Below are positions 1-64,000 of a DNA stretch of 64,000 nt, one piece after another (the first letter of the stretch is position 1; every line of letters begins with the position of its first letter). A model generated the notes under the pieces. That model did not search any database. It was given only the letters and a program-made list of their open reading frames with translations, and was not told where the DNA came from. The position numbers were made by a program, and so were the translations under genes. This stretch comes from Mycobacterium phage prophiFSAT01-1. The DNA is taken from sequence record BK061308.1; one strand, 5' to 3'.

Positions 1-1017
1 GAGAACGTGAGGGGACTGCTCAGTGCAACCGCCGATCGCAACATGGAACCCAACGACTCAGACCTGGGAGAAGACGCAGGACAACCTACACTCAACGCAG
101 CCGGAGCCGTACTCGGAGACCTGGCCGGACTCGGGTACAACGCGAGCTGGCGGACTGTATCCGCGTCATGGTGGGGAGCCCCGCATCAGCGCGAGCGAGT
201 CTTCATCCTTGCCTATCGTGCCGACCTCACGGCGACAGAAGTCGAAGAAGCAATCCGACCCGAATCAGGGGTCCATTTTGGACTGATCACCGCCGAGTCG
301 GGTGATCTGCTGCCGACACCCACCGCTGGCTACTACACGCGCGGGTCAAAGCATTTGATGCTGCCGTACGTCGCTCAGTATGCAACCGGCCACGATCCGG
401 TGCCCGATCGGCCAGATCTAAAGGGTCGTCCTGATCCACTTCTGCCTACACCTATTGCGCTCCAGAACAACACACACAACAGCGCAGGTAAGCCGATGCT
501 GACCGGACTGGTCAAGGAGTTGTTTCCGACGCCGACAGCGAGCGACGGAAACGGCGCTGGACCACACGGTGACGGCGGCCCGGATCTGCGGACGGTGGTC
601 AGCGGCATGTTCCCGCTGATGCCTACGCCGGTGGCGTCCGACGACCGAAACGGCGTGCACCCCGACAAACGGCGGAGCTACGGCATCGGTGCGTCGATCG
701 TCCAGATCGTTGATCTCGCTGTCGCCTACGGCGAACCCGAGTGGCACCAGTACGACCCGGCGATCAAGCGATGGGAGGCGCTGTTTCGTCCAGCGCCGTA
801 TCCCGTGGTACCCGGCAACGGGTCGCCTCAGCTCAACCCTCGGTTCTCCGAGTGGATGATGGGCTGGCCGCAGGATTGGGTCAACATCGACGGCCTGTCT
901 CGTCGCGTCCAGAACCGCATCTGTGGCAATGGCGTCGTGCCGCAACAGGCCGCTGGCGCGCTGCGCTGGATGCTCAGTGACCTAATCGCAGAGCTGAATG
1001 CGGCGGTGGCGGCATGA
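1..1017 (+). CDS. DNA (cytosine-5) methyltransferase, C-terminal part; 5' end lies outside the window
   Basis: Frame is open from nt 1. Translation starts at the ENV motif (ENVRGLL), followed by QRRERVFILAY (motif VIII) and GNGVVPQQA (motif X) with a variable target-recognition region between them. Confidence 0.75.
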   Translation, partial: ENVRGLLSATADRNMEPNDSDLGEDAGQPTLNAAGAVLGDLAGLGYNASWRTVSASWWGAPHQRERVFILAYRADLTATEVEEAIRPESGVHFGLITAESGDLLPTPTAGYYTRGSKHLMLPYVAQYATGHDPVPDRPDLKGRPDPLLPTPIALQNNTHNSAGKPMLTGLVKELFPTPTASDGNGAGPHGDGGPDLRTVVSGMFPLMPTPVASDDRNGVHPDKRRSYGIGASIVQIVDLAVAYGEPEWHQYDPAIKRWEALFRPAPYPVVPGNGSPQLNPRFSEWMMGWPQDWVNIDGLSRRVQNRICGNGVVPQQAAGALRWMLSDLIAELNAAVAA

Positions 1018-1781
1018 GCGCCGTCGACCAGTACATACCCGTAGCCGGGCTGCTGGAGCCACTGGGGCTGACCTGGAGTCATCAGACATCTCTCGCTGCG
1101 CTACTCGCGGCCAACGATGAGGGCAAAGATCTCGCAGCCTGGGACCGAATCGATCTCAAGGCGTATCAGATCGCAACTGCGGAGATGGAGATGGTCAGCA
1201 TCCTTCCGACCTTCGTCCACGACCAGCTCAAAGCGATCGCGGTTCCCGACCGAATCGTGTACTACCGCCACAACTTCTATCTGATGGGCATTGAGACGGG
1301 CGCGGAAGTTCATCGCTCGACGATCGCACTCATGGCGTTGGCCGCGCGAGGCAAGAGCTACGACCCCGCGGCTAAAAAACGCATCAAGGGTCTACCGATG
1401 GACATCGACCGCGGGCTGATCGTGCACATCCCCGAGGGTGCAAAGAAGGCCACCGTGCACTGGGTCAATCTGCTACGCGGATGGGGCGATGTGTCGCTGG
1501 CACACAGGCTCTCTGAGCTTCGCAAGCGCACTGTCAAGGACTACATCGCGCCCGTGCGGCGTCCCGACGACCGGCCCAAGAACGCTCAGGCTTACCGCCG
1601 TCGCGGCCAGTTCGACAACTTTTCCAACAGGACACGCAAGCGGTTCGACGTACTCGCAGCACGTGCGAAGGACATCGAAGAGCTGCGCGACGTGTACACG
1701 CGAGCGCACAAGAACATTGCGCTCACCCCCAGCTTCAAAGAGGCATGCAAACGACGGCTAGCGGAGCTGTCGGCCTCCTAG
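1014..1781 (+). CDS. Cas4/RecB-like nuclease paralog with a degenerate active site
   Basis: Paralog of ORF 4723..5652, sharing the VHWVNLLRGW and KRRLAEL C-terminal motifs. The RecB motif III 'IIDVKTG' is replaced by 'LMGIETG', so the catalytic D and K are lost. ATGA overlap with the upstream gene. Confidence 0.5.
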   Translation: MSAVDQYIPVAGLLEPLGLTWSHQTSLAALLAANDEGKDLAAWDRIDLKAYQIATAEMEMVSILPTFVHDQLKAIAVPDRIVYYRHNFYLMGIETGAEVHRSTIALMALAARGKSYDPAAKKRIKGLPMDIDRGLIVHIPEGAKKATVHWVNLLRGWGDVSLAHRLSELRKRTVKDYIAPVRRPDDRPKNAQAYRRRGQFDNFSNRTRKRFDVLAARAKDIEELRDVYTRAHKNIALTPSFKEACKRRLAELSAS

Positions 1782-1823
1782 AAGGGCATCACAACAACGA
1801 CACCAACGAATGGAAGGAATGAG

Positions 1824-1931
1824 ATGTCATCCAAGGAAACGACTTTCGGTGACTACGCGTCCTGGCTGATGTTAGCCATGACCGGGCCGATCGTCGCGGC
1901 GGCGTACCTGATCCGAGTGGGGGCGTTCTGA
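1824..1931 (+). CDS. small hydrophobic protein (35 aa)
   Basis: ATG preceded by GGAAGGAATGAG as ribosome-binding site. Stop overlaps the next start (ATGA). Below the ORF-track length cutoff. Confidence 0.3.
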   Translation: MSSKETTFGDYASWLMLAMTGPIVAAAYLIRVGAF

Positions 1932-2254
1932 TGGACACCAACTACCCGACGTACCCCAGCGGCACCATCGCGTACTGGGTATGCCCACGCAACGACAATC
2001 ATGTCTCGGTGCTGCTGCGCGACGCCAACGGCTGGAACCTATCCGGCGTCGCTGAGCATGGCAATTTCACCATGTTCATGGAGCCGCTGAAGTTGGGGCT
2101 TGCGCTGTTGACGGGTCATTCGATTCCGGTCATCAGCGACCAGGACTTCCACGAACTCCAGCAGGGACCCAAGCCGATGGTCGTGACCATCGTGCACATT
2201 CCCACCGCGCCGTTGGTCACCGACGAGGACGAAGAGGTGGCCGACCATGCGTGA
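1931..2254 (+). CDS. hypothetical protein (NDNH-motif domain)
   Basis: ORF is coupled to its neighbours and GC-rich at third codon positions. It shares a 'C-P-x-N-D-N-H' domain with the next gene. Confidence 0.45.
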   Translation: MDTNYPTYPSGTIAYWVCPRNDNHVSVLLRDANGWNLSGVAEHGNFTMFMEPLKLGLALLTGHSIPVISDQDFHELQQGPKPMVVTIVHIPTAPLVTDEDEEVADHA

Positions 2255-2795
2255 GTATCCCATGGGCTCAATGGTGTTCACCATCTGCCCGGACAACGAC
2301 AACCATGCAGTCTTCGGTCTGCGCGCCGAGGACGGCTGGTATCTCATGCAGGTCACCGAATCGAGCACGCTCAAGATCACCCAAGAGCCGTCCACCGACG
2401 AGGAGATAATGGGCGATCTGGATATGACGTGGATCGTCTGCCGTGACCCGTTGATGACGATCATCGGGCCGGACAAGACGAGGCCGGATGAGTGTCCCAG
2501 TGGCAGCATCATTTTCAGCCGCATGGAGGATCATCCGTTCGCGATCGTCGCTGGCTTGAAAACGCTGGACGGCTGGGAATTTGCACGTATCAACCCCGAC
2601 GGCAAGTTTGAGGCGATGGCGTTCATCCATCACCTACTGACTCACCACCTGGGGATGAACGTCGGACTACCGCAGGACAGCAACGTGTTTGGCAGTGAAG
2701 ACGTTGACCCGCGGTACGTGATCGGCGGTGACTGGACGATCGTCCACGTTCCTACGGTCGTCACCACCCCCGTATCGAAGGCGGCGGAGAACTGA
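2247..2795 (+). CDS. hypothetical protein (two copies of the NDNH-type domain)
   Basis: Paralogous to 1931..2254 (MVFTICPDNDNHAVFG vs IAYWVCPRNDNHVSVL), with a second degenerate copy at its C-terminus. Confidence 0.45.
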   Translation: MREYPMGSMVFTICPDNDNHAVFGLRAEDGWYLMQVTESSTLKITQEPSTDEEIMGDLDMTWIVCRDPLMTIIGPDKTRPDECPSGSIIFSRMEDHPFAIVAGLKTLDGWEFARINPDGKFEAMAFIHHLLTHHLGMNVGLPQDSNVFGSEDVDPRYVIGGDWTIVHVPTVVTTPVSKAAEN

Positions 2796-3322
2796 TGGAC
2801 CTGATCGTGGTGGACCTGGAGACCACAGGTCTTGACACCGATGTTCACTCGATCCTGGAGGTGGCGGCTGTCAATGTCGCCACCGGCCAGGAACTCTACT
2901 TCGTGCCCTACATCAAGCCTGATCAGATGATGATGGCCGACCCGGAAGCGCTGCGTATCAACAGGTATTACGAACGCGGTGTGTTCCGCAAGATGCTCAA
3001 GAGTCCCGACGACAACGTCCAAGCCTATCGCGAGCTGTTCGACATGCTGAAAGACAACAGGCTCGGCGGCGCTAACCCCCGTTTCGACGCCGACATGCTG
3101 GTCAAAGCAACTGGCTACGCGGAGTCTTGGCACTATCGGCTGGCCGATGTGTGCGCGTACGTCAGCGGCGCTCTGGGATTCGACCCTAGCGACATTCGCG
3201 GCCTGCATGACATGTGCGTATCGCTATCGGTGGACACCGGCACTGAGCACAGCGCCCTAGACGACGCCAGGGCGACCGCAGCATGCTTCCGGGCCGCCGC
3301 ACTGGGACCCCGGAGTCGATGA
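2795..3322 (+). CDS. DnaQ-like DEDDh 3'-5' exonuclease
   Basis: Exo I motif VVDLETTGLD, Exo II NPRFDADML and Exo III H-SALDDARATA motifs are present. Confidence 0.7.
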   Translation: MDLIVVDLETTGLDTDVHSILEVAAVNVATGQELYFVPYIKPDQMMMADPEALRINRYYERGVFRKMLKSPDDNVQAYRELFDMLKDNRLGGANPRFDADMLVKATGYAESWHYRLADVCAYVSGALGFDPSDIRGLHDMCVSLSVDTGTEHSALDDARATAACFRAAALGPRSR

Positions 3323-3735
3323 TGGGAAGGTTTAAAGAGTGGTTCGGCCAACTCGTGCAACAGCTTCCGTCGCAAGACGTGGAGGCGCGTGTCGAGGTCG
3401 ACAACTGGCTGACTGCGGGCAACAACCTGATCGTGGAGGCCGGCGCGCAGGATCATCAGTTGTTCCTGCGCATGAACGGTAGTGACTGGCCGCTGCGATC
3501 GGGCACGTACGCCCTGGCGACTAGCCAGGGGCGGCGGCTGCTGCTGTCAACGCACTGGGACGAAGTTGACGACTGGGCGGTCTACGTCGGCACCGAGACG
3601 GTAGACCAGCACGACACACCCCCGGTGTGGGACGTGAAGTTCCGCATCGTCCCCTTTCACCGAGTTAGGGACCCACTGGTCATCATCGCCCTGGAGGACG
3701 GGGAGTTCCTGACGGACATTGAGGAGATCGCATGA
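3319..3735 (+). CDS. hypothetical protein
   Basis: ATGA overlap with the upstream stop, in an operon context. Confidence 0.4.
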   Translation: MMGRFKEWFGQLVQQLPSQDVEARVEVDNWLTAGNNLIVEAGAQDHQLFLRMNGSDWPLRSGTYALATSQGRRLLLSTHWDEVDDWAVYVGTETVDQHDTPPVWDVKFRIVPFHRVRDPLVIIALEDGEFLTDIEEIA

Positions 3736-4451
3736 CACTCGCACTGGTCACCGACGACATGACGACAGGTGTTCTGAAAACAACTGATGGCGAGCGTAAC
3801 TCGCGCAAGAAGCTGTACTGGAAACGTCGGCGAGAAGCGCTATCGGGCGTCGCGCTGGAACGCTTGGCAGATCTTGGTATTGAGTTCCCGGTGGTCGCGG
3901 GAACCATGACTATCCCCGAGGTTTGCGACTACTTCGGAATCAGCCGTTCGACACTGACCAACATAGCCCGCCAGTACTACGAAGAGCTGATCGAGGTCGG
4001 TTACATGCCCGGCAGCGTGACACAGCCGACGCGGTACAGCGAGTTGGCGCTTGCGCATGTTGCGATGATCCTGCGACCCAGCACATCTGACCAGGCGATG
4101 ATCATCCAGAAGGCACTAGGCATCTACCGCGCACCTCGCGGAGCCGTCAAGGTCCACAACCAGAGTGGTGCTCACGTCAAGGTCTGCGGCCGCGTGCTCG
4201 ATGAGGCATACAAGCTGATCAGTGAGATTCGCGAGGATGACCCCGAAGAGGTTTGGAAGGCGCTGGAGAAACGCAATCGTCATGAGCTGCAAGTGCTCAC
4301 GGTGGCGTTGGCGGCGCTAGTGCCGAATGACCGCGGTGGACTGCGCGCTTGGCTGGCCGAAATCGGTCTGGGCATCCGCTCGGACGCTCAGAACAAGGCA
4401 GCGGTCGGGCTGGCCAGCTTGGTCCCGAGTCGTCAGCAGGTGTCTGAGTGA
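3732..4451 (+). CDS. hypothetical protein with predicted HTH (MTIPEVCDYFGISRSTLTNIARQY)
   Basis: ORF with ATGA coupling and a helix-turn-helix-like segment. Confidence 0.45.
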   Translation: MTLALVTDDMTTGVLKTTDGERNSRKKLYWKRRREALSGVALERLADLGIEFPVVAGTMTIPEVCDYFGISRSTLTNIARQYYEELIEVGYMPGSVTQPTRYSELALAHVAMILRPSTSDQAMIIQKALGIYRAPRGAVKVHNQSGAHVKVCGRVLDEAYKLISEIREDDPEEVWKALEKRNRHELQVLTVALAALVPNDRGGLRAWLAEIGLGIRSDAQNKAAVGLASLVPSRQQVSE

Positions 4452-4726
4452 ACGAAGTCCCGGCCCGTCGCCGCGCGGTCTACGACGGTGACGCGCGCGA
4501 GGTTGCCAACACCCCCCAACTGCTGGGGCCGTGCTCCCGTGGCATTTTCTGGCGACCCGTGTCAGCGGCGTACGACAGCGAAAACGACAACACCACAGTC
4601 GTATTCGCACCCGTACCGCGCGACGAGGTGATGGCGATTGCTGCCAAGCAGCTTGACGCACATCGCGAGACGCTGATTGACCTCGCGGCCAGTGGACTTC
4701 TCGATACCAAGGGGACACGCAAGTGA
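4448..4726 (+). CDS. hypothetical protein
   Basis: Coupled ORF whose stop overlaps the start of the next gene. Confidence 0.4.
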   Translation: MNEVPARRRAVYDGDAREVANTPQLLGPCSRGIFWRPVSAAYDSENDNTTVVFAPVPRDEVMAIAAKQLDAHRETLIDLAASGLLDTKGTRK

Positions 4727-5652
4727 GCGACCAGTTCACCAACGACATTCCACGCGATGGCTGGGGTCGCCCGAAGATCAAGCAGCCAGACGGCAAGCTC
4801 AAGGCTTACCGCCGTACCACCAAGTTCATCAACGTGCTCGAAGACACCTACAACCTGGAGAAGTGGAAGCTGCGCCAGGTGGCACTAGGCCTGGGGCAGC
4901 GTGAAGACCTGGTGCTGGCCGCTGCGTCGTGCACACAAGAGGACAAGGGAACGCTCAACGACGTAGCGCACAAGGCGATGGAGCACGCGCGGTCATCATC
5001 TAAGTCGACCACCGGGACGGCGCTGCACAAGCTGTGCGAGCGCGTGGACCGCGGCGAGCCCTTGGGTTCCATACCGTCGGCATTCGTTGGTGACATCGAG
5101 GCCTATGAGAAGTGTCGCGACGCCAACGGCTTGAAATACAAGCAAATCGAAATGATGCGCGTCCTGCATGACTGGCAGGTCGCCGGCACCCCCGACCGGG
5201 TTGGGGAGTACCACGGGAAGCACTACATCATCGACGTAAAGACAGGCGACATCACCTGGTCTGAGCGTGAGATCTCGATGCAGCTTGGCGCATACTCGCG
5301 CAGCACCGCGTACACGGCCGATGGCGACGTGGATGACGGGTTCGTGATCGACCAGGACCGCGCGATCGTCATCCATCTGCCCTCCGGTCAGGGTAAGTGC
5401 GAGTTGCACTGGGTGGACATCTCGCGCGGATGGAAGGCATGCCAGCTCGCCAGGCAAGTGTGGGACTGGCGCAGCGAGAGTGGTCTGTTCGTCCCGATCA
5501 GCGAGGACGATCCACTCATCCCGCTCGCGCTGGCCTGCACCACCGTGGAAGAACTTCGCGACCTCTGGCAGACCGCCTATGAGGAGGACGCGATTGACGA
5601 TGCGTTCAAGGTCGTCGTCAAGCGGCGCCTCGCCGAACTCGGCGCAGCGTAA
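4723..5652 (+). CDS. Cas4/RecB-family PD-(D/E)xK exonuclease
   Basis: RecB nuclease motif II 'GTPDRVGE' and motif III 'IIDVKTG' (hhhDYKT-like) are both present. Confidence 0.7.
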   Translation: MSDQFTNDIPRDGWGRPKIKQPDGKLKAYRRTTKFINVLEDTYNLEKWKLRQVALGLGQREDLVLAAASCTQEDKGTLNDVAHKAMEHARSSSKSTTGTALHKLCERVDRGEPLGSIPSAFVGDIEAYEKCRDANGLKYKQIEMMRVLHDWQVAGTPDRVGEYHGKHYIIDVKTGDITWSEREISMQLGAYSRSTAYTADGDVDDGFVIDQDRAIVIHLPSGQGKCELHWVDISRGWKACQLARQVWDWRSESGLFVPISEDDPLIPLALACTTVEELRDLWQTAYEEDAIDDAFKVVVKRRLAELGAA

Positions 5653-5687
5653 TCAACAACAACGGCACCATCAACGAAAGGCACGAA

Positions 5688-6668
5688 ATGAGTTGGCAGA
5701 TGTGGACGTTCATCGTCCTGGCGTTTATCGCGGTCCCGATCATCGGGGTCGGTCTTTGGATGCTGCGAAAATCCGGCAGTGTTGGACCCAAGCCCGAGAA
5801 GGATGGGCCCAATGACTATGACTACACGTACAAGCTGCGCGACTGGGAGAACCAAGTTGATCGCGTGGAAGAGAATCGCGGAACGTCCAAGCTGACGATC
5901 ATCACTGGTGCGGCCATTCTCGCGCTGGCGACGATCATTCTCACTTTCGGATGCTTCACCATCGTTGCGACGCGCAGCGTCGGCATCGTGACCACGTTCG
6001 GGAAGCCCTCCGGCACAACGCTCCAGAACGGCCTACATGCCAAGGCCCCTTGGTCGAACGTGACCGAGATGGATGGCGCGATTCAAAATGACGTGTTCAA
6101 CGGCGACCACCGCGTGAAGATCCGTCTCGGCAACAACTCCACCGCGGACGCAGATGTCAATGTGCGCTGGCAGATTAAGCCCGATGCCGCTGATGTGCTC
6201 TTCGTCCAGTACAAGACGTTCGACAATGTGAAGTCCAACCTGGTCACTCGCTCGCTCCAGTCGGCCATGAATGAGACTTTCGCGTCATTCGATCCTCTGG
6301 AGCCCAAGAACGCCACGAACGGCGCTGATCTGGGTGCACTGTCGAGGCAGGTTCAACAGCGTCTCATCGCCAAGATCAGCAGCCAGATCGACGTGCTGGA
6401 GGTCAACGTTCCGATCATCGATTACGACCAGCAGACCGAGGACAAGATCAACCAGTACAACGCCGAGAAAGCCAATACTGCTGTCGCAGAGCAGGCGAAA
6501 CAGACGGCAGAAGCGCAGGCCGCCGCCAACAAGATACTTGCGTCGTCGGTGTCCAATGATCCGAACGTCATAATCATGTACTGCATCCAGAAGTCACTGG
6601 AGAAGGGGCAGCCCACCGCTGGCTGCTGGCCGATCAACGGCGCCATTCCCACGGTGCCGGTTCGATGA
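5688..6668 (+). CDS. SPFH/band-7 (prohibitin/HflKC-like) membrane protein
   Basis: Two N-terminal transmembrane segments are followed by a band-7-like core (VGIVTTFGK...VNVRWQIKP...) and a C-terminal coiled coil (AEQAKQTAEAQAAANK). Confidence 0.6.
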   Translation: MSWQMWTFIVLAFIAVPIIGVGLWMLRKSGSVGPKPEKDGPNDYDYTYKLRDWENQVDRVEENRGTSKLTIITGAAILALATIILTFGCFTIVATRSVGIVTTFGKPSGTTLQNGLHAKAPWSNVTEMDGAIQNDVFNGDHRVKIRLGNNSTADADVNVRWQIKPDAADVLFVQYKTFDNVKSNLVTRSLQSAMNETFASFDPLEPKNATNGADLGALSRQVQQRLIAKISSQIDVLEVNVPIIDYDQQTEDKINQYNAEKANTAVAEQAKQTAEAQAAANKILASSVSNDPNVIIMYCIQKSLEKGQPTAGCWPINGAIPTVPVR

Positions 6669-7021
6669 CGACCGTGAACACCCTCACCGAGTACCAGCGT
6701 AGAGCTGCCGAGACAGCTATCTACCCCGGTGCTGATGACATCGAAAGCGTAGACGGTTTGGCCTACGTAACAATGGGTCTCGTCGGCGAGGCTGGTGAGA
6801 TCGCGAATAAGGTCAAGAAGATCCTTCGGGATGACGGCGGTGTCATCACTGCTTCCGCTCGTTTGCGACTGGTCTTCGAGCTGGGGGATGTGCTCTGGTA
6901 CCTGGCGCAGACGGCGACCCAGCTGGGGATCGATCTGGATTCGATTGCGGGCATGAACATCGCCAAGCTGGCCTCGCGTTCTGAGCGCGGCACCCTGCAA
7001 GGGTCCGGTGATGCGCGGTGA
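6665..7021 (+). CDS. MazG-like nucleoside triphosphate pyrophosphohydrolase
   Basis: EAGE-x-K-x-RD metal-binding helix (LVGEAGEIANKVKKILRDD) and ELGDVLWYL motif. Confidence 0.7.
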   Translation: MTTVNTLTEYQRRAAETAIYPGADDIESVDGLAYVTMGLVGEAGEIANKVKKILRDDGGVITASARLRLVFELGDVLWYLAQTATQLGIDLDSIAGMNIAKLASRSERGTLQGSGDAR

Positions 7022-7509
7022 AGAAGAAGCGACTGCTGCGCCTTGTCGCCAATGAGCGTGAGCGCGCCGACAAGGCGACGCAGACGATTGAACGACTCAC
7101 TCGTGAGGGTGAACAGAATCGCCAGAATCACAAGGAAACTCGCGAGAAGCTACAACGCACGATGGGACTGATCCGCAAGGCTGAGCGTGCGACGGCGTAT
7201 CTCACGCTGCCTGAGTTCGGCTCAATTTCACACTGCCCGATGTGTGACGAGAGGCTTGAAGATATTCAGGTTCACCTCGTTGGCTGGACCCAGCCGGACA
7301 CGCCTTTCACGAAGTCATACAGCGTGCCCACAAGCGGCGGTAGTCCTTACCTGTCAAGCGGATTCGTTAACCGAATTGAATGGTTTGGCAGTGTCGATAG
7401 CGCTGACGAGAATGCTGACACTCCAGCGCATCTGGTCTATCAGTGTGGATGCGGCTACATCTTCCGCACCAAGACGCGCAAGGACACGCCGAGGGTGGTC
7501 ATCACATGA
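7018..7509 (+). CDS. hypothetical zinc-ribbon protein
   Basis: CPMCDE...CGCGY cysteine pairs and a coiled-coil N-terminus. Confidence 0.4.
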   Translation: MKKKRLLRLVANERERADKATQTIERLTREGEQNRQNHKETREKLQRTMGLIRKAERATAYLTLPEFGSISHCPMCDERLEDIQVHLVGWTQPDTPFTKSYSVPTSGGSPYLSSGFVNRIEWFGSVDSADENADTPAHLVYQCGCGYIFRTKTRKDTPRVVIT

Positions 7510-7694
7510 CCACACACAAGCGCTACGGCTACAGAGACAGGTATGACCGCGTGACCGGAGACAACGCACAGGCGCGGCGCCTGAATGCTCAGATAGCGAT
7601 GATCAGGCGCGCTCGCGAAACCGGGTTCCACATTACCGAGGTCGAGGCCAACCTGGCGGGCTTGCAGTTCAAGCCGCTCGACACCAAGCCGTAA
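7506..7694 (+). CDS. small hypothetical protein
   Basis: ATGA overlap with the upstream stop. Short. Confidence 0.3.
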   Translation: MTTHKRYGYRDRYDRVTGDNAQARRLNAQIAMIRRARETGFHITEVEANLAGLQFKPLDTKP

Positions 7695-7760
7695 CCGGCT
7701 GTGCCGGAACGGGATACGTGCGCCGCGCGTATCAACTACCAGGAATGAAAGGATCAACCA

Positions 7761-8225
7761 ATGAGTGATGACCTATTCGACGGTCCGGGCTCGGCCGATG
7801 TCATCAACTGGGAGGACCTGGAGAAGCGATTGCTACTTGTCCAACCCCTTGAGCTGAAGGTGGGAGTGCCGACCAAGAACTACGGCCCGAAGGATGCCAT
7901 TGAGGCCAACGTTCACGTGCTGGACGGCCCGGAGGCTGGCTCGGTGTACCGCAACGGGTACGTCTTCCCGCTGGTGCTGCAAGGTCAGATCAAGGGCAAC
8001 ATCGGAACTGGCCGTTTCAACCTTGGTCGTCTCGGCAAGGGTGTGCCCAAGCCGGGCCAGAAGCCGCCCTGGACACTGAGCGAGCCGACCGAGGATGAGA
8101 AGTCGCTGGCGCGAAAGTATCTCGCTAGCGACAAGTTCCAGCAGAACATGGCCGCGCCTGTCGCTGCGGCATCCGCACCAGCCAACGACCCATGGTCGAA
8201 CAACAGCGCGGAACCGCCGTTCTGA
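7761..8225 (+). CDS. hypothetical protein
   Basis: ORF preceded by the ATCAACTACCAGG motif and AAAGGA ribosome-binding site. Confidence 0.45.
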   Translation: MSDDLFDGPGSADVINWEDLEKRLLLVQPLELKVGVPTKNYGPKDAIEANVHVLDGPEAGSVYRNGYVFPLVLQGQIKGNIGTGRFNLGRLGKGVPKPGQKPPWTLSEPTEDEKSLARKYLASDKFQQNMAAPVAAASAPANDPWSNNSAEPPF

Positions 8226-8403
8226 TGAGCGGCCGAGGCTAGAAGCGGATCAACCCCCCGCCCGATCTGCTCGTCTCGGCAGGCGCGCCCCGCGCCCGAT
8301 CTCGTCCACAGTGTTTGGTTTCAGGTCCCAATCACTGACGGTCGGGGCGGGGCGCGCCACCCAAAACAACTGACACAACAAGCAAACCGACGCGGAGAAC
8401 GAG

Positions 8404-8613
8404 ATGAATGCGCCAGCACCCACCTGCAAGTGCGGTCACGACGATGACACGCATGTTGCGGGGTTCGGCCAGTGCCTCGGCTGCACGCACTGCCCTGACA
8501 TTCCGCACAACGCCAAGTCTGGGCACGTCTACAGCCGATGCCTATGCACCGAGTTCAAGCGCGACGATGAGAGCGCCAGCCAGACGGAGCGACTGATGGG
8601 AATGCAGTGGTGA
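8404..8613 (+). CDS. small Cys/His-rich protein
   Basis: CKCGHDDDTH...CLGCTHC...C pattern. A ribosome-binding site (GGAGAACGAG) precedes the ATG. Confidence 0.4.
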   Translation: MNAPAPTCKCGHDDDTHVAGFGQCLGCTHCPDIPHNAKSGHVYSRCLCTEFKRDDESASQTERLMGMQW

Positions 8614-8837
8614 GCGCCAAGACTATCCGTGCGCGTGAGATCGTCAATGAGGTCCGCAACGACGCCGCGAATGATGTCAAGAACTTCGACGGCCGTGAGC
8701 TGACTGGGCGACTGGTCGGCGAAATCAATGGCAACACAAACGGTCTCATCGTGGGTCTGGCCAATTGTATTGAGATGTTGGCGACCGAGATCGAGCGGCT
8801 TGAGAATCGGATGCCACCTCAACAGGGGTGGTGGTGA
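8607..8837 (+). CDS. hypothetical protein
   Basis: Overlapping, coupled ORF. Confidence 0.35.
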   Translation: MVSAKTIRAREIVNEVRNDAANDVKNFDGRELTGRLVGEINGNTNGLIVGLANCIEMLATEIERLENRMPPQQGWW

Positions 8838-9544
8838 TGTTCACCTACTCCACCTGCGTTACGTGCAACACGATCATGATCGTTACAGACCATGACCAGC
8901 GTCAGCACCCGGAGTGCGCAGAGAACGCGCCAGCGCCAACGCTGACGCGCGTGGAGCTGCTGACCGAGGAGTTACGCGCCGCACTCATTGCTGGCGACCA
9001 GTCTGTGTTCGATTCCAAGTTGGCTGAGCTGAATGTGATAGATGATCAGCCGCCACCGCTGGGCCCTTCGGCGCTGTTTTATGCCACAGAATATGGCTGG
9101 CCCGTGTTTCCGTTGGAGGTTGGGGGTAAGCGACCAGCTGTCCCGAAGAAGGATGGTGGCAACGGGTTCAAGGACGCGACGACCGATCCAGAGCGCATCA
9201 AGAAGTTCTGGACCAAGCACCCACTTTGCAACATCGGCATACCGACCGGCATCCATTTCGACGTGATCGATGTGGATGTGCCTGATGGATGGCTGTCGCT
9301 GCGCGACATGCTGAATGAGGATCGAGTGCCCGACATTCATGGTCGCGTGGCGACCTCATCTGGTGGTGTTCACCTTCTGATCGAACCCACCGGCGATGGC
9401 AACTCGGCCCGTATCGCGCCAGGTATCGACTACCGCGGCACGGGCGGTTATGTCGTGGCGCCACCCTCACGAATAGACCCCCAGCACCGCTGGTCGTGGA
9501 CGGTCAAGCCGTCACCGAAAGTAAAAGGGAGAGAGAAACAATGA
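8828..9544 (+). CDS. bifunctional DNA primase/polymerase (PrimPol) domain protein
   Basis: Prim-Pol N-terminal signature FYATEYGWPVFPL...GGKRPAV...GFKDATTDPERIKKFW...NIGIPTGIHFDVIDVD. Confidence 0.65.
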   Translation: MVVMFTYSTCVTCNTIMIVTDHDQRQHPECAENAPAPTLTRVELLTEELRAALIAGDQSVFDSKLAELNVIDDQPPPLGPSALFYATEYGWPVFPLEVGGKRPAVPKKDGGNGFKDATTDPERIKKFWTKHPLCNIGIPTGIHFDVIDVDVPDGWLSLRDMLNEDRVPDIHGRVATSSGGVHLLIEPTGDGNSARIAPGIDYRGTGGYVVAPPSRIDPQHRWSWTVKPSPKVKGREKQ

Positions 9545-9852
9545 ATGAATCAACTAACACCCATGAAGACCCCATCGTCAAGCATGTGGACTCCGAAGTC
9601 CTGCTAGACATCTGGCTCGATGGATTCTCCAGCGGCATGGCGACTTTGATCCTAAACGCATCCGAGGGGCACGACGACGCGCCACCTGAGATGGTGCAGG
9701 ACGCCATGGTCCAGAGAATCGTCAGCGAAATCACGAGCGACCCGGCGGCGATGGAGACAGCGCGTCAGAAGATCTTTGCGCGCGTGCTCGGCACTCCGCA
9801 GTTCGGGACCACCAAGCTCGACCTCGCGCGGGTGGATTCTTCCGATGAATGA
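9541..9852 (+). CDS. hypothetical protein
   Basis: ATGA coupling and an acidic protein. Confidence 0.4.
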   Translation: MNESTNTHEDPIVKHVDSEVLLDIWLDGFSSGMATLILNASEGHDDAPPEMVQDAMVQRIVSEITSDPAAMETARQKIFARVLGTPQFGTTKLDLARVDSSDE

Positions 9853-10321
9853 GCTGAATATGGCGATTCGCGAGGCGATCGCGGAGGCGAGCGACGACGC
9901 TACGCCGCAGCGTATCGCGGCGGGACTGGCCGAGCAGATGACCGAAAATGAGGCCAGAACGCACCTGGTGATGTTGATGACTGACGTTGTGCGCGCGCTC
10001 ATTCGCGAACGGCGCAACACGGCTCTGGCCAAAGCGATGAGCGAGCTACGCGGCGACAAAGCGAATCAGTCACCGAAACTGGCCGCGCGCCGTGAGTGGT
10101 GGCAGGAGATGCTTGAGTCACGCGTACACGTCGGCGCGAACGACTGGAAACGACTTGGCGACTGCACCGCAGGGGATCTGGAGTTCTGCATCGCCGAGCG
10201 AGAGATTCAGATCAATCGCACGCATCAGCAGATCGACAACTACCGGCATCTGATCAAGTTGATGGACGAGCACCACGCCGAGACGGTCGATCAGTTGCCA
10301 CGAGAGGCGCTGGCGGCCTGA
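9845..10321 (+). CDS. hypothetical protein
   Basis: Start overlaps the upstream stop. Helical protein. Confidence 0.4.
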   Translation: MNELNMAIREAIAEASDDATPQRIAAGLAEQMTENEARTHLVMLMTDVVRALIRERRNTALAKAMSELRGDKANQSPKLAARREWWQEMLESRVHVGANDWKRLGDCTAGDLEFCIAEREIQINRTHQQIDNYRHLIKLMDEHHAETVDQLPREALAA

Positions 10322-10541
10322 TGATTACAGACTTCCACCCGGACCAAGTTTTGAGCGCTAACCATATTTGCGTCGTTCGGGTGGAACCAAACTACCGAGT
10401 GCGACCAGTCTCGCGGTGTGACCCATGTGGCCGCCGTCGTACTCGGTTTCAAACTTCCACCTCGGCCCATATGTGGAGCGCTATCCAATCAGCATTCGCT
10501 CCGAGGTGGAACTCCATCACAACAACACAACGGAAGGATGA
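10322..10541. repeat. structured non-coding region: two related ~55-nt hairpin units
   Basis: Two stem-loops with arms TTCCACCCGG/CCGGGTGGAA and TTCCACCTCGG/CCGAGGTGGAA. Each loop contains GAGCGCTA and CATAT(T/G)TG. The region is 220 bp between replication-associated genes. Confidence 0.45.
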
Positions 10542-11279
10542 ATGATGGGAGCGATACTGCGTGACCCGTTGATGGGTCTCCATGCGGATGTGCTGAACGA
10601 TCTCGAATCAGTCAGGATCGCCAACGAGAATCGTCTGCGCACACTCACCGACACCGGCGAAGATGGCCACGGTCTGACGCTGGACAACGCCGAAGTGGCC
10701 CGCCTGGCGGCGTTGGTGGACGCGCTGAAAGATGCTGAGAAACAGGCGACATCGAACCTACAGAGGTCGATGCGCATACACCCACTGGGCAACTGGGCCA
10801 AGCAGATGACCGGCGTGGGTGAGAAGCAACTGGCGCGACTGCTGGCGGCTATCGGTGATCCGTACTGGAACGACCTGCACGATCGTCCACGGCTGGTCTC
10901 GGAGCTGTGGTCGTACGCTGGCTACGGAGTGATCGACGGAGCGGCACCGCGGCGGCAGCGAGGTGTCAAGAGCAACTGGTCCGATGACGCACGCATGCGC
11001 GCCCGACTCATCGCAGAGAAGTGCGTGATGCAGAAGCCGACTGCGCACTATCGCCAGGTCTACGACCGAGCGCGTGAGAAGTACGCGGATGCAACGCATG
11101 CCGTGACATGCAATCGCTGTGGTCCGAAGGGTAACCCAGCGGTCGCGGGGTCACCCCTGTCGGCGGGGCATCAACACGCGCGTGCGTTGCGCGTGGTGTC
11201 CAAGGAGCTGTTGCGCGATCTGTGGATCGAGTCGCGAAGGATTCATCAAGAGCGTGCGGAGGTTCTGATTGCGGCCTAG
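10542..11279 (+). CDS. protein resembling the C-terminal (Transposase_20/HhH) domain of IS110-family transposases, with no DEDD catalytic domain
   Basis: Segment MTGVGEKQLARLLAAIGDP...LWSYAGYGV...RQRGVKSNWSDDARMRARL matches the IS110 C-terminal domain pattern from memory. The N-terminus is a coiled coil only. Confidence 0.4.
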   Translation: MMGAILRDPLMGLHADVLNDLESVRIANENRLRTLTDTGEDGHGLTLDNAEVARLAALVDALKDAEKQATSNLQRSMRIHPLGNWAKQMTGVGEKQLARLLAAIGDPYWNDLHDRPRLVSELWSYAGYGVIDGAAPRRQRGVKSNWSDDARMRARLIAEKCVMQKPTAHYRQVYDRAREKYADATHAVTCNRCGPKGNPAVAGSPLSAGHQHARALRVVSKELLRDLWIESRRIHQERAEVLIAA

Positions 11280-11459
11280 AGATCAACTACCAGGCAACTA
11301 ATCATCAATCACAACAACGAAATTGGAGAATGCGATGAAGCGCTGGATATACAAATTCCTGGGCGTCCAAGTACCGGGGTACGACGAGACGCCCGCCTAC
11401 ACGGCGACGGTCAAGCGTCTCGGATTCGACCCGGAGACCCTGGCCTGGGTGGTGTCGGC

Positions 11460-11711
11460 ATGAGTGTTCTGCCGAGCACCGAAGAAGAACTTGAGTGGGA
11501 GAGCGGCATTGGTGCGTCTCTGGACAAGCTAATCAGAGAGCACCGAGACCAGACGCGAAAGATGGGCGGAACCCCGCCGCTGAAACTGCTGGCCGGATTG
11601 CTGCACCTCACGTACAAGGCGTATGGAACCGACGAGTTTCTGAAGATCGAAGATCTGATCAACCTGTTTATCGTTGCCATTGATCGGCTTGCGCAACAGG
11701 AGATGTCGTGA
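11460..11711 (+). CDS. small protein, member 1 of a tandem triplicated family (…IDRLAQQ C-terminus)
   Basis: Three consecutive ATGA-coupled paralogs share the motifs L-x-K/L...LI-x-L-x-V-A-I/V-DRLAQQ. Confidence 0.5.
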   Translation: MSVLPSTEEELEWESGIGASLDKLIREHRDQTRKMGGTPPLKLLAGLLHLTYKAYGTDEFLKIEDLINLFIVAIDRLAQQEMS

Positions 11712-11977
11712 TGATGGATGGGACGGAGTTCACCGCCGCTATCGCCGACAAGATCGGCCAATGGGCCAAGGATGTGAACGAAGAACTCGACGAGATGATC
11801 GGCGACCACATAAAGCTGATCAAATCTGTCGCGCCTGATCGCAACGTGGCACTAGTCAGCATCGCATCACGGTTCGCCACGATGCACGAGAATCCCGAGC
11901 AGGGTGAGATCAATGAGCTGTGCAGTCTGTTGGTACTAGCCATTGACCGCCTAGCGCAGCAGCGGGAGTCGTCGTGA
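11708..11977 (+). CDS. small protein, member 2 of the tandem family
   Basis: Same family as member 1; ATGA overlap. Confidence 0.5.
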   Translation: MMMDGTEFTAAIADKIGQWAKDVNEELDEMIGDHIKLIKSVAPDRNVALVSIASRFATMHENPEQGEINELCSLLVLAIDRLAQQRESS

Positions 11978-12219
11978 CGCACCCGTTCACACCCGTACAA
12001 GAGGCGGAAGCGTTCGCCTGGTACGCCAAAGTTGGTGCGGAGCTTGATGTGATGCTTGCTTCACAGCCGAAAACCGGGCCGCTGCCCGCGAAGTTCATCG
12101 CCGGAGTGATGGCGCTTGGAGCGTCGATGAGGCCGGAGCTGAAACTGGAGAACCTGATCGATCTACTGGTCGTTGCGGTGGATCGTCTTGCGCAGCAGCG
12201 AGGTACACCCAATGGCTAG
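11974..12219 (+). CDS. small protein, member 3 of the tandem family
   Basis: Same family as member 1; ATGA overlap. Confidence 0.5.
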   Translation: MTHPFTPVQEAEAFAWYAKVGAELDVMLASQPKTGPLPAKFIAGVMALGASMRPELKLENLIDLLVVAVDRLAQQRGTPNG

Positions 12220-12451
12220 ACAGTCTCGCACCGTCTACAGCTTCCCTGGCGAGCCTGAAGTGCAGTTCATGGGCATTTGCCATGACTGCAATCAGGCGCA
12301 GCCGTTCCTGAATGCACGGTCACGTGATGAGTGGGTGGACGACCATCGCACCTCTCACGGTCACCAGATCACGAAAACGGTTGAGGTGCATACCGGATTG
12401 GCCCGTGTCGAATGCACGATGAATTTTCAGGGAGAGGTGATGAAACGATGA
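12212..12451 (+). CDS. hypothetical protein
   Basis: Coupled ORF starting at MARQSR. Confidence 0.35.
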   Translation: MARQSRTVYSFPGEPEVQFMGICHDCNQAQPFLNARSRDEWVDDHRTSHGHQITKTVEVHTGLARVECTMNFQGEVMKR

Positions 12452-12981
12452 ACCAAGGGCCAAGCAACAAGCACTGGCTGCGAAAACTGCTGCGGCGTGA
12501 GCCGCATCAGCTCATATACAACAGTCATGGTGAGCTGTATCTGAGACGCTGGTACGTCATTCCGCGTAACCCGCTGCTGAATGTCTATGTCCACCAATTT
12601 ATTCACAGTGACGACGATCGCGCGCCACACGACCACCCGTGGTGGTTCGTGTCGTGGGTGCTCAAGGGTCACTACTTCGAGCACACCGACGCTGGCGTGA
12701 TCCGGCGCGAGCGTTGGTCGTGGGCGTTCCGGCGGGCAGTCCATCGGCACATCGTGAAGCTCGACACCGTTACGGTACAGGATCGATACGAGGATGGATC
12801 GTGGGCAAGAAGTGCTAGTCCGCAGGATGTTCCAGCGTGGACGCTGCTCATCACTGGCCGGCGCTTGCGCCAATGGGGATTCTGGTGCCCGACGCGGTAC
12901 ACGGTAGGACTGGAGCCGTATAACCCCGCCGCACGCTTTGTCCCGTGGCAGGACTTCGGCGCTGGTGGGTGCGGTGAGTAG
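12448..12981 (+). CDS. hypothetical protein
   Basis: ATGA overlap with the upstream gene. Confidence 0.4.
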   Translation: MNQGPSNKHWLRKLLRREPHQLIYNSHGELYLRRWYVIPRNPLLNVYVHQFIHSDDDRAPHDHPWWFVSWVLKGHYFEHTDAGVIRRERWSWAFRRAVHRHIVKLDTVTVQDRYEDGSWARSASPQDVPAWTLLITGRRLRQWGFWCPTRYTVGLEPYNPAARFVPWQDFGAGGCGE

Positions 12982-13657
12982 CCCATGCCTGGTACATCAC
13001 GTGGCCGTGGCCGCGGCCATCGCTATCCCGGTCGCAGCAGTGGGCTACGTCGCGCTGTTCTGGGAGCCACTGTCACGGGCGATCCCGTACTCCAGTGGCA
13101 TCTGTGCGAGCGGTGCGACAGACCATTCAGACACGTCAACATCAGAGCAAGGCTCTGCTACCTCTGCAACGAATCACAACGAAAGGTGTACGGAGACAGT
13201 GAAAACAACCATTGAACGCCTACGCGTCGAACGTGAAGGTGTCGTGAACTACCTGCGAAGCCTCGATGCCGAGATCGAGCGCGAGGAAATGTCAGGCATG
13301 CCGGTCGAGCCGAGCGAGCCGTTCGCGGTCGTCGCGTTCATCAAGGTTCGCGAGGACGACCAGCAACCGTTGAACTACGCAGCCATTCGCAACGGCGACA
13401 GGTGGGTGCTCACGCAGGACTCACGGTCCAACTACCCGCAGCGCTCGCGCTGCTGGGACGAACTGATGCGGTGGATCGGCCCGGACGAATGGCCGACCGT
13501 CCGCGTGTTGGTCGAGAAGCGGGACAGCCCGGTCAGTACCGATCAGATCAACATCCACGTGACTGACTCCATTGGTGGTGCTGGTGGTGGCGGCGGATTC
13601 GGTATTGGTGGCCGCCTCAGTGATCAAGCCAAACTCGGTAGGCCCGGCATTCTCTGA
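12938..13657 (+). CDS. hypothetical protein with a Gly-rich C-terminus
   Basis: Long ORF whose exact start is uncertain. C-terminal GGAGGGGGFGIGG tail. Confidence 0.4.
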   Translation: MSRGRTSALVGAVSSPCLVHHVAVAAAIAIPVAAVGYVALFWEPLSRAIPYSSGICASGATDHSDTSTSEQGSATSATNHNERCTETVKTTIERLRVEREGVVNYLRSLDAEIEREEMSGMPVEPSEPFAVVAFIKVREDDQQPLNYAAIRNGDRWVLTQDSRSNYPQRSRCWDELMRWIGPDEWPTVRVLVEKRDSPVSTDQINIHVTDSIGGAGGGGGFGIGGRLSDQAKLGRPGIL

Positions 13658-13829
13658 TGTTCGTTCTGCGAATGTGGTGGCATTCGTTTCGCGGTCATGG
13701 CGTACTCGGTGAGTCAACCGGGCGCGGTGACCGCGCGGCGTTTATGTGCTCATGTGGACGCGTATGGGAGCTGTAGTGCGCCCGTGTGGCGCACAATGAG
13801 AGGCAATCACAACACATCCGAGGAGTGCC

Positions 13830-14267
13830 ATGGGTTCGGAAACTGAGCTGATCAGCATGATCGAGATGACAATTACCGGGCACTGGCCAGACAAGCAGCA
13901 GGACACCGAGGGTGTGTCGACGCTGAGAACGGTTGCCACGGACATCGCCCGCGCCGTCAGCTATGCCGCTTTCCCGCAGCGTGTTCTAAACGGCCCTGGG
14001 CCGAGCGAGCCGATCGACTGGGGTGAGGCCATGCGCAGAGGCGGTATCACCGCCGTGGACGAGTCACCCGCCGTCAAGTACGTGCACACCATTCATGCTC
14101 CGCAGGCGATCATTGCGCGGCTGCTGGCAGGTGAAGACCTGACGAGGATGACTCGCGAAGAGTTTTTCGACACCCCCGGTGAGTGGACCGCTCTTGGTGT
14201 CGATGTTGAGACGGCGCAGCGTTTCGCGGCCATCGGTTCGGCGTCCGAAGACGGTCCGTGGATCTAG
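13830..14267 (+). CDS. hypothetical protein
   Basis: ORF with a CA-rich leader and GAGGAG ribosome-binding site upstream. Confidence 0.45.
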   Translation: MGSETELISMIEMTITGHWPDKQQDTEGVSTLRTVATDIARAVSYAAFPQRVLNGPGPSEPIDWGEAMRRGGITAVDESPAVKYVHTIHAPQAIIARLLAGEDLTRMTREEFFDTPGEWTALGVDVETAQRFAAIGSASEDGPWI

Positions 14268-14270
14268 TCC

Positions 14271-15914
14271 GTGACGGCGATGAGTGACGAAAACAATGAC
14301 GAGACGGTAACGGAACCGCCCGAAGACAATGGCGGCCAAGTCATCTCATTCAAAGAACGCATGCGCGGATTCCGCGGAAGCGACGCCGAACCGCCACCGG
14401 CACCGCGGCGCGCGACGCCTGTCGAATTCATCGGTGACGATCGCTACGGCCGCGCGGCGATGGAAAAGGAGCTGGCGATCTTGGCCGCGACACCCGAGGG
14501 TGCGCGCAACCAGCAGCTCAACACGTCCTCATTCAGCCTCGCGGGTCTGGTGCGCGCCGGGAGGATCGACGAACAGACGGCCATCAACAACCTGGTGAGC
14601 ACAGCGCGGGCTATCGGCCTAGCTGAGAGCGAGATCATGCCGACGATCCGGTCGGCGTTCCGCGGCAGTGACGCCAAAGTCGGCGCGCGGCAGGTGCCCG
14701 AGCGCGAGGAGATACCGGCCGCGTTCACGATCGACCCGAATGACCCGAGTGACACGGCTGACCCTGCTGATGCGTCGGATGTCGCGGCGGCCGAGATCAG
14801 CGACGACGAGGCAGAGCGACTACTGGCGCACCGTAGACGCGTCCAGCAGTCCGCATACGACCTCCGCGTGTCAGACGAAGGCCGAGCGCTCTACGCGGCC
14901 CAGCAGGCGCATGAGCTAGGCCAAACCGCGCCAGATCCGGTGTCGCTGACCGACTTCTTGAGCATTCCCGACGAGGACGCTGTCTATCGCATCGGTGAGC
15001 TACTGCCGGTCGGTGGCCGCGCGCTACTGGCGGCCCAGTACAAGGCCGGCAAGACGACGATGATGGCCAACCTGCTGCGCTCGCTGGCCGATGGTGTGTC
15101 ATTCCTCGGGAAGTTCACGACGACTCAGGTTGAGCGGGTCACGGTGATCGATACCGAGCTAGATGAGCGCATGTTTCGCAGATGGTTACGCGCGCAGGGC
15201 ATTCAGAACACCGAACGTGTGCAGGTGCTCCCGATGAAGGGTCATCTTGCGACGTTCAACATCATCGACCCGAGCACCCGTGCATCCTGGGCGGCCAAGC
15301 TACATGGGTCGGATTTCATCATTCTGGACTGCCTACGGCCCTGTCTGGACGCCCTCGGGCTCTCCGAGGACAAGGACGCCGGTAAGTACCTGGTCGCCTG
15401 GGATGCGTTCGTGGCCGAGACTGGGGCCGACGAGTCGATCGTGGTCCATCACATGGGCCACAGCGCCGAGCGCAGCCGCGGCGATTCCCGGCTGCTCGAT
15501 TGGCCGGATGTGCTCTGGAAAATCGTGCGGGAGCAGGCCGAGGAGGGGGAGGACCCGGCAGCCGATGGGGGTAAGCGGTTCTTCTCGGCGCACGGTCGAG
15601 ACGTGGCAGTGGCCGAAGGTTTGCTGGAGTACCTGCCGGAGACTGGCGGGTTGCTACTGCATGAGGGTGGCCGAGCGGCAACGAAAGCGCGCGACGGGCT
15701 GCCGCTGGTGGTGCAGATTCTCTCTGATCCCGAGTTCATCGGCGGCCTTGGCATGCGAGCGCTGACCGCCAAACTGGGCGAGAGCGGTGTCGGTTTCCAT
15801 GCCGCGCGCAAGATCATCAAGACCGCAATCGAGGAGTCCGTCATTCTCGTCGGTGAGGGTGCCCGTAACGCCAAGGTCATGACATTAAACCCATCTGCGG
15901 CGAGGTGGTCATGA
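14271..15914 (+). CDS. DNA primase/helicase (PriCT-like N-terminal domain plus RepA/DnaB-like P-loop ATPase)
   Basis: N-terminal AAMEKELAILAATPEGARNQQLNTSSFSLAGLVRAG (PriCT-like) and Walker A AAQYKAGKTTMMANLL. Confidence 0.65.
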   Translation: MTAMSDENNDETVTEPPEDNGGQVISFKERMRGFRGSDAEPPPAPRRATPVEFIGDDRYGRAAMEKELAILAATPEGARNQQLNTSSFSLAGLVRAGRIDEQTAINNLVSTARAIGLAESEIMPTIRSAFRGSDAKVGARQVPEREEIPAAFTIDPNDPSDTADPADASDVAAAEISDDEAERLLAHRRRVQQSAYDLRVSDEGRALYAAQQAHELGQTAPDPVSLTDFLSIPDEDAVYRIGELLPVGGRALLAAQYKAGKTTMMANLLRSLADGVSFLGKFTTTQVERVTVIDTELDERMFRRWLRAQGIQNTERVQVLPMKGHLATFNIIDPSTRASWAAKLHGSDFIILDCLRPCLDALGLSEDKDAGKYLVAWDAFVAETGADESIVVHHMGHSAERSRGDSRLLDWPDVLWKIVREQAEEGEDPAADGGKRFFSAHGRDVAVAEGLLEYLPETGGLLLHEGGRAATKARDGLPLVVQILSDPEFIGGLGMRALTAKLGESGVGFHAARKIIKTAIEESVILVGEGARNAKVMTLNPSAARWS

Positions 15915-16252
15915 CGCTGCGCAGATGCTTCGACTGTTTCAGTGTTTCAGCCAGTGAAACAGTCGAGTTGAAACAGTCAGCACGGTGTGTGACTGGCGAC
16001 TGTTTCAGAAACCCTAAAGGGTTTCTGAACACAGGTCGCGAAACAGTCACCCCGTTCACCGTATGGCTGACCGGCTCGAAACAGTGGATGAAACCCATCC
16101 GCGACGTGTTGGGTGGTCTCGCGTTCACGTTGGGTGGCCTCGTCGTGGCATCCACATCAAGCGCTGGGACATCAATCATCAACCGACGTGTGATTGAGCG
16201 TCGGGAGTCGAAACAACGCTCCAGGGAGGTTCTGGGATGTCTCACGCAGTGA
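15905..16252 (+). CDS. possible small ORF overlapping an iteron-like repeat array (coding status uncertain)
   Basis: ATGA-coupled to the primase stop, but the 5' 150 nt are AT-enriched and packed with GAAACAGTC repeats. Confidence 0.25.
   Translation: MVMTLRRCFDCFSVSASETVELKQSARCVTGDCFRNPKGFLNTGRETVTPFTVWLTGSKQWMKPIRDVLGGLAFTLGGLVVASTSSAGTSIINRRVIERRESKQRSREVLGCLTQ
15931..16090. repeat. iteron-like array: about 7 copies of GAAACAGTC / GACTGTTTC plus the palindrome CAGAAACCC-TAAA-GGGTTTCTG
   Basis: Repeats read directly from the sequence in both orientations. The array lies immediately downstream of the primase/helicase gene. Confidence 0.5.
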
Positions 16253-16704
16253 ACCTGTCGCCAGGTGGCGGACTACCCCCGCCGTTCGTGTCCTTGTTCG
16301 TGCCGGGTAAGGCAGCGCCCCAAGGGTCCAAACGTCACGTAGGCCGCGGCGTGCTGGTGGAAAGCTCCAAGGACCTCAAGCCGTGGCGGTCTGAGGTCGC
16401 ATACTTCGCTCAGCGAGCGATGTCCGGTCGGCCTATCTACACCCAGACACCGTTAGCTGTCGAACTCGGTTTCGTCATGCCGCGGCCAACATCGGCGCCC
16501 AAAACCAAAACGCCTCCGGCCATCAAACGGCCCGACACCGACAAACTGGAGCGGGCCATTCTGGATGCTCTGACGCATGTCGTCTATGACGACGATTCGG
16601 TGATCATCGATCTGCACGGGCGAAAACGAATCGCCGAGATAGGCGAGACGCCCGGCGTATCCATCTTCGTCACCCCGGTGGACGAGGCGGGCTGGAAATG
16701 GTAG
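16237..16704 (+). CDS. RusA-like Holliday junction resolvase
   Basis: GKAAPQGSKRH motif and RPDTDKLERAILDALT motif. Confidence 0.7.
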   Translation: MSHAVNLSPGGGLPPPFVSLFVPGKAAPQGSKRHVGRGVLVESSKDLKPWRSEVAYFAQRAMSGRPIYTQTPLAVELGFVMPRPTSAPKTKTPPAIKRPDTDKLERAILDALTHVVYDDDSVIIDLHGRKRIAEIGETPGVSIFVTPVDEAGWKW

Positions 16705-16833
16705 GCGTGACGTTTGGGGCGCTCCAGCCCGGTCAGTGTGCGCTCTGCGGCAAGGGTTACTCACTGGGTGCGCGAGTGACGTACCGCAGCCACGACGAAG
16801 AGCCAGTGCATGTCATCTGTGCGGAGCTGGCCG

Positions 16834-17088
16834 ATGCCGAGTAGAGAATTCGAGGCGGCCTACGAGGGTCACTGTTTCGACTGCGGCGAGATTATCGCAG
16901 TCGGTCAGCACGTCGTCTATGACGATGACGGCGATCTGGTGCATGCCGGGTGTTACAACGACCCAACGTCCTTCGACCCCAGCGGCGATGACGAGGTGCG
17001 CCCCGTCAAGTTTGTCGAGGTTAAAGAGCGCGCCGACCGAAAACCCTGCGAGTCCTGCCATCTAGTCCATGCCGGTGAGTGTTTCTGA
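16834..17088 (+). CDS. small Cys-rich protein
   Basis: CFDCGE...HAGC...CESCH pattern, coupled to neighbours. Confidence 0.35.
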   Translation: MPSREFEAAYEGHCFDCGEIIAVGQHVVYDDDGDLVHAGCYNDPTSFDPSGDDEVRPVKFVEVKERADRKPCESCHLVHAGECF

Positions 17089-17453
17089 TGACCGATCAAG
17101 ACGTACTGGAGGCCCTGGAGTTCACACCCGATCACGGGCCTTGTGAGTGCGTCAAATGCGGGCTGAACGAAGACCAGCCTGAGCACGAGGGTAGGTGCGG
17201 TAAGCCAGCCAAGTATCGCGCCGAGATGCACATGATCGACAAGTGCAACCAGCCGGGGCTTACCCCAAATGGCGGGACGATCTTCTTCGTCTGTGAGCGC
17301 TGCATGCTGATCGGCGAGCGCGTCGCGGCGCGGATAGCTGCCGCCAATCAACGGCTGATCAAGGAACGCGACTTCGTGATGATGTGCACCACATGTCAAC
17401 GGCCACTCAATGATCCACACAACATCATGGAGGTTGAACCACTCGATGAGTGA
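17088..17453 (+). CDS. small Cys-rich protein
   Basis: Multiple CxxC pairs (CECVKCG, CERCM, CTTCQ). Confidence 0.35.
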   Translation: MTDQDVLEALEFTPDHGPCECVKCGLNEDQPEHEGRCGKPAKYRAEMHMIDKCNQPGLTPNGGTIFFVCERCMLIGERVAARIAAANQRLIKERDFVMMCTTCQRPLNDPHNIMEVEPLDE

Positions 17454-18357
17454 GATACGCCGATGCAGGGCTGGCCGACTGTGCGACGGCTACGAAGTAG
17501 TCGCCGGGCAGCGTCGTGCCGCCGAAGTGAACGGCGACGCTCATCTATGCGAGGCGTGCCAGCTCAAGACGCGAAAACTGATCCGCCGCATGCCCAATGA
17601 CTGGTGCAAGCTGAAACTGACGATCGGGGAGAAGCGAGCGCGCGGCCAGACCGAGGAAATCAGCCGCAGACCCAAACCCGGATCAAAGGTACTGATCAAC
17701 GTGGACACCGCCGAGCTGATGAGCGAGATCGTCGATGTCTGCGATCGCTCTACACGGCTGGCACTAGGCAGGGGTGAGCGCAAGCGCTCCCGTGGTGACG
17801 TGGTGATCGGACAGTCATCGGCCGACAGATACGACTTCCAGGTGGTGCTCAAAGCCGTTGACGTGGTGACAAAGAACATCGACGTGCTGGCGTCCTCGCA
17901 AGAGGGAACCATGTTGGCTCTCAAGGTGTTCGACCTCGGCTATCGCGTCCGCCGACATCTCGGCGAGACACTGTACCGAGAGAAGCAACACCTACCCTGC
18001 CCCGTGTGCGGCGAGCTAGCGCTAGTCAAGGAGGTGCAGGACAAACGTCAAAGCGTCAGCTCAGCCAACCAAGAGGAGATCACGCCAGAGGTCATCCGCT
18101 GCCTGGCGTGCAACGGTGGGCCCAACCAGGACGGCACATGGACGGAGGCTGAGTATAAGTGGCTCCAGTCGATGGTTCTCACAGATCAGGAGGAGCACGA
18201 GATGCTGAAATGGCTACTTGCGGAGGCGGAATGGCAGCGCGACGTATGCGCCTGGCTGGCCGCCGAACGGCAGTGGTACCTAGAGCTGGCGTGCGCCACC
18301 ACCGGCATGCCGTGGGGACACTTCCTGACCGCGCTGGAGGGTACGGCCGACCGATGA
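17446..18357 (+). CDS. hypothetical protein with Zn-finger-like cysteines
   Basis: CEAC, CPVCG and CLACNG motifs. Confidence 0.45.
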   Translation: MSEIRRCRAGRLCDGYEVVAGQRRAAEVNGDAHLCEACQLKTRKLIRRMPNDWCKLKLTIGEKRARGQTEEISRRPKPGSKVLINVDTAELMSEIVDVCDRSTRLALGRGERKRSRGDVVIGQSSADRYDFQVVLKAVDVVTKNIDVLASSQEGTMLALKVFDLGYRVRRHLGETLYREKQHLPCPVCGELALVKEVQDKRQSVSSANQEEITPEVIRCLACNGGPNQDGTWTEAEYKWLQSMVLTDQEEHEMLKWLLAEAEWQRDVCAWLAAERQWYLELACATTGMPWGHFLTALEGTADR

Positions 18358-18728
18358 GCACCAACGTCCACGTCTACCGAGAATCGCGCGAGGTTAGGAA
18401 CAAGCGCATCGCGATCATCGCGATCGACCTACTGACGCGAGTGGTCGCTGGTGACATCGAGGACCCAGCCGCGGCGCTCGCGCGATTCCATCAGGCACGC
18501 GTTGATGAGCACGTGTACTGGACGCAGCCGAGCATGATGCCGTACGACCCTGATCAGTGGTTGACGGCCAATGAGATGGCCGAGATCGCTGACGTGCTGC
18601 CTAGCACGGTTCAGCAATGGAACTACCGCGGTTACATTACAAGTTCCGAGGCGCACGACGGAACCAAGCTGTACAACGTCGGCGAGGTGAATCGCTACCT
18701 CGCACGCAGGCGACCACGCGAAGCCTGA
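18354..18728 (+). CDS. helix-turn-helix DNA-binding protein (MerR/excisionase-like HTH)
   Basis: Segment LTANEMAEIADVLPSTVQQWNYRGYI. ATGA coupling. Last gene of the rightward early block. Confidence 0.5.
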   Translation: MSTNVHVYRESREVRNKRIAIIAIDLLTRVVAGDIEDPAAALARFHQARVDEHVYWTQPSMMPYDPDQWLTANEMAEIADVLPSTVQQWNYRGYITSSEAHDGTKLYNVGEVNRYLARRRPREA

Positions 18729-18778
18729 TCTATACTGATCAGGCACCTTTCCGCAAAGGTGTCGTTGTTGTGATGGAC

Positions 18779-18818
18779 GAAGGCCCTCGGACCCCTCCGG
18801 GGGCCTTCGTTGCGTTTC
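18779..18818 (+). terminator. hairpin cluster / putative terminator at the end of the early block
   Basis: GAAGGCCC...GGGCCTTC 8-bp stem followed by GTTGCGTTTC. Preceded by two smaller hairpins at 18724-18761. Confidence 0.4.
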
Positions 18819-18926
18819 GGGCGCGCCATCAACTACCAGGCAACACAATGTCCACTACACGTCGTATCATGAGCAACTGACAGACCCATCCCAAAATCAG
18901 GTCCAGGCCTTCCGTCGGAGGCGATT

Positions 18927-20351
18927 TTGAATCCATCAGTGCTGATCAATGGGGTCGAGTTCGTACCGTCCGACACGCCGACGCAATCGCATATCGGCGT
19001 CGCGATCACGACGCGGAACCGCCCCGAAGTCCTCGCCACAACACTTGAGCATGTCCGGCGTTTTACGCCGGGTGCGACGGTGGTTGTCGTTGACGACGCA
19101 TCCACGCCGCCAGGGGTAGGCATCACCTACCGATTCCCCGAGCGTGCCGGGGTCGCCGCGGCCAAGAACAAGTGCATAGAGCTGCTGGTCGACGCTGGCT
19201 GTACTGAGCTGTTCCTTCTCGATGATGACTGCTACCCGGTCAAAGAGGGCTGGACCGATCTCTATATCGACAACCCAGAGCCTCACCTGTGCTATCTGTT
19301 CAAGACGCTGGACGCGAATGGCAAGCCGGTGGGCACTCCTGAGATCATCTATGAAGATGGTCGGACGCGCGCATTCAGTCACCCCATGGGATGCCTGATC
19401 TACATGAATCACAGCGTGATTGAGCGCTGCGGCGGCATGCGGACCATCTTTGGGGTGTGGGGCCATGAGCACGTCGAGTACAGCCTTCGTGTCAACAACA
19501 CCGGCTTGACCACCAATGCGTTTCAAGATGCCGCAGGCTCGGCTGAGTTCATCTACTCAATGGATGAGCACTGGCACAAGCATCCCGAGTTCAAGCGCAG
19601 TGTGAGCGATCGTGAGCGCCAGACGCAGATTGAGCGCAACGATCATCTGCTGGCCGAGCTGCGCGATACAACGCACGGGTTCGTCCCATACCGTCAGCTG
19701 GGCAATGAAGTCATCACCACCATGTTGACGAAAGTGGTTGATCCACAGCGTAAGAACGCTTCCAAGTTGGTGTCAGCCGACTTTCAGGTCTGGCGCAAGT
19801 CGATCAGAGGTGCGAAGTCGATCATTCTGGCCGACGAACCCTATGAGCACGACGGAGGCGCCGGGGCGTCTGTGGAGTCGGGTCTGAATCCATACCTCCA
19901 GCGCTGGATAGTCTGCTATCGCTATCTGCGCGACCACGAGAGCGCGTGGGTATGGATGACCGATGGCACCGACGTTGAGATGTTGCGCGAGCCCTGGGGC
20001 TTGATGCGTGAGGGCGCGCTGTACGTCGGGTATGAGCCGACCGTCCTGGACATCCCCTGGATGCGCCAGAACCATCCGCCGTACCAACAGTGGATAGCGG
20101 AGAACGGCGGTGCCCAACTGCTCAACGCGGGCGTCGTAGGCGGCGATCACGCGACGCTGCTGGACTTCACAGCGGACATGGTGCGCGAGATCTTCCGCGT
20201 GGGCCCAAGCAAGGTCAAGGGCGACATGGCGGCATTCAATTATGTTGCACGGTCGCCCAAGTGGCGCGAGCGGATCGTTTGGGGCAGTCAATGGCTCACC
20301 ACATTCAAGGCTAACGAACGCAACGACTGGAGCGTCTGGAAGCACAAATGA
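18927..20351 (+). CDS. glycosyltransferase (GT2-like N-terminal domain)
   Basis: VAITTRNRPEVLATTLEHV...VVVVDDAST and DDD motifs. 474 aa. First gene of a three-gene glycosylation cassette. Confidence 0.6.
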   Translation: MNPSVLINGVEFVPSDTPTQSHIGVAITTRNRPEVLATTLEHVRRFTPGATVVVVDDASTPPGVGITYRFPERAGVAAAKNKCIELLVDAGCTELFLLDDDCYPVKEGWTDLYIDNPEPHLCYLFKTLDANGKPVGTPEIIYEDGRTRAFSHPMGCLIYMNHSVIERCGGMRTIFGVWGHEHVEYSLRVNNTGLTTNAFQDAAGSAEFIYSMDEHWHKHPEFKRSVSDRERQTQIERNDHLLAELRDTTHGFVPYRQLGNEVITTMLTKVVDPQRKNASKLVSADFQVWRKSIRGAKSIILADEPYEHDGGAGASVESGLNPYLQRWIVCYRYLRDHESAWVWMTDGTDVEMLREPWGLMREGALYVGYEPTVLDIPWMRQNHPPYQQWIAENGGAQLLNAGVVGGDHATLLDFTADMVREIFRVGPSKVKGDMAAFNYVARSPKWRERIVWGSQWLTTFKANERNDWSVWKHK

Positions 20352-21025
20352 CGACACTCGATGAGATCGCACAGAAGCACGGCACAGACAAGTCATCGCT
20401 GAATCACAACTACACGGCGATCTATGAGCCACTGCTAGAACCGCTGCGCGACAAGCCGATAACACTGCTGGAGCTAGGCTGGGGTGGTCACGAGGACCCC
20501 GACAGCGGCGGCAACAGCGCGCGCGCCTGGGCCGAGTACTTCACCCATCCTGGCGCCGAGATCATCGTGGTCGAGCTGGAGTCCAAGAACGTAAGACCAG
20601 AAGACGACGAGCGAATCACCCTCTGGCAGGGCTCGCAGGACGATCAGGCGATGATCGATCAGATCGCAGCGGTGTACGGCCCGTTCGATGTGATCATTGA
20701 TGACGCAAGTCATCTGTCGTCCAAGACGATTCGCTCATTCGAGCTGCTGTTTCGCCATGTGACACCAGGCGGCATCTACGTCGTGGAGGACACGCACGCG
20801 TCCTACCATGAGCACTACTACGGGTCGATGGAAGCCAACGAGGACCCCGAGAAGCGCAGACGTGATGGTGAGTTCACCATGATGCAGTTCTTTCAGCGGT
20901 TGACCGATGAGGTCAACTACCGCGGGCGCACAGAGCTTGACCTGTTTCCCTCGCGATACGCCTGGAACGTGCCCGTTGAGTCCATCGCGTTCTACTTCAA
21001 CATGCTGGTTGCGAAGCGGCGATGA
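20348..21025 (+). CDS. SAM-dependent O-methyltransferase (class I)
   Basis: KHGTDKSSLNHNYTAIYEPLL...LLELGWGG...VIIDDASH...GGIYVVED. Confidence 0.6.
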   Translation: MTTLDEIAQKHGTDKSSLNHNYTAIYEPLLEPLRDKPITLLELGWGGHEDPDSGGNSARAWAEYFTHPGAEIIVVELESKNVRPEDDERITLWQGSQDDQAMIDQIAAVYGPFDVIIDDASHLSSKTIRSFELLFRHVTPGGIYVVEDTHASYHEHYYGSMEANEDPEKRRRDGEFTMMQFFQRLTDEVNYRGRTELDLFPSRYAWNVPVESIAFYFNMLVAKRR

Positions 21026-21735
21026 ACGTCCAAATTGGGGTTGTCGCGCATCAGGATCGAATACTTCAGGCCGAGGACATGATCGGGGCTGTTGACGCGA
21101 ACGTGGTCGCGTATGACGATGGCGATCTCGGTTGCGAGGGTAACCATCGTCGTGTGTGGTCGATGCTGACCGCGTATGACTCTGACTGGAGTGTCGTACT
21201 CGAAGACGACGCGCAGCCTGTCGAGGGCTTTCGCGCACAACTGGAATCAGCTTTGGCGGTTGCGCCTACGCCGATCGTCTCGCTGTATCTGGGCAAGGGG
21301 AGACCCGAGTTCGCGCAGGCCAGCATCCGCACGATCGCTCGCGCGCTGTCACCGGAGGAGCCGGCCGCCCCGTGCTGGCTCACTGGCCATGTACTGCTGC
21401 ACGCCGTAGGTGTGGCCCTCCGTACACCGCTGGTGCGGAGCATGCTGGAGCATCTGGCACAGCCTCCCGCAGTGTTCATGGCACAGGACCACGCGATAGA
21501 GCACTGGGCCAACGCAGCAGGGCATCGCATCGGATATACCTGGCCCAGCTTGGTGAATCATGCTGATACACCAACGGTTATCGATGAGCATCCCGATGGT
21601 GTACCCCGTGGGCCACGCATAGTTGACGGGGCCATAGTGGTGACCCCACGTAGGGGGTGGCGGGTTGGTGCACGCGAGCATTGGTCGAGCGATGAGGTCA
21701 AGCTGGCCTTGAGGAGACCGCATGTACATCGCTGA
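21022..21735 (+). CDS. glycosyltransferase-like protein
   Basis: Coupled to the methyltransferase. Composition resembles small phage glycosyltransferases; family not confirmed. Confidence 0.4.
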   Translation: MNVQIGVVAHQDRILQAEDMIGAVDANVVAYDDGDLGCEGNHRRVWSMLTAYDSDWSVVLEDDAQPVEGFRAQLESALAVAPTPIVSLYLGKGRPEFAQASIRTIARALSPEEPAAPCWLTGHVLLHAVGVALRTPLVRSMLEHLAQPPAVFMAQDHAIEHWANAAGHRIGYTWPSLVNHADTPTVIDEHPDGVPRGPRIVDGAIVVTPRRGWRVGAREHWSSDEVKLALRRPHVHR

Positions 21736-22021
21736 TCCGTATCCCTCTGATCATGGTGGATCATCCGAGTTCGCAGGTGGTGGCAGGCAGCGGGTGTACA
21801 TCACTGCTGACCACACTGTGCTGATAGATGGCGTGCAGGTGCCGGGTCTCATTGCCGAGGGTGGGGTGACGGTACACCGAGGTAGTACCGATACCAACAC
21901 GCTCAACACCTTGACCTTCACACTCTTGGTCTCAGACATAGAGATCGATGACGTTGTGGTTGAGGACGTTACGGTGCTCGAACAAGTCACCGAAGACATC
22001 AACGACGCATCACAAGACTGA
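21722..22021 (+). CDS. hypothetical protein
   Basis: ORF overlapping its neighbours. Confidence 0.35.
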   Translation: MYIADPYPSDHGGSSEFAGGGRQRVYITADHTVLIDGVQVPGLIAEGGVTVHRGSTDTNTLNTLTFTLLVSDIEIDDVVVEDVTVLEQVTEDINDASQD

Positions 22022-22022
22022 G

Positions 22023-22331
22023 ATGGTGTGGGCGGGTGACGGTCGAGGCACTGGGACCAACGTTCCGGCGTCTGTACGGCGCGCTGTGCGCATCAGAGAC
22101 AACGATGAGTGCCAGTTGCGCTACGACGGATGCACGGGCGTCTACGAAGAGCTGGACCACAAAGACGGTGTGACCCAACGGGGCATCGATAGGCGCATGA
22201 CCCTCACCGTGAGTGAACTCCAGTGCGTATGCAGCCCATGCCACAAGAAGAAGACGGCTAAGCAAGCGGCTCAAGGTCGTTCCCGCAAGCGGTACCGGGA
22301 CCCAGAGCCACACCCAGGACGGAACCGATAG
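22023..22331 (+). CDS. HNH endonuclease
   Basis: CQLRYDGCTG...LDHKDG...CSPCHKKK HNH motif. Position just upstream of the terminase genes is typical of the end of a cos-phage genome. Confidence 0.7.
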   Translation: MVWAGDGRGTGTNVPASVRRAVRIRDNDECQLRYDGCTGVYEELDHKDGVTQRGIDRRMTLTVSELQCVCSPCHKKKTAKQAAQGRSRKRYRDPEPHPGRNR

Positions 22332-22547
22332 CCCACGCGGGCATCGGAGGCTGGGGAGGGGAACCCCCTGGGGCCCCGGAAATCCCCGGTTGGCATAGGC
22401 GCTGGGGCTCCGCCTGGGTCTGGGCCTTTTCGACCCCAGCTGAAAACATGCAGAAAAACCGCAGTTCAGGCACTGTTTCGTGAGTGTTTCAGTGCCAGCC
22501 CTGACCGAAACGGTCGCGCGAAACGCGCACAGAAAGAGCAGGCACAC
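22332..22547. other. putative cos/packaging-initiation region between HNH and TerS
   Basis: Non-coding 215 bp, GC-rich with hairpins. Two further copies of the GTTTCAG/CGAAAC motif (22471-22530). Confidence 0.3.
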
Positions 22548-23036
22548 ATGGCTGGAATAGGCCCGCGTCCCAAGGACCCGGATCGGCTCGCAGGACACGG
22601 CGCGCGCCGCGGTCGCGACAACATAATGCGCATCATCCCCGCTAAGCCTGTTGAACAGCCTCCGCTACCGCAGTTCGACCTTGAGGTCAGCGTTGACGGT
22701 CAGATAGTCGCCCAACAGTTCAAGTGGCCCGCGCGGACGGTCGAGTGGTGGCAGATGTGGAAGGAATCGCCGCTGTCGAAGGAGTTCACTTCGACGGACT
22801 GGTCAGAACTGCTTGATACCGCGGTGCTGCACGCCCGGTACTGGACTGGCGACGTGAAAGTGGCCGCCGAACTGCGGTTGCGCGTTGCCAAATTCGGCGC
22901 GACACCGGAAGACCGCGCTCGTCTGCGTATTCAGTTCGCCGCGGCCAATGAGGCCGACAAGAGGGCTATCCAGCCGAGCGGGAAGTCCGATGGCGGGTCC
23001 AAAGGGCGGTACGGGCCGCTGGGGTCGACGGGCTAA
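22548..23036 (+). CDS. terminase small subunit
   Basis: N-terminal MAGIGPRPKDPDRLAGHGARRG, typical of actinophage TerS, immediately upstream of TerL. Confidence 0.65.
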   Translation: MAGIGPRPKDPDRLAGHGARRGRDNIMRIIPAKPVEQPPLPQFDLEVSVDGQIVAQQFKWPARTVEWWQMWKESPLSKEFTSTDWSELLDTAVLHARYWTGDVKVAAELRLRVAKFGATPEDRARLRIQFAAANEADKRAIQPSGKSDGGSKGRYGPLGSTG

Positions 23037-24779
23037 TTGCCCTGGAAGCCAACGGTCCCCGGTGAGCGTCCCACGCTCGGCTGGGCCGTACTCGACTGGA
23101 TAACCGAGTACCTCCCAGTCGTTGACGGCCCCAGCTTGGGTGAGCCGCTGATCTTCACGCCGGAACAGGCGCATTTCGTCGCCCGGCTCTATGAAGTGGA
23201 CCCGCTGTTCAAGCCTGGGACCTCGATCGTCGGCCGAGCGATGAATAACGGCCGGCTGATCCGCCGCGCGGTGCTTTCCCGGCCCAAGGGTTGGGGTAAG
23301 TCGCCGCTGGTGGCCGCGCTGTGCATCGTCGAGGCAATCGGCGATGTGGTCATGGACGGCTGGGACGCTGATGGCCAGCCCGTAGGCCGCCCCTGGGTCG
23401 ATCTCGGCATCAAGCCGAAGGTCCAGATCATCGCCGTCTCAGAGGATCAGACCGCCAACACCTGGGACCCATGCCTAGACATGGTGCGCAGCAGCGATCG
23501 GCTGCTCGATGACTACGACGTTGACCCGATGGAAACCTTCATCACCGTTCCGCGCGGCCGAATCGAGGCCGTCACGTCGGCCGGAATCAGTCGCGAAGGT
23601 TTCCGGCCCGTCTTCACCGCAATGGATCAGACTGAGAGCTGGACCGAGACCAACGGCGGGCTGCGGCTCGCCGGGACCATCCGCCGGAACCTCGGTAAGG
23701 TCAACGGCTGCTCTGTCGAGACCCCAAACGCGTTTCTACCTGGTGAGAACACCGTCGCCGAACGTTCGTGGAAGACATACCAGGCGCAGCTCATTCGTGC
23801 CGAGCGCCCACAAGGTGAGGGCCGCGTGCCTGGTGGCCTCTACTACGACCACCGCGAAGCGCCACCGGAAACTGATCCGTCCGACTACGACTCGCTGCGC
23901 GAGGGGTTGCGGGTGTCGTACGGCGAGTCAGCCGATGACAACGGCGGATGGGTCAACCTTGATCGGATCATCCAGGAATATTGGGATGACGACACCGACC
24001 CGCAGGACGCGCGTCGGTACTACCTGAATCAGATCACTCACGCCTCGGACCAGTGGATCAGCCAGATCGAGTGGAGTGCGATTCGCGTTGGCGACGAGAA
24101 CAAGCCAGACCTAAACCCCATCAAGCCAGGCGACTTCATCGCGGTTGGGTTCGACGGCTCACGCGGCCGTCAGCGCGGAAAAGCTGACGCCACAGCGCTG
24201 ATCGGATGCCGCATTCACGATGGCCGACTGTTCACAATCGGCATCTGGCAGGCCGAGAAACACGAAAAGAACTGGGTGCCACCGGTTCACGAGGTGGACG
24301 CCGCGGTGCGCAAGACGTTCGCAGATTTCCGGGTTATCGCGTTCAACGCTGACCCAACAGGCTGGACTGAGCAGGTAGTGGCCTGGGAAAAGGACTTCGG
24401 GCGACGGCTCAAGGTCAAGTGCTCCGTCAAGAACCCGATGATGGCCTGGCCGAAGGGCAAGGGCATCAACGTAGTCGAGCATGTTGAGATATTTCGTCAC
24501 GCCGTCGTTACGTCGGGCCAGGACGCCGGCGCGGAGGACTCCGTCATCACGATCAGCCACGGCGGTGACCTCGCGCTGACGCAACACATTCTCAACGCGC
24601 GAAAACGGGCCGCCAGCCGCGGGTACCTGATCCACAAGGCATATCCAGAGTCTCCCAACAAGATTGACGCCGCATATGCGGCAGTCATGGCGTACAAGGG
24701 ACGGCTCGACTGCTACGCCCAAGGTATCGGCGTACGCGTCAACTCATCTAGCCAGGGAAGGATGGTAGTGCTCGGATGA
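23037..24779 (+). CDS. terminase large subunit
   Basis: 580 aa with an ATPase N-terminus (…LSRPKGWGKS… Walker A-like) and a nuclease C-terminus. TTG start directly after the TerS stop. Confidence 0.85.
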   Translation: MPWKPTVPGERPTLGWAVLDWITEYLPVVDGPSLGEPLIFTPEQAHFVARLYEVDPLFKPGTSIVGRAMNNGRLIRRAVLSRPKGWGKSPLVAALCIVEAIGDVVMDGWDADGQPVGRPWVDLGIKPKVQIIAVSEDQTANTWDPCLDMVRSSDRLLDDYDVDPMETFITVPRGRIEAVTSAGISREGFRPVFTAMDQTESWTETNGGLRLAGTIRRNLGKVNGCSVETPNAFLPGENTVAERSWKTYQAQLIRAERPQGEGRVPGGLYYDHREAPPETDPSDYDSLREGLRVSYGESADDNGGWVNLDRIIQEYWDDDTDPQDARRYYLNQITHASDQWISQIEWSAIRVGDENKPDLNPIKPGDFIAVGFDGSRGRQRGKADATALIGCRIHDGRLFTIGIWQAEKHEKNWVPPVHEVDAAVRKTFADFRVIAFNADPTGWTEQVVAWEKDFGRRLKVKCSVKNPMMAWPKGKGINVVEHVEIFRHAVVTSGQDAGAEDSVITISHGGDLALTQHILNARKRAASRGYLIHKAYPESPNKIDAAYAAVMAYKGRLDCYAQGIGVRVNSSSQGRMVVLG

Positions 24780-26266
24780 CCACTGCAATCGCGCTGCCGT
24801 CGCTCCAGCTGTCGAAGGACGAACAAGCCGTACTGATGGATCTGACTACTCAGCTCCAGAAGCACCAGGGCGAAAACCTGATCAAAGAGCAGTACTACGA
24901 GGCTAAGCGCCGAATGGAAGATCTCAAGATCGCCATTCCTCCAACACTTTCCAATCTGATGTGCTGCGTAGGCTGGCCCGCCGTCGCTGTTGACAGTCTA
25001 GTTGAGCGGCTGAACTTTGAGGGCTGGTCATACGAGGGTGACGGCGAGGATCGCGACCCGCTGGGGCTCGATGAGATCTTCCTGGAGAACGATCTCGATG
25101 TCGAGTCGGATGTTAACCACACAGACGGTCTGATGTACGGAACCTCTTTTGTGGCAGTATCTTCCGGGCTAGACGATGAGCCGGAAGTGGTCGTGACGGT
25201 TGAGTCGCCGCGGAACATGACCGCCATCTACGACCCTCGTACGCGGCGCGCTACCTCGGCGTTCCTCCAGATCGTTGATCGCGAGCTGCGGTTGGTAGGC
25301 GGGCGGCTGATTCTGCCCAACGAAATCATTTCTCTGGAATGCGTTCCCATGGAACTCGGCGCGGCGGGTGTGGGAAACATGCGAGTGGTCGACCGTAACA
25401 AGCACAACCTAGAGCGCGTGCTGGTCGCCCAGATGATCAACCGGCCACGGTCGGGTGCGCGCGGCCGCAATGGACACTCTGAAATCACCGAAACACTTAT
25501 CTCGCATACGCAGTCGGGCATGCGGACGCTAGCCAATATGGAAGTAGCGCGCGAGTACCTGGCATCGCCTCAGCGCGCGGTGCTCGGTGCGAAGGAATCA
25601 TTCTTCGTCGGGGAGGACGGCAAGCCGGTCCCGGCGTGGAAATCCTATATCGGCCGCATGATCGCACTGGAGCGTGACGAGTATGGCGAGATCCCTGACA
25701 TCAAGGAATTCAAGGGCGCCAGCCTGGAATCGTTCTTCGGTCAGATGCGCACACTGAGCCAGCTCGTATCCTCTGAAATTGCTGTCCCTGCAAACTATTT
25801 GGGATTTGAGACAGACAACCCGCCATCTGCCGACGCGATCCGGTCACTAGAGGGTCGCCACGTCAAACGCGCGGAGCAGCGCCAGAAGACTTTTGGCCGC
25901 GGCTGGTCGGAGACCGCGCGGCTGTGCGTGATGGTGCGTGAAGGCAAGAAGTTCAACGAACTACCCGACGAGATTCGCAAGGTACGCCCCCAGTGGCGCG
26001 ACGCCGCAACGCCGACCTTCGCGGCAACATCCGACGCGGTGACCAAGCTCATCGACAAGGGCGTTTACACACCGACATCGCGCGTCACCCGCGACAAGCT
26101 GGGAATTAGTCGGGCTGATCAGCGACAGATGGAGATTGACGATAAGAAGACGACGGTCACGAACCTCGTCGCGTCGGTCCGTCAAGGTGTCGAGAATGCA
26201 CGCCAGGACAGCCAGGTAGCGTCCCTGGCTGACCGTAGAGCGGCATCTGTTGGCCAGCCTGGTTGA
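24776..26266 (+). CDS. portal protein
   Basis: 496 aa, between TerL and the MuF-like gene. Confidence 0.8.
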   Translation: MTTAIALPSLQLSKDEQAVLMDLTTQLQKHQGENLIKEQYYEAKRRMEDLKIAIPPTLSNLMCCVGWPAVAVDSLVERLNFEGWSYEGDGEDRDPLGLDEIFLENDLDVESDVNHTDGLMYGTSFVAVSSGLDDEPEVVVTVESPRNMTAIYDPRTRRATSAFLQIVDRELRLVGGRLILPNEIISLECVPMELGAAGVGNMRVVDRNKHNLERVLVAQMINRPRSGARGRNGHSEITETLISHTQSGMRTLANMEVAREYLASPQRAVLGAKESFFVGEDGKPVPAWKSYIGRMIALERDEYGEIPDIKEFKGASLESFFGQMRTLSQLVSSEIAVPANYLGFETDNPPSADAIRSLEGRHVKRAEQRQKTFGRGWSETARLCVMVREGKKFNELPDEIRKVRPQWRDAATPTFAATSDAVTKLIDKGVYTPTSRVTRDKLGISRADQRQMEIDDKKTTVTNLVASVRQGVENARQDSQVASLADRRAASVGQPG

Positions 26267-35258: not shown

Positions 35259-38200
35259 AGGCGTAGAGCTGGCTGTTGGATACGTCTCGCTCGTGGCAGA
35301 GACTCGCGATCTGCAAAAGGGTGTCACTCGCGCACTGAATGCCGCTGGAAACGACGCTGACGCCATCGGCCGGCGCATGGGGCGCGATCTAGGACAGGGG
35401 GCGTTCACGTCGTTCGGCGACATCATGAAGAAGGGTCTCGCTACTGCGGGCATCGCGGGCGGCCTTGCGTCGATCACCGCTGGATTCACCGCCGCCGTCA
35501 AGTCGGGGACTGAGTTCCAGCGGAATTTGAACACCCTTCAGGGCGCATCGAACGCATCGGCGGCCGAGATGGCCCAGATCAGCGCCAGGGCTCGCGAGCT
35601 TGGTAGGGACGTGACACTGACTGGCACCTCGGCGCAGGATGCCGCAGCCGCAATGACCGAGTTGGTGAAGGGTGGCCTGAACGTAAGGCAGGCGATGGAC
35701 GCCGCACGCGGGACTCTCCAACTCGCCACGGCCGCACAAGTGGACGCCGCAACTGCTGCCGAAATTCAGGCTCGCACTCTCAACACCTTCGGCCTTGGTG
35801 CGGAGTCCGCGGCCATGGTCGCCGACAACCTCTCGAATGCCGCCGCCGCAGCAAGCGGTGAAATCACCGATGTCGCCTACGCAATGCAGGCTGGCGGCGC
35901 AGTCGCATCCAACTTCGGGCTGTCCGTCGAAGATACGACCACCGCACTGGCGCTGTTTGCCAAGAACGGCATCATCGGCAGTGACGCCGGAACGATGCTC
36001 AAGGCATCACTGCTGGCCATCACCGATTCGAGTAAGCCCGCTCAGGGTGCGATCGAAGAGTTGGGTCTGACTCTATACGACCAGCAGGGGCGCTTTGTCG
36101 GCATCCGCTCGATGATGGACCAGCTCAATCAGGCCGCAAAGCGGATGACGCCGGAGATGTTCCAATCCGCGACCACAACACTCTACGGCTCGGACGCTGC
36201 CCGTATCGCCGGTATCGCAGCTCGGACGAGCGGCAAAGACTTCGATGTGATGCGGGAGGCTGTCACCAAACAAGGGGGCGCGGCACGTCTGGCCTCTGCT
36301 CAGCTCACGGGTCTACCGGGAGTCTTTGAACGTCTGTCGAATACGGTCGATGACGCCAAGCTTCAGTTGTCAGATCTGGTTGATGGTCCGCTCATGCAGG
36401 TCGGCAACTGGGTCAACACGACGCTTGGCGATCTCCTAGATGCACTCAAGGGCGACACCAGTAGTGGCGTCTTTTCAGACATAACCAAAGAGGTCAAACA
36501 GGCATGGCCGGACATTCAGAAGTTCGGCAAGGCGCTCGGTGAGGTTCTCCAAACGCTTGGCAGCGCGGCGTGGACCGGCTTCGTAGAAGCGCTGAAAGTC
36601 GCCGGTGACGTTATAGGATTCGTTGCGCCGCTTCTAAGTACGGTTGCAAGTGCGCTCGACGGTCAAGAGTCGTTGGTTACCGCGGTCGCGGTGGCATGGG
36701 CTTCATGGAAGTTCATCCCCGCACTTCTAGACAGGCTACCGGGTCCGCTGGGTAACCTGCGGCAGACCCTACCCGGTGTTGTCACCGGCATGCGTGGATT
36801 CCGCGAAGAGATGCAGTTACAGCGCAGTCTTGGGGCCGCGCAGGGTGTCCAGTTGAATGGCATGAACGCAGCTCTTGCCACCATGCAGGCGCGGTATTCG
36901 GTACTTGGTCGCATGGGTGAGGCGTACCGCTCAGGTGTCGATGGTGCCGAACGGTTCGGGCGTACAGCAGGTGTGGCACGTGCAGCGACCGCTGGCTTAT
37001 CCACCGCGGCAGGCGGTCTCATGTCAGCACTCGGTGGACCGTGGGGGTTGGCACTTGGCGGTGCATCAGTCGCACTGGGCCTACTCGCCGCGAAGCACCA
37101 AGAGGCTGCCGACAAGGCTGCTCAACAGCGTCAGGAAGAGGAAGCGCTTCGCGCCACACTTGACAAATCGACAGGTCGAATCACCGAGCAGACGCGTGAA
37201 CAGGTCGCGACCAAGTTTCAGGAAATCAACACCGATCAGCGCGCACGCAGCTACGGCCTAGATCCCACCCAACTACTCGATGCAGCACTGGGAACTGGCG
37301 ATCCCAACGCGTACAACGACATCCGCAAGAGAGCTGCCGATATCATCGGTGAGCAGGTCAGCGACAAGGGGCTGCGAACCAGAAGCGCGATGATCGACAT
37401 CCGCAACGCGGGTATCAGCAATGAAGAACTGACGCAGGCACTTCTACGCGAGGGCACCGCGTGGGATGACGTTAACAAGAAGCTCAGTGACTATCAGTCA
37501 AACCAGAAGAGCATCAACAAGGACTACCAAAAAGGTGTTGAGGGCCTTCAGGGCTTCATAGACATCATGCCCGATGTGCGCGAGTCGTTTATCACGATGA
37601 CGCAGAACATCAATGAGCAACGAAACTCCATCGGCGACATGTCACAGAAGCAACGTGACCTTCAGTCCATGCTCGAAGGCACGTGGCGCGCAACAGAAGA
37701 GGGCGTAAAGCGGTTCAAGGATCTCGGCGCATCCATTGTTCAAGTGCCAGACAGTAAGTCGGTCGTCGTAACCGCTCTCACCGAGGAGGCCCAAAACAAG
37801 CTCAAGAGTCTGGGCTACGAGGTGCAGAAGATGAAGGACGGCAACTTCAAGGTTGTCGCCGAGACAGACGAGGCTAAGCGCCGCATTGCGGAGCTGATCG
37901 AGAAGATCAATCAGCCGCACACCATGACCATTCAGGCGCAGATGACAGGTCTGGGCGCGATCCTGCCTGGACCTATAGGCCCTGTGGCGGGTGCCTTGCA
38001 GCAGCTTCCAAAGAAGAAGGATGGCGGCGCGGTCTACGGTCCCGGTAGCAGAAAGTCCGATGACGTACTCATGTGGGGTTCGCAGGGTGAGCACATGCTC
38101 ACTGCTGACGACGTGGACAACATGGGTGGACACCGAGGCGTGTTTCAGCTTCGGCGCGCGGCGGCGCAGGGCATGCTTCCGGGGTTCAAGGATGGTGGAC

Positions 38201-39807
38201 CCGTTGACCTGGAAGACCTCTTCGGAGGCGATCTCGGTCCAGGTCTTGCGGATGAAACAGGCCTGCAGAGCAAGACAATTCTCATCAACCGCGCCATCTC
38301 GATGCTGTTCGGTGATCGCATTCGGAAGATCGGCGGCATGCGCGCCGACTCGATGCCGTACCACCCGTCTGGGCGCGCACTCGACATCATGATTCCAGAT
38401 TCGAGCACACCCGAGGGTAAACAACTCGGTGACGACATTCGTCGGCACCTGCTGGAGAATGCCAGCGCATACGGCCTCGAAGATGTTATCTGGCAACAGA
38501 ACTGGACCGGAGCGAACGGCCAATCGAACCGGATGGACGACCGCGGTAACCCAACCGCCAACCATATGGATCACGTTCACGCCACGTCCATTGGAGGCGG
38601 GAAGCCGCGCAAAAACACCCGGTTTGTATTGCCCGCGAAGGTGCGACGCCAGCTCACCGAGCAGTACATGGCCAACGGTGGCACCGGACCAGCCAATGCC
38701 GCCAGCCTCATGGCACAGATCATGGGTAACGGCGGCATTCCAACAGGCCGCGAAAACGGCGTGAGCGCCCTGGCTGCCGGTGACATGAACAATCGCGGCA
38801 CCGACCGCACCGAAGGCTACATTCCCGCCGCAGCCGGTAGCACCGGCACCGCGGGAACCAGTTTCGCCTCCGGGCTGCTCAACATGGGCGCCGAGGCAGT
38901 CAACGGGCTCATCGATCAGGCCGCGTCAGCGGCGGCCACAGCAGCATCAGCGGCCGCCACAGCCGGCAGCTTCGGCGCAGGCGGTCAGGCCGCAGGTCCG
39001 GCCGCCGCTGCCGCGATCGGTCTCGGAGCGAACGCCGCCAAGCGCGGTGTGAGCTGGGGCTTCCAGATGGCCGGTATCGGCGTGGACGCGCTCGTCGAGC
39101 AGTTGTTTCCGTTCGGCGCCCCGCGCTGGCTGGGCTACGACTACACCGGCTTTGTCCCGCAACTTCAGAATCAGAGCGCGGCGACCACGACTCTGGAAAA
39201 GGCCGAGGCACAGAAGTCGGCTGTCGATCCCAACACCAAAGAGCACGGCAAGGGCCTGGGTGCCGCACCTGGCCCCGAGCTACCCGGCGCACCCGTCCAG
39301 GCGGGGCAGATGCCCGGCTCTGGCGCGCCCGGTATACAGACACAGGCACAGCCCGGCGCACTGCCCGGTGTAGGCGGTGGTCAGGGGCCGTTGCCACCAC
39401 CCCCCGCTAGCTCCAATCCGTTCGGCACGAAAACCGGACCCGGTCCCGCAGCACCGCCGCCGACGATGGACGGCCCGCCCGCAGCGACACCGCAGCAGCA
39501 GAATCCGAACTCACCGATGGGCCCGGAATGGCTCAAGATGATGGGCATTTTTGACTCCGGCGGCATGCTGCCTCCCGGTGGTATGGCCATCAACCTATCG
39601 AAGTCACCCGAGCCGGTTCTAACCGGCCGCCAGTGGGCCGATGTCAGCACCGCGGCCGCGCGTCAGCCGCTAGAGCCGGGTGCTCTACAGGGCAACGACT
39701 ACAGCATCAAGGTCGACAACATCAACGTCAAGGATGTGGACGAATTGATGGGCCAGCTCAACGACAAACAGAAGCTCCAGATGATGCGATACGCGGGGCG
39801 TCCGTGA
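35251..39807 (+). CDS. tape measure protein
   Basis: 1518 aa with Ala/Gly-rich helical repeats. An embedded Hx6D…DHVH Zn-peptidase-like segment lies at nt ~38340-38590. Confidence 0.9.
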   Translation: MAKGVELAVGYVSLVAETRDLQKGVTRALNAAGNDADAIGRRMGRDLGQGAFTSFGDIMKKGLATAGIAGGLASITAGFTAAVKSGTEFQRNLNTLQGASNASAAEMAQISARARELGRDVTLTGTSAQDAAAAMTELVKGGLNVRQAMDAARGTLQLATAAQVDAATAAEIQARTLNTFGLGAESAAMVADNLSNAAAAASGEITDVAYAMQAGGAVASNFGLSVEDTTTALALFAKNGIIGSDAGTMLKASLLAITDSSKPAQGAIEELGLTLYDQQGRFVGIRSMMDQLNQAAKRMTPEMFQSATTTLYGSDAARIAGIAARTSGKDFDVMREAVTKQGGAARLASAQLTGLPGVFERLSNTVDDAKLQLSDLVDGPLMQVGNWVNTTLGDLLDALKGDTSSGVFSDITKEVKQAWPDIQKFGKALGEVLQTLGSAAWTGFVEALKVAGDVIGFVAPLLSTVASALDGQESLVTAVAVAWASWKFIPALLDRLPGPLGNLRQTLPGVVTGMRGFREEMQLQRSLGAAQGVQLNGMNAALATMQARYSVLGRMGEAYRSGVDGAERFGRTAGVARAATAGLSTAAGGLMSALGGPWGLALGGASVALGLLAAKHQEAADKAAQQRQEEEALRATLDKSTGRITEQTREQVATKFQEINTDQRARSYGLDPTQLLDAALGTGDPNAYNDIRKRAADIIGEQVSDKGLRTRSAMIDIRNAGISNEELTQALLREGTAWDDVNKKLSDYQSNQKSINKDYQKGVEGLQGFIDIMPDVRESFITMTQNINEQRNSIGDMSQKQRDLQSMLEGTWRATEEGVKRFKDLGASIVQVPDSKSVVVTALTEEAQNKLKSLGYEVQKMKDGNFKVVAETDEAKRRIAELIEKINQPHTMTIQAQMTGLGAILPGPIGPVAGALQQLPKKKDGGAVYGPGSRKSDDVLMWGSQGEHMLTADDVDNMGGHRGVFQLRRAAAQGMLPGFKDGGPVDLEDLFGGDLGPGLADETGLQSKTILINRAISMLFGDRIRKIGGMRADSMPYHPSGRALDIMIPDSSTPEGKQLGDDIRRHLLENASAYGLEDVIWQQNWTGANGQSNRMDDRGNPTANHMDHVHATSIGGGKPRKNTRFVLPAKVRRQLTEQYMANGGTGPANAASLMAQIMGNGGIPTGRENGVSALAAGDMNNRGTDRTEGYIPAAAGSTGTAGTSFASGLLNMGAEAVNGLIDQAASAAATAASAAATAGSFGAGGQAAGPAAAAAIGLGANAAKRGVSWGFQMAGIGVDALVEQLFPFGAPRWLGYDYTGFVPQLQNQSAATTTLEKAEAQKSAVDPNTKEHGKGLGAAPGPELPGAPVQAGQMPGSGAPGIQTQAQPGALPGVGGGQGPLPPPPASSNPFGTKTGPGPAAPPPTMDGPPAATPQQQNPNSPMGPEWLKMMGIFDSGGMLPPGGMAINLSKSPEPVLTGRQWADVSTAAARQPLEPGALQGNDYSIKVDNINVKDVDELMGQLNDKQKLQMMRYAGRP

Positions 39808-40757
39808 GTAGCAATCCGTTCATCATCCAGCCTGATCGCTATGAATCGCAGATCCTTTCGATGTGGATCAGTGGTGACGGTCGCCGATTTCATACGCATG
39901 GCGAGGTAGAAGGCCATGAGGGTGTCTGGAATGCAAAGGGTCAGGTGCAGGGCATCTATGACGCCCCAGTCAAGACCACCTGGAAGGCCGGCGCGTTCCA
40001 GGATGGCGCGACCCAGAAGGGCAAGAAGGTTCTGCACCGTGACCTTACCCTCGGATTCCATTGCATCGAAACACTCGGTCGCACAATGGAAGAGAACGAA
40101 TCAGACTTCCGCAAGATCTTTGCCTACGAAGAGGACGAGTGGGACGACGACCCCGAGCCGATCACGCTAGGCATCGAGACCGAGAAGTCCGGCGTGCGCA
40201 TGCTGGACGTGCTGATGTACGAGAACCCGGTCATCGAATCCGACATCGACCCGATCAAGCAACAGTACCTCAACCTGATCCTGAAACTCCGTGCAGGACA
40301 ACCCATGTGGTACGAAACGCCGGTTGTCACCGAGTTCTCGGATGGCAGCACCGACGCGGCGGGGTTCATCGAGATCGAGAACCCAACCGATCAGCCCATG
40401 CGGCACAAGTGGATTCTGACTCGTGCCGAGTGGGAGATCCCAGACTTCAGTTGGCGCGGCAAGAAGTACGCGCGGAAACCTGGTGGAGCCTACCGCTCCC
40501 GAGTGCTGTCGATTCCGCCGATCACCGCCGTACAGGGTGGCGCGGTCATCAGTCTGAACAAGCAGGACTTGATGATTCGGGACGCGCACTACACCAACAT
40601 GTTGCCGCTGATGAATGGCCGATTTTTCATGCACGTCATCCCGCCGTACACCCCGAAGCAGCAGATTCCGATCAGCTACAAGAACGCCCCCACTGGAGGT
40701 GCGATGGCTCAACTGGTACAGCCGCGCCTCTGGTCGCGGCCATGGGGTCTTGAGTGA
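39804..40757 (+). CDS. minor tail protein (distal tail protein-like)
   Basis: GTG start overlapping the TMP stop. First gene after the TMP. Confidence 0.65.
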   Translation: MSSNPFIIQPDRYESQILSMWISGDGRRFHTHGEVEGHEGVWNAKGQVQGIYDAPVKTTWKAGAFQDGATQKGKKVLHRDLTLGFHCIETLGRTMEENESDFRKIFAYEEDEWDDDPEPITLGIETEKSGVRMLDVLMYENPVIESDIDPIKQQYLNLILKLRAGQPMWYETPVVTEFSDGSTDAAGFIEIENPTDQPMRHKWILTRAEWEIPDFSWRGKKYARKPGGAYRSRVLSIPPITAVQGGAVISLNKQDLMIRDAHYTNMLPLMNGRFFMHVIPPYTPKQQIPISYKNAPTGGAMAQLVQPRLWSRPWGLE

Positions 40758-42481
40758 GCGTCAACGACGCCACCGCCGTACTCGACTACGAACCCATTCA
40801 GCTCGACTTCGACAACCTAGACCTGCGCGCCCAGTGCGAGGCGATCTGGGACGAGACGATCAAGCAAGAGCGCGCCGAGGTCAGACTTCGCCGTCAGCCG
40901 CCGATCGTCCGCATCTTCGATGGTGAATGGGAATTACATCACGTACTGGCCACCGAGTACCGCGCCGAATTCTCGTTTATCTCCAACGACTCTGGCCCCG
41001 GTCAGACAGACATCCCGTTCACGTCAGAAGTGGCGCAATGGATTCACGACATGCAAGGCCGCATGGACCGTGGCGAGAAACGCAATGTCCACATCACCGT
41101 GGACTACTGCGGCGCGCGCTGGTCCGGTCGACTCGACAAAGCGACACTGAAGTCTGACGAGGATGGCGACCAAACACTAAGTGTCACTTGGCTTCACGAC
41201 TACGAAAATTTGAAATGGTATTCCGTCTGGAGTAACCCGTTCCTGCCAGCGGCATTTCAGGCGCCCCGCGCTTTTATCCTGGCTGGCCCCGTTCCATGGA
41301 TTTTGAAGCTAAGTCTTTTTCTTCAATTCTTCCGAGAGCACAACCCGCTCATCACAATTCCAGATGACCCGCTGAATCTGGCTAGCTGGTTCTCCGGACT
41401 TGACCAGTCCACCTGGAGCATCGTCGTCAAGCCCACGTCGTTCTTCGAGGCGATGGCTAGCGGTGCCGTCTGGGGCATGGTTTCCTCTCGCTGGGCCAAC
41501 TGGCACGACATGGCCAAGATCATGCTCGAAGACGCCGAATACAGCGTCGTGTGCCGCCGCTGGCTAGAGGGCGACCCCGAACCATGGCCCGGCGCCAAAC
41601 TGCGCAGCGGAACCCTGGTCATCGACATCGTTGACAAGTCCGGCGTGATGATCGGAACGTCACACGGCGGCACCATGTTCGACGGATTATTCCGCACCGC
41701 AGCCGAATTCGCCGATGACTTCATTGACTCGACCGACGACCTGATTGCCGATAACGACATACCCGAGGACTACTTCATCCCAGGACTGCGGCTGACCCGC
41801 AAGGAGATGCCGTACGTCATCTACCGCGACGGTGACCAATCGCCCATCCAGACATCGGAATTCACCGTGTCACCCGCCAAAGGTATTCAGGTGAACGTCG
41901 GCGGTCACTCGATGCCCGGCGTCAACGAGGCCATCAGCGCGTCTATACAGGCCGGGTTCGACATCCTCGGCGGTATCGCCCAGATCGGCTCACTCGGTGG
42001 CACAGTTGACACACTGGTCAAACCCCTCTACGAGGACACCGTTCTGGCGTGGTGGTCAGTCAAATCCACTCAGAGAGCGCAGAATTCGGGATGGTCTCGA
42101 TATTTCGAGTACTTCCAGGATGGCGCGAACAAGGCGTACACCATCGCGGCGCTGATGGTGCTTCGCGCCGGCTTCTGGGCGACGAAGACAACCATCAGTT
42201 GCAAGGTGTCGGTGGTAGATGGTGCCCCATTCATGGTGGGCGACAGCGGACTTGGTCACTTCTTTCTAGATGATCGTGTAGGCATCGCCCTGCGCAACGA
42301 CACGCGGAACCGAATCCAGATGGACAGGTGCCGCCGCATCGACCTCAAGTGGGACGAAGAGACCCCACCTGAATGGCAACTAACCATCGGCGACGAACGC
42401 GCGCTACAGGACCCGGCACAGCGGGCCTGGGGCAAGATCGAGTCCATCGTCGCCGCCCTGCGAGATCTGGGAGTGTACTAA
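40754..42481 (+). CDS. minor tail protein (Tal-like)
   Basis: 575 aa, second gene after the TMP, ATGA/GTGA-coupled. Confidence 0.65.
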   Translation: MSVNDATAVLDYEPIQLDFDNLDLRAQCEAIWDETIKQERAEVRLRRQPPIVRIFDGEWELHHVLATEYRAEFSFISNDSGPGQTDIPFTSEVAQWIHDMQGRMDRGEKRNVHITVDYCGARWSGRLDKATLKSDEDGDQTLSVTWLHDYENLKWYSVWSNPFLPAAFQAPRAFILAGPVPWILKLSLFLQFFREHNPLITIPDDPLNLASWFSGLDQSTWSIVVKPTSFFEAMASGAVWGMVSSRWANWHDMAKIMLEDAEYSVVCRRWLEGDPEPWPGAKLRSGTLVIDIVDKSGVMIGTSHGGTMFDGLFRTAAEFADDFIDSTDDLIADNDIPEDYFIPGLRLTRKEMPYVIYRDGDQSPIQTSEFTVSPAKGIQVNVGGHSMPGVNEAISASIQAGFDILGGIAQIGSLGGTVDTLVKPLYEDTVLAWWSVKSTQRAQNSGWSRYFEYFQDGANKAYTIAALMVLRAGFWATKTTISCKVSVVDGAPFMVGDSGLGHFFLDDRVGIALRNDTRNRIQMDRCRRIDLKWDEETPPEWQLTIGDERALQDPAQRAWGKIESIVAALRDLGVY

Positions 42482-42913
42482 GTGACGATGCCCGCGATGA
42501 ATCCCAATTTCGGGATGAACGGTGCCAACGCTCAAGACTATGAATTCTCCAAAGGCTTTCCCACACGCGAGAATTGCGACCTTGAAAACCCGCGCGAGAT
42601 GTTTCTCTGGATGCTCGTCGCGCTACCGGGTGTCGTCGGCGCTCAGCTCGTCATGCCCATTGGATACAACATGGCGGTCTCTGAGCACCTGTACGAATGT
42701 GGCGCTGGACTGGTTCGCGAGCCCGTCAAGAAGTGGATTCCACCGAAGGCTAATGGCCCGCACTGGATGACCTCGCCGGGGCAGTGGGTTCCCTTGGAAA
42801 CACCTGTCGAGGAACAGCATCCAGCCGATGTAGCGATTAACAAGCTGTCTCGGCTCCAGCAGGCAGAGCTTCTTGAGCGCCTACTCAAGATGCGTGAGAG
42901 CGGCGATCTGTGA
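42482..42913 (+). CDS. hypothetical/minor tail protein
   Basis: Coupled ORF within the tail module. Confidence 0.45.
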   Translation: MTMPAMNPNFGMNGANAQDYEFSKGFPTRENCDLENPREMFLWMLVALPGVVGAQLVMPIGYNMAVSEHLYECGAGLVREPVKKWIPPKANGPHWMTSPGQWVPLETPVEEQHPADVAINKLSRLQQAELLERLLKMRESGDL

Positions 42914-45045
42914 CCCAGCCCGATCAGCTCAACCCCGAACAGGCGGCTAATTACGACAGCCTGGCCGCGTGGGCGGAGATGACCGAGATCGACTGGCGGA
43001 ACAAGTACAACGCGCCCTATCAGACAGCGCTTGATCAGTTCACGGGCGGATTCTTCGGCGGGCTGCCGACAGGCATGCCGCACAGTCTGGCAATGCTGAC
43101 GGCGTTGATTCGCAAGCTGATCGGCAATCCTTTTGCAATTTTCCGCTCAGCCGAGGAGGCGCTGGACGCGCTGTTTCAGATTCCGATCATCGGTGATCTG
43201 CTGTCGATCGTCTTCCGTGGCACGATTCCGCGATCTTGGATTTCTGATGTCATCGAAGATCTGATCAGTGGCGCTGGTCAGTTCCTCAACGCATTGAGCG
43301 TCAGCGGTAACCCGTTCCTCCAGTGGGACCCCGCCAAGCCGGGTTGGCAGTCTGGCGGGTCAGCCAAGATGACCGCTAACGGAACCCAACAGTCTGCACG
43401 CTCAGAGATATTCAATGTTGTGCCCGGACAGATACTTGAGCTACCAGCGGGCACGATGTGGTCGAGCCTGACCGCCACTCCGGGTACGAATCCCATCAAG
43501 GTTGGCTTCGCGACCTGGGACGCGAATAAGAACCCACTGCCCGATGTGATCACCGGCCAACTGCAACCCCCCGCAGCTAACGGTATCTGGCAAGCCATGC
43601 CGTCGCAGCCCTGGAAAGTCGAGAGCGGAGTGGCCTTCGCTGCGCCGCTCCTGATGCTGGACTCCGGCGCAACTTCGGGTGATGTGTGGTTCTCGAATGT
43701 ATTGCCACACATGTCAAACAAGATCAACCCGCTAGATCTGCAAAGTATTTTAGAGGGTGGCAACAACATCGCCGAAGACATCCAGAACACCTGGAATAGC
43801 TTCTGGAATGGAGTATTTGGTGGAAGCGCCACCGGCAAGACGCCGGATGATGTAAAGGCTGCTGCTGGACATGTCACATCGGTAGCGAGTGACGCTAGCG
43901 CCGCGGCGCAGTTCGCGGCTTCGATGGTTATCCGACCTCGGCGCAGTCCACGCTGGATCTCCACTGGAACTCACGATGATGTTTCGTTCCCAATCATTTC
44001 GGCGCAGTCGATGTTCACCCCCGCGCTGAATGACATCACCTACATTCCCATCACACCGGACACAGATCGAGTCTATAAGGCGCTGAAGTTCGGGCTCGTC
44101 GGCTCATCGATGACCAACTGCTATGTCGGCGTGTACAAGATCGAGACAGACGGAACGCTCACCCTGGCAGTGAATCTCGGTGACAAGAAGCCAAGTCTGA
44201 CGGCATCGAAGGTTCAGACATTCGCCATCCCCGGCGGCGTCGGAGTGGGTCGCGGAGAGACCGTATTCATCGCGGTACGACAGGTGGGTGGCACGGCTGG
44301 CCAGATGTTCACCACTCCTTCATTACTTCAGGTGACGGAGGTTGTGCAGCCATTGCCTACGTACCCGACAGAGAAGAACAACACTGGTAGTGGGCTTCCT
44401 GGGTCTATCTCGGGTGCGATAGTTCGCTCCGAGTCCGCGCCAGCCTGGGGTGCACTCGGTGAGACACTTCTGGATTCGCCGTGGACAGACTTCTCAACGC
44501 CAGGCACACATTCCTTCCTGATCCCTACGGATGCTCGCTACATCTACATCATTGGCTCTAGCGCTGGTGGGGGCGGCGGCGGTGGCGACGGCGGTTGGAA
44601 CAAGCCGGGTGAAGGTGGTCGCCGCGGGCAATGGGCGGCAGTGAGTCTAGAGCGGGGTGTTGGCATCCCTTGGGATGTCACGGAGTTGGAGATCTATCTT
44701 CCGTCTGGCGGCGCAGGCGCTCCCGGCAGAGAGCAGAACGGCAGCGCAGGAGGTGCGTTGAATGTCCACTTCGCAGGTAGTCCGTTCACGGTCCTACTGA
44801 ACATCCCCGGTGGTGTGGGTGGCCGGCTGGCATACGGCGGGTTTTTCAATCGCGACCCGGTAGGCGAGGCCCAAGTGAACTACCCGTTCTTTGGTCGGCT
44901 CTTCGTGGGTGGCCTCGCGGCGGCAACGGATACGAACGGCAACCCACCCGGTGGCGGCGGGGGTGGCGGTGAGGGTGGCGTGGGCGGATCGGCCAATGGC
45001 GGTCGTCCGGGTGGTTCCGGCTTCTGCGCGATAAGGACTGCCTGA
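42910..45045 (+). CDS. minor tail protein with Gly-rich C-terminal repeats
   Basis: 711 aa. The C-terminal GGGGGGDGGW…GGGGGGEGGVGG collagen-like tracts are typical of mycobacteriophage minor tail proteins. Confidence 0.65.
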   Translation: MTQPDQLNPEQAANYDSLAAWAEMTEIDWRNKYNAPYQTALDQFTGGFFGGLPTGMPHSLAMLTALIRKLIGNPFAIFRSAEEALDALFQIPIIGDLLSIVFRGTIPRSWISDVIEDLISGAGQFLNALSVSGNPFLQWDPAKPGWQSGGSAKMTANGTQQSARSEIFNVVPGQILELPAGTMWSSLTATPGTNPIKVGFATWDANKNPLPDVITGQLQPPAANGIWQAMPSQPWKVESGVAFAAPLLMLDSGATSGDVWFSNVLPHMSNKINPLDLQSILEGGNNIAEDIQNTWNSFWNGVFGGSATGKTPDDVKAAAGHVTSVASDASAAAQFAASMVIRPRRSPRWISTGTHDDVSFPIISAQSMFTPALNDITYIPITPDTDRVYKALKFGLVGSSMTNCYVGVYKIETDGTLTLAVNLGDKKPSLTASKVQTFAIPGGVGVGRGETVFIAVRQVGGTAGQMFTTPSLLQVTEVVQPLPTYPTEKNNTGSGLPGSISGAIVRSESAPAWGALGETLLDSPWTDFSTPGTHSFLIPTDARYIYIIGSSAGGGGGGGDGGWNKPGEGGRRGQWAAVSLERGVGIPWDVTELEIYLPSGGAGAPGREQNGSAGGALNVHFAGSPFTVLLNIPGGVGGRLAYGGFFNRDPVGEAQVNYPFFGRLFVGGLAAATDTNGNPPGGGGGGGEGGVGGSANGGRPGGSGFCAIRTA

Positions 45046-64000: not shown

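Follow-up and report, generated by a model that had tools for sequence, protein, structure and literature searches.

A C/A-rich sequence precedes the ribosome-binding sites of about eight genes in a Mycobacteroides prophage of cluster MabR. It is probably an RNA-level, start-associated leader cassette of these prophages, acting as a translational enhancer and not as a promoter. The sequence recurs at a characteristic position and on the strand of the gene that follows, its core is conserved, the leaders that carry it have little predicted structure, and its early sites lack a -10 element; that it enhances translation is what we infer from these observations. One further copy is inverted, and it may belong to a small RNA complementary to the leaders. 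The window, the whole 64,000-nt stretch analysed, is about 89% identical to Mycobacterium phage McProf. It was compared with four relatives, a set of five genomes that represents only two diverged lineages. The MabR literature describes neither the C/A leader motif nor the inverted-copy element.

Recurrence, position and conservation of the leader motif

The original prediction of a recurrent CA-rich leader upstream of early genes is borne out by the sequence, in excess of chance. ATCACAACA occurs five times against 0.64 expected, a count reached in none of 100 shuffles, and ATCACAACAAC at no more than one mismatch occurs six times against 0.95. One 9-mer is common to four of the five leaders and was equalled in 0 of 5000 dinucleotide shuffles of those leaders. 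A repeat search independently recovered the same family (repeat D7). Over both strands CACAACA is found 11 times, six of them no more than 45 nt ahead of a start codon on the same strand, where 0.3 would be expected given that such positions make up 2.9% of strand positions. The position first given for the leftmost site, 1788, is exact, while the other motifs begin at 5652, 10516 (not 10505), 11308 (not 11306) and 13806 (not 13796). Additional copies lie at 59225 and 58788, both on the minus strand, with weak variants at 8374 and 17418 and the single inverted copy (Table 1).

Table 1. Motif copies and neighbouring elements in the window
Feature	Position	Strand	Context
Copy 1, ATCACAACAAC + GACACC	1788-1804	+	42-nt gap before 35-aa membrane protein gene (start 1824)
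Shine-Dalgarno of copy 1, GGAAGGA	1812-1818	+	
Copy 2, variant ATCAACAACAAC + GGCACC	5652-5669	+	precedes Band-7/SPFH gene (start 5688)
Weak variant CACAACA	8374-8380	+	30 nt before start at 8404
Copy 3, ATCACAACAAC	10516-10526	+	26 nt before ATG at 10542
ATCAACTACCAGG	11282-11294		upstream of copy 4
Copy 4, ATCACAACAAC	11308-11318	+	27 nt before 42-aa gene (start 11335)
Hairpin	13776-13794		precedes copy 5
Copy 5, ATCACAACACA	13806-13816	+	24 nt before gene starting 13830
Weak variant CACAACA	17418-17424	+	28 nt before start at 17446
Putative -10 hexamer TATACT	18731-18736	+	directly after HTH gene stop codon
Hairpin 1	18742-18763	+	5' half CCUUUCC complementary to Shine-Dalgarno sequences
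Linker GTTGTTGTGATGG (inverted copy)	18764-18776	+	single-stranded; exact reverse complement of leader motif
Hairpin 2	18776-18811	+	strong stem-loop, two compensatory pairs
Copy 7, ATCACCAACAACAAC	58774-58788	-	after strong hairpin 58796-58838, before Shine-Dalgarno GGAAGG
Copy 6, ATCACAACGAC	59215-59225	-	5' UTR of leftward 61-aa gene (start 59189), McProf gp92 homologue
5' hairpin	59227-59242	-	upstream of copy 6
-10 TACACT	59250-59255	-	upstream of copy 6
Operator palindrome	59264-59279	-	upstream of copy 6

The position of the motif is tied to translation signals. As predicted, a purine-rich Shine-Dalgarno lies between motif and start at all five early sites (GGAAGGA, GAAAGG, GGAAGGA, TGGAGAA and GAGGAG). 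The distances from motif start to ATG are 36, 36, 26, 27 and 24 nt, and 13-25 nt separate the end of the motif from the start codon, with a distinct GGAAGG-type Shine-Dalgarno in this interval. The cassette consensus is AUCACAACAAC, often followed by GACACC, 3-15 nt 5' of that Shine-Dalgarno; the motif, with two ACA triplets inside it, is immediately 5' of the ribosome-binding sequence. In copy 2 the first A is also the last base of the upstream gene's stop codon, and copy 3 sits within the 3' end of the ORF 10321-10545, in a module that is absent from McProf. Downstream of copy 7, an in-frame ATG at 58743 is the probable true start of the AAA-ATPase.

The early region is a long operon of overlapping genes, and the five early sites are internal to it. 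There the motif occupies four of the six non-overlapping junctions, with a variant at a fifth; it is absent before the gene at 7761, and the structural and lysis region, with about 13 gaps, has it in none of them. Both genes of the leftward operon in the right arm are preceded by a minus-strand copy, and in every leader copy, these two included, the motif is on the strand of the downstream gene. The motif marks genes without translational coupling to the gene upstream. In prophiFVLQ01-1 and prophiFSQJ01-1, where the upstream exonuclease gene is deleted, the motif is retained with the downstream gene. All four relatives keep its core, including where the flanking sequence has diverged: between the window and prophiFSQJ01-1, identity is 38/45 (84%) within the motif and 97/178 (54%) in the flanks (Fisher p = 1.3e-4). 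At two sites the McProf motif carries substitutions, ATCACAGCAAC and ATCATAACAAC.

Among 83 initiation regions, those bearing the motif rank 4, 5, 8, 19, 22 and 23 for lack of predicted structure (Mann-Whitney p = 6e-4). The translation enhancer originally suggested fits all of the computed evidence. The cassette would front genes that recruit ribosomes de novo, at several early-operon junctions and at both leftward genes, since translational coupling to the preceding gene is lacking there. With its ACA triplets, a C/A-rich leader would hold the initiation region unstructured and would serve as an enhancer or a ribosome standby site. ACA triplets just upstream of the Shine-Dalgarno have been shown experimentally to enhance translation in enterobacteria (PMC3879156), a precedent that applies to the MabR motif by analogy, being enterobacterial and not mycobacterial. 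The AUCAC part is conserved beyond what a merely unstructured leader would need, which indicates a specific partner, either RNA or protein.

The inverted copy and a candidate anti-leader RNA

The inverted copy serves no gene and is invariant in five of five genomes. It forms the linker between two hairpins (z-scores of -4.0 and -6.5) and is unpaired in the consensus structure; adding the 3' half of hairpin 1 extends it to a 17-nt match to copy 1. The hexamer ahead of the hairpins reads TACACT in prophiFSQJ01-1, is conserved as TATACT or TACACT in all five genomes and has the TANNNT form of a SigA -10. It is contained in a 13-mer, CTAYACTGATCAG, that occurs elsewhere only at the promoter of copy 6, and the candidate RNA may have its promoter and 5' hairpin in common with another phage transcript. 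The stem of hairpin 1 is maintained in prophiFSQJ01-1 by changed bases. Hairpin 2 would be the terminator either of the candidate RNA or of the early operon; the tail after it, UUGCGUUUC, is U-poor and varies among genomes.

A candidate RNA of about 80 nt from this locus is complementary to two parts of the leaders, the C/A box and the Shine-Dalgarno, to a degree that varies by lineage. Cognate RNA-leader pairing is the more stable in five of six comparisons with cross-lineage pairing, and the exact 11-17-mers common to RNA and leaders are lineage-specific, though both results come from two lineages and gene conversion could mimic them. In the 50 kb of prophiFSQJ01-1 searched, AGCGGAAGAGG occurs exactly twice, in one leader and in the anti-leader. 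Rfam 15, which includes GcvB and 6C, gave nothing at gathering threshold over the whole window; at the inverted-copy locus the sole match was ar7, at 17 bits against a gathering score of 60, which is chance level.

The inverted copy may be an anti-leader small RNA of the GcvB kind, or just a terminator or leader structure. In the former case, the RNA (18742-18820, plus strand), or the 3' end of an early mRNA carrying the element, would pair with the leaders, its G/U-rich linker with the C/A enhancer box and the C/U-rich hairpin arm with the Shine-Dalgarno. Such pairing would co-ordinately silence or time 5-8 independently initiating genes. A second layer of control, in which a complementary RNA silences the leader genes together, is a tentative proposal drawn from the sequence; it implies that the anti-leader would be made as a stable RNA and would pair in vivo. 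We are a little more doubtful of the fuller claim, that MabR prophages encode an antisense image of their own leader cassette, about 80 nt long, with an Hfq-independent, GcvB-like logic.

There is close to an even chance that the element at 18731-18822 is transcription punctuation only, with no antisense regulation. It would then consist of tandem terminators ending the early operon, or of a lambda pR'-tR'-style promoter-proximal terminator of the next operon, and the complementarity would have arisen incidentally when a leader cassette was duplicated in inverted orientation, its similarity maintained by gene conversion. A terminator scan flags hairpin 1 as terminator-like, with GTTGTTGTGA or with GUUGUUGUGA; the strong stem of hairpin 2 stands where the early operon ends; conservation with prophiFSQJ01-1 extends over the stems of hairpin 2 besides the linker; and the RNA-seq paper on the McProf lysogen lists no expression at this locus. 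That the comparison spans two lineages only also favours punctuation. However, a plain terminator tail does not need 13 invariant bases, and a conserved TANNNT lies 6 nt before hairpin 1, in a 13-mer also present at a bona fide promoter elsewhere in the phage. The better pairing of cognate partners and the restriction of AGCGGAAGAGG to one leader and the anti-leader likewise argue against punctuation alone. Hairpin 1 is not formed by the true leaders, which indicates that the inverted copy evolved a structure of its own.

Other accounts of the motif

A specific partner need not be an RNA. The motif could be the site of a sequence-specific RNA-binding protein, of phage or host, that activates or represses translation; it is strand-specific, lies near the Shine-Dalgarno and keeps its AUCAC core, and for the analogous motif of Cluster K phages the authors left "either RNA or protein" partners open (PMC3203893). 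We consider this unlikely, as no candidate was found (Pfam gave no match in the small neighbouring genes) and as it leaves the single inverted copy unexplained.

It is somewhat less probable that the motif has no function and that the leaders resemble one another through shuffled or duplicated gene modules that include ribosome-binding regions, or through recombination linkers at gene boundaries. Copies 1 and 2 do follow paralogous exonuclease genes, and leader cassettes coincide with mosaic breakpoints that separate the window from McProf, prophiFVLQ01-1 or prophiFSQJ01-1. The exonucleases, however, share 27% amino-acid identity, far below the similarity of the leaders that follow them; the genes downstream are non-homologous; and between diverged lineages the core is much better conserved than its flanks.

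That the motif is a DNA site recognised by a regulator of the phage, like the Cluster A stoperators, is very unlikely. In favour of it, the sites lack symmetry, fall in short gaps between genes and mostly keep one orientation with respect to transcription; a single opposite site would be permissible. Yet the McProf immunity region (2593-2882) has ACTAGTAG-type operator repeats and no C/A motif at up to two mismatches, and a different repeat resembling those operators, ATCAACTACCAGG, is already present in early gaps. Moreover, the spacing of the C/A motif is tied to start codon and Shine-Dalgarno, and one copy lies within a 5' UTR, downstream of the promoter.

The second idea of the original prediction, a common promoter -10/discriminator of an early transcription class, accounts for recurrence upstream of early genes but is hardly credible: TANNNT is absent within 60 nt upstream at all five early sites; a sigma-70 consensus scan finds no match there; and the sites fall within an operon whose genes overlap, one of them within the 3' end of an upstream ORF. 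Good -10s, at 18731 and 59255, lie about 25-30 nt upstream of the motif with a hairpin in between, so that the motif is there downstream, in the transcript, as leader sequence and not promoter.

Significance and comparison with known systems

As a leader cassette, the motif would be a second, unrelated start-associated motif of mycobacteriophages, in clinically relevant M. abscessus and M. chelonae prophages, and one with a concrete mechanism on offer: a C/A-rich enhancer leader and a complementary RNA from the same phage. If true, a temperate mycobacteriophage would carry a translational regulon, possibly a phage switch acting on translation, and would exert multi-target small-RNA control without Hfq. 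The system would also be of use for adjusting expression, both in mycobacterial genetics and in engineered therapeutic phages, and an anti-leader RNA may explain the enigmatic single reverse-oriented start-associated sequence of Cluster K phages. If only the cis element is real, start-codon annotations would be corrected (McProf gp91, prophiFSQJ01-1 gene 7) and independently translated early genes identified.

The start-associated sequences of Cluster K mycobacteriophages (SAS/ESAS) have been known since 2011 with no mechanism established (Pope et al. 2011, PMC3203893). Like the MabR motif, these repeats are short, asymmetric and cluster-specific, and they lie directly before start codons. The likeness is in kind only: one orientation, before non-structural genes with an upstream gap. 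The Cluster K SAS, GGGATAGGAGCCC, has no match in the window at up to two mismatches, against 16 in the control phage Anaya. It contains the AGGAG Shine-Dalgarno core, 3-7 nt from the start, whereas the MabR motif is C/A-rich and 5' of the Shine-Dalgarno. Copies number about 8-10 in the window and about 9-20 in Cluster K, and the MabR motif is without the 17-bp inverted-repeat extension of the Cluster K system.

The stoperators of Cluster A phages, bound by the L5 repressor, block transcription elongation in short intergenic spaces; they work at the DNA level and have the sequence of the early-promoter operator. Asymmetric repeats in short operon gaps and a bias in orientation are common to them and the MabR motif, but the latter is missing from the MabR immunity region, and ATCAACTACCAGG is the better candidate stoperator from its sequence.

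Lambda pR'-tR' yields a short transcript subject to Q antitermination. The MabR element resembles it in a promoter-like -10 with a strong hairpin no more than about 80 nt beyond it, and in its place directly after a small regulator gene and ahead of an operon leading into packaging and structural genes; the HTH gene is positioned where lambda has the antiterminator gene Q. It differs in that no Q homologue is shown in the MabR phage and the tail after hairpin 2 is U-poor, and the lambda layout leaves the complementarity to leaders unexplained.

Within the host genus, the small RNA B11 pairs with ribosome-binding sites and works without Hfq. As far as the account of B11/6C in Mycobacterium abscessus goes (PMC10470900), it is a precedent for small-RNA regulation there. 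B11 is host-encoded with C-rich loops, and it shows neither sequence or structure similarity to the MabR candidate nor an Rfam match in the window.

A GcvB-like seed is also found in DapZ, and the host genus of the MabR prophage is not known to have Hfq. In enterobacteria, C/A-rich (ACA) translational enhancers are the targets of the G/U-rich seed of GcvB (Yang, Figueroa-Bossi and Bossi 2014, PMC3879156). That system is host-encoded, Hfq-dependent and enterobacterial, while the MabR candidate is phage-encoded, predicted from sequence, without homology to GcvB (no Rfam match) and additionally complementary to the Shine-Dalgarno. The likeness lies in the ACA-containing C/A-rich elements just upstream of the Shine-Dalgarno in several mRNAs, in a candidate RNA with a single-stranded G/U-rich GUUGUUGUGAUGG between hairpins and a terminator-like stem at its end, and in the design, in which one RNA would target many leaders.

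A C/A-rich leader in the MabR cluster

The C/A leader cassette is a short C/A-rich sequence just 5' of Shine-Dalgarno sequences. It had been predicted to recur before at least five early genes, and the counts agree: ATCACAACA occurs five times in the window against 0.64 expected, and the 11-mer with at most one mismatch six times against 0.95. A 9-mer is common to four of the five leaders, which none of 5000 dinucleotide shuffles of the same leaders reaches, and a repeat search of the window recovered the motif family independently (family D7). The motif starts at 1788, 5652, 10516, 11308 and 13806; three of the coordinates first proposed were wrong by 2-12 nt. The purine-rich Shine-Dalgarno and ATG expected shortly 3' of the leader are found at all five early sites, with the motif beginning 24-36 nt before the start codon. 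Further copies and weaker variants are listed in the table. Of the 11 copies of CACAACA, 6 have a same-strand start no more than 45 nt downstream, versus 0.3 expected, and the motif is absent from all of the approximately 13 gaps of the structural and lysis region.

By megablast, window bases 1-14000 are 84-89% identical to McProf, prophiFSIL01-1 and prophiFVLQ01-1, three Mycobacteroides prophage records, with a partial match to prophiFSQJ01-1 (14% of the query at 82% identity). These four records constitute cluster MabR (PMC9434293). A tblastn search with all McProf proteins showed collinearity with the window from McProf gene 6 (DNA methylase) to about gene 96, and window genes carry the names of their McProf homologues. 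Genes 7-42 form a long rightward early operon in which the majority of neighbours overlap by 1-8 nt (ATGA or GTGA) and only a handful of junctions are gapped. No tRNA or tmRNA was found in the window. Mosaic breakpoints tend to occur at leader cassettes. The ORFs at 10321-10545 and 10542-11279, in a segment absent from McProf, have no Pfam matches.

The core CACAACA(AC) is kept in alignments of four orthologous leaders from the five genomes, including the most diverged, prophiFSQJ01-1. Between the window and prophiFSQJ01-1, identity is 38/45 in the motif versus 97/178 in the leader sequence around it (p = 1.3e-4). In prophiFVLQ01-1 and prophiFSQJ01-1, which lack the upstream exonuclease gene, the motif remains before the downstream membrane-protein gene, and in the latter it also precedes a gene seemingly unrelated to its positional counterpart. 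McProf carries single substitutions in the motif at two sites. The leader cassette is real, conserved and specific to the MabR cluster.

Coordinates of features in the window, except where another genome is named
Feature	Position	Strand	Context
Weaker CACAACA variants			Before starts at 8404 and 17446
Exact 13-mer ATCAACTACCAGG	7731-7743, 11282-11294, 18828-18840	+	All three copies in rightward-operon gaps
Segment of ~1.5 kb absent from McProf	9853-11334		Between gp24 and gp25 homologues; own C/A leader
Three tandem small paralogues	11460-12219		Homologues of McProf 26, 27 and 28; conserved C-terminal repeat in common (family D6)
TATACT	18731-18736	+	5-6 nt before hairpin 1
Hairpin 1	18742-18763	+	Followed by linker GUUGUUGUGAUGG
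Inverted copy of motif	18764-18774	-	210-nt gap after HTH gene (McProf gene 42 homologue)
Hairpin 2, strong	18776-18811	+	Directly after linker GUUGUUGUGAUGG
Region with a second conserved TANNNT	18864-18928	+	TATCAT (TACACT in prophiFSQJ01-1), just upstream of glycosyltransferase gene
Hairpin, then T-tract	18907-18928	+	Just upstream of glycosyltransferase gene
40-nt repeat, six copies, 60-135 nt spacing	45107-45602		Within minor tail protein gene (family D1)
Six palindromes TTGGTAGAC-N2-4-GTCTACCAA	55342-55412, 57197-57216, 59262-59281, 59352-59373		Right arm
Hairpin, C/A leader, GGAAGG Shine-Dalgarno	58743-58888	-	Precede in-frame ATG at 58743
ATCACCAACAACAAC	58774-58788	-	After strong hairpin, before GGAAGG and in-frame ATG at 58743
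ATCACAACGAC	59215-59225	-	Precedes leftward 61-aa gene
McProf gp93 homologue	59238-59357	+	Annotated start (GTG, 59238) inside promoter/5' hairpin region of divergent leftward gene
Gene 7 start region, prophiFSQJ01-1 (L006)	4766-4860		Annotated start (4766) upstream of own C/A leader (4802-4820)
Reverse SAS, Cluster K phage Anaya (L027)	29871-29883		385-nt non-coding gap after strong terminator
GTCCACATGTCCACA repeats flanking AT-rich stretch, distantly related prophage (L026)	6966-7208		242-nt gap

Translational, promoter and DNA-site readings of the motif

The original prediction read the leader both as a translation enhancer and as a shared promoter -10/discriminator region, and only the first reading fits the results. 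Ordered from the weakest predicted structure, the initiation regions of the six motif genes examined take places 4, 5, 8, 19, 22 and 23 among 83 (p = 6e-4), and the regions of motif genes are A/C-rich and T-poor, features consistent with a translational leader. TANNNT (background frequency 0.0022 per nt) is absent within 60 nt upstream of all five early sites, where a consensus promoter scan also gave no signal; lacking a -10 at its sites, the motif is rejected as a promoter. The cassette is most likely a translational element, a reading that draws on analogy with the C/A-rich enhancers of enterobacteria. The motif is also unlikely to be a repressor site, being missing from the McProf immunity region, which has ACTAGTAG-type repeats instead. 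RNase E sites follow the consensus RN|CNU, which the motif does not fit.

Judged by sequence, ATCAACTACCAGG would be a better candidate than the C/A motif for a DNA site within the operon. Read as its complement, CCTGGTAGTTGAT, it is similar to the ACTAGTAG(TTGAT) repeats found in the immunity region of McProf, and its copies may bind a repressor or Cro within the operon in the manner of stoperators. The right-arm palindromes probably serve as operators for a right-arm regulator.

In McProf gp91, an AAA-ATPase, conservation is 68% over the first 50 annotated residues versus 93% for the remainder. Because this N-terminus is so poorly conserved, the ATG at 58743 is probably the real start, with the annotated one about 49 codons too far upstream. 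For gene 7 of prophiFSQJ01-1, the likelier start is the ATG that aligns with the starts in the other genomes. The gene call of the McProf gp93 homologue is doubtful.

An inverted copy of the leader between two hairpins

A single motif copy serves no gene. It is inverted and lies between two hairpins in a candidate RNA of about 80 nt (18742-18820, plus strand), the anti-leader; positions 18758-18774 (17 nt) are exactly complementary to leader 1. The linker is unchanged across the five genomes, and the -10 remains TANNNT in each. Both hairpins are preserved in prophiFSQJ01-1 via altered bases, hairpin 2 by two compensatory pairs and hairpin 1 by re-registering. The window has just two copies of the 13-mer CTAYACTGATCAG: one at the 18731 locus, the other in front of the 5' hairpin and C/A leader that precede the leftward 61-aa gene, where one of the right-arm palindromes overlaps the gene's TACACT promoter at its -35 position. 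Since CTAYACTGATCAG is confined to these two sites, the anti-leader locus has the appearance of that promoter and 5' hairpin with the motif's reverse complement placed after them. A search of known RNA families gave no match. A conserved locus for a candidate complementary RNA accompanies the leader cassette, giving a specific regulatory hypothesis that is open to test.

When the energy needed to open structure is counted, the best predicted partners of the anti-leader RNA among 83 initiation regions are the leaders of genes 1824 (-24.4 kcal/mol), 5688 (-21.6) and 59189 (-19.8); gene 11335 comes sixth and 10542 tenth, and 13830 is unremarkable. In the predicted dimers with leaders, hairpin 1 is opened and the CCUUUCC arm lies over the Shine-Dalgarno sequence. 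The AAA-ATPase leader, with its start corrected, ranks second in plain duplex energy, in which structure opening is not counted. The top-six summed duplex energy beats all 150 composition-matched shuffles, though such energies are partly a consequence of how the locus was found, and the comparison of lineages is more independent. As complement, the prophiFSQJ01-1 anti-leader reads CCATCACAACAACTGCACCAGCGGAAGAGGTGCA. The leaders of that genome have GCACCAGCGGAAGA (gene 7), AGCGGAAGAGG (gene 25) and CGGAAGA (gene 16), in place of which the window lineage has GACACC and GGAAAGG/GGAAGG. A search of 50 kb of prophiFSQJ01-1 gave exactly two copies of AGCGGAAGAGG, one in a leader and one in the anti-leader. 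Cognate pairs are stabler than cross-lineage pairs in five of six comparisons, which rest on two diverged lineages, all that the searched collections contain. This co-variation could also be produced by gene conversion between copies of the cassette.

The locus could also be the mere end of the early operon, or the regulated leader of the next one. A terminator scan called hairpin 1 a terminator; the tail 3' of hairpin 2 is U-poor. Further downstream, the next operon may have its true promoter and leader at 18864-18928. Nothing is reported at the anti-leader locus in the McProf lysogen RNA-seq paper, which covers annotated genes in lysogeny. As a leader of a minus-strand ORF the inverted copy is rejected, there being no conserved ORF, including on inspection of prophiFSQJ01-1. 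On balance, we consider an anti-leader function of this RNA possible but less likely than not.

Relatives and known systems

With the locus as query, blastn in distant mode returned the four MabR records only, and IMG/VR pattern and protein scans the same four genomes only. In IMG/VR the 17-mer occurs as a forward and inverted pair in MabR contigs only; the other eight matches are single copies, about the number estimated from chance. Scanning GTDB genomes for the DnaB-like helicase yielded distant prophages only (33-52% identity), with no recognisable leader motif. L017 has three CACAACAAC matches, in C/A-rich stretches away from recognisable leaders. Homologues of the HTH and Band-7 proteins added no new variation: they came from other prophage clusters, which lack the cassette, or were identical to prophiFSQJ01-1. 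The GTCCACATGTCCACA array of a distantly related prophage looks like an origin or regulatory array, unrelated to the C/A motif.

No intergenic motif, small RNA or either of these elements is mentioned in the MabR and McProf papers. The mechanism proposed for MabR is like that of GcvB, an enterobacterial small RNA acting on C/A-rich enhancers (PMC3879156), without homology. The nearest known system in kind to the MabR motif is the start-associated sequences (SAS) of Cluster K mycobacteriophages, a family to which it does not itself belong. Both are cluster-specific, asymmetric and start-associated, both precede gapped non-structural genes, and both have one reverse copy per genome, which in Cluster K is unexplained (PMC3203893). 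We confirmed the reverse SAS of Anaya and, by analogy, it may be a comparable anti-leader locus.

Follow-up and report, generated by a model that had tools for sequence, protein, structure and literature searches.

A recurrent, singly oriented intergenic motif in MabR-cluster prophages as a candidate secondary operator

What is the function of a short motif that recurs between the genes of a mycobacterial prophage? The DNA analyzed here is a stretch of 64,000 nt from Mycobacterium phage prophiFSAT01-1 (BK061308.1; hereafter the window), a MabR-cluster prophage of the Mycobacterium abscessus group with 91% identity to McProf. As a preliminary description had claimed, the motif is repeated in exact or near-exact copies: the 17-mer ATCAACTACCAGGCAAC occurs exactly at 11282–11298 and 18828–18844, both on the + strand, and a third copy, ATCAACTACCAGGAATG, agrees with it at 14 of 17 positions and contains the 13-nt core ATCAACTACCAGG intact. 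Two of the three positions originally given stand, while the third copy begins at 7731 rather than 7729, and a fourth copy, at 52150, had been missed. This intergenic copy, GTCAACTACCGGGCTAC (52150–52166), is among the matches to the 17-mer with at most three mismatches, which number five against 0.09 expected, a count reached in no shuffle. The degenerate consensus RTCAAYTACYRGR retrieves exactly four sites in the window (S1–S4) against 0.01 expected, all four of them between genes and none in coding sequence. All are on the + strand, so that the uniform orientation first noticed for three copies extends to the fourth. The sites occupy 4 of the 14 gaps of at least 30 nt within the rightward operon (gap sizes 55–210 nt). 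Within genes the exact 9-mer core occurs only once, at position 20913, and the leftward units, which are reported to be expressed in lysogeny (PMC9434293), contain no motif site. Complete relatives have five copies where the window has four; the fifth, S0, is found at the 3′ end of cro in McProf, FSIL01-1 and FVLQ01-1. The motif is an asymmetric site of the 13–14 bp type in short intergenic regions, with S0 falling within the last codons of cro, and in every genome examined S0–S4 are on the + strand of the rightward operon.

The first site, S1 (7731–7747, +), lies in a 66-nt gap before the homologue of gp20 (ATG at 7761) and is identical in McProf, FSIL01-1, FVLQ01-1 and L132, with GTCAACTACCAAGC as its counterpart at this joint in DS6A and ATCAATTACCAGACAAC in L140. 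A predicted hairpin, GATACGTGCGCCGCGCGTATC (7713–7733, +), has a 3′ arm that extends over the initial 3 nt of S1 and is preceded on its 5′ side by a smaller predicted hairpin (outer stem 7689–7712); a hairpin at this position is kept, with differing stem sequences, in FSQJ01-1, L137 and L140. S2 (11282–11298, +) occupies a 55-nt gap before a 42-codon gene (ATG at 11335) and is followed by a CA-rich leader. S3 (18828–18844, +) is in the 210-nt gap between a helix-turn-helix (HTH) gene ending at 18728 and a glycosyltransferase gene. Position 11 of S3 varies between A and G among relatives, and the site is replaced in FSQJ01-1. Sixteen nucleotides upstream of S3 is a terminator-like element, a 16-bp GC-rich hairpin with a T-rich tail (GTTGCGTTTCGGG, 18776–18811, +), which FSQJ01-1 retains in a form altered in its upper stem and loop, and a second terminator-like hairpin is found at 18742–18763. 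The ATG 4 nt past S3 does not mark a conserved gene, because its 10-codon reading frame is frame-shifted in FVLQ01-1, and we rejected a leader peptide at this site for the same reason. S4 (52150–52166, +) lies within the 83 nt that separate the phage sliding-clamp gene (ATG at 52206) from its upstream neighbor and is conserved in all five MabR genomes, FSQJ01-1 included; the DS6A clamp gene has GTCAACCACGAAAC upstream. Terminator-like hairpins directly precede three of the five sites (S0, S1 and S3). The hairpin-rich gene end initially proposed to precede each copy is present at 7731 and 18828, but not at 11282 or 52150.

These features do not fit the start-associated sequences of Cluster K, to which the motif had been likened. 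Those sequences are 13 bp long (GGGATAGGAGCCC), contain the Shine–Dalgarno core AGGAG, are situated 3–7 bp ahead of the start codon and number 11–19 per genome (PMC3203893). Like them (SAS/ESAS), the motif is asymmetric, is used in one orientation and precedes non-structural genes with a larger upstream gap. Its sequence is different, however; it lacks AGGAG and has 4–5 copies, and its distance to the start codon is not fixed: the next real start follows the 17-mer by 13 nt at S1 (7761), 36 nt at S2 (11335), 82–94 nt at S3 (glycosyltransferase start at 18927 or 18939) and 39 nt at S4 (52206). These values replace the range of 15–55 nt given in the preliminary description. We discard the likeness to start-associated sequences.

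Conservation of the motif in related genomes is borne out, and it extends over large distances. Our comparison covered McProf, FSIL01-1, FVLQ01-1, FSQJ01-1, L132, L137, L138, L140 and DS6A; L141, a rearranged remnant, was left out. S1–S4 of the window are all conserved in McProf, FSIL01-1 and FVLQ01-1. In distant relatives (DS6A and two Mycobacterium sp. prophages) the motif is found at the same two joints, the end of cro and upstream of the gp20 homologue, often as lineage-specific variants, and the S1 joint is kept in DS6A and L140 although the gp20 homologues are only 56–61% identical as proteins. S0 is ATCAATTACCAGACAAC in McProf and GTCAACTACCAGGCAAC in L140, the latter identical to S2 and S3 of the window at 16 of 17 positions, and variants of S0 are carried by L137, L138 and FSQJ01-1. 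Sites of one genome share its lineage-specific variant: in L137 both S0 and S1 read ATCAAACGT, FSQJ01-1 has ATCAACCA(G/C)TAGACC at S0 and S2, and the DS6A variant is GTCAAC..A...C. Co-evolution of the sites with a factor encoded by the phage would lead one to expect such sharing. Orthologous sites vary within the 13-nt core only by A/G or C/T exchanges. In broader searches, the exact 14-mer had more than 120 single, apparently random and hence uninformative matches in IMG/VR, a scan with a 16-mer gave four single, unrelated matches, and a search for the gp20 homologue in a species-representative genome collection found none.

A candidate for the phage-encoded factor comes from the immunity region, where sequences overlapping the early lytic promoter in McProf and DS6A resemble the sites and co-vary with them. 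In four of five lineages the genome's own repressor/cro intergenic region matches that lineage's variant when judged against background windows from the same genome. The agreement is 13 of 14 positions in DS6A (reached by 0 of 421 background windows), 12 of 17 in L140 (1 of 123), 12 of 15 in FSQJ01-1 (10 of 473) and 11 of 13 in McProf, where 14 of 458 windows (~3%) do as well and the significance is modest; L137 has no significant match by this comparison. The matches are on the − strand in McProf, DS6A and FSQJ01-1, and L140 has one on each strand. The McProf matches cover the −35 and the spacer/−10 of a predicted early lytic promoter (TTGACA-18-GATGAT), and those of DS6A the −35 of the predicted promoter TTGACG-17-CATATT as well as the −35 of a second promoter-like site; two of the inverted copies in DS6A have no leftward gene downstream. 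A putative operator in L137, TTGCCTACTAGGCAAC, has CTACYAGGCAAC in common with S2 and S3. Of the shared promoter or operator envisaged at the outset, the operator is favored by sequence and the promoter is not. The MabR immunity region also contains five CTAGTAG repeats, from which the S sites consistently differ (CTACCRGG versus CTACTAG); this difference, the modest McProf match and the lack of one in L137 count against an operator.

The repressors of these lineages are homologous (47–51% identity). One helix, KAQRWNQ, is invariant among them and is interpreted as the recognition helix, in keeping with a common core in their DNA sites. The gp3-type repressor has no sequence match in the PDB at E ≤ 10 and no Pfam family. 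In a low-confidence AF2 model (pLDDT 58), its five-helix N-terminal domain resembles folds of the XRE/434 Cro type, and no Cluster A repressor is among the top 50 fold matches of this model. The protein looks like a dimeric HTH protein of the XRE/434 type, for which a preference for palindromes would be expected and strict orientation has no obvious reason, a further point against operators. The HTH protein encoded at 56277–56645, considered as a possible paralogue, has no similarity to the repressor.

The stoperators of phage L5 have the consensus GGTGGMTGTCAAG. Stoperator systems of Cluster A (L5, Bxb1 and TipsytheTRex) and of MabJ comprise 14 to more than 30 sites (PMC9283540, PMC9934374), and in MabJ an operator is on the early promoter and the remaining sites are all oppositely oriented (PMC9934374). 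Like these stoperators, the S sites are asymmetric, 13–14 bp long, and located in short intergenic spaces in one orientation relative to transcription; in McProf and DS6A they are also close, though not identical, in sequence to an operator-like element of opposite orientation on the predicted early lytic promoter. They also contain the reverse complement of a −35-like hexamer (here TGTCAA/ATCAA; the MabJ consensus contains TTgACA). Unlike stoperators, they number only about five per genome, which argues against an operator role, beside about five immunity-region repeats to which their consensus is not identical. The Cluster A repressor is a monomer with an HTH and a "Stoperator" domain, whereas the N-terminal part of the repressor here resembles an XRE/434-type HTH in the low-confidence model.

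Nonetheless, the explanation we favor, at somewhat short of an even chance, is that S0–S4 are secondary, orientation-fixed DNA-binding sites for one or more regulators of the immunity region, most likely the gp3-type repressor and possibly also Cro. Bound at the S sites, repressor or Cro would block elongation. The sites lie at the joints of a long rightward lytic operon, where in the prophage a bound repressor would halt any RNA polymerase that had escaped from the early lytic promoter or run past weak terminators. Termination at these joints would then depend on the repressor, the mode of action proposed for the stoperators of Cluster A and MabJ. The region after S4, however, is said to be expressed in lysogeny, which speaks against silencing.

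The main rival, which we consider rather unlikely, is that the motif acts in mRNA, where AUCAACUACCAGG would be single-stranded at the 5′ border of CA-rich leaders. It might be bound by a phage or host factor that controls how the downstream cistron is translated or processed, or how stable it is, or serve Rho loading or Rho-dependent polarity, like the lambda rut region past cro. Every site is sense-oriented in an mRNA leader upstream of a gene and is followed by G-poor, CA-rich sequence, so that an RNA role would explain strand and position equally well. Moreover, folding predictions leave the motif single-stranded at S0 and S1 and for the most part at S3, other leaders of the early region are also CA-rich, and the A/G and C/T exchanges in the core would be tolerable by wobble pairing. 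In lambda, nutR/tR1 directly follows cro, as does S0, whose surroundings are likewise C-rich and G-poor, with a terminator-like hairpin adjacent. In a nut site, boxA and then a boxB hairpin stand upstream of the terminators to be overridden. Unlike lambda nut, the motif is followed by no boxB-like hairpin but by sequence predicted to be unstructured, the hairpins and T-runs are upstream of S0, S1 and S3, there are five copies in the operon rather than two, and no N-like protein was identified. Because those hairpins are upstream of the motif and not downstream, it could not prevent termination at them. The variable distance to the start codon (13–94 nt) speaks against direct involvement in initiating translation, no Rfam family matches anywhere in the window, and an RNA element leaves unexplained the close inverted copies over the −35 of rightward promoter-like sequences. 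We also set aside pairing of ACUACCAGG with the 16S rRNA segment CCUGGUAGU, which we take to be the conserved 806R primer site, as this segment is paired in helix 24 and the DS6A variants would break the pairing.

Quite improbable, in our view, is a model in which the sites are internal promoters, or sites for an activator encoded by the phage, that restart transcription of middle or late genes past the terminators. The genes downstream of S0, S1 and S3 come after terminator-like hairpins and would need a driver, and S3 comes shortly after the end of an HTH gene. A TANNNT hexamer, TATCAT (18865–18870), lies 20 nt downstream of S3 and aligns with TACACT in FSQJ01-1. At S4 all five genomes have, directly adjoining the motif, a hexamer whose second base is A and whose sixth is T. 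Yet a sigma-70-type scan of 7000–23000 (−35/−10, 16–18 nt spacing) matched no S site, no −10 or −35 at a fixed distance is common to S0–S4 (S4 and the related genomes were inspected manually), and the promoter-like sequences of this phage group are canonical and different (the TTGACA-18-GATGAT and TTGACG-17-CATATT noted above). An antisense promoter was rejected, since the reverse complement contains TTGAY but by manual check a −10 follows at no site. We give very little credence to the idea that the motif has no part in regulation, being either a recombination boundary at module junctions or a repeat disseminated by gene conversion. At S2, between-genome similarity begins exactly at the motif (37–68% identity upstream versus 78–87% downstream), where a 1.5-kb insertion in the window ends. 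This is the only such junction: S1, S3 and S4 have flanks that are 81–99% identical on both sides, and the persistence of the same joints at 50–60% protein identity, with lineage-specific variants, argues for selection on the sequence itself.

If the S sites are indeed secondary operators, MabR- and DS6A-like phages may have evolved stoperator-type silencing independently of Cluster A, with an XRE-type repressor and few oriented sites, although on present sequence evidence we regard this wider proposal as doubtful. Such a system would place its sites just downstream of weak terminators, after cro and before gp20, the glycosyltransferase/late block and the clamp, with termination dependent on the repressor and sites that co-evolve with it between lineages. 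Additional repressor sites have not been described for this phage group: the MabR paper nowhere mentions a promoter, operator or intergenic motif, the text on McProf RNA-seq contains nothing on these joints, and the motif string does not occur in the phage literature searched. The idea is directly testable, as the sites are few, short and easily mutated. If it is correct, silencing by dispersed, oriented operator copies would not be peculiar to Cluster A-type repressors but a solution at which temperate phages of mycobacteria have arrived repeatedly, in this case with an unrelated repressor. It would also provide a concrete map of regulatory joints for DS6A, a phage of the TB complex used in reporter work, and for MabR prophages, which clinical M. 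abscessus commonly carries and which in M. chelonae have been connected with drug resistance that depends on whiB7. These joints could serve the engineering of lytic derivatives or the prediction of immunity groups.

The 17-mer ATCAACTACCAGGCAAC matches the window exactly at 11282 (S2) and 18828 (S3), as the preliminary description had claimed; its near-exact third copy (S1) begins at 7731 rather than 7729, with the first 13 nt exact and the remainder different. A fourth copy, GTCAACTACCGGGCTAC (S4), was located at 52150, in the intergenic space that precedes the phage's sliding-clamp gene. The consensus RTCAAYTACYRGR has four matches, exactly S1–S4, against 0.01 expected from shuffles, and these sites occupy 4 of the 14 rightward-operon gaps of 30 nt or more. 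The + strand orientation reported for three copies is borne out for all four. The distance to the start codon, measured from the end of the 17-mer, is 36 nt at S2, within the 15–55 nt originally proposed, and 39 nt at S4, but S1 (13 nt) and S3 (82–94 nt) fall outside that range. An ATG directly after S3 was rejected as a real start, as it opens a 10-codon ORF only and is frame-shifted in FVLQ01-1. Hairpins, said to precede every copy, were found upstream of S1 and S3 but not of S2 or S4.

A megablast of window positions 7000–20000 returned four prophages of the MabR cluster, from Mycobacteroides abscessus and M. chelonae, the closest being McProf (91% identity, 88% query coverage), and the window was annotated by transferring McProf and FSIL01-1 genes with tblastn. 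Because its 5′ end lies inside a DNA methylase gene, integrase, repressor, cro, and xis fall just outside; early, replication, glycosyltransferase, structural, and lysis genes follow the methylase, all rightward, and the right end is a mixed-orientation arm carrying a polymorphic toxin cassette. The WXG-100-associated toxin there (60893–63145, − strand), with EspA-like TPR repeats, is 28% identical to that of McProf. The adjacent ORF (60123–60956, − strand), for which no family was found, is probably a different immunity gene, and 60084–63145 (− strand) looks like a swapped polymorphic-toxin cassette. A 1.5-kb segment at 9853–11279 is missing in McProf and FSIL01-1 and stops 2 nt short of S2; none of its three ORFs (about 9849–10321, 10321–10545, and 10542–11279) has a Pfam family.

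When related genomes were checked for the motif, S1–S4 were all found in McProf, FSIL01-1, FVLQ01-1, and the IMG/VR member L132. Complete genomes carry a fifth copy, S0 (ATCAATTACCAGACAAC), within the last cro codons, about 25 nt upstream of xis and some 20 nt downstream of a hairpin with a T-run; McProf has its five sites near positions 3127, 11467, 13593, 21544, and 56873. Differences in the 13-nt core among these close relatives are transitions only (A/G at positions 1, 11, and 13; C/T at 6 and 10); in the flanking leader, transversions occur too. The divergent MabR member FSQJ01-1 retains S4, has a degraded S1 and a replaced S3, and reads ATCAACCA(G/C)TAGACC at both S0 and S2. Farther afield, gp20, the protein downstream of S1, belongs to no known protein family; homologues are encoded by phage DS6A, by several Mycobacterium sp. 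prophages, and on metagenomic contigs. In DS6A, whose gp72 is 61% identical to gp20, the motif GTCAACTACCAAGC immediately follows the upstream stop codon, the remaining gap sequence is unrelated, and related copies lie upstream of gp73 and of the clamp gene. The Mycobacterium sp. MAG L140 (gp20 identity 56%) has GTCAACTACCAGGCAAC at S0, identical to window S2/S3 at 16 of 17 positions, and ATCAATTACCAGACAAC at S1. L137 retains both positions with an altered centre (ATCAAACGTCAGGCAAC and ATCAAACGTGAAGCAGA), and L138 has the variants ATCAACCACTAAGC and GTCAAACACCAACC. The motif is thus conserved at the same places in distant relatives and is therefore old and bound to particular joints. Copies within one genome tend toward a common lineage variant, as would be expected from co-evolution with a factor that the phage encodes. 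At 28580, 46809, and 56371 of DS6A (L135+L134), the motif heads a repeat of ~27 nt, RTCAACYACNARRCGNNRCAGCGACAA, whose third copy is inside annotated gp87.

Several neighboring features were also observed. A hairpin and T-run (CTTTTTCAGCC or similar) inside the cro 3′ end, 11–20 nt upstream of S0 (3090–3126 in McProf, L002), is kept in L137, L138, L140, and FSQJ01-1, that is, in all lineages, and is reminiscent of a tR1-like terminator situated within the cro reading frame. In the interval from S3 to the start of the glycosyltransferase gene (18845–18938), the stretch CTGACAGAYCCATCYCAAAATCAGGTCCAGGCC is conserved even in FSQJ01-1 and closes with a hairpin and T-run (18907–18922 plus GATTTTG) whose stem shows compensatory changes in that prophage. 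With the strong upstream terminator, this region, which has no Rfam match, has the appearance of a regulatory element (attenuator or small RNA) acting on the glycosyltransferase/late block. The 178-nt gap after gp20 (8226–8403), with long GC-rich inverted repeats (ccccgcccgatct...ggtcggggcgggg) and then a CA-rich leader, is likely a further terminator or control joint, one without an S site. CA-rich, G-poor leaders recur in the early region (1782–1823, 5653–5687, 8350–8403, 11299–11334, and 13800–13829; sequences include CACAACAAC, ATCAACAACAAC, and CAATCACAACA) and in FSQJ01-1, L136, and L138, and the motif ends ATCAAC and CAAC merge into this composition. A second family, the palindrome TGGTAGA-N4-TCTACCA, lies at 55345–55412, 56219–56232, 57200–57213, 59265–59278, and 59357–59370, with one further copy within a gene at 26970; three of them form a tandem array where transcription diverges, with the leftward ADP-ribosyl-glycohydrolase block on one side and the rightward DUF2786 gene on the other. 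Its half-site CTACCA is the S-motif core. DS6A has ten copies of the same palindrome (GTAGAC-NN-GTCTAC), and at three or more of them it comes after a TTGAC box and directly adjoins an ATG start, an arrangement that looks like promoters of leaderless genes.

Sequences close, but not identical, to the motif also lie in the immunity region of several lineages. Between repressor (gp3) and cro (gp4), McProf has five CTAGTAG repeats and, by promoter scan, one promoter-like site, TTGACA(2786)-18-GATGAT. On the opposite strand, ATCAACTACTAGC (11/13 to the motif) overlaps its spacer and −10, and GTCAACCACTGAT overlaps its −35. In DS6A, two inverted copies coincide with promoter-like sites: one, GTCAACTAGCAAGC, matches that phage's S1 at 13 of 14 positions and shares bases with the −35 of TTGACG-17-CATATT, next to the repressor gene; the other overlaps a further site of this kind. 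Each lineage's S variant was compared with its own immunity region, and every other window of that genome served as background. The best match was 13/14 in DS6A (reached by 0 of 421 background windows), 12/17 in L140 (1 of 123), 12/15 in FSQJ01-1 (10 of 473), 11/13 in McProf (14 of 458), and 10/17 in L137, which is not significant. Matches are on the − strand in McProf, DS6A, and FSQJ01-1, with one per strand in L140. The putative operator of L137, TTGCCTACTAGGCAAC, nevertheless has CTACYAGGCAAC in common with the window's S2/S3. The repressors of these lineages are homologous (47–51% identity) and share an invariant helix, KAQRWNQ, taken to be the recognition helix.

MabJ prophages are described as carrying a Cluster A-type stoperator system: an operator sits on the early lytic promoter, and asymmetric copies facing the other way are dispersed through small gaps between genes of the transcribed operon, where bound repressor has been suggested to halt elongation (PMC9934374, PMC9283540). 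The S sites appear to share this layout and are therefore, in our preferred reading, candidate secondary sites bound by the immunity repressor, by Cro, or by both. The proposed likeness lies in mode of action; membership of that family is not claimed. Unlike the Cluster A-type system, there are about five S sites per genome, and the MabR repressor, for which searches yielded neither a Pfam family nor a PDB chain of similar sequence, gives a low-confidence model (pLDDT 58) whose five-helix N-terminal domain matches XRE/434 Cro-type folds, with no Cluster A repressor among the top 50 fold matches. S0, S1, and S3 lie 0–20 nt downstream of terminator-like hairpins. Protein bound at these sites could turn leaky upstream terminators into efficient stops, and termination at these joints would then be repressor-dependent in the lysogen.

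It is also conceivable, if rather unlikely, that the motif works at the RNA level. Every copy is sense-oriented in a leader, with G-poor, CA-rich sequence directly 3′; the motif is predicted to be unpaired at S0 and S1 and mostly so at S3, and core variation is limited to transitions. However, such a role leaves unexplained why inverted copies overlie the −35 boxes of promoter-like sequences, and the variable start-codon spacing speaks against a direct part in translation initiation. The core ACTACCAGG (7736–7743, 11287–11294, and 18833–18840) is the exact complement of CCUGGUAGU, the 806R primer site of 16S rRNA; this segment is universally conserved, and because it is paired in helix 24, the complementarity is probably coincidence. 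The earlier proposal that the S sites are promoters appears improbable, since a consensus scan of 7000–23000 finds none at S1–S3 and no element is common at a fixed distance, although at S3 a conserved TATCAT/TACACT hexamer 20 nt downstream makes a local promoter possible. We give very little credence to the sites as module boundaries, a description that fits S2 but no other. The suggested resemblance to the start-associated sequences of Cluster K breaks down on sequence, spacing, and copy number, and membership was rejected.

The published description of MabR is silent on promoters, operators, and intergenic motifs, and the motif string had no occurrence in the phage papers searched. If the S sites do bind the repressor and/or Cro, the type of system is already known, but this form of it would be new. 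If they do not, the motif would be a conserved cis element, still unexplained, in a clinically interesting phage group.

Follow-up and report, generated by a model that had tools for sequence, protein, structure and literature searches.

The early region of the Mycobacterium abscessus prophage prophiFSAT01-1 raises the question of what lies in the 220 bp (10322-10541) between the stop codon of a 181-aa reading frame (9776-10321, + strand) and the start of a 245-aa reading frame (10542-11279, + strand). A sequence-only reading of this region had described a non-coding stretch between replication-associated genes, carrying two cognate long hairpins and acting perhaps as an sRNA, an origin element or a paired protein-binding site. 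Positions given here refer to the window, that is, the whole stretch of DNA analysed, which covers the final 64,000 of the prophage's 67,729 bp; the prophage, a member of cluster MabR, occupies attB-18 in M. abscessus strain 280 (assembly FSAT01) (PMC9434293). The region is interpreted, with a probability of about 0.9, as a three-unit stem-loop TIGR array serving the adjacent tasA gene within the early lytic operon of the prophage, where TIGR (tandem interspaced guide RNA) denotes an RNA-guided DNA-binding system first described in 2025 (Faure et al. 2025, PMC12045711).

Genomic context

The array and its putative effector gene correspond to annotated genes 26 and 27 of prophiFSAT01-1 and form part of the rightward early lytic gene block, which upstream of the array contains a methyltransferase, exonucleases and Prim-Pol. 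Placement between replication-associated genes is only loosely accurate: the Prim-Pol gene lies about 800 bp away on the upstream side, but the immediate neighbour on the other is tasA, whose partnership with the hairpins the sequence-only reading had missed. The relevant features are:

8828-9544, Prim-Pol gene, ~800 bp upstream of the array
10321-10545, + strand, 74-aa ORF annotated as prophiFSAT01-1 gene 26 (DAZ89915.1)
10533-10539, + strand, ribosome-binding site GGAAGGA for tasA, read from the sequence, within the 30-nt linker after the last unit
10542-11279, + strand, tasA, 245 aa, coiled coil and Nop-like RNA-binding domain (NF052498 and fold matches)
14271-15914, helicase/primase-like ORF

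McProf, the founding member of cluster MabR, has only 131 bp in common with the 1.7-kb stretch 9700-11400, and with so little shared around the array, the TIGR-tasA module has the look of a mosaic insert within the prophage's early region. The common segment (McProf BK061309, 13434-13564; window 9700-9830) is 93.9% identical. A nucleotide similarity search of 10322-10541 against GenBank phages gave no DNA match, and Rfam covariance models run at relaxed thresholds gave no match within the same interval at E <= 10; the conservation of the array region is, as far as sequence comparison goes, structural only. No promoter-like or terminator-like sites were found flanking the array, so that the array is most simply assumed to be transcribed as part of the operon. 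Elsewhere in the window, the hairpin model picks up, on either strand at E ~0.1, a perfect GC-rich palindromic hairpin with a 13-bp stem and a 9-nt loop (53462-53500). This hairpin is unrelated to the array and probably serves as a bidirectional terminator close to where the lysis/late region ends.

Architecture of the hairpin units

Three tandem hairpins are present on the + strand with a period of 61 nt (10333-10386, 10394-10447 and 10455-10511), separated by linkers of 7 nt, and the array ends 30 nt before the start of tasA on the same strand. All three have the frame 11-bp stem, CCA, N9, YG, N4, CCA, N9, CG, stem, which is parsed functionally as box C, spacer A, box D, loop, box C, spacer B and box D, with a box D-loop-box C segment of 9 nt between the two spacers. 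The units match the definition of stem-loop tigRNAs (PMC12045711 section 9; bioRxiv 10.64898/2026.09.09.750476). Furthermore, the published TaTasR tigRNA1, which reads AG CCA UGCAAGCCC UG AAAC CCA UUGCCUUAG UG CG, has the same frame (CCA-N9-UG-AAAC-CCA-N9-UG). Their predicted components are:

10330-10389, + strand, tigRNA unit 1 (covariance model 45 bits, E 4e-7; fold -22.6 kcal/mol, z -3.2)
10333-10343 and 10376-10386, left (TTCCACCCGGA) and right (TTCGGGTGGAA) stem arms of unit 1, with one G.U pair
10332-10334, CUU; 10344-10346, box C (CCA); 10347-10355, spacer A (AGTTTTGAG); 10356-10357, box D (CG), first half of unit 1
10358-10361, loop CTAA; 10362-10364, CCA; 10365-10373, spacer B (TATTTGCGT); 10374-10375, box D' (CG), second half of unit 1
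10391-10450, + strand, tigRNA unit 2 (covariance model 34 bits, E 8e-5)
10394-10404 and 10437-10447, left (ACCGAGTGCGA) and right (TCGTACTCGGT) stem arms of unit 2, with a G10401.U10440 wobble
10405-10407, CCA; 10408-10416, spacer A (GTCTCGCGG); 10417-10418, box D (TG), first half of unit 2
10419-10422, loop TGAC; 10423-10425, CCA; 10426-10434, spacer B (TGTGGCCGC); 10435-10436, box D' (CG), second half of unit 2
10452-10514, + strand, tigRNA unit 3 (covariance model 28.7 bits, E 1e-3; fold z -3.9)
10455-10465 and 10501-10511, left (TTCCACCTCGG) and right (CCGAGGTGGAA) stem arms of unit 3, a perfect 11-bp inverted repeat
10454-10456, CUU; 10466, extra C; 10467-10469, CCA; 10470-10478, spacer A (TATGTGGAG); 10479-10480, box D (CG), first half of unit 3
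10481-10484, loop CTAT; 10485-10487, CCA; 10488-10496, spacer B (ATCAGCATT); 10497-10498, box D' (CG); 10499-10500, extra CT, second half of unit 3

A repeat search recovers the same arms, as 12-nt segments 92% complementary and 30 nt apart in units 1 (10333-10344/10375-10386) and 2 (10394-10405/10436-10447), and as 11-nt segments 100% complementary and 35 nt apart in unit 3 (10455-10465/10501-10511). The two hairpins of the sequence-only reading are thus real, but they are the first and third of three; the further palindrome that it had placed between them (CCGAGT, 10395-10400; ACTCGG, 10441-10446) is present as well, not as a separate feature but as a full unit of its own. The arms that it gave for the last hairpin are as listed above for unit 3, and the left arm TTCCACCCGG of the first is found at 10333-10342, whereas the opposing arm had been given as CCGGGTGGAA in place of TTCGGGTGGAA, the tenth pair being a G.U wobble and not G-C. 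The loops also need correction, from 36 to 34 nt in the first hairpin (TTCCACCCGG ends at 10342 and TCGGGTGGAA starts at 10377) and from 34 to 35 nt in the last. The motifs GAGCGCTA and CATAT(T/G)TG do occur in both outer loops, as had been noticed, and are explained by the unit frame: the former consists of the end of spacer A, box D (CG) and the loop CTA, the latter of box C (CCA) and the start of a spacer.

Every box C and every box D (six of each) is intact, as are all stems (10-11 pairs). Box D is CG in five of the six places, compared with UG in TasR systems, and C occupies that position in 92% of the units of the clade. The CUU at the stem base, reported as the processing site of stem-loop tigRNAs, is found in units 1 and 3, with CUA instead in unit 2, and relatives show only a moderate signal there. 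Where stem and core meet, unit 3 contains three additional nucleotides. While the arms of unit 2 are unrelated to those of the other two, units 1 and 3 are nearly identical in stem and loop, with 5 of 9 positions kept in spacer A and 1 of 9 in spacer B. This near-identity suggests that they are duplicates whose spacers have diverged, unit 3 probably being a copy related to unit 1 in which the spacers were replaced.

The sequence-only reading had also proposed that the region be folded as RNA, and the structure is stronger than expected by chance: the + strand of 10322-10541 folds with z = -4.2, none of 200 shuffles being as stable, versus z = -1.2 for the - strand, and single units fold with z = -2.8 to -3.9. 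In a covariance model search of both strands of the 64-kb window, the three significant matches all fall within the region, and the next-best match has E = 0.1. The model was built mainly from the units of other phages, its 102 training sequences including units 1 and 2 but not unit 3. Units 1 and 2 have one G.U pair each, in place of which the opposite strand would carry a C.A mismatch. In the minimum-energy fold of the region (-81.7 kcal/mol), unit 1 pairs with unit 3 to form one long stem rather than three local hairpins. This long stem is regarded as a by-product of the near-identical arms because covariation in relatives backs the local hairpins, and the precursor may have competing folds.

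The adjacent gene encodes a nuclease-free Tas effector

The 245-aa protein, for which NCBI places the start at the second ATG (10545), giving 244 aa (DAZ89916.1/WP_079869611.1), matches the NCBIfam equivalog NF052498 (TIGR_Tas_endo, 'TIGR-Tas system RNA-guided endonuclease') over residues 13-232 of 245 with 226.5 bits (E 3.5e-67; cutoff 100 bits). Further sequence matches are to the solved TaTasR chain 9MTY (E 4e-16) and to TasH chains. An AlphaFold model derived from 26 homologues has a mean pLDDT of 94.4, and its best 12 PDB matches in Foldseek are TasR/TasH chains (TM 0.62-0.72) together with one IS621 recombinase chain, with more IS621 chains next; Nop5 shows weak structural similarity to the model (Foldseek E > 1). 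The model consists of two long helices and a C-terminal domain only, and a Pfam search of the protein returned no match, including none to a nuclease domain. The presence of only a coiled coil and a Nop-like domain, without an HNH or RuvC nuclease, points to the TasA subtype (nomenclature of Faure et al. 2025, PMC12045711), and, as judged from sequence and model, the protein is TasA, a nuclease-free Tas effector. The reading frame is intact and lies behind a strong ribosome-binding site, and the residues invariant in the 26 homologues are all kept.

A further feature of the protein is an H-x3-C-x2-C ... H-x-H motif (H186, C190, C193, H210 and H212; window 11097-11177), which is invariant in all 26 aligned homologues. 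The segment around it is missing from the TaTasR alignment and may represent a zinc-binding insertion peculiar to the actinophage TasA clade. The homologues are labelled 'transposase' in RefSeq (NC_009878 gp71, NC_004688 gp21, NC_047891 gp059 and others) and in PHROG 4285, and GenBank labels read 'DNA binding protein' or 'hypothetical'. No catalytic transposase domain is found in these homologues, and the RefSeq 'transposase' label for phage TasA homologues is not supported.

Related arrays follow tas and covary on its strand

TasA homologues occur in 90 GenBank phage records, of which 82 are Mycobacterium phages and the remainder Gordonia, Rhodococcus, Arthrobacter and Microcystis phages; the Mycobacterium phages among the matches listed belong mostly to cluster A1, for example Bethlehem. 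In IMG/VR, an alignment query retrieved 68 related loci and a query with the single TasA protein none. The unannotated 335-bp gap upstream of Bethlehem gp71 contains five hairpins of the same design with different stems. Across 73 related phage loci, the strict unit pattern is found 327 times on the tas strand versus twice on the opposite strand. The units lie for the most part immediately upstream of tas; downstream copies are frequent too, and many loci have units inside the gene. Relatives carry up to 12 units, and the tas-associated units persist whatever the neighbouring genes, standing next to structural genes in phage Omega.

Two tests that avoid circular selection were applied, in which units were chosen either by the core motif only or by the stem only (10/10 pairs, 32-nt loop). 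Among matches to the core motif, 288 of 371 form 9 or 10 of the 10 stem pairs, while 18 of the 20 core-motif matches on the opposite strand have only 1-6 stem pairs. Conversely, hairpins chosen by their stems yield the loop consensus cCA-N9-CGa..cCCA-N9-Cg. Within 102 core-selected units, 84% of cells are paired, compared with 56.5% in shuffles, both-side changes occur at 12 of 13 stem pairs, and the covariation score is 0.623 versus 0.160 in shuffles (reached by none of 500) and 0.10-0.21 when partners are slid. The sequence-only reading had named covariation in related phages as a check on the hairpins, and these values show that the pairing of the arms is kept, whereas spacer positions carry 0.00-0.15 bits in related units. 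In addition, the stems of relatives contain more G.U pairs (145) than A.C mismatches (83), an excess that points to an array RNA read from the tas (+) strand.

Many relatives contain one to three units within the tas frame, ~400-520 nt into the gene; with the tas start at 2501 of each locus, examples are L004 (2902-2933), L020 and L071 (2986-3017), L019 (2923-3014) and L041 (2875-3023). Intragenic units have been described in BlTasA (Xu et al. 2026, bioRxiv 10.64898/2026.09.09.750476), and the covariance model finds none within the tasA of the window. In Gordonia phage BENtherdunthat, the 'transposase' CDS gp059 (L071 2078-3352, 425 aa) begins ~420 nt before the TasA homology and crosses six units. 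Many of the database homologues of 350-425 aa probably have the same array-encoded N-terminal extension, be it real or an artefact of annotation.

Weighing of alternative explanations

Of the three roles offered by the sequence-only reading, that of an RNA is retained, in the more specific form of three guide RNAs for the adjacent TasA, and the two DNA-level roles are not. As a replication origin or single-strand initiation element, the hairpins would form in ssDNA and recruit Prim-Pol or a helicase; the Prim-Pol gene at 8828-9544 and the helicase/primase-like ORF at 14271-15914 lend themselves to this idea, and long-loop hairpins can form in DNA too. However, the element follows tas in 73 loci, across unrelated phage genomes and positions and irrespective of neighbours, including the structural genes of phage Omega. 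It does so strand-specifically (327 versus 2), with G.U pairs that count as mismatched in DNA and when the opposite strand is read, and with a loop that has the box C/box D frame of a known guide RNA, and neither iterons nor an AT-rich unwinding region are present at the array. An origin is, on this evidence, extremely unlikely. The same judgement applies to paired double-stranded operators for a dimeric regulator, bound at inverted repeats 30 bp apart, an arrangement suggested by the length of the repeats (11-12 bp) and by the near-identity of the arms of units 1 and 3. The unrelated arms of unit 2 do not fit it. Moreover, in relatives the arms change freely with complementarity kept, as the both-side changes at 12 of 13 stem pairs illustrate, which a sequence-specific site would not tolerate, and what stays fixed is a set of short motifs in the loop, confined to a single strand, which is the opposite of duplex operators.

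That the region encodes the annotated 74-aa protein (prophiFSAT01-1 gp26), with the hairpins being incidental, is very improbable, despite the exact fit of the frame, which overlaps the upstream stop in TGATG (10319-10323) and the tasA start in ATGA (10542-10545), and despite relatives such as BENtherdunthat, whose 425-aa gp059 is annotated with the tas frame running through the array. The ORF is a singleton cluster among 15 billion proteins, its sole record being the third-party annotation of the prophage, it has no Pfam or PHROG match, and it is absent from the annotation of GCA_900131665.1. GC content hardly differs between its three codon positions (0.52/0.55/0.53, compared with 0.62-0.68/0.46/0.68-0.76 in the neighbouring genes), and, since the 61-nt period is not a multiple of three, the three homologous units would be read in three different frames. 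The ORF exists, but it is most likely spurious rather than a gene, as the sequence-only reading had supposed. A decayed or orphan TIGR-derived array that no longer guides, or a guide-independent role of TasA, is likewise unlikely, if less severely so. An array of only three units, the junction insertions of unit 3, the lack of CUU in unit 2 and the failure of every search to find a target would be in keeping with decay; against this stand the intact boxes (6/6 box C, 6/6 box D) and stems, together with an intact tasA that has a strong ribosome-binding site and keeps the residues invariant in 26 homologues. In fact, absent targets say little here because the natural targets of TIGR systems are generally unknown (PMC12045711; bioRxiv 10.64898/2026.09.09.750476). 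A functional-looking stem-loop TIGR array with its TasA effector is the reading followed below.

Apparent spacer turnover and predicted targets

In 11 cluster A1 loci, identity is 95.5% in the upstream gene and 96.5% in tas but 74% in the array. Between homologous units of these loci (L005-L015, locus 2140-2500), stems are 98-100% identical and spacers 36-42%. In one such unit, spacer A (TATCTCCGG) is common to three phages that have three different versions of spacer B. Variable spacers in otherwise near-identical loci suggest that spacers are exchanged rapidly, the two halves of a unit seemingly changing independently of each other.

The published tigRNA1, taken together with its substrate (TGCAAGCCC/CTAAGGCAA), bears out the target geometry 5'-[A][rc(B)]-3', with which the reported 8-nt 3' overhangs agree. 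This geometry gives the following predicted 18-bp targets:

Unit 1, AGTTTTGAGACGCAAATA
Unit 2, GTCTCGCGGGCGGCCACA
Unit 3, TATGTGGAGAATGCTGAT

The three guides have no site at <=3 mismatches in the 64-kb window, nor in the left end of the prophage (integrase, repressor, cro) and 5 kb of host flank. In IMG/VR, exact scans with the three guides returned 1, 7 and 2 matches, none in an actinophage-like context; those of units 1 and 3 lie on contigs with 35-50% GC, and the two of unit 2 (78% GC target) on contigs with 63% and 75% GC. These matches are judged to be at chance level. Among GTDB species representatives, the guide of unit 1, which alone was searched, has 24 matches, none of them in Mycobacteriaceae. 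A 54-nt query of concatenated targets against GenBank phages returned no on-target 18-mer and only junction-spanning matches, and a 54-nt query with three Bethlehem guides returned one junction-spanning match only; two 126-nt queries comprising 14 cluster A1 guides returned none, an 18-nt match probably being above the E-value limit there. Guides from three complete phage genomes have no match in their own genome, and in the complete genomes of Bethlehem and BENtherdunthat no self-site with <3 mismatches exists in the published geometry, sites with 3 mismatches being no more frequent than in control geometries. It is conceivable, although we consider it rather doubtful, that the spacers of actinophage TIGR-TasA are turned over half-unit by half-unit and direct TasA against non-self DNA, i.e. 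rival phages or host loci.

Comparison with known RNA-guided systems

The array and tasA represent a new case, unannotated or mis-annotated, of a known TIGR-Tas type. The closest counterparts are the stem-loop TIGR systems with TasA, namely PlTasA (Peromyscus leucopus gut contig), BlTasA (Bifidobacterium longum) and MbTasA (Minisyncoccota) (PMC12045711; bioRxiv 10.64898/2026.09.09.750476; Guan et al. 2026, bioRxiv 10.64898/2026.08.11.744272). Shared with these are a nuclease-free effector of coiled coil and Nop-like domain, variable but palindromic tandem stems, two 9-nt spacers framed by box C and box D and set apart by a 9-nt segment, CUU at the stem base (in two of the three units), an array directly upstream of tas on the same strand, and carriage by a phage. 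Differences also exist: there are three units compared with 13 in PlTasA, box D is CG rather than UG, an intragenic unit, as found in BlTasA and many relatives, is absent, and the protein is compact (245 aa) and contains the clade-specific H-x3-C-x2-C...H-x-H insertion. Unlike for most described TIGR loci, the host (M. abscessus) is known and culturable.

The box C/spacer/box D frame, the 9-nt spacers and the Nop/coiled-coil fold are also common to the dual-repeat TIGR systems with TasR or TasH (TaTasR, PDB 9MTY; SpTasH). In contrast to these, conserved edge and loop repeats are lacking in the present array, a variable 11-bp stem taking the place of the edge repeat, the mature RNA would be ~55-60 nt long as opposed to 36 nt, and no cleavage is expected of a protein that has neither RuvC nor HNH. 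Archaeal and eukaryotic box C/D RNAs with Nop5 or Nop56/58 resemble the system in their coiled-coil-dimerised Nop protein and in a pseudo-symmetric two-guide RNA with C and D boxes, but K-turn C/D boxes (RUGAUGA/CUGA) and an L7Ae or fibrillarin partner are absent here, and the predicted target is DNA rather than RNA.

The RNA-binding domain is homologous to that of IS110/IS621, IS621 being the next-best structural match, and bridge RNAs are likewise structured guide RNAs whose split guide segments read both DNA strands. Unlike IS110/IS621, the locus has no DEDD/RuvC-like catalytic domain and no insertion-sequence ends, and it comprises an array of equivalent units where the bridge RNA is a single molecule with a target loop and a donor loop. 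An IS110 bridge-RNA reading, to which an HhH-like protein motif had given a lead, was rejected on account of the missing DEDD domain (no match of the 245-aa protein to PF01548 or PF02371 at E <= 0.1) and the array of equivalent units, and a single bridge RNA at the end of an element was rejected given three equivalent tandem units at a locus inside a phage operon. CRISPR arrays offer a parallel in their tandem units with hypervariable guides beside an effector gene and in spacers that differ between near-identical phages. The locus, however, has no long identical direct repeat (25-36 nt in CRISPR), no cas genes or known adaptation machinery, and two 9-nt spacers per unit that are read on opposite DNA strands. 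A CRISPR array was discarded as a candidate, the direct repeats being short and 71-89% alike and the regularity residing in structure and 2-3-nt motifs.

Proposed mechanism and implications

By homology to the characterised systems, the following course of expression, processing, DNA binding and biological role may be envisaged. The + strand would be transcribed together with the surrounding rightward genes, and the transcript would be cut near the stem bases, at the CUU motif, into stem-loop tigRNAs of ~55-60 nt, one of which would be bound by a TasA dimer through the two box pairs, each made up of a CCA (box C) and a YG (box D). An 18-bp site, 5'-[spacer A][reverse complement of spacer B]-3', would then be recognised by base pairing, with one 9-nt spacer annealing to each of the two DNA strands. 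Lacking a nuclease domain, TasA would be expected to bind and bend the DNA rather than to cleave it, with transcription or replication being blocked as a result.

For the public record of the prophage, the analysis identifies correctable errors, in that the array is labelled as a hypothetical 74-aa protein and the effector as 'hypothetical'; the 'transposase' label that RefSeq gives to the cluster A1 homologues is likewise correctable. The targets, role and spacer acquisition of TIGR-Tas systems are open questions mainly because most loci lie on metagenomic contigs. The present locus belongs to a clinical M. abscessus prophage with a complete host genome and has close relatives in dozens of cultured M. 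smegmatis phages, and its host, like those of the cluster A1 phages, is a known organism that can be cultured and manipulated genetically. The spacer contrast within cluster A1 provides a concrete system for testing fast spacer replacement. If spacers are indeed turned over and directed against non-self DNA, these phages would provide the first natural setting in which the targets and the spacer acquisition of TIGR systems can be worked out.

Follow-up and report, generated by a model that had tools for sequence, protein, structure and literature searches.

What is the array of short repeats that lies directly behind the helicase gene of this MabR prophage? The repeats could be a replication origin, and they could also be operator sites, an element that acts in RNA, another kind of cis-acting site, or the by-product of an open reading frame (ORF) that overlaps them. 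We have analyzed these possibilities in a window of 64 kb (the whole stretch of prophage DNA under study, 64,000 nucleotides), which belongs to cluster MabR and has ~96% identity to McProf. The genes considered are the following.

8828 to 9544, plus strand: bifunctional primase/polymerase (Prim-Pol) gene (Pfam PF09250, E 1.6e-33)
14271 to 15914, plus strand: helicase gene, 547 aa, candidate initiator (Pfam AAA_25, E 4e-21)
15911 to 16252, plus strand: 113-aa ORF over the array, equivalent of McProf gp36, with its ATG at 15911
16237 to 16704, plus strand: RusA Holliday-junction resolvase gene (Pfam RusA, E 1e-16)

The Prim-Pol gene is found on the same strand as the helicase gene, 4.7 kb upstream of it. 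The terS gene starts at 22548, and the cos region is located beside HNH and terS, 6.5 kb from the array. Several HTH proteins are also encoded in the prophage. GC skew across the window gave no origin signal.

The repeat array and its central palindrome

The array is composed of these elements.

15929 to 15967: left inverted repeat, made up of iteron 1 (15932 to 15940, minus strand), TGTTTCAG (15943 to 15950), and iteron 2 (15956 to 15964, plus strand)
15970 to 15978, plus strand: iteron 3, GAAACAGTC
15974 to 16073: extended imperfect dyad of 100 bp, with its center at 16016/16017
15998 to 16006, minus strand: iteron 4, GAAACAGTC, abutting the central palindrome
16004 to 16029: central perfect palindrome TTCAGAAACCCT-AA-AGGGTTTCTGAA, 12+2+12 nt, with a TAAA core
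16040 to 16048, plus strand: iteron 5, GAAACAGTC
16078 to 16086, plus strand: iteron 6, GAAACAGTG, one mismatch

Five exact copies of GAAACAGTC or its complement start at 15932 (minus), 15956 (plus), 15970 (plus), 15998 (minus), and 16040 (plus), and with the one-mismatch copy GAAACAGTG at 16078 (plus) the six copies span 155 bp (15932 to 16086). The degenerate copy TGTTTCAG brings the total to about seven, the number given in the initial annotation, and a count of the motif over the whole element revealed no exact GAAACAGTC outside the array in the 64 kb. The most frequent 8-mer occurs six times here, compared with at most four times in every other 300-bp stretch of the window. Iterons are 9 to 10 bp long, inverted as well as direct, and irregularly spaced (24, 14, 28, 42, and 38 bp), with no helical phasing. 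A CRISPR array, defined by direct repeats of 24 to 48 bp, regular spacing, and unique spacers, had already been discounted and is ruled out by the 9-bp repeats, their two orientations, and the irregular spacing of 14 to 42 bp.

The array had been described as starting right at the stop of the preceding gene; it does lie directly downstream, with the first repeat beginning 18 nt past the helicase TGA (15912 to 15914). The AT enrichment noted there is also seen, as local GC is 50 to 54% at the array versus 60 to 67% in the flanks. The perfect palindrome that had been reported, CAGAAACCC-TAAA-GGGTTTCTG, is present and GC clamped, and it extends outward to 16004 to 16029. Its AT-rich core is only ~4 bp (TAAA), iterons in both orientations are found on either side of the center, and we regard it as a candidate melting or loading site. 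The left inverted repeat has arms of 15 nt that are 93% complementary, and nearly all of its columns are invariant in five MabR genomes. The array as a whole lies between the copies of a 25-nt direct repeat.

The helicase and the arrays behind its homologs

The protein encoded just before the array had been labeled a primase with a PriCT domain, but no primase or PriCT domain was detected in it with Pfam; it is a helicase only (AAA_25), and Prim-Pol is encoded separately. Its AF2 model (pLDDT 85.6) consists of an N-terminal helical bundle, a RepA-like RecA-fold ATPase core, and a C-terminal winged-helix domain (residues ~468 to 544). A sequence search against solved structures gave no useful match, while the fold search gave RSF1010 RepA as the best solved structure (1olo/1g8y; Foldseek E 4e-10, target-normalised TM 0.66 to 0.69), with KaiC, DnaB, and RecA, all of them RecA-fold, as the other top structures. 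The N- and C-terminal domains matched no family in Pfam or NCBIfam. When modeled, the C-terminal domain (residues 468 to 544) has the order H-H-H-H-strand-strand and matches winged-helix DNA-binding domains only (ArsR, MarR, Zur/Fur, and ORC2 WHD), the leading matches having TM 0.5 to 0.63, prob 0.99 to 1.0, and E 0.02 to 0.1, with none below 0.02. Judging from the predicted fold, it is a plausible DNA-binding domain of winged-helix-like type. The putative recognition-helix region varies between lineages with different iterons. In phages that have an iteron in common, conservation of the C-terminal domain does not exceed that of the remaining protein (71% versus 78% in FSQJ01), and therefore nothing links the iterons specifically to that domain.

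In ~16 lineages of helicase homologs (34 to 57% identity), which include actinobacterial prophages and PICI-like satellites, analogous arrays directly follow the helicase coding sequence or occupy its end. These arrays consist of repeats of 8 to 12 bp in both orientations, with a sequence specific to each lineage (CGGGAAACTG in the M. fortuitum relative, GTGGCACAGTG, CAGTGTGCC, CAGTGCGCC, CCAGTTCGTCAG, CCGCGCGGTC, AACCKTTCGG, AGGGAGGT, GGTGGGGC, and others), and in most of them the repeats are grouped around a palindrome with GC clamps and a core of TATATA, TTAAA, or TTTA. Three distant homologs (L008, L014, and L024) have no array nearby, and in L013 the array is 2.3 kb away from the helicase homolog. 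The genes 3' of the arrays vary (RusA, other nucleases, and capsid genes), and upstream of the helicase no conserved small partner protein, which might have been the real iteron binder, was found, the upstream ORFs not being homologous. This leaves the helicase as the one constant neighbor of the array. The homologous loci L026, L027, L030, and L031 are PICI-like satellites. A Prim-Pol gene immediately precedes that of the helicase homolog in L028 and L029, and some homologs are Prim-Pol/helicase fusions; Prim-Pol is likely the priming partner of the replication module.

Related copies had also been reported before terS, where we find the following.

22471 to 22515: second, weaker cluster just upstream of terS, with GAAACAGTG (minus), GAAACACTC (minus), and GAAACGGTC (plus)

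These copies, at 22471, 22482, and 22507, have one mismatch each, and three one-mismatch copies within 45 bp are reached in ~0.1% of shuffles (P about 0.001). The cluster looks real. It is kept in FSIL01, FVLQ01, and FSQJ01, with an exact GACTGTTTC in two of these three, and is absent from McProf, though the main array is kept there. This cluster could reflect a transcriptional regulator instead, and the same might be asked of the array as a whole, whose repeats would then be operator sites for a regulator or other non-helicase protein that controls RusA and the early genes and, through the terS cluster, the late operon. The position of the conserved sites at the start of the late operon would suit such a role, as would an inverted-repeat layout appropriate for dimeric regulators and the presence of HTH proteins encoded in the element. 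However, the promoter scan found no promoter-like site at either cluster, McProf retains the array without the terS cluster, no other neighboring protein is conserved, and the array follows the helicase in ~16 lineages whatever gene is downstream, minimal PICI-like elements included, with a repeat that changes from lineage to lineage. We consider this explanation unlikely. A terminator scan at the two clusters gave hairpins at chance level only.

Conservation of the dyad and the overlapping reading frame

In the five MabR genomes, 51 of the 54 iteron columns are invariant, versus 118 of the 247 other columns of the same ORF (Fisher p = 2e-11), and the spacers between iterons diverge while the repeats stay nearly invariant. 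The offsets of the iterons from the helicase stop are kept among the MabR relatives, with iteron 3 at +56 to +59 in all of them; in FSQJ01, iteron 5 has one mismatch and iteron 6 is exact. By an exact 19-mer search of viral contigs, MabR-like arrays were recovered in the four known relatives only. Six metagenome matches to the 19-mers belong to unrelated low-GC contigs and are not MabR-like arrays.

In the extended dyad, the pairing partner of iteron 4 is a degenerate copy at 16028 to 16038 and that of iteron 5 a half-copy at ~15988 to 15994, and as single-strand DNA the dyad is predicted to fold with -45.6 kcal/mol (z = -7.4). Ten of its pairs are changed on both sides with pairing kept among the five genomes, a number reached by none of 500 shuffles, and slid controls give 0 to 6. 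Palindromy is kept in FSQJ01 by two compensatory pair changes and in FVLQ01 by a different sequence. From the sequence comparison, we can conclude that the dyad is under selection and held by compensatory changes. Its pairs are almost all Watson-Crick, with hardly any G-U, which fits a symmetry at the DNA level.

A dyad of this kind could also act in RNA, either as hairpins of the early mRNA involved in processing, stability, or translational coupling between helicase and RusA or as a small RNA. The strength of the predicted hairpins and the compensatory changes are compatible with this, the region is transcribed within the operon, and the conserved ATGA overlap at the start of the ORF suggests ribosome read-through. 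Nevertheless, pairing that is nearly all Watson-Crick is what a symmetry of double-stranded DNA would produce, and the short repeats that lie outside the hairpins show the same degree of conservation and have both orientations. In other lineages, the arrays consist mainly of short tandem and inverted repeats instead of a single fold that is conserved. No Rfam family matches either, the scan of 15700 to 16400 giving only a chance miRNA match (21 bits versus a gathering score of 100), and a role in RNA seems very unlikely to us.

We also see little chance that the array is another cis site, such as a centromere resembling parS, a site for packaging or recombination, or a remnant duplication with no function. 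Centromere and packaging sites also have short repeats in both orientations, related copies are found near terS and the cos region, and the direct repeat flanking the array could be read in the same sense, but the gene to which the array is linked is that of the helicase, not one for terminase or partition. No partition gene turned up among McProf genes 18 to 50 or the neighboring ORFs scanned with Pfam, a pac or cos site at the array is rejected by the distance of 6.5 kb to cos, HNH, and terS, and the strong purifying selection on the repeats and dyad argues against a remnant.

The last explanation takes gp36 for a functional protein, with the DNA repeats as a by-product of its repeated peptide motifs (DCF.., ETV, and KQS), and this we regard as extremely improbable, even though the ORF is annotated in public records, stays free of interruption in each of the five MabR genomes although they have indels that shift the frame, and has an ATG that overlaps the helicase stop (ATGA), an overlap conserved in many lineages. 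The ORF, measured as 113 aa from the ATG and not the 115 aa first given, lacks the third-position bias of a coding gene, with substitutions by codon position of 32:42:39 versus 89:68:226 in the helicase and 32:23:84 in RusA. Its dN/dS is 0.44 to 0.65 against the three more divergent relatives, even with the invariant repeats counted, and 0.16 against the near-identical McProf, while the flanking genes have values of 0.04 to 0.20. Protein identity is 40 to 48% at a DNA identity of 67 to 79%, and FVLQ01 carries internal frameshifts. Those blocks of the peptide that are conserved map exactly onto the iterons, the ribosome-binding site of RusA (GGGAGG, 16222 to 16227), and the RusA start codon, and the latter two are unchanged in 5/5 MabR genomes. 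Homologs form two clusters only among 5.8 billion proteins, both from MabR; Pfam, PHROG, and NCBIfam gave no match, and the equivalent region in other lineages is intergenic or read in other ways. Conservation of this ORF as a protein, with the repeats at synonymous sites only, had been named beforehand as the outcome that would speak against an origin, and the pattern of codon positions and the MabR-only homologs do not show such conservation.

On these comparisons, the repeats are conserved as DNA and not as protein, and the ORF is probably a translated spacer or an annotation artifact rather than a protein under selection. As the frame remains open despite indels and the ATGA overlap is conserved, translation through the element is likely, which leaves room for a role at the level of the peptide or RNA.

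A candidate origin and its relation to known systems

We therefore return to replication, and we think it fairly probable that the array (~15929 to 16090) is the lytic, iteron-type replication origin of the MabR prophage, in which TGAAACAGTC occurs six to seven times, on either strand, around a dyad of 100 bp with the GC-clamped palindrome and its TAAA core at the center. The proposal of an origin, or of sites for an initiator or regulator, made in the initial annotation gains support from the DNA conservation, the compensated dyad, and the analogous arrays. The neighboring helicase probably binds this origin as its initiator; this binding, melting of the core, and the start of replication at the array are what we infer. 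Upon induction, the early operon would make Prim-Pol and helicase, and the winged-helix domain of the latter would recognize the iterons. Helicase rings, facing opposite ways, would then assemble on either side of the dyad and open the core at its center, which hairpin or cruciform extrusion may aid, and Prim-Pol would prime, with extension by a host polymerase. Transcription and translation from the helicase gene would pass through the element by way of a short spacer ORF, with no selection on the peptide sequence.

The layout resembles that of SaPI/PICI origins, which are immediately 3' of rep, have opposite-orientation iterons flanking an AT-rich center, and are read by the C-terminal winged-helix domain of Rep (PMC9371898, PMC6092414). 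The likeness extends to the position of the candidate origin directly 3' of the helicase gene, the same in ~16 lineages, to the C-terminal winged-helix domain, which is here predicted (AF2; matches with E 0.02 to 0.1), and to a primase gene upstream and an element-specific iteron sequence. The short iterons in both orientations on either side of the center may correspond to the 6 to 12 iterons that SaPI/PICI origins have in two opposite sets, but the AT-rich part here is no more than a TAAA core in a stretch of 50% GC, with TATATA or TTAAA cores in other lineages. In contrast, SaPI Reps are AAA+ (MCM/SF3-like) and the helicase here is RecA-fold, RepA/DnaB-like, the iterons are 9 to 10 bp instead of 5 to 6 bp, the AT core of only 4 to 8 bp is enclosed in a long GC-rich dyad with compensatory changes, and the array belongs to a full-size 65-kb temperate actinobacterial phage. 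The module of array and helicase is an analog of the SaPI/PICI type and not a member by descent.

The IncQ plasmid RSF1010 has a RepA helicase, a RepB' primase, a RepC initiator, and an oriV with iterons and ssi hairpins. Its RepA is the closest structural relative of the helicase core, and both systems combine iterons, hairpin-forming palindromes, and a dedicated primase. However, in RSF1010 the iterons are 20-bp direct repeats bound by a separate protein, RepC, and RepA lacks a winged-helix tail, while the repeats here are 9 to 10 bp and inverted as well as direct, and no initiator-like family was found among the neighboring ORFs scanned by domain families. The alpha protein of the satellite phage P4 is a fusion of primase and SF3 helicase with a C-terminal winged helix that binds short repeats, placed in two separated clusters, ori and crr (cis replication region). 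The terS-upstream cluster could be an analog of crr, although it is degenerate and absent from McProf.

The minimal replicon of pRN1 comprises ~166 bp directly downstream of the primase-helicase (ORF904) gene, with a stem-loop (PMC4234260). It resembles the MabR locus in having its origin 3' of the replicase gene and in Prim-Pol-based replication (ORF904 being prim-pol/helicase/winged-helix) (PMC4234260). It differs in that it is an archaeal plasmid with an SF3 helicase and no iteron array. The SV40 core origin with large T antigen and the HSV oriS with UL9 are dyad-symmetric origins that load double hexamers. They share with the array the inverted elements around an AT-centered palindrome and a helicase as initiator, by analogy only, as these eukaryotic viral proteins are unrelated.

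More tentatively, and with some doubt, RepA-like (RecA-fold, SF4-type) helicases with a C-terminal winged helix might constitute a previously unrecognized class of self-loading initiator-helicases that is widespread among temperate phages of actinobacteria and PICI-like satellites. Each member would then read its own iterons in a dyad-symmetric origin right after its gene, in convergence with the SaPI AAA+ Rep/ori. The cos/terS cluster of MabR might then be a distant cis element, similar to the crr of P4, or a link between replication and packaging.

To our knowledge, hardly any lytic replication origin has been mapped in an actinobacteriophage. The element is not mentioned in the description of MabR (PMC9434293) or in the survey of Mycobacterium prophages (PMC10654092). 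The array is the first candidate origin for the MabR group, an element of a familiar kind that is currently annotated as a gene, and the "hypothetical protein" annotated over it in MabR genomes is probably no functional protein. The helicase, Prim-Pol, and ~170 bp of DNA could make a compact replicon for vectors of M. abscessus and M. chelonae, and the differing pairs of iteron and winged helix provide a natural series for studying how specificity is encoded. If our reading is true, origins could be found right after the AAA_25 helicase gene in prophages of Mycobacterium, Mycolicibacterium, and other actinobacteria and in PICI-like satellites, and another helicase superfamily would be seen to use an origin laid out as in SaPIs, a case of convergence.

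The repeat array and its gene context

The window is a Mycobacteroides chelonae/abscessus group prophage, whose region 14271-17500 shows 95.8% identity to the cluster MabR relative McProf and 77-90% to three further MabR prophages (FSIL01, FVLQ01, and FSQJ01). The genes relevant to the array are as follows:

8828-9544, Prim-Pol gene (Pfam PF09250)
14271-15914, helicase gene, 547 aa (Pfam AAA_25 only)
15911-16252, 113-aa ORF containing the whole array, its ATG overlapping the helicase stop as ATGA; annotated "hypothetical protein" (e.g., McProf gp36)
16237-16704, RusA resolvase gene (Pfam RusA)

A motif search of the entire 64 kb located GAAACAGTC or its complement at 15932(-), 15956(+), 15970(+), 15998(-), and 16040(+), with no further exact copy elsewhere, together with a one-mismatch copy, GAAACAGTG, at 16078(+) and a degenerate copy, TGTTTCAG, at 15943-15950, between the first and second exact ones. 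The array in both orientations described in the initial annotation is thus present, with a consensus, including flanks, of TGAAACAGTC. The perfect palindrome noticed among the repeats proved longer than first noted, 12+2+12 nt at 16004-16029 (TTCAGAAACCCT-AA-AGGGTTTCTGAA), and the local AT enrichment also held, GC being 50-54% across the array and 60-67% in the flanks. The top 8-mer occurs six times in the array, versus at most four in any other 300-bp stretch of the window. The label "primase/helicase" (PriCT) was not confirmed, as Pfam and NCBIfam detected neither a primase nor a PriCT family in the helicase.

The array is flanked by a 25-nt direct repeat (80% identity between the copies) at 15884-15908 and 16088-16112. 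Its first copy encodes the conserved terminal LNPS of the helicase; the repeat could be due to chance or reflect the way in which the array came about. One-mismatch GAAACAGTG also occurs at 16870-16878(-), ca. 956 nt past the helicase stop, and in the corresponding position in each of the five MabR genomes, although this conservation may be incidental, since the site is within a coding region. The most likely RusA start codon is ATG 16237, with GGGAGG upstream at 16222-16227. Neither varies among the five genomes; the MabR records place the start at a GTG overlapping the gp36 stop (window 16249).

Conservation of the array as DNA

In the alignment of the five MabR genomes, 51 of the 54 iteron columns are invariant, compared with 118 of 247 in the rest of the ORF (Fisher p = 2e-11), the spacers diverge, and each iteron keeps the same distance from the helicase stop in every genome. 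Counted against the most distant relative, substitutions at codon positions 1, 2, and 3 number 89, 68, and 226 in the helicase and 32, 23, and 84 in RusA, versus 32, 42, and 39 in the gp36 ORF. Its dN/dS comes to 0.16 with the near-identical McProf and to 0.44-0.65 with the three relatives that diverge more, compared with 0.04-0.20 for the flanking genes, and protein identity is 40-48% at a DNA identity of 67-79%. FVLQ01 carries compensating frameshifts within the ORF. Where the peptide is conserved, the blocks fall on the iterons or, at the C terminus, on the ribosome-binding site of RusA (GGGAGG, 16222-16227) and its ATG 16237. No match to the ORF was found in Pfam, PHROG, or NCBIfam, and its homologues form only two clusters among 5.8 billion proteins, both from MabR, whereas the helicase has more than 740. 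The possibility raised at the outset, that the ORF is conserved as a protein with the repeats at synonymous sites only, is not borne out by these data, because the iterons are nearly invariant and the ORF shows no third-position bias, a dN/dS above that of the flanking genes against the three more divergent relatives, and MabR-only homologues. By these comparisons, the repeats are conserved as DNA and not as protein.

Folded as single-stranded DNA, 15925-16095 reaches -45.6 kcal/mol (z = -7.4 versus shuffles), with a left hairpin formed by iterons 1 and 2 (15929-15967) and an imperfect 100-bp dyad (15974-16073) centered on the palindrome. Ten dyad pairs are changed on both sides with pairing kept in the five genomes, a number reached by 0 of 500 shuffles (slid controls, 0-6). 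The FSQJ01 palindrome reads CAAGAACCC/GGGTTCTTG, and that of FVLQ01 has an inner part of other sequence but retains palindromy. This compensation is suggestive rather than conclusive, as it comes from only about three independent lineages. Since the pairs are nearly all Watson-Crick, with few G-U, a DNA-level symmetry (a protein-binding dyad or a cruciform) seems to fit better than an RNA fold.

Arrays and helicases in distant relatives

We examined loci coding for helicase homologues at 34-57% identity (numbered with the prefix L), drawn from species genomes, viral contigs, and assemblies. All those with a full-length helicase alignment, except L013 and L031, contain an 8-mer repeated 4-8 times in the 300-350 bp past the stop. 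Except in L028, where a count of 4 ties with the background maximum, no other stretch of the locus reaches that count. Each lineage has a motif of its own, as listed below.

Repeats found downstream of distant helicase homologues
L025, M. fortuitum: CGGGAAACTG
L006, Mycobacteriaceae MAG: GTGGCACAGTG
L026, M. abscessus element: CAGTGTGCC
L027, M. abscessus element: CAGTGCGCC
L007, Mycobacterium sp. M23085: CCAGTTCGTCAG
L005, M. litorale: CCGCGCGGTC
L028, Mycolicibacterium sp. F2034L: GCACGGTCG
L029, ENA metagenome contig: ACTGGGCC
L030, Logan assembly contig: GGTGGGGC
L023, IMG/VR viral contig: AACCKTTCGG
L012, Halostreptopolyspora alba: AGGGAGGT
L009, L010, L011, more distant loci: similar arrays

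The repeats of these loci lie in both orientations, and most arrays hold a palindrome that is GC-clamped around a short AT core (CGCG-TATATA-ACGCG, GCCC-TTAAA-GGGGC, CCCC-TTTA-GGGG), the counterpart in the window being CCC-TAAA-GGG. In L013, the array lies 2.3 kb from the helicase; in L031, a satellite-like element, seven copies of GAGTGCGCC lie at 2991-3108, within the 3' end of the helicase gene (1501-3168), where they encode its nonconserved C-terminal tail. No array was found near the distant homologues of L008, L014, and L024. Among the loci are several PICI-like satellites, in which the helicase is accompanied by a capsid gene and an integrase or a serine recombinase, in agreement with the candidate mycobacterial PICIs already described (PMC10654092). 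As the downstream genes differ by locus (RusA, another nuclease, endonuclease VII, or capsid genes) and the small ORFs upstream of the helicases showed no mutual homology across loci, the helicase is, in the loci compared, the only constant partner of the array.

In L006, an AT-rich ORF (5439 to ca. 5670), probably a recent insertion, separates the helicase stop from the array, shifting the latter ca. 230 bp downstream. L011 has, besides its downstream array, three tandem copies of its own repeat, GGTCTCAC, just upstream of the helicase region (3903-3924), which may be an autoregulatory site. Unrelated low-GC metagenome contigs (L036, L038, and L040), retrieved by a chance 19-mer match, contain dense TGAAAC-type repeat arrays in both orientations.

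In nine or more of the lineages checked, the helicase stop is part of an ATGA (window 15911-15914; L003, L004, L005, L007, L025, L026, L027, L028, and L031), the preceding codon ending in a rare A. The ORFs starting there (43-205 aa) are unrelated in sequence and read into the array, ending near the next gene in some loci and within the array in others, while in L005 the ORF continues in frame into the downstream nuclease gene. Ribosomes therefore probably continue into the array, perhaps as a means of translational coupling, with no selection on the resulting peptide.

In the AlphaFold model of the helicase (pLDDT 85.6), four parts can be distinguished. An N-terminal bundle of four helices (residues 58-136) is followed by a disordered linker and a RecA-fold core, for which the closest solved structure is the RSF1010 replicative helicase RepA; the fourth part is a C-terminal domain (residues 468-544; helix-helix-helix-helix-strand-strand). 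Modeled by itself (pLDDT 84.8), the latter matched only winged-helix DNA-binding domains (among them ArsR, MarR, Zur/Fur, ORC2 WHD, and SSV1 F-93; TM 0.5-0.63 and probability 0.99-1.0 for the leading ones), an assignment that relies on the uniformity of these neighbors, as none has an E value below 0.02. The putative recognition-helix region is near-identical among phages with TGAAACAGTC and differs in lineages with other iterons, a pattern compatible with iteron reading, though not proof of it. The L007, L026, and L027 helicases have an additional CxxC...HxxC tail past this domain that looks like a zinc ribbon.

A candidate origin of replication

SaPI/PICI origins lie directly 3' of the rep gene and contain 6-12 iterons in opposite orientations with an AT-rich center; a self-loading helicase recognizes these origins through its C-terminal winged-helix domain, and a primase gene lies upstream (PMC9371898, PMC6092414). 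Similarly, pRN1 requires 166 bp directly downstream of its primase-helicase gene (PMC4234260). Because the array resembles these experimentally defined systems in anatomy and position, we propose that it is the lytic origin of replication: the helicase C-terminal domain would bind the iterons, helicase rings would form to either side of the dyad and melt its TAAA core, and Prim-Pol would do the priming. The comparisons and models show the anatomy, how it is conserved, how it covaries with the lineage of the helicase, and the folds of the domains, whereas the steps of binding, melting, and initiation are inferred from them. We consider it likely that the array is an origin or an initiator-binding array; we are less confident that the helicase itself is the iteron binder, for which we see roughly even chances. 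SaPI Reps are AAA+ proteins, whereas the helicase here is RecA-fold and RepA-like and not homologous to them, so the element would be an analogue of the PICI/SaPI origin, not a member of the family. RSF1010 has the same helicase type, but its system relies on a distinct initiator and on long direct iterons.

Alternatively, the sites could serve a regulator, which we regard as unlikely. The chief observation sustaining this is the group of related copies reported upstream of terS, which we recovered at 22471-22515, just ahead of the gene (22548), as three one-mismatch copies, GAAACAGTG(-), GAAACACTC(-), and GAAACGGTC(+); three in 45 bp are found in ca. 0.1% of shuffles. Their layout is similar to the left unit of the array, and they are kept in FSIL01, FVLQ01, and FSQJ01 (with exact GACTGTTTC in two of the three), while McProf has other sequence there. 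This second cluster may act at a distance in cis, as P4 crr does, regulate the late operon, or form a link to packaging. The cos region is probably the adjacent 22340-22450, a G-rich and strongly conserved intergenic stretch that separates an HNH endonuclease gene from terS; the McProf equivalent has a different arrangement, with a reverse-strand gene cassette.

The element is mentioned neither in the MabR paper (PMC9434293) nor in the Mycobacterium prophage survey (PMC10654092), and the origins described for extrachromosomal mycobacterial prophages are other systems, RepA dependent and RNA based (PMC7157519). Judged by its conservation, the array is a solid cis element of an ordinary kind, of use in annotating genomes and in building vectors. 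It possibly hints at an unrecognized class of initiator-helicases.
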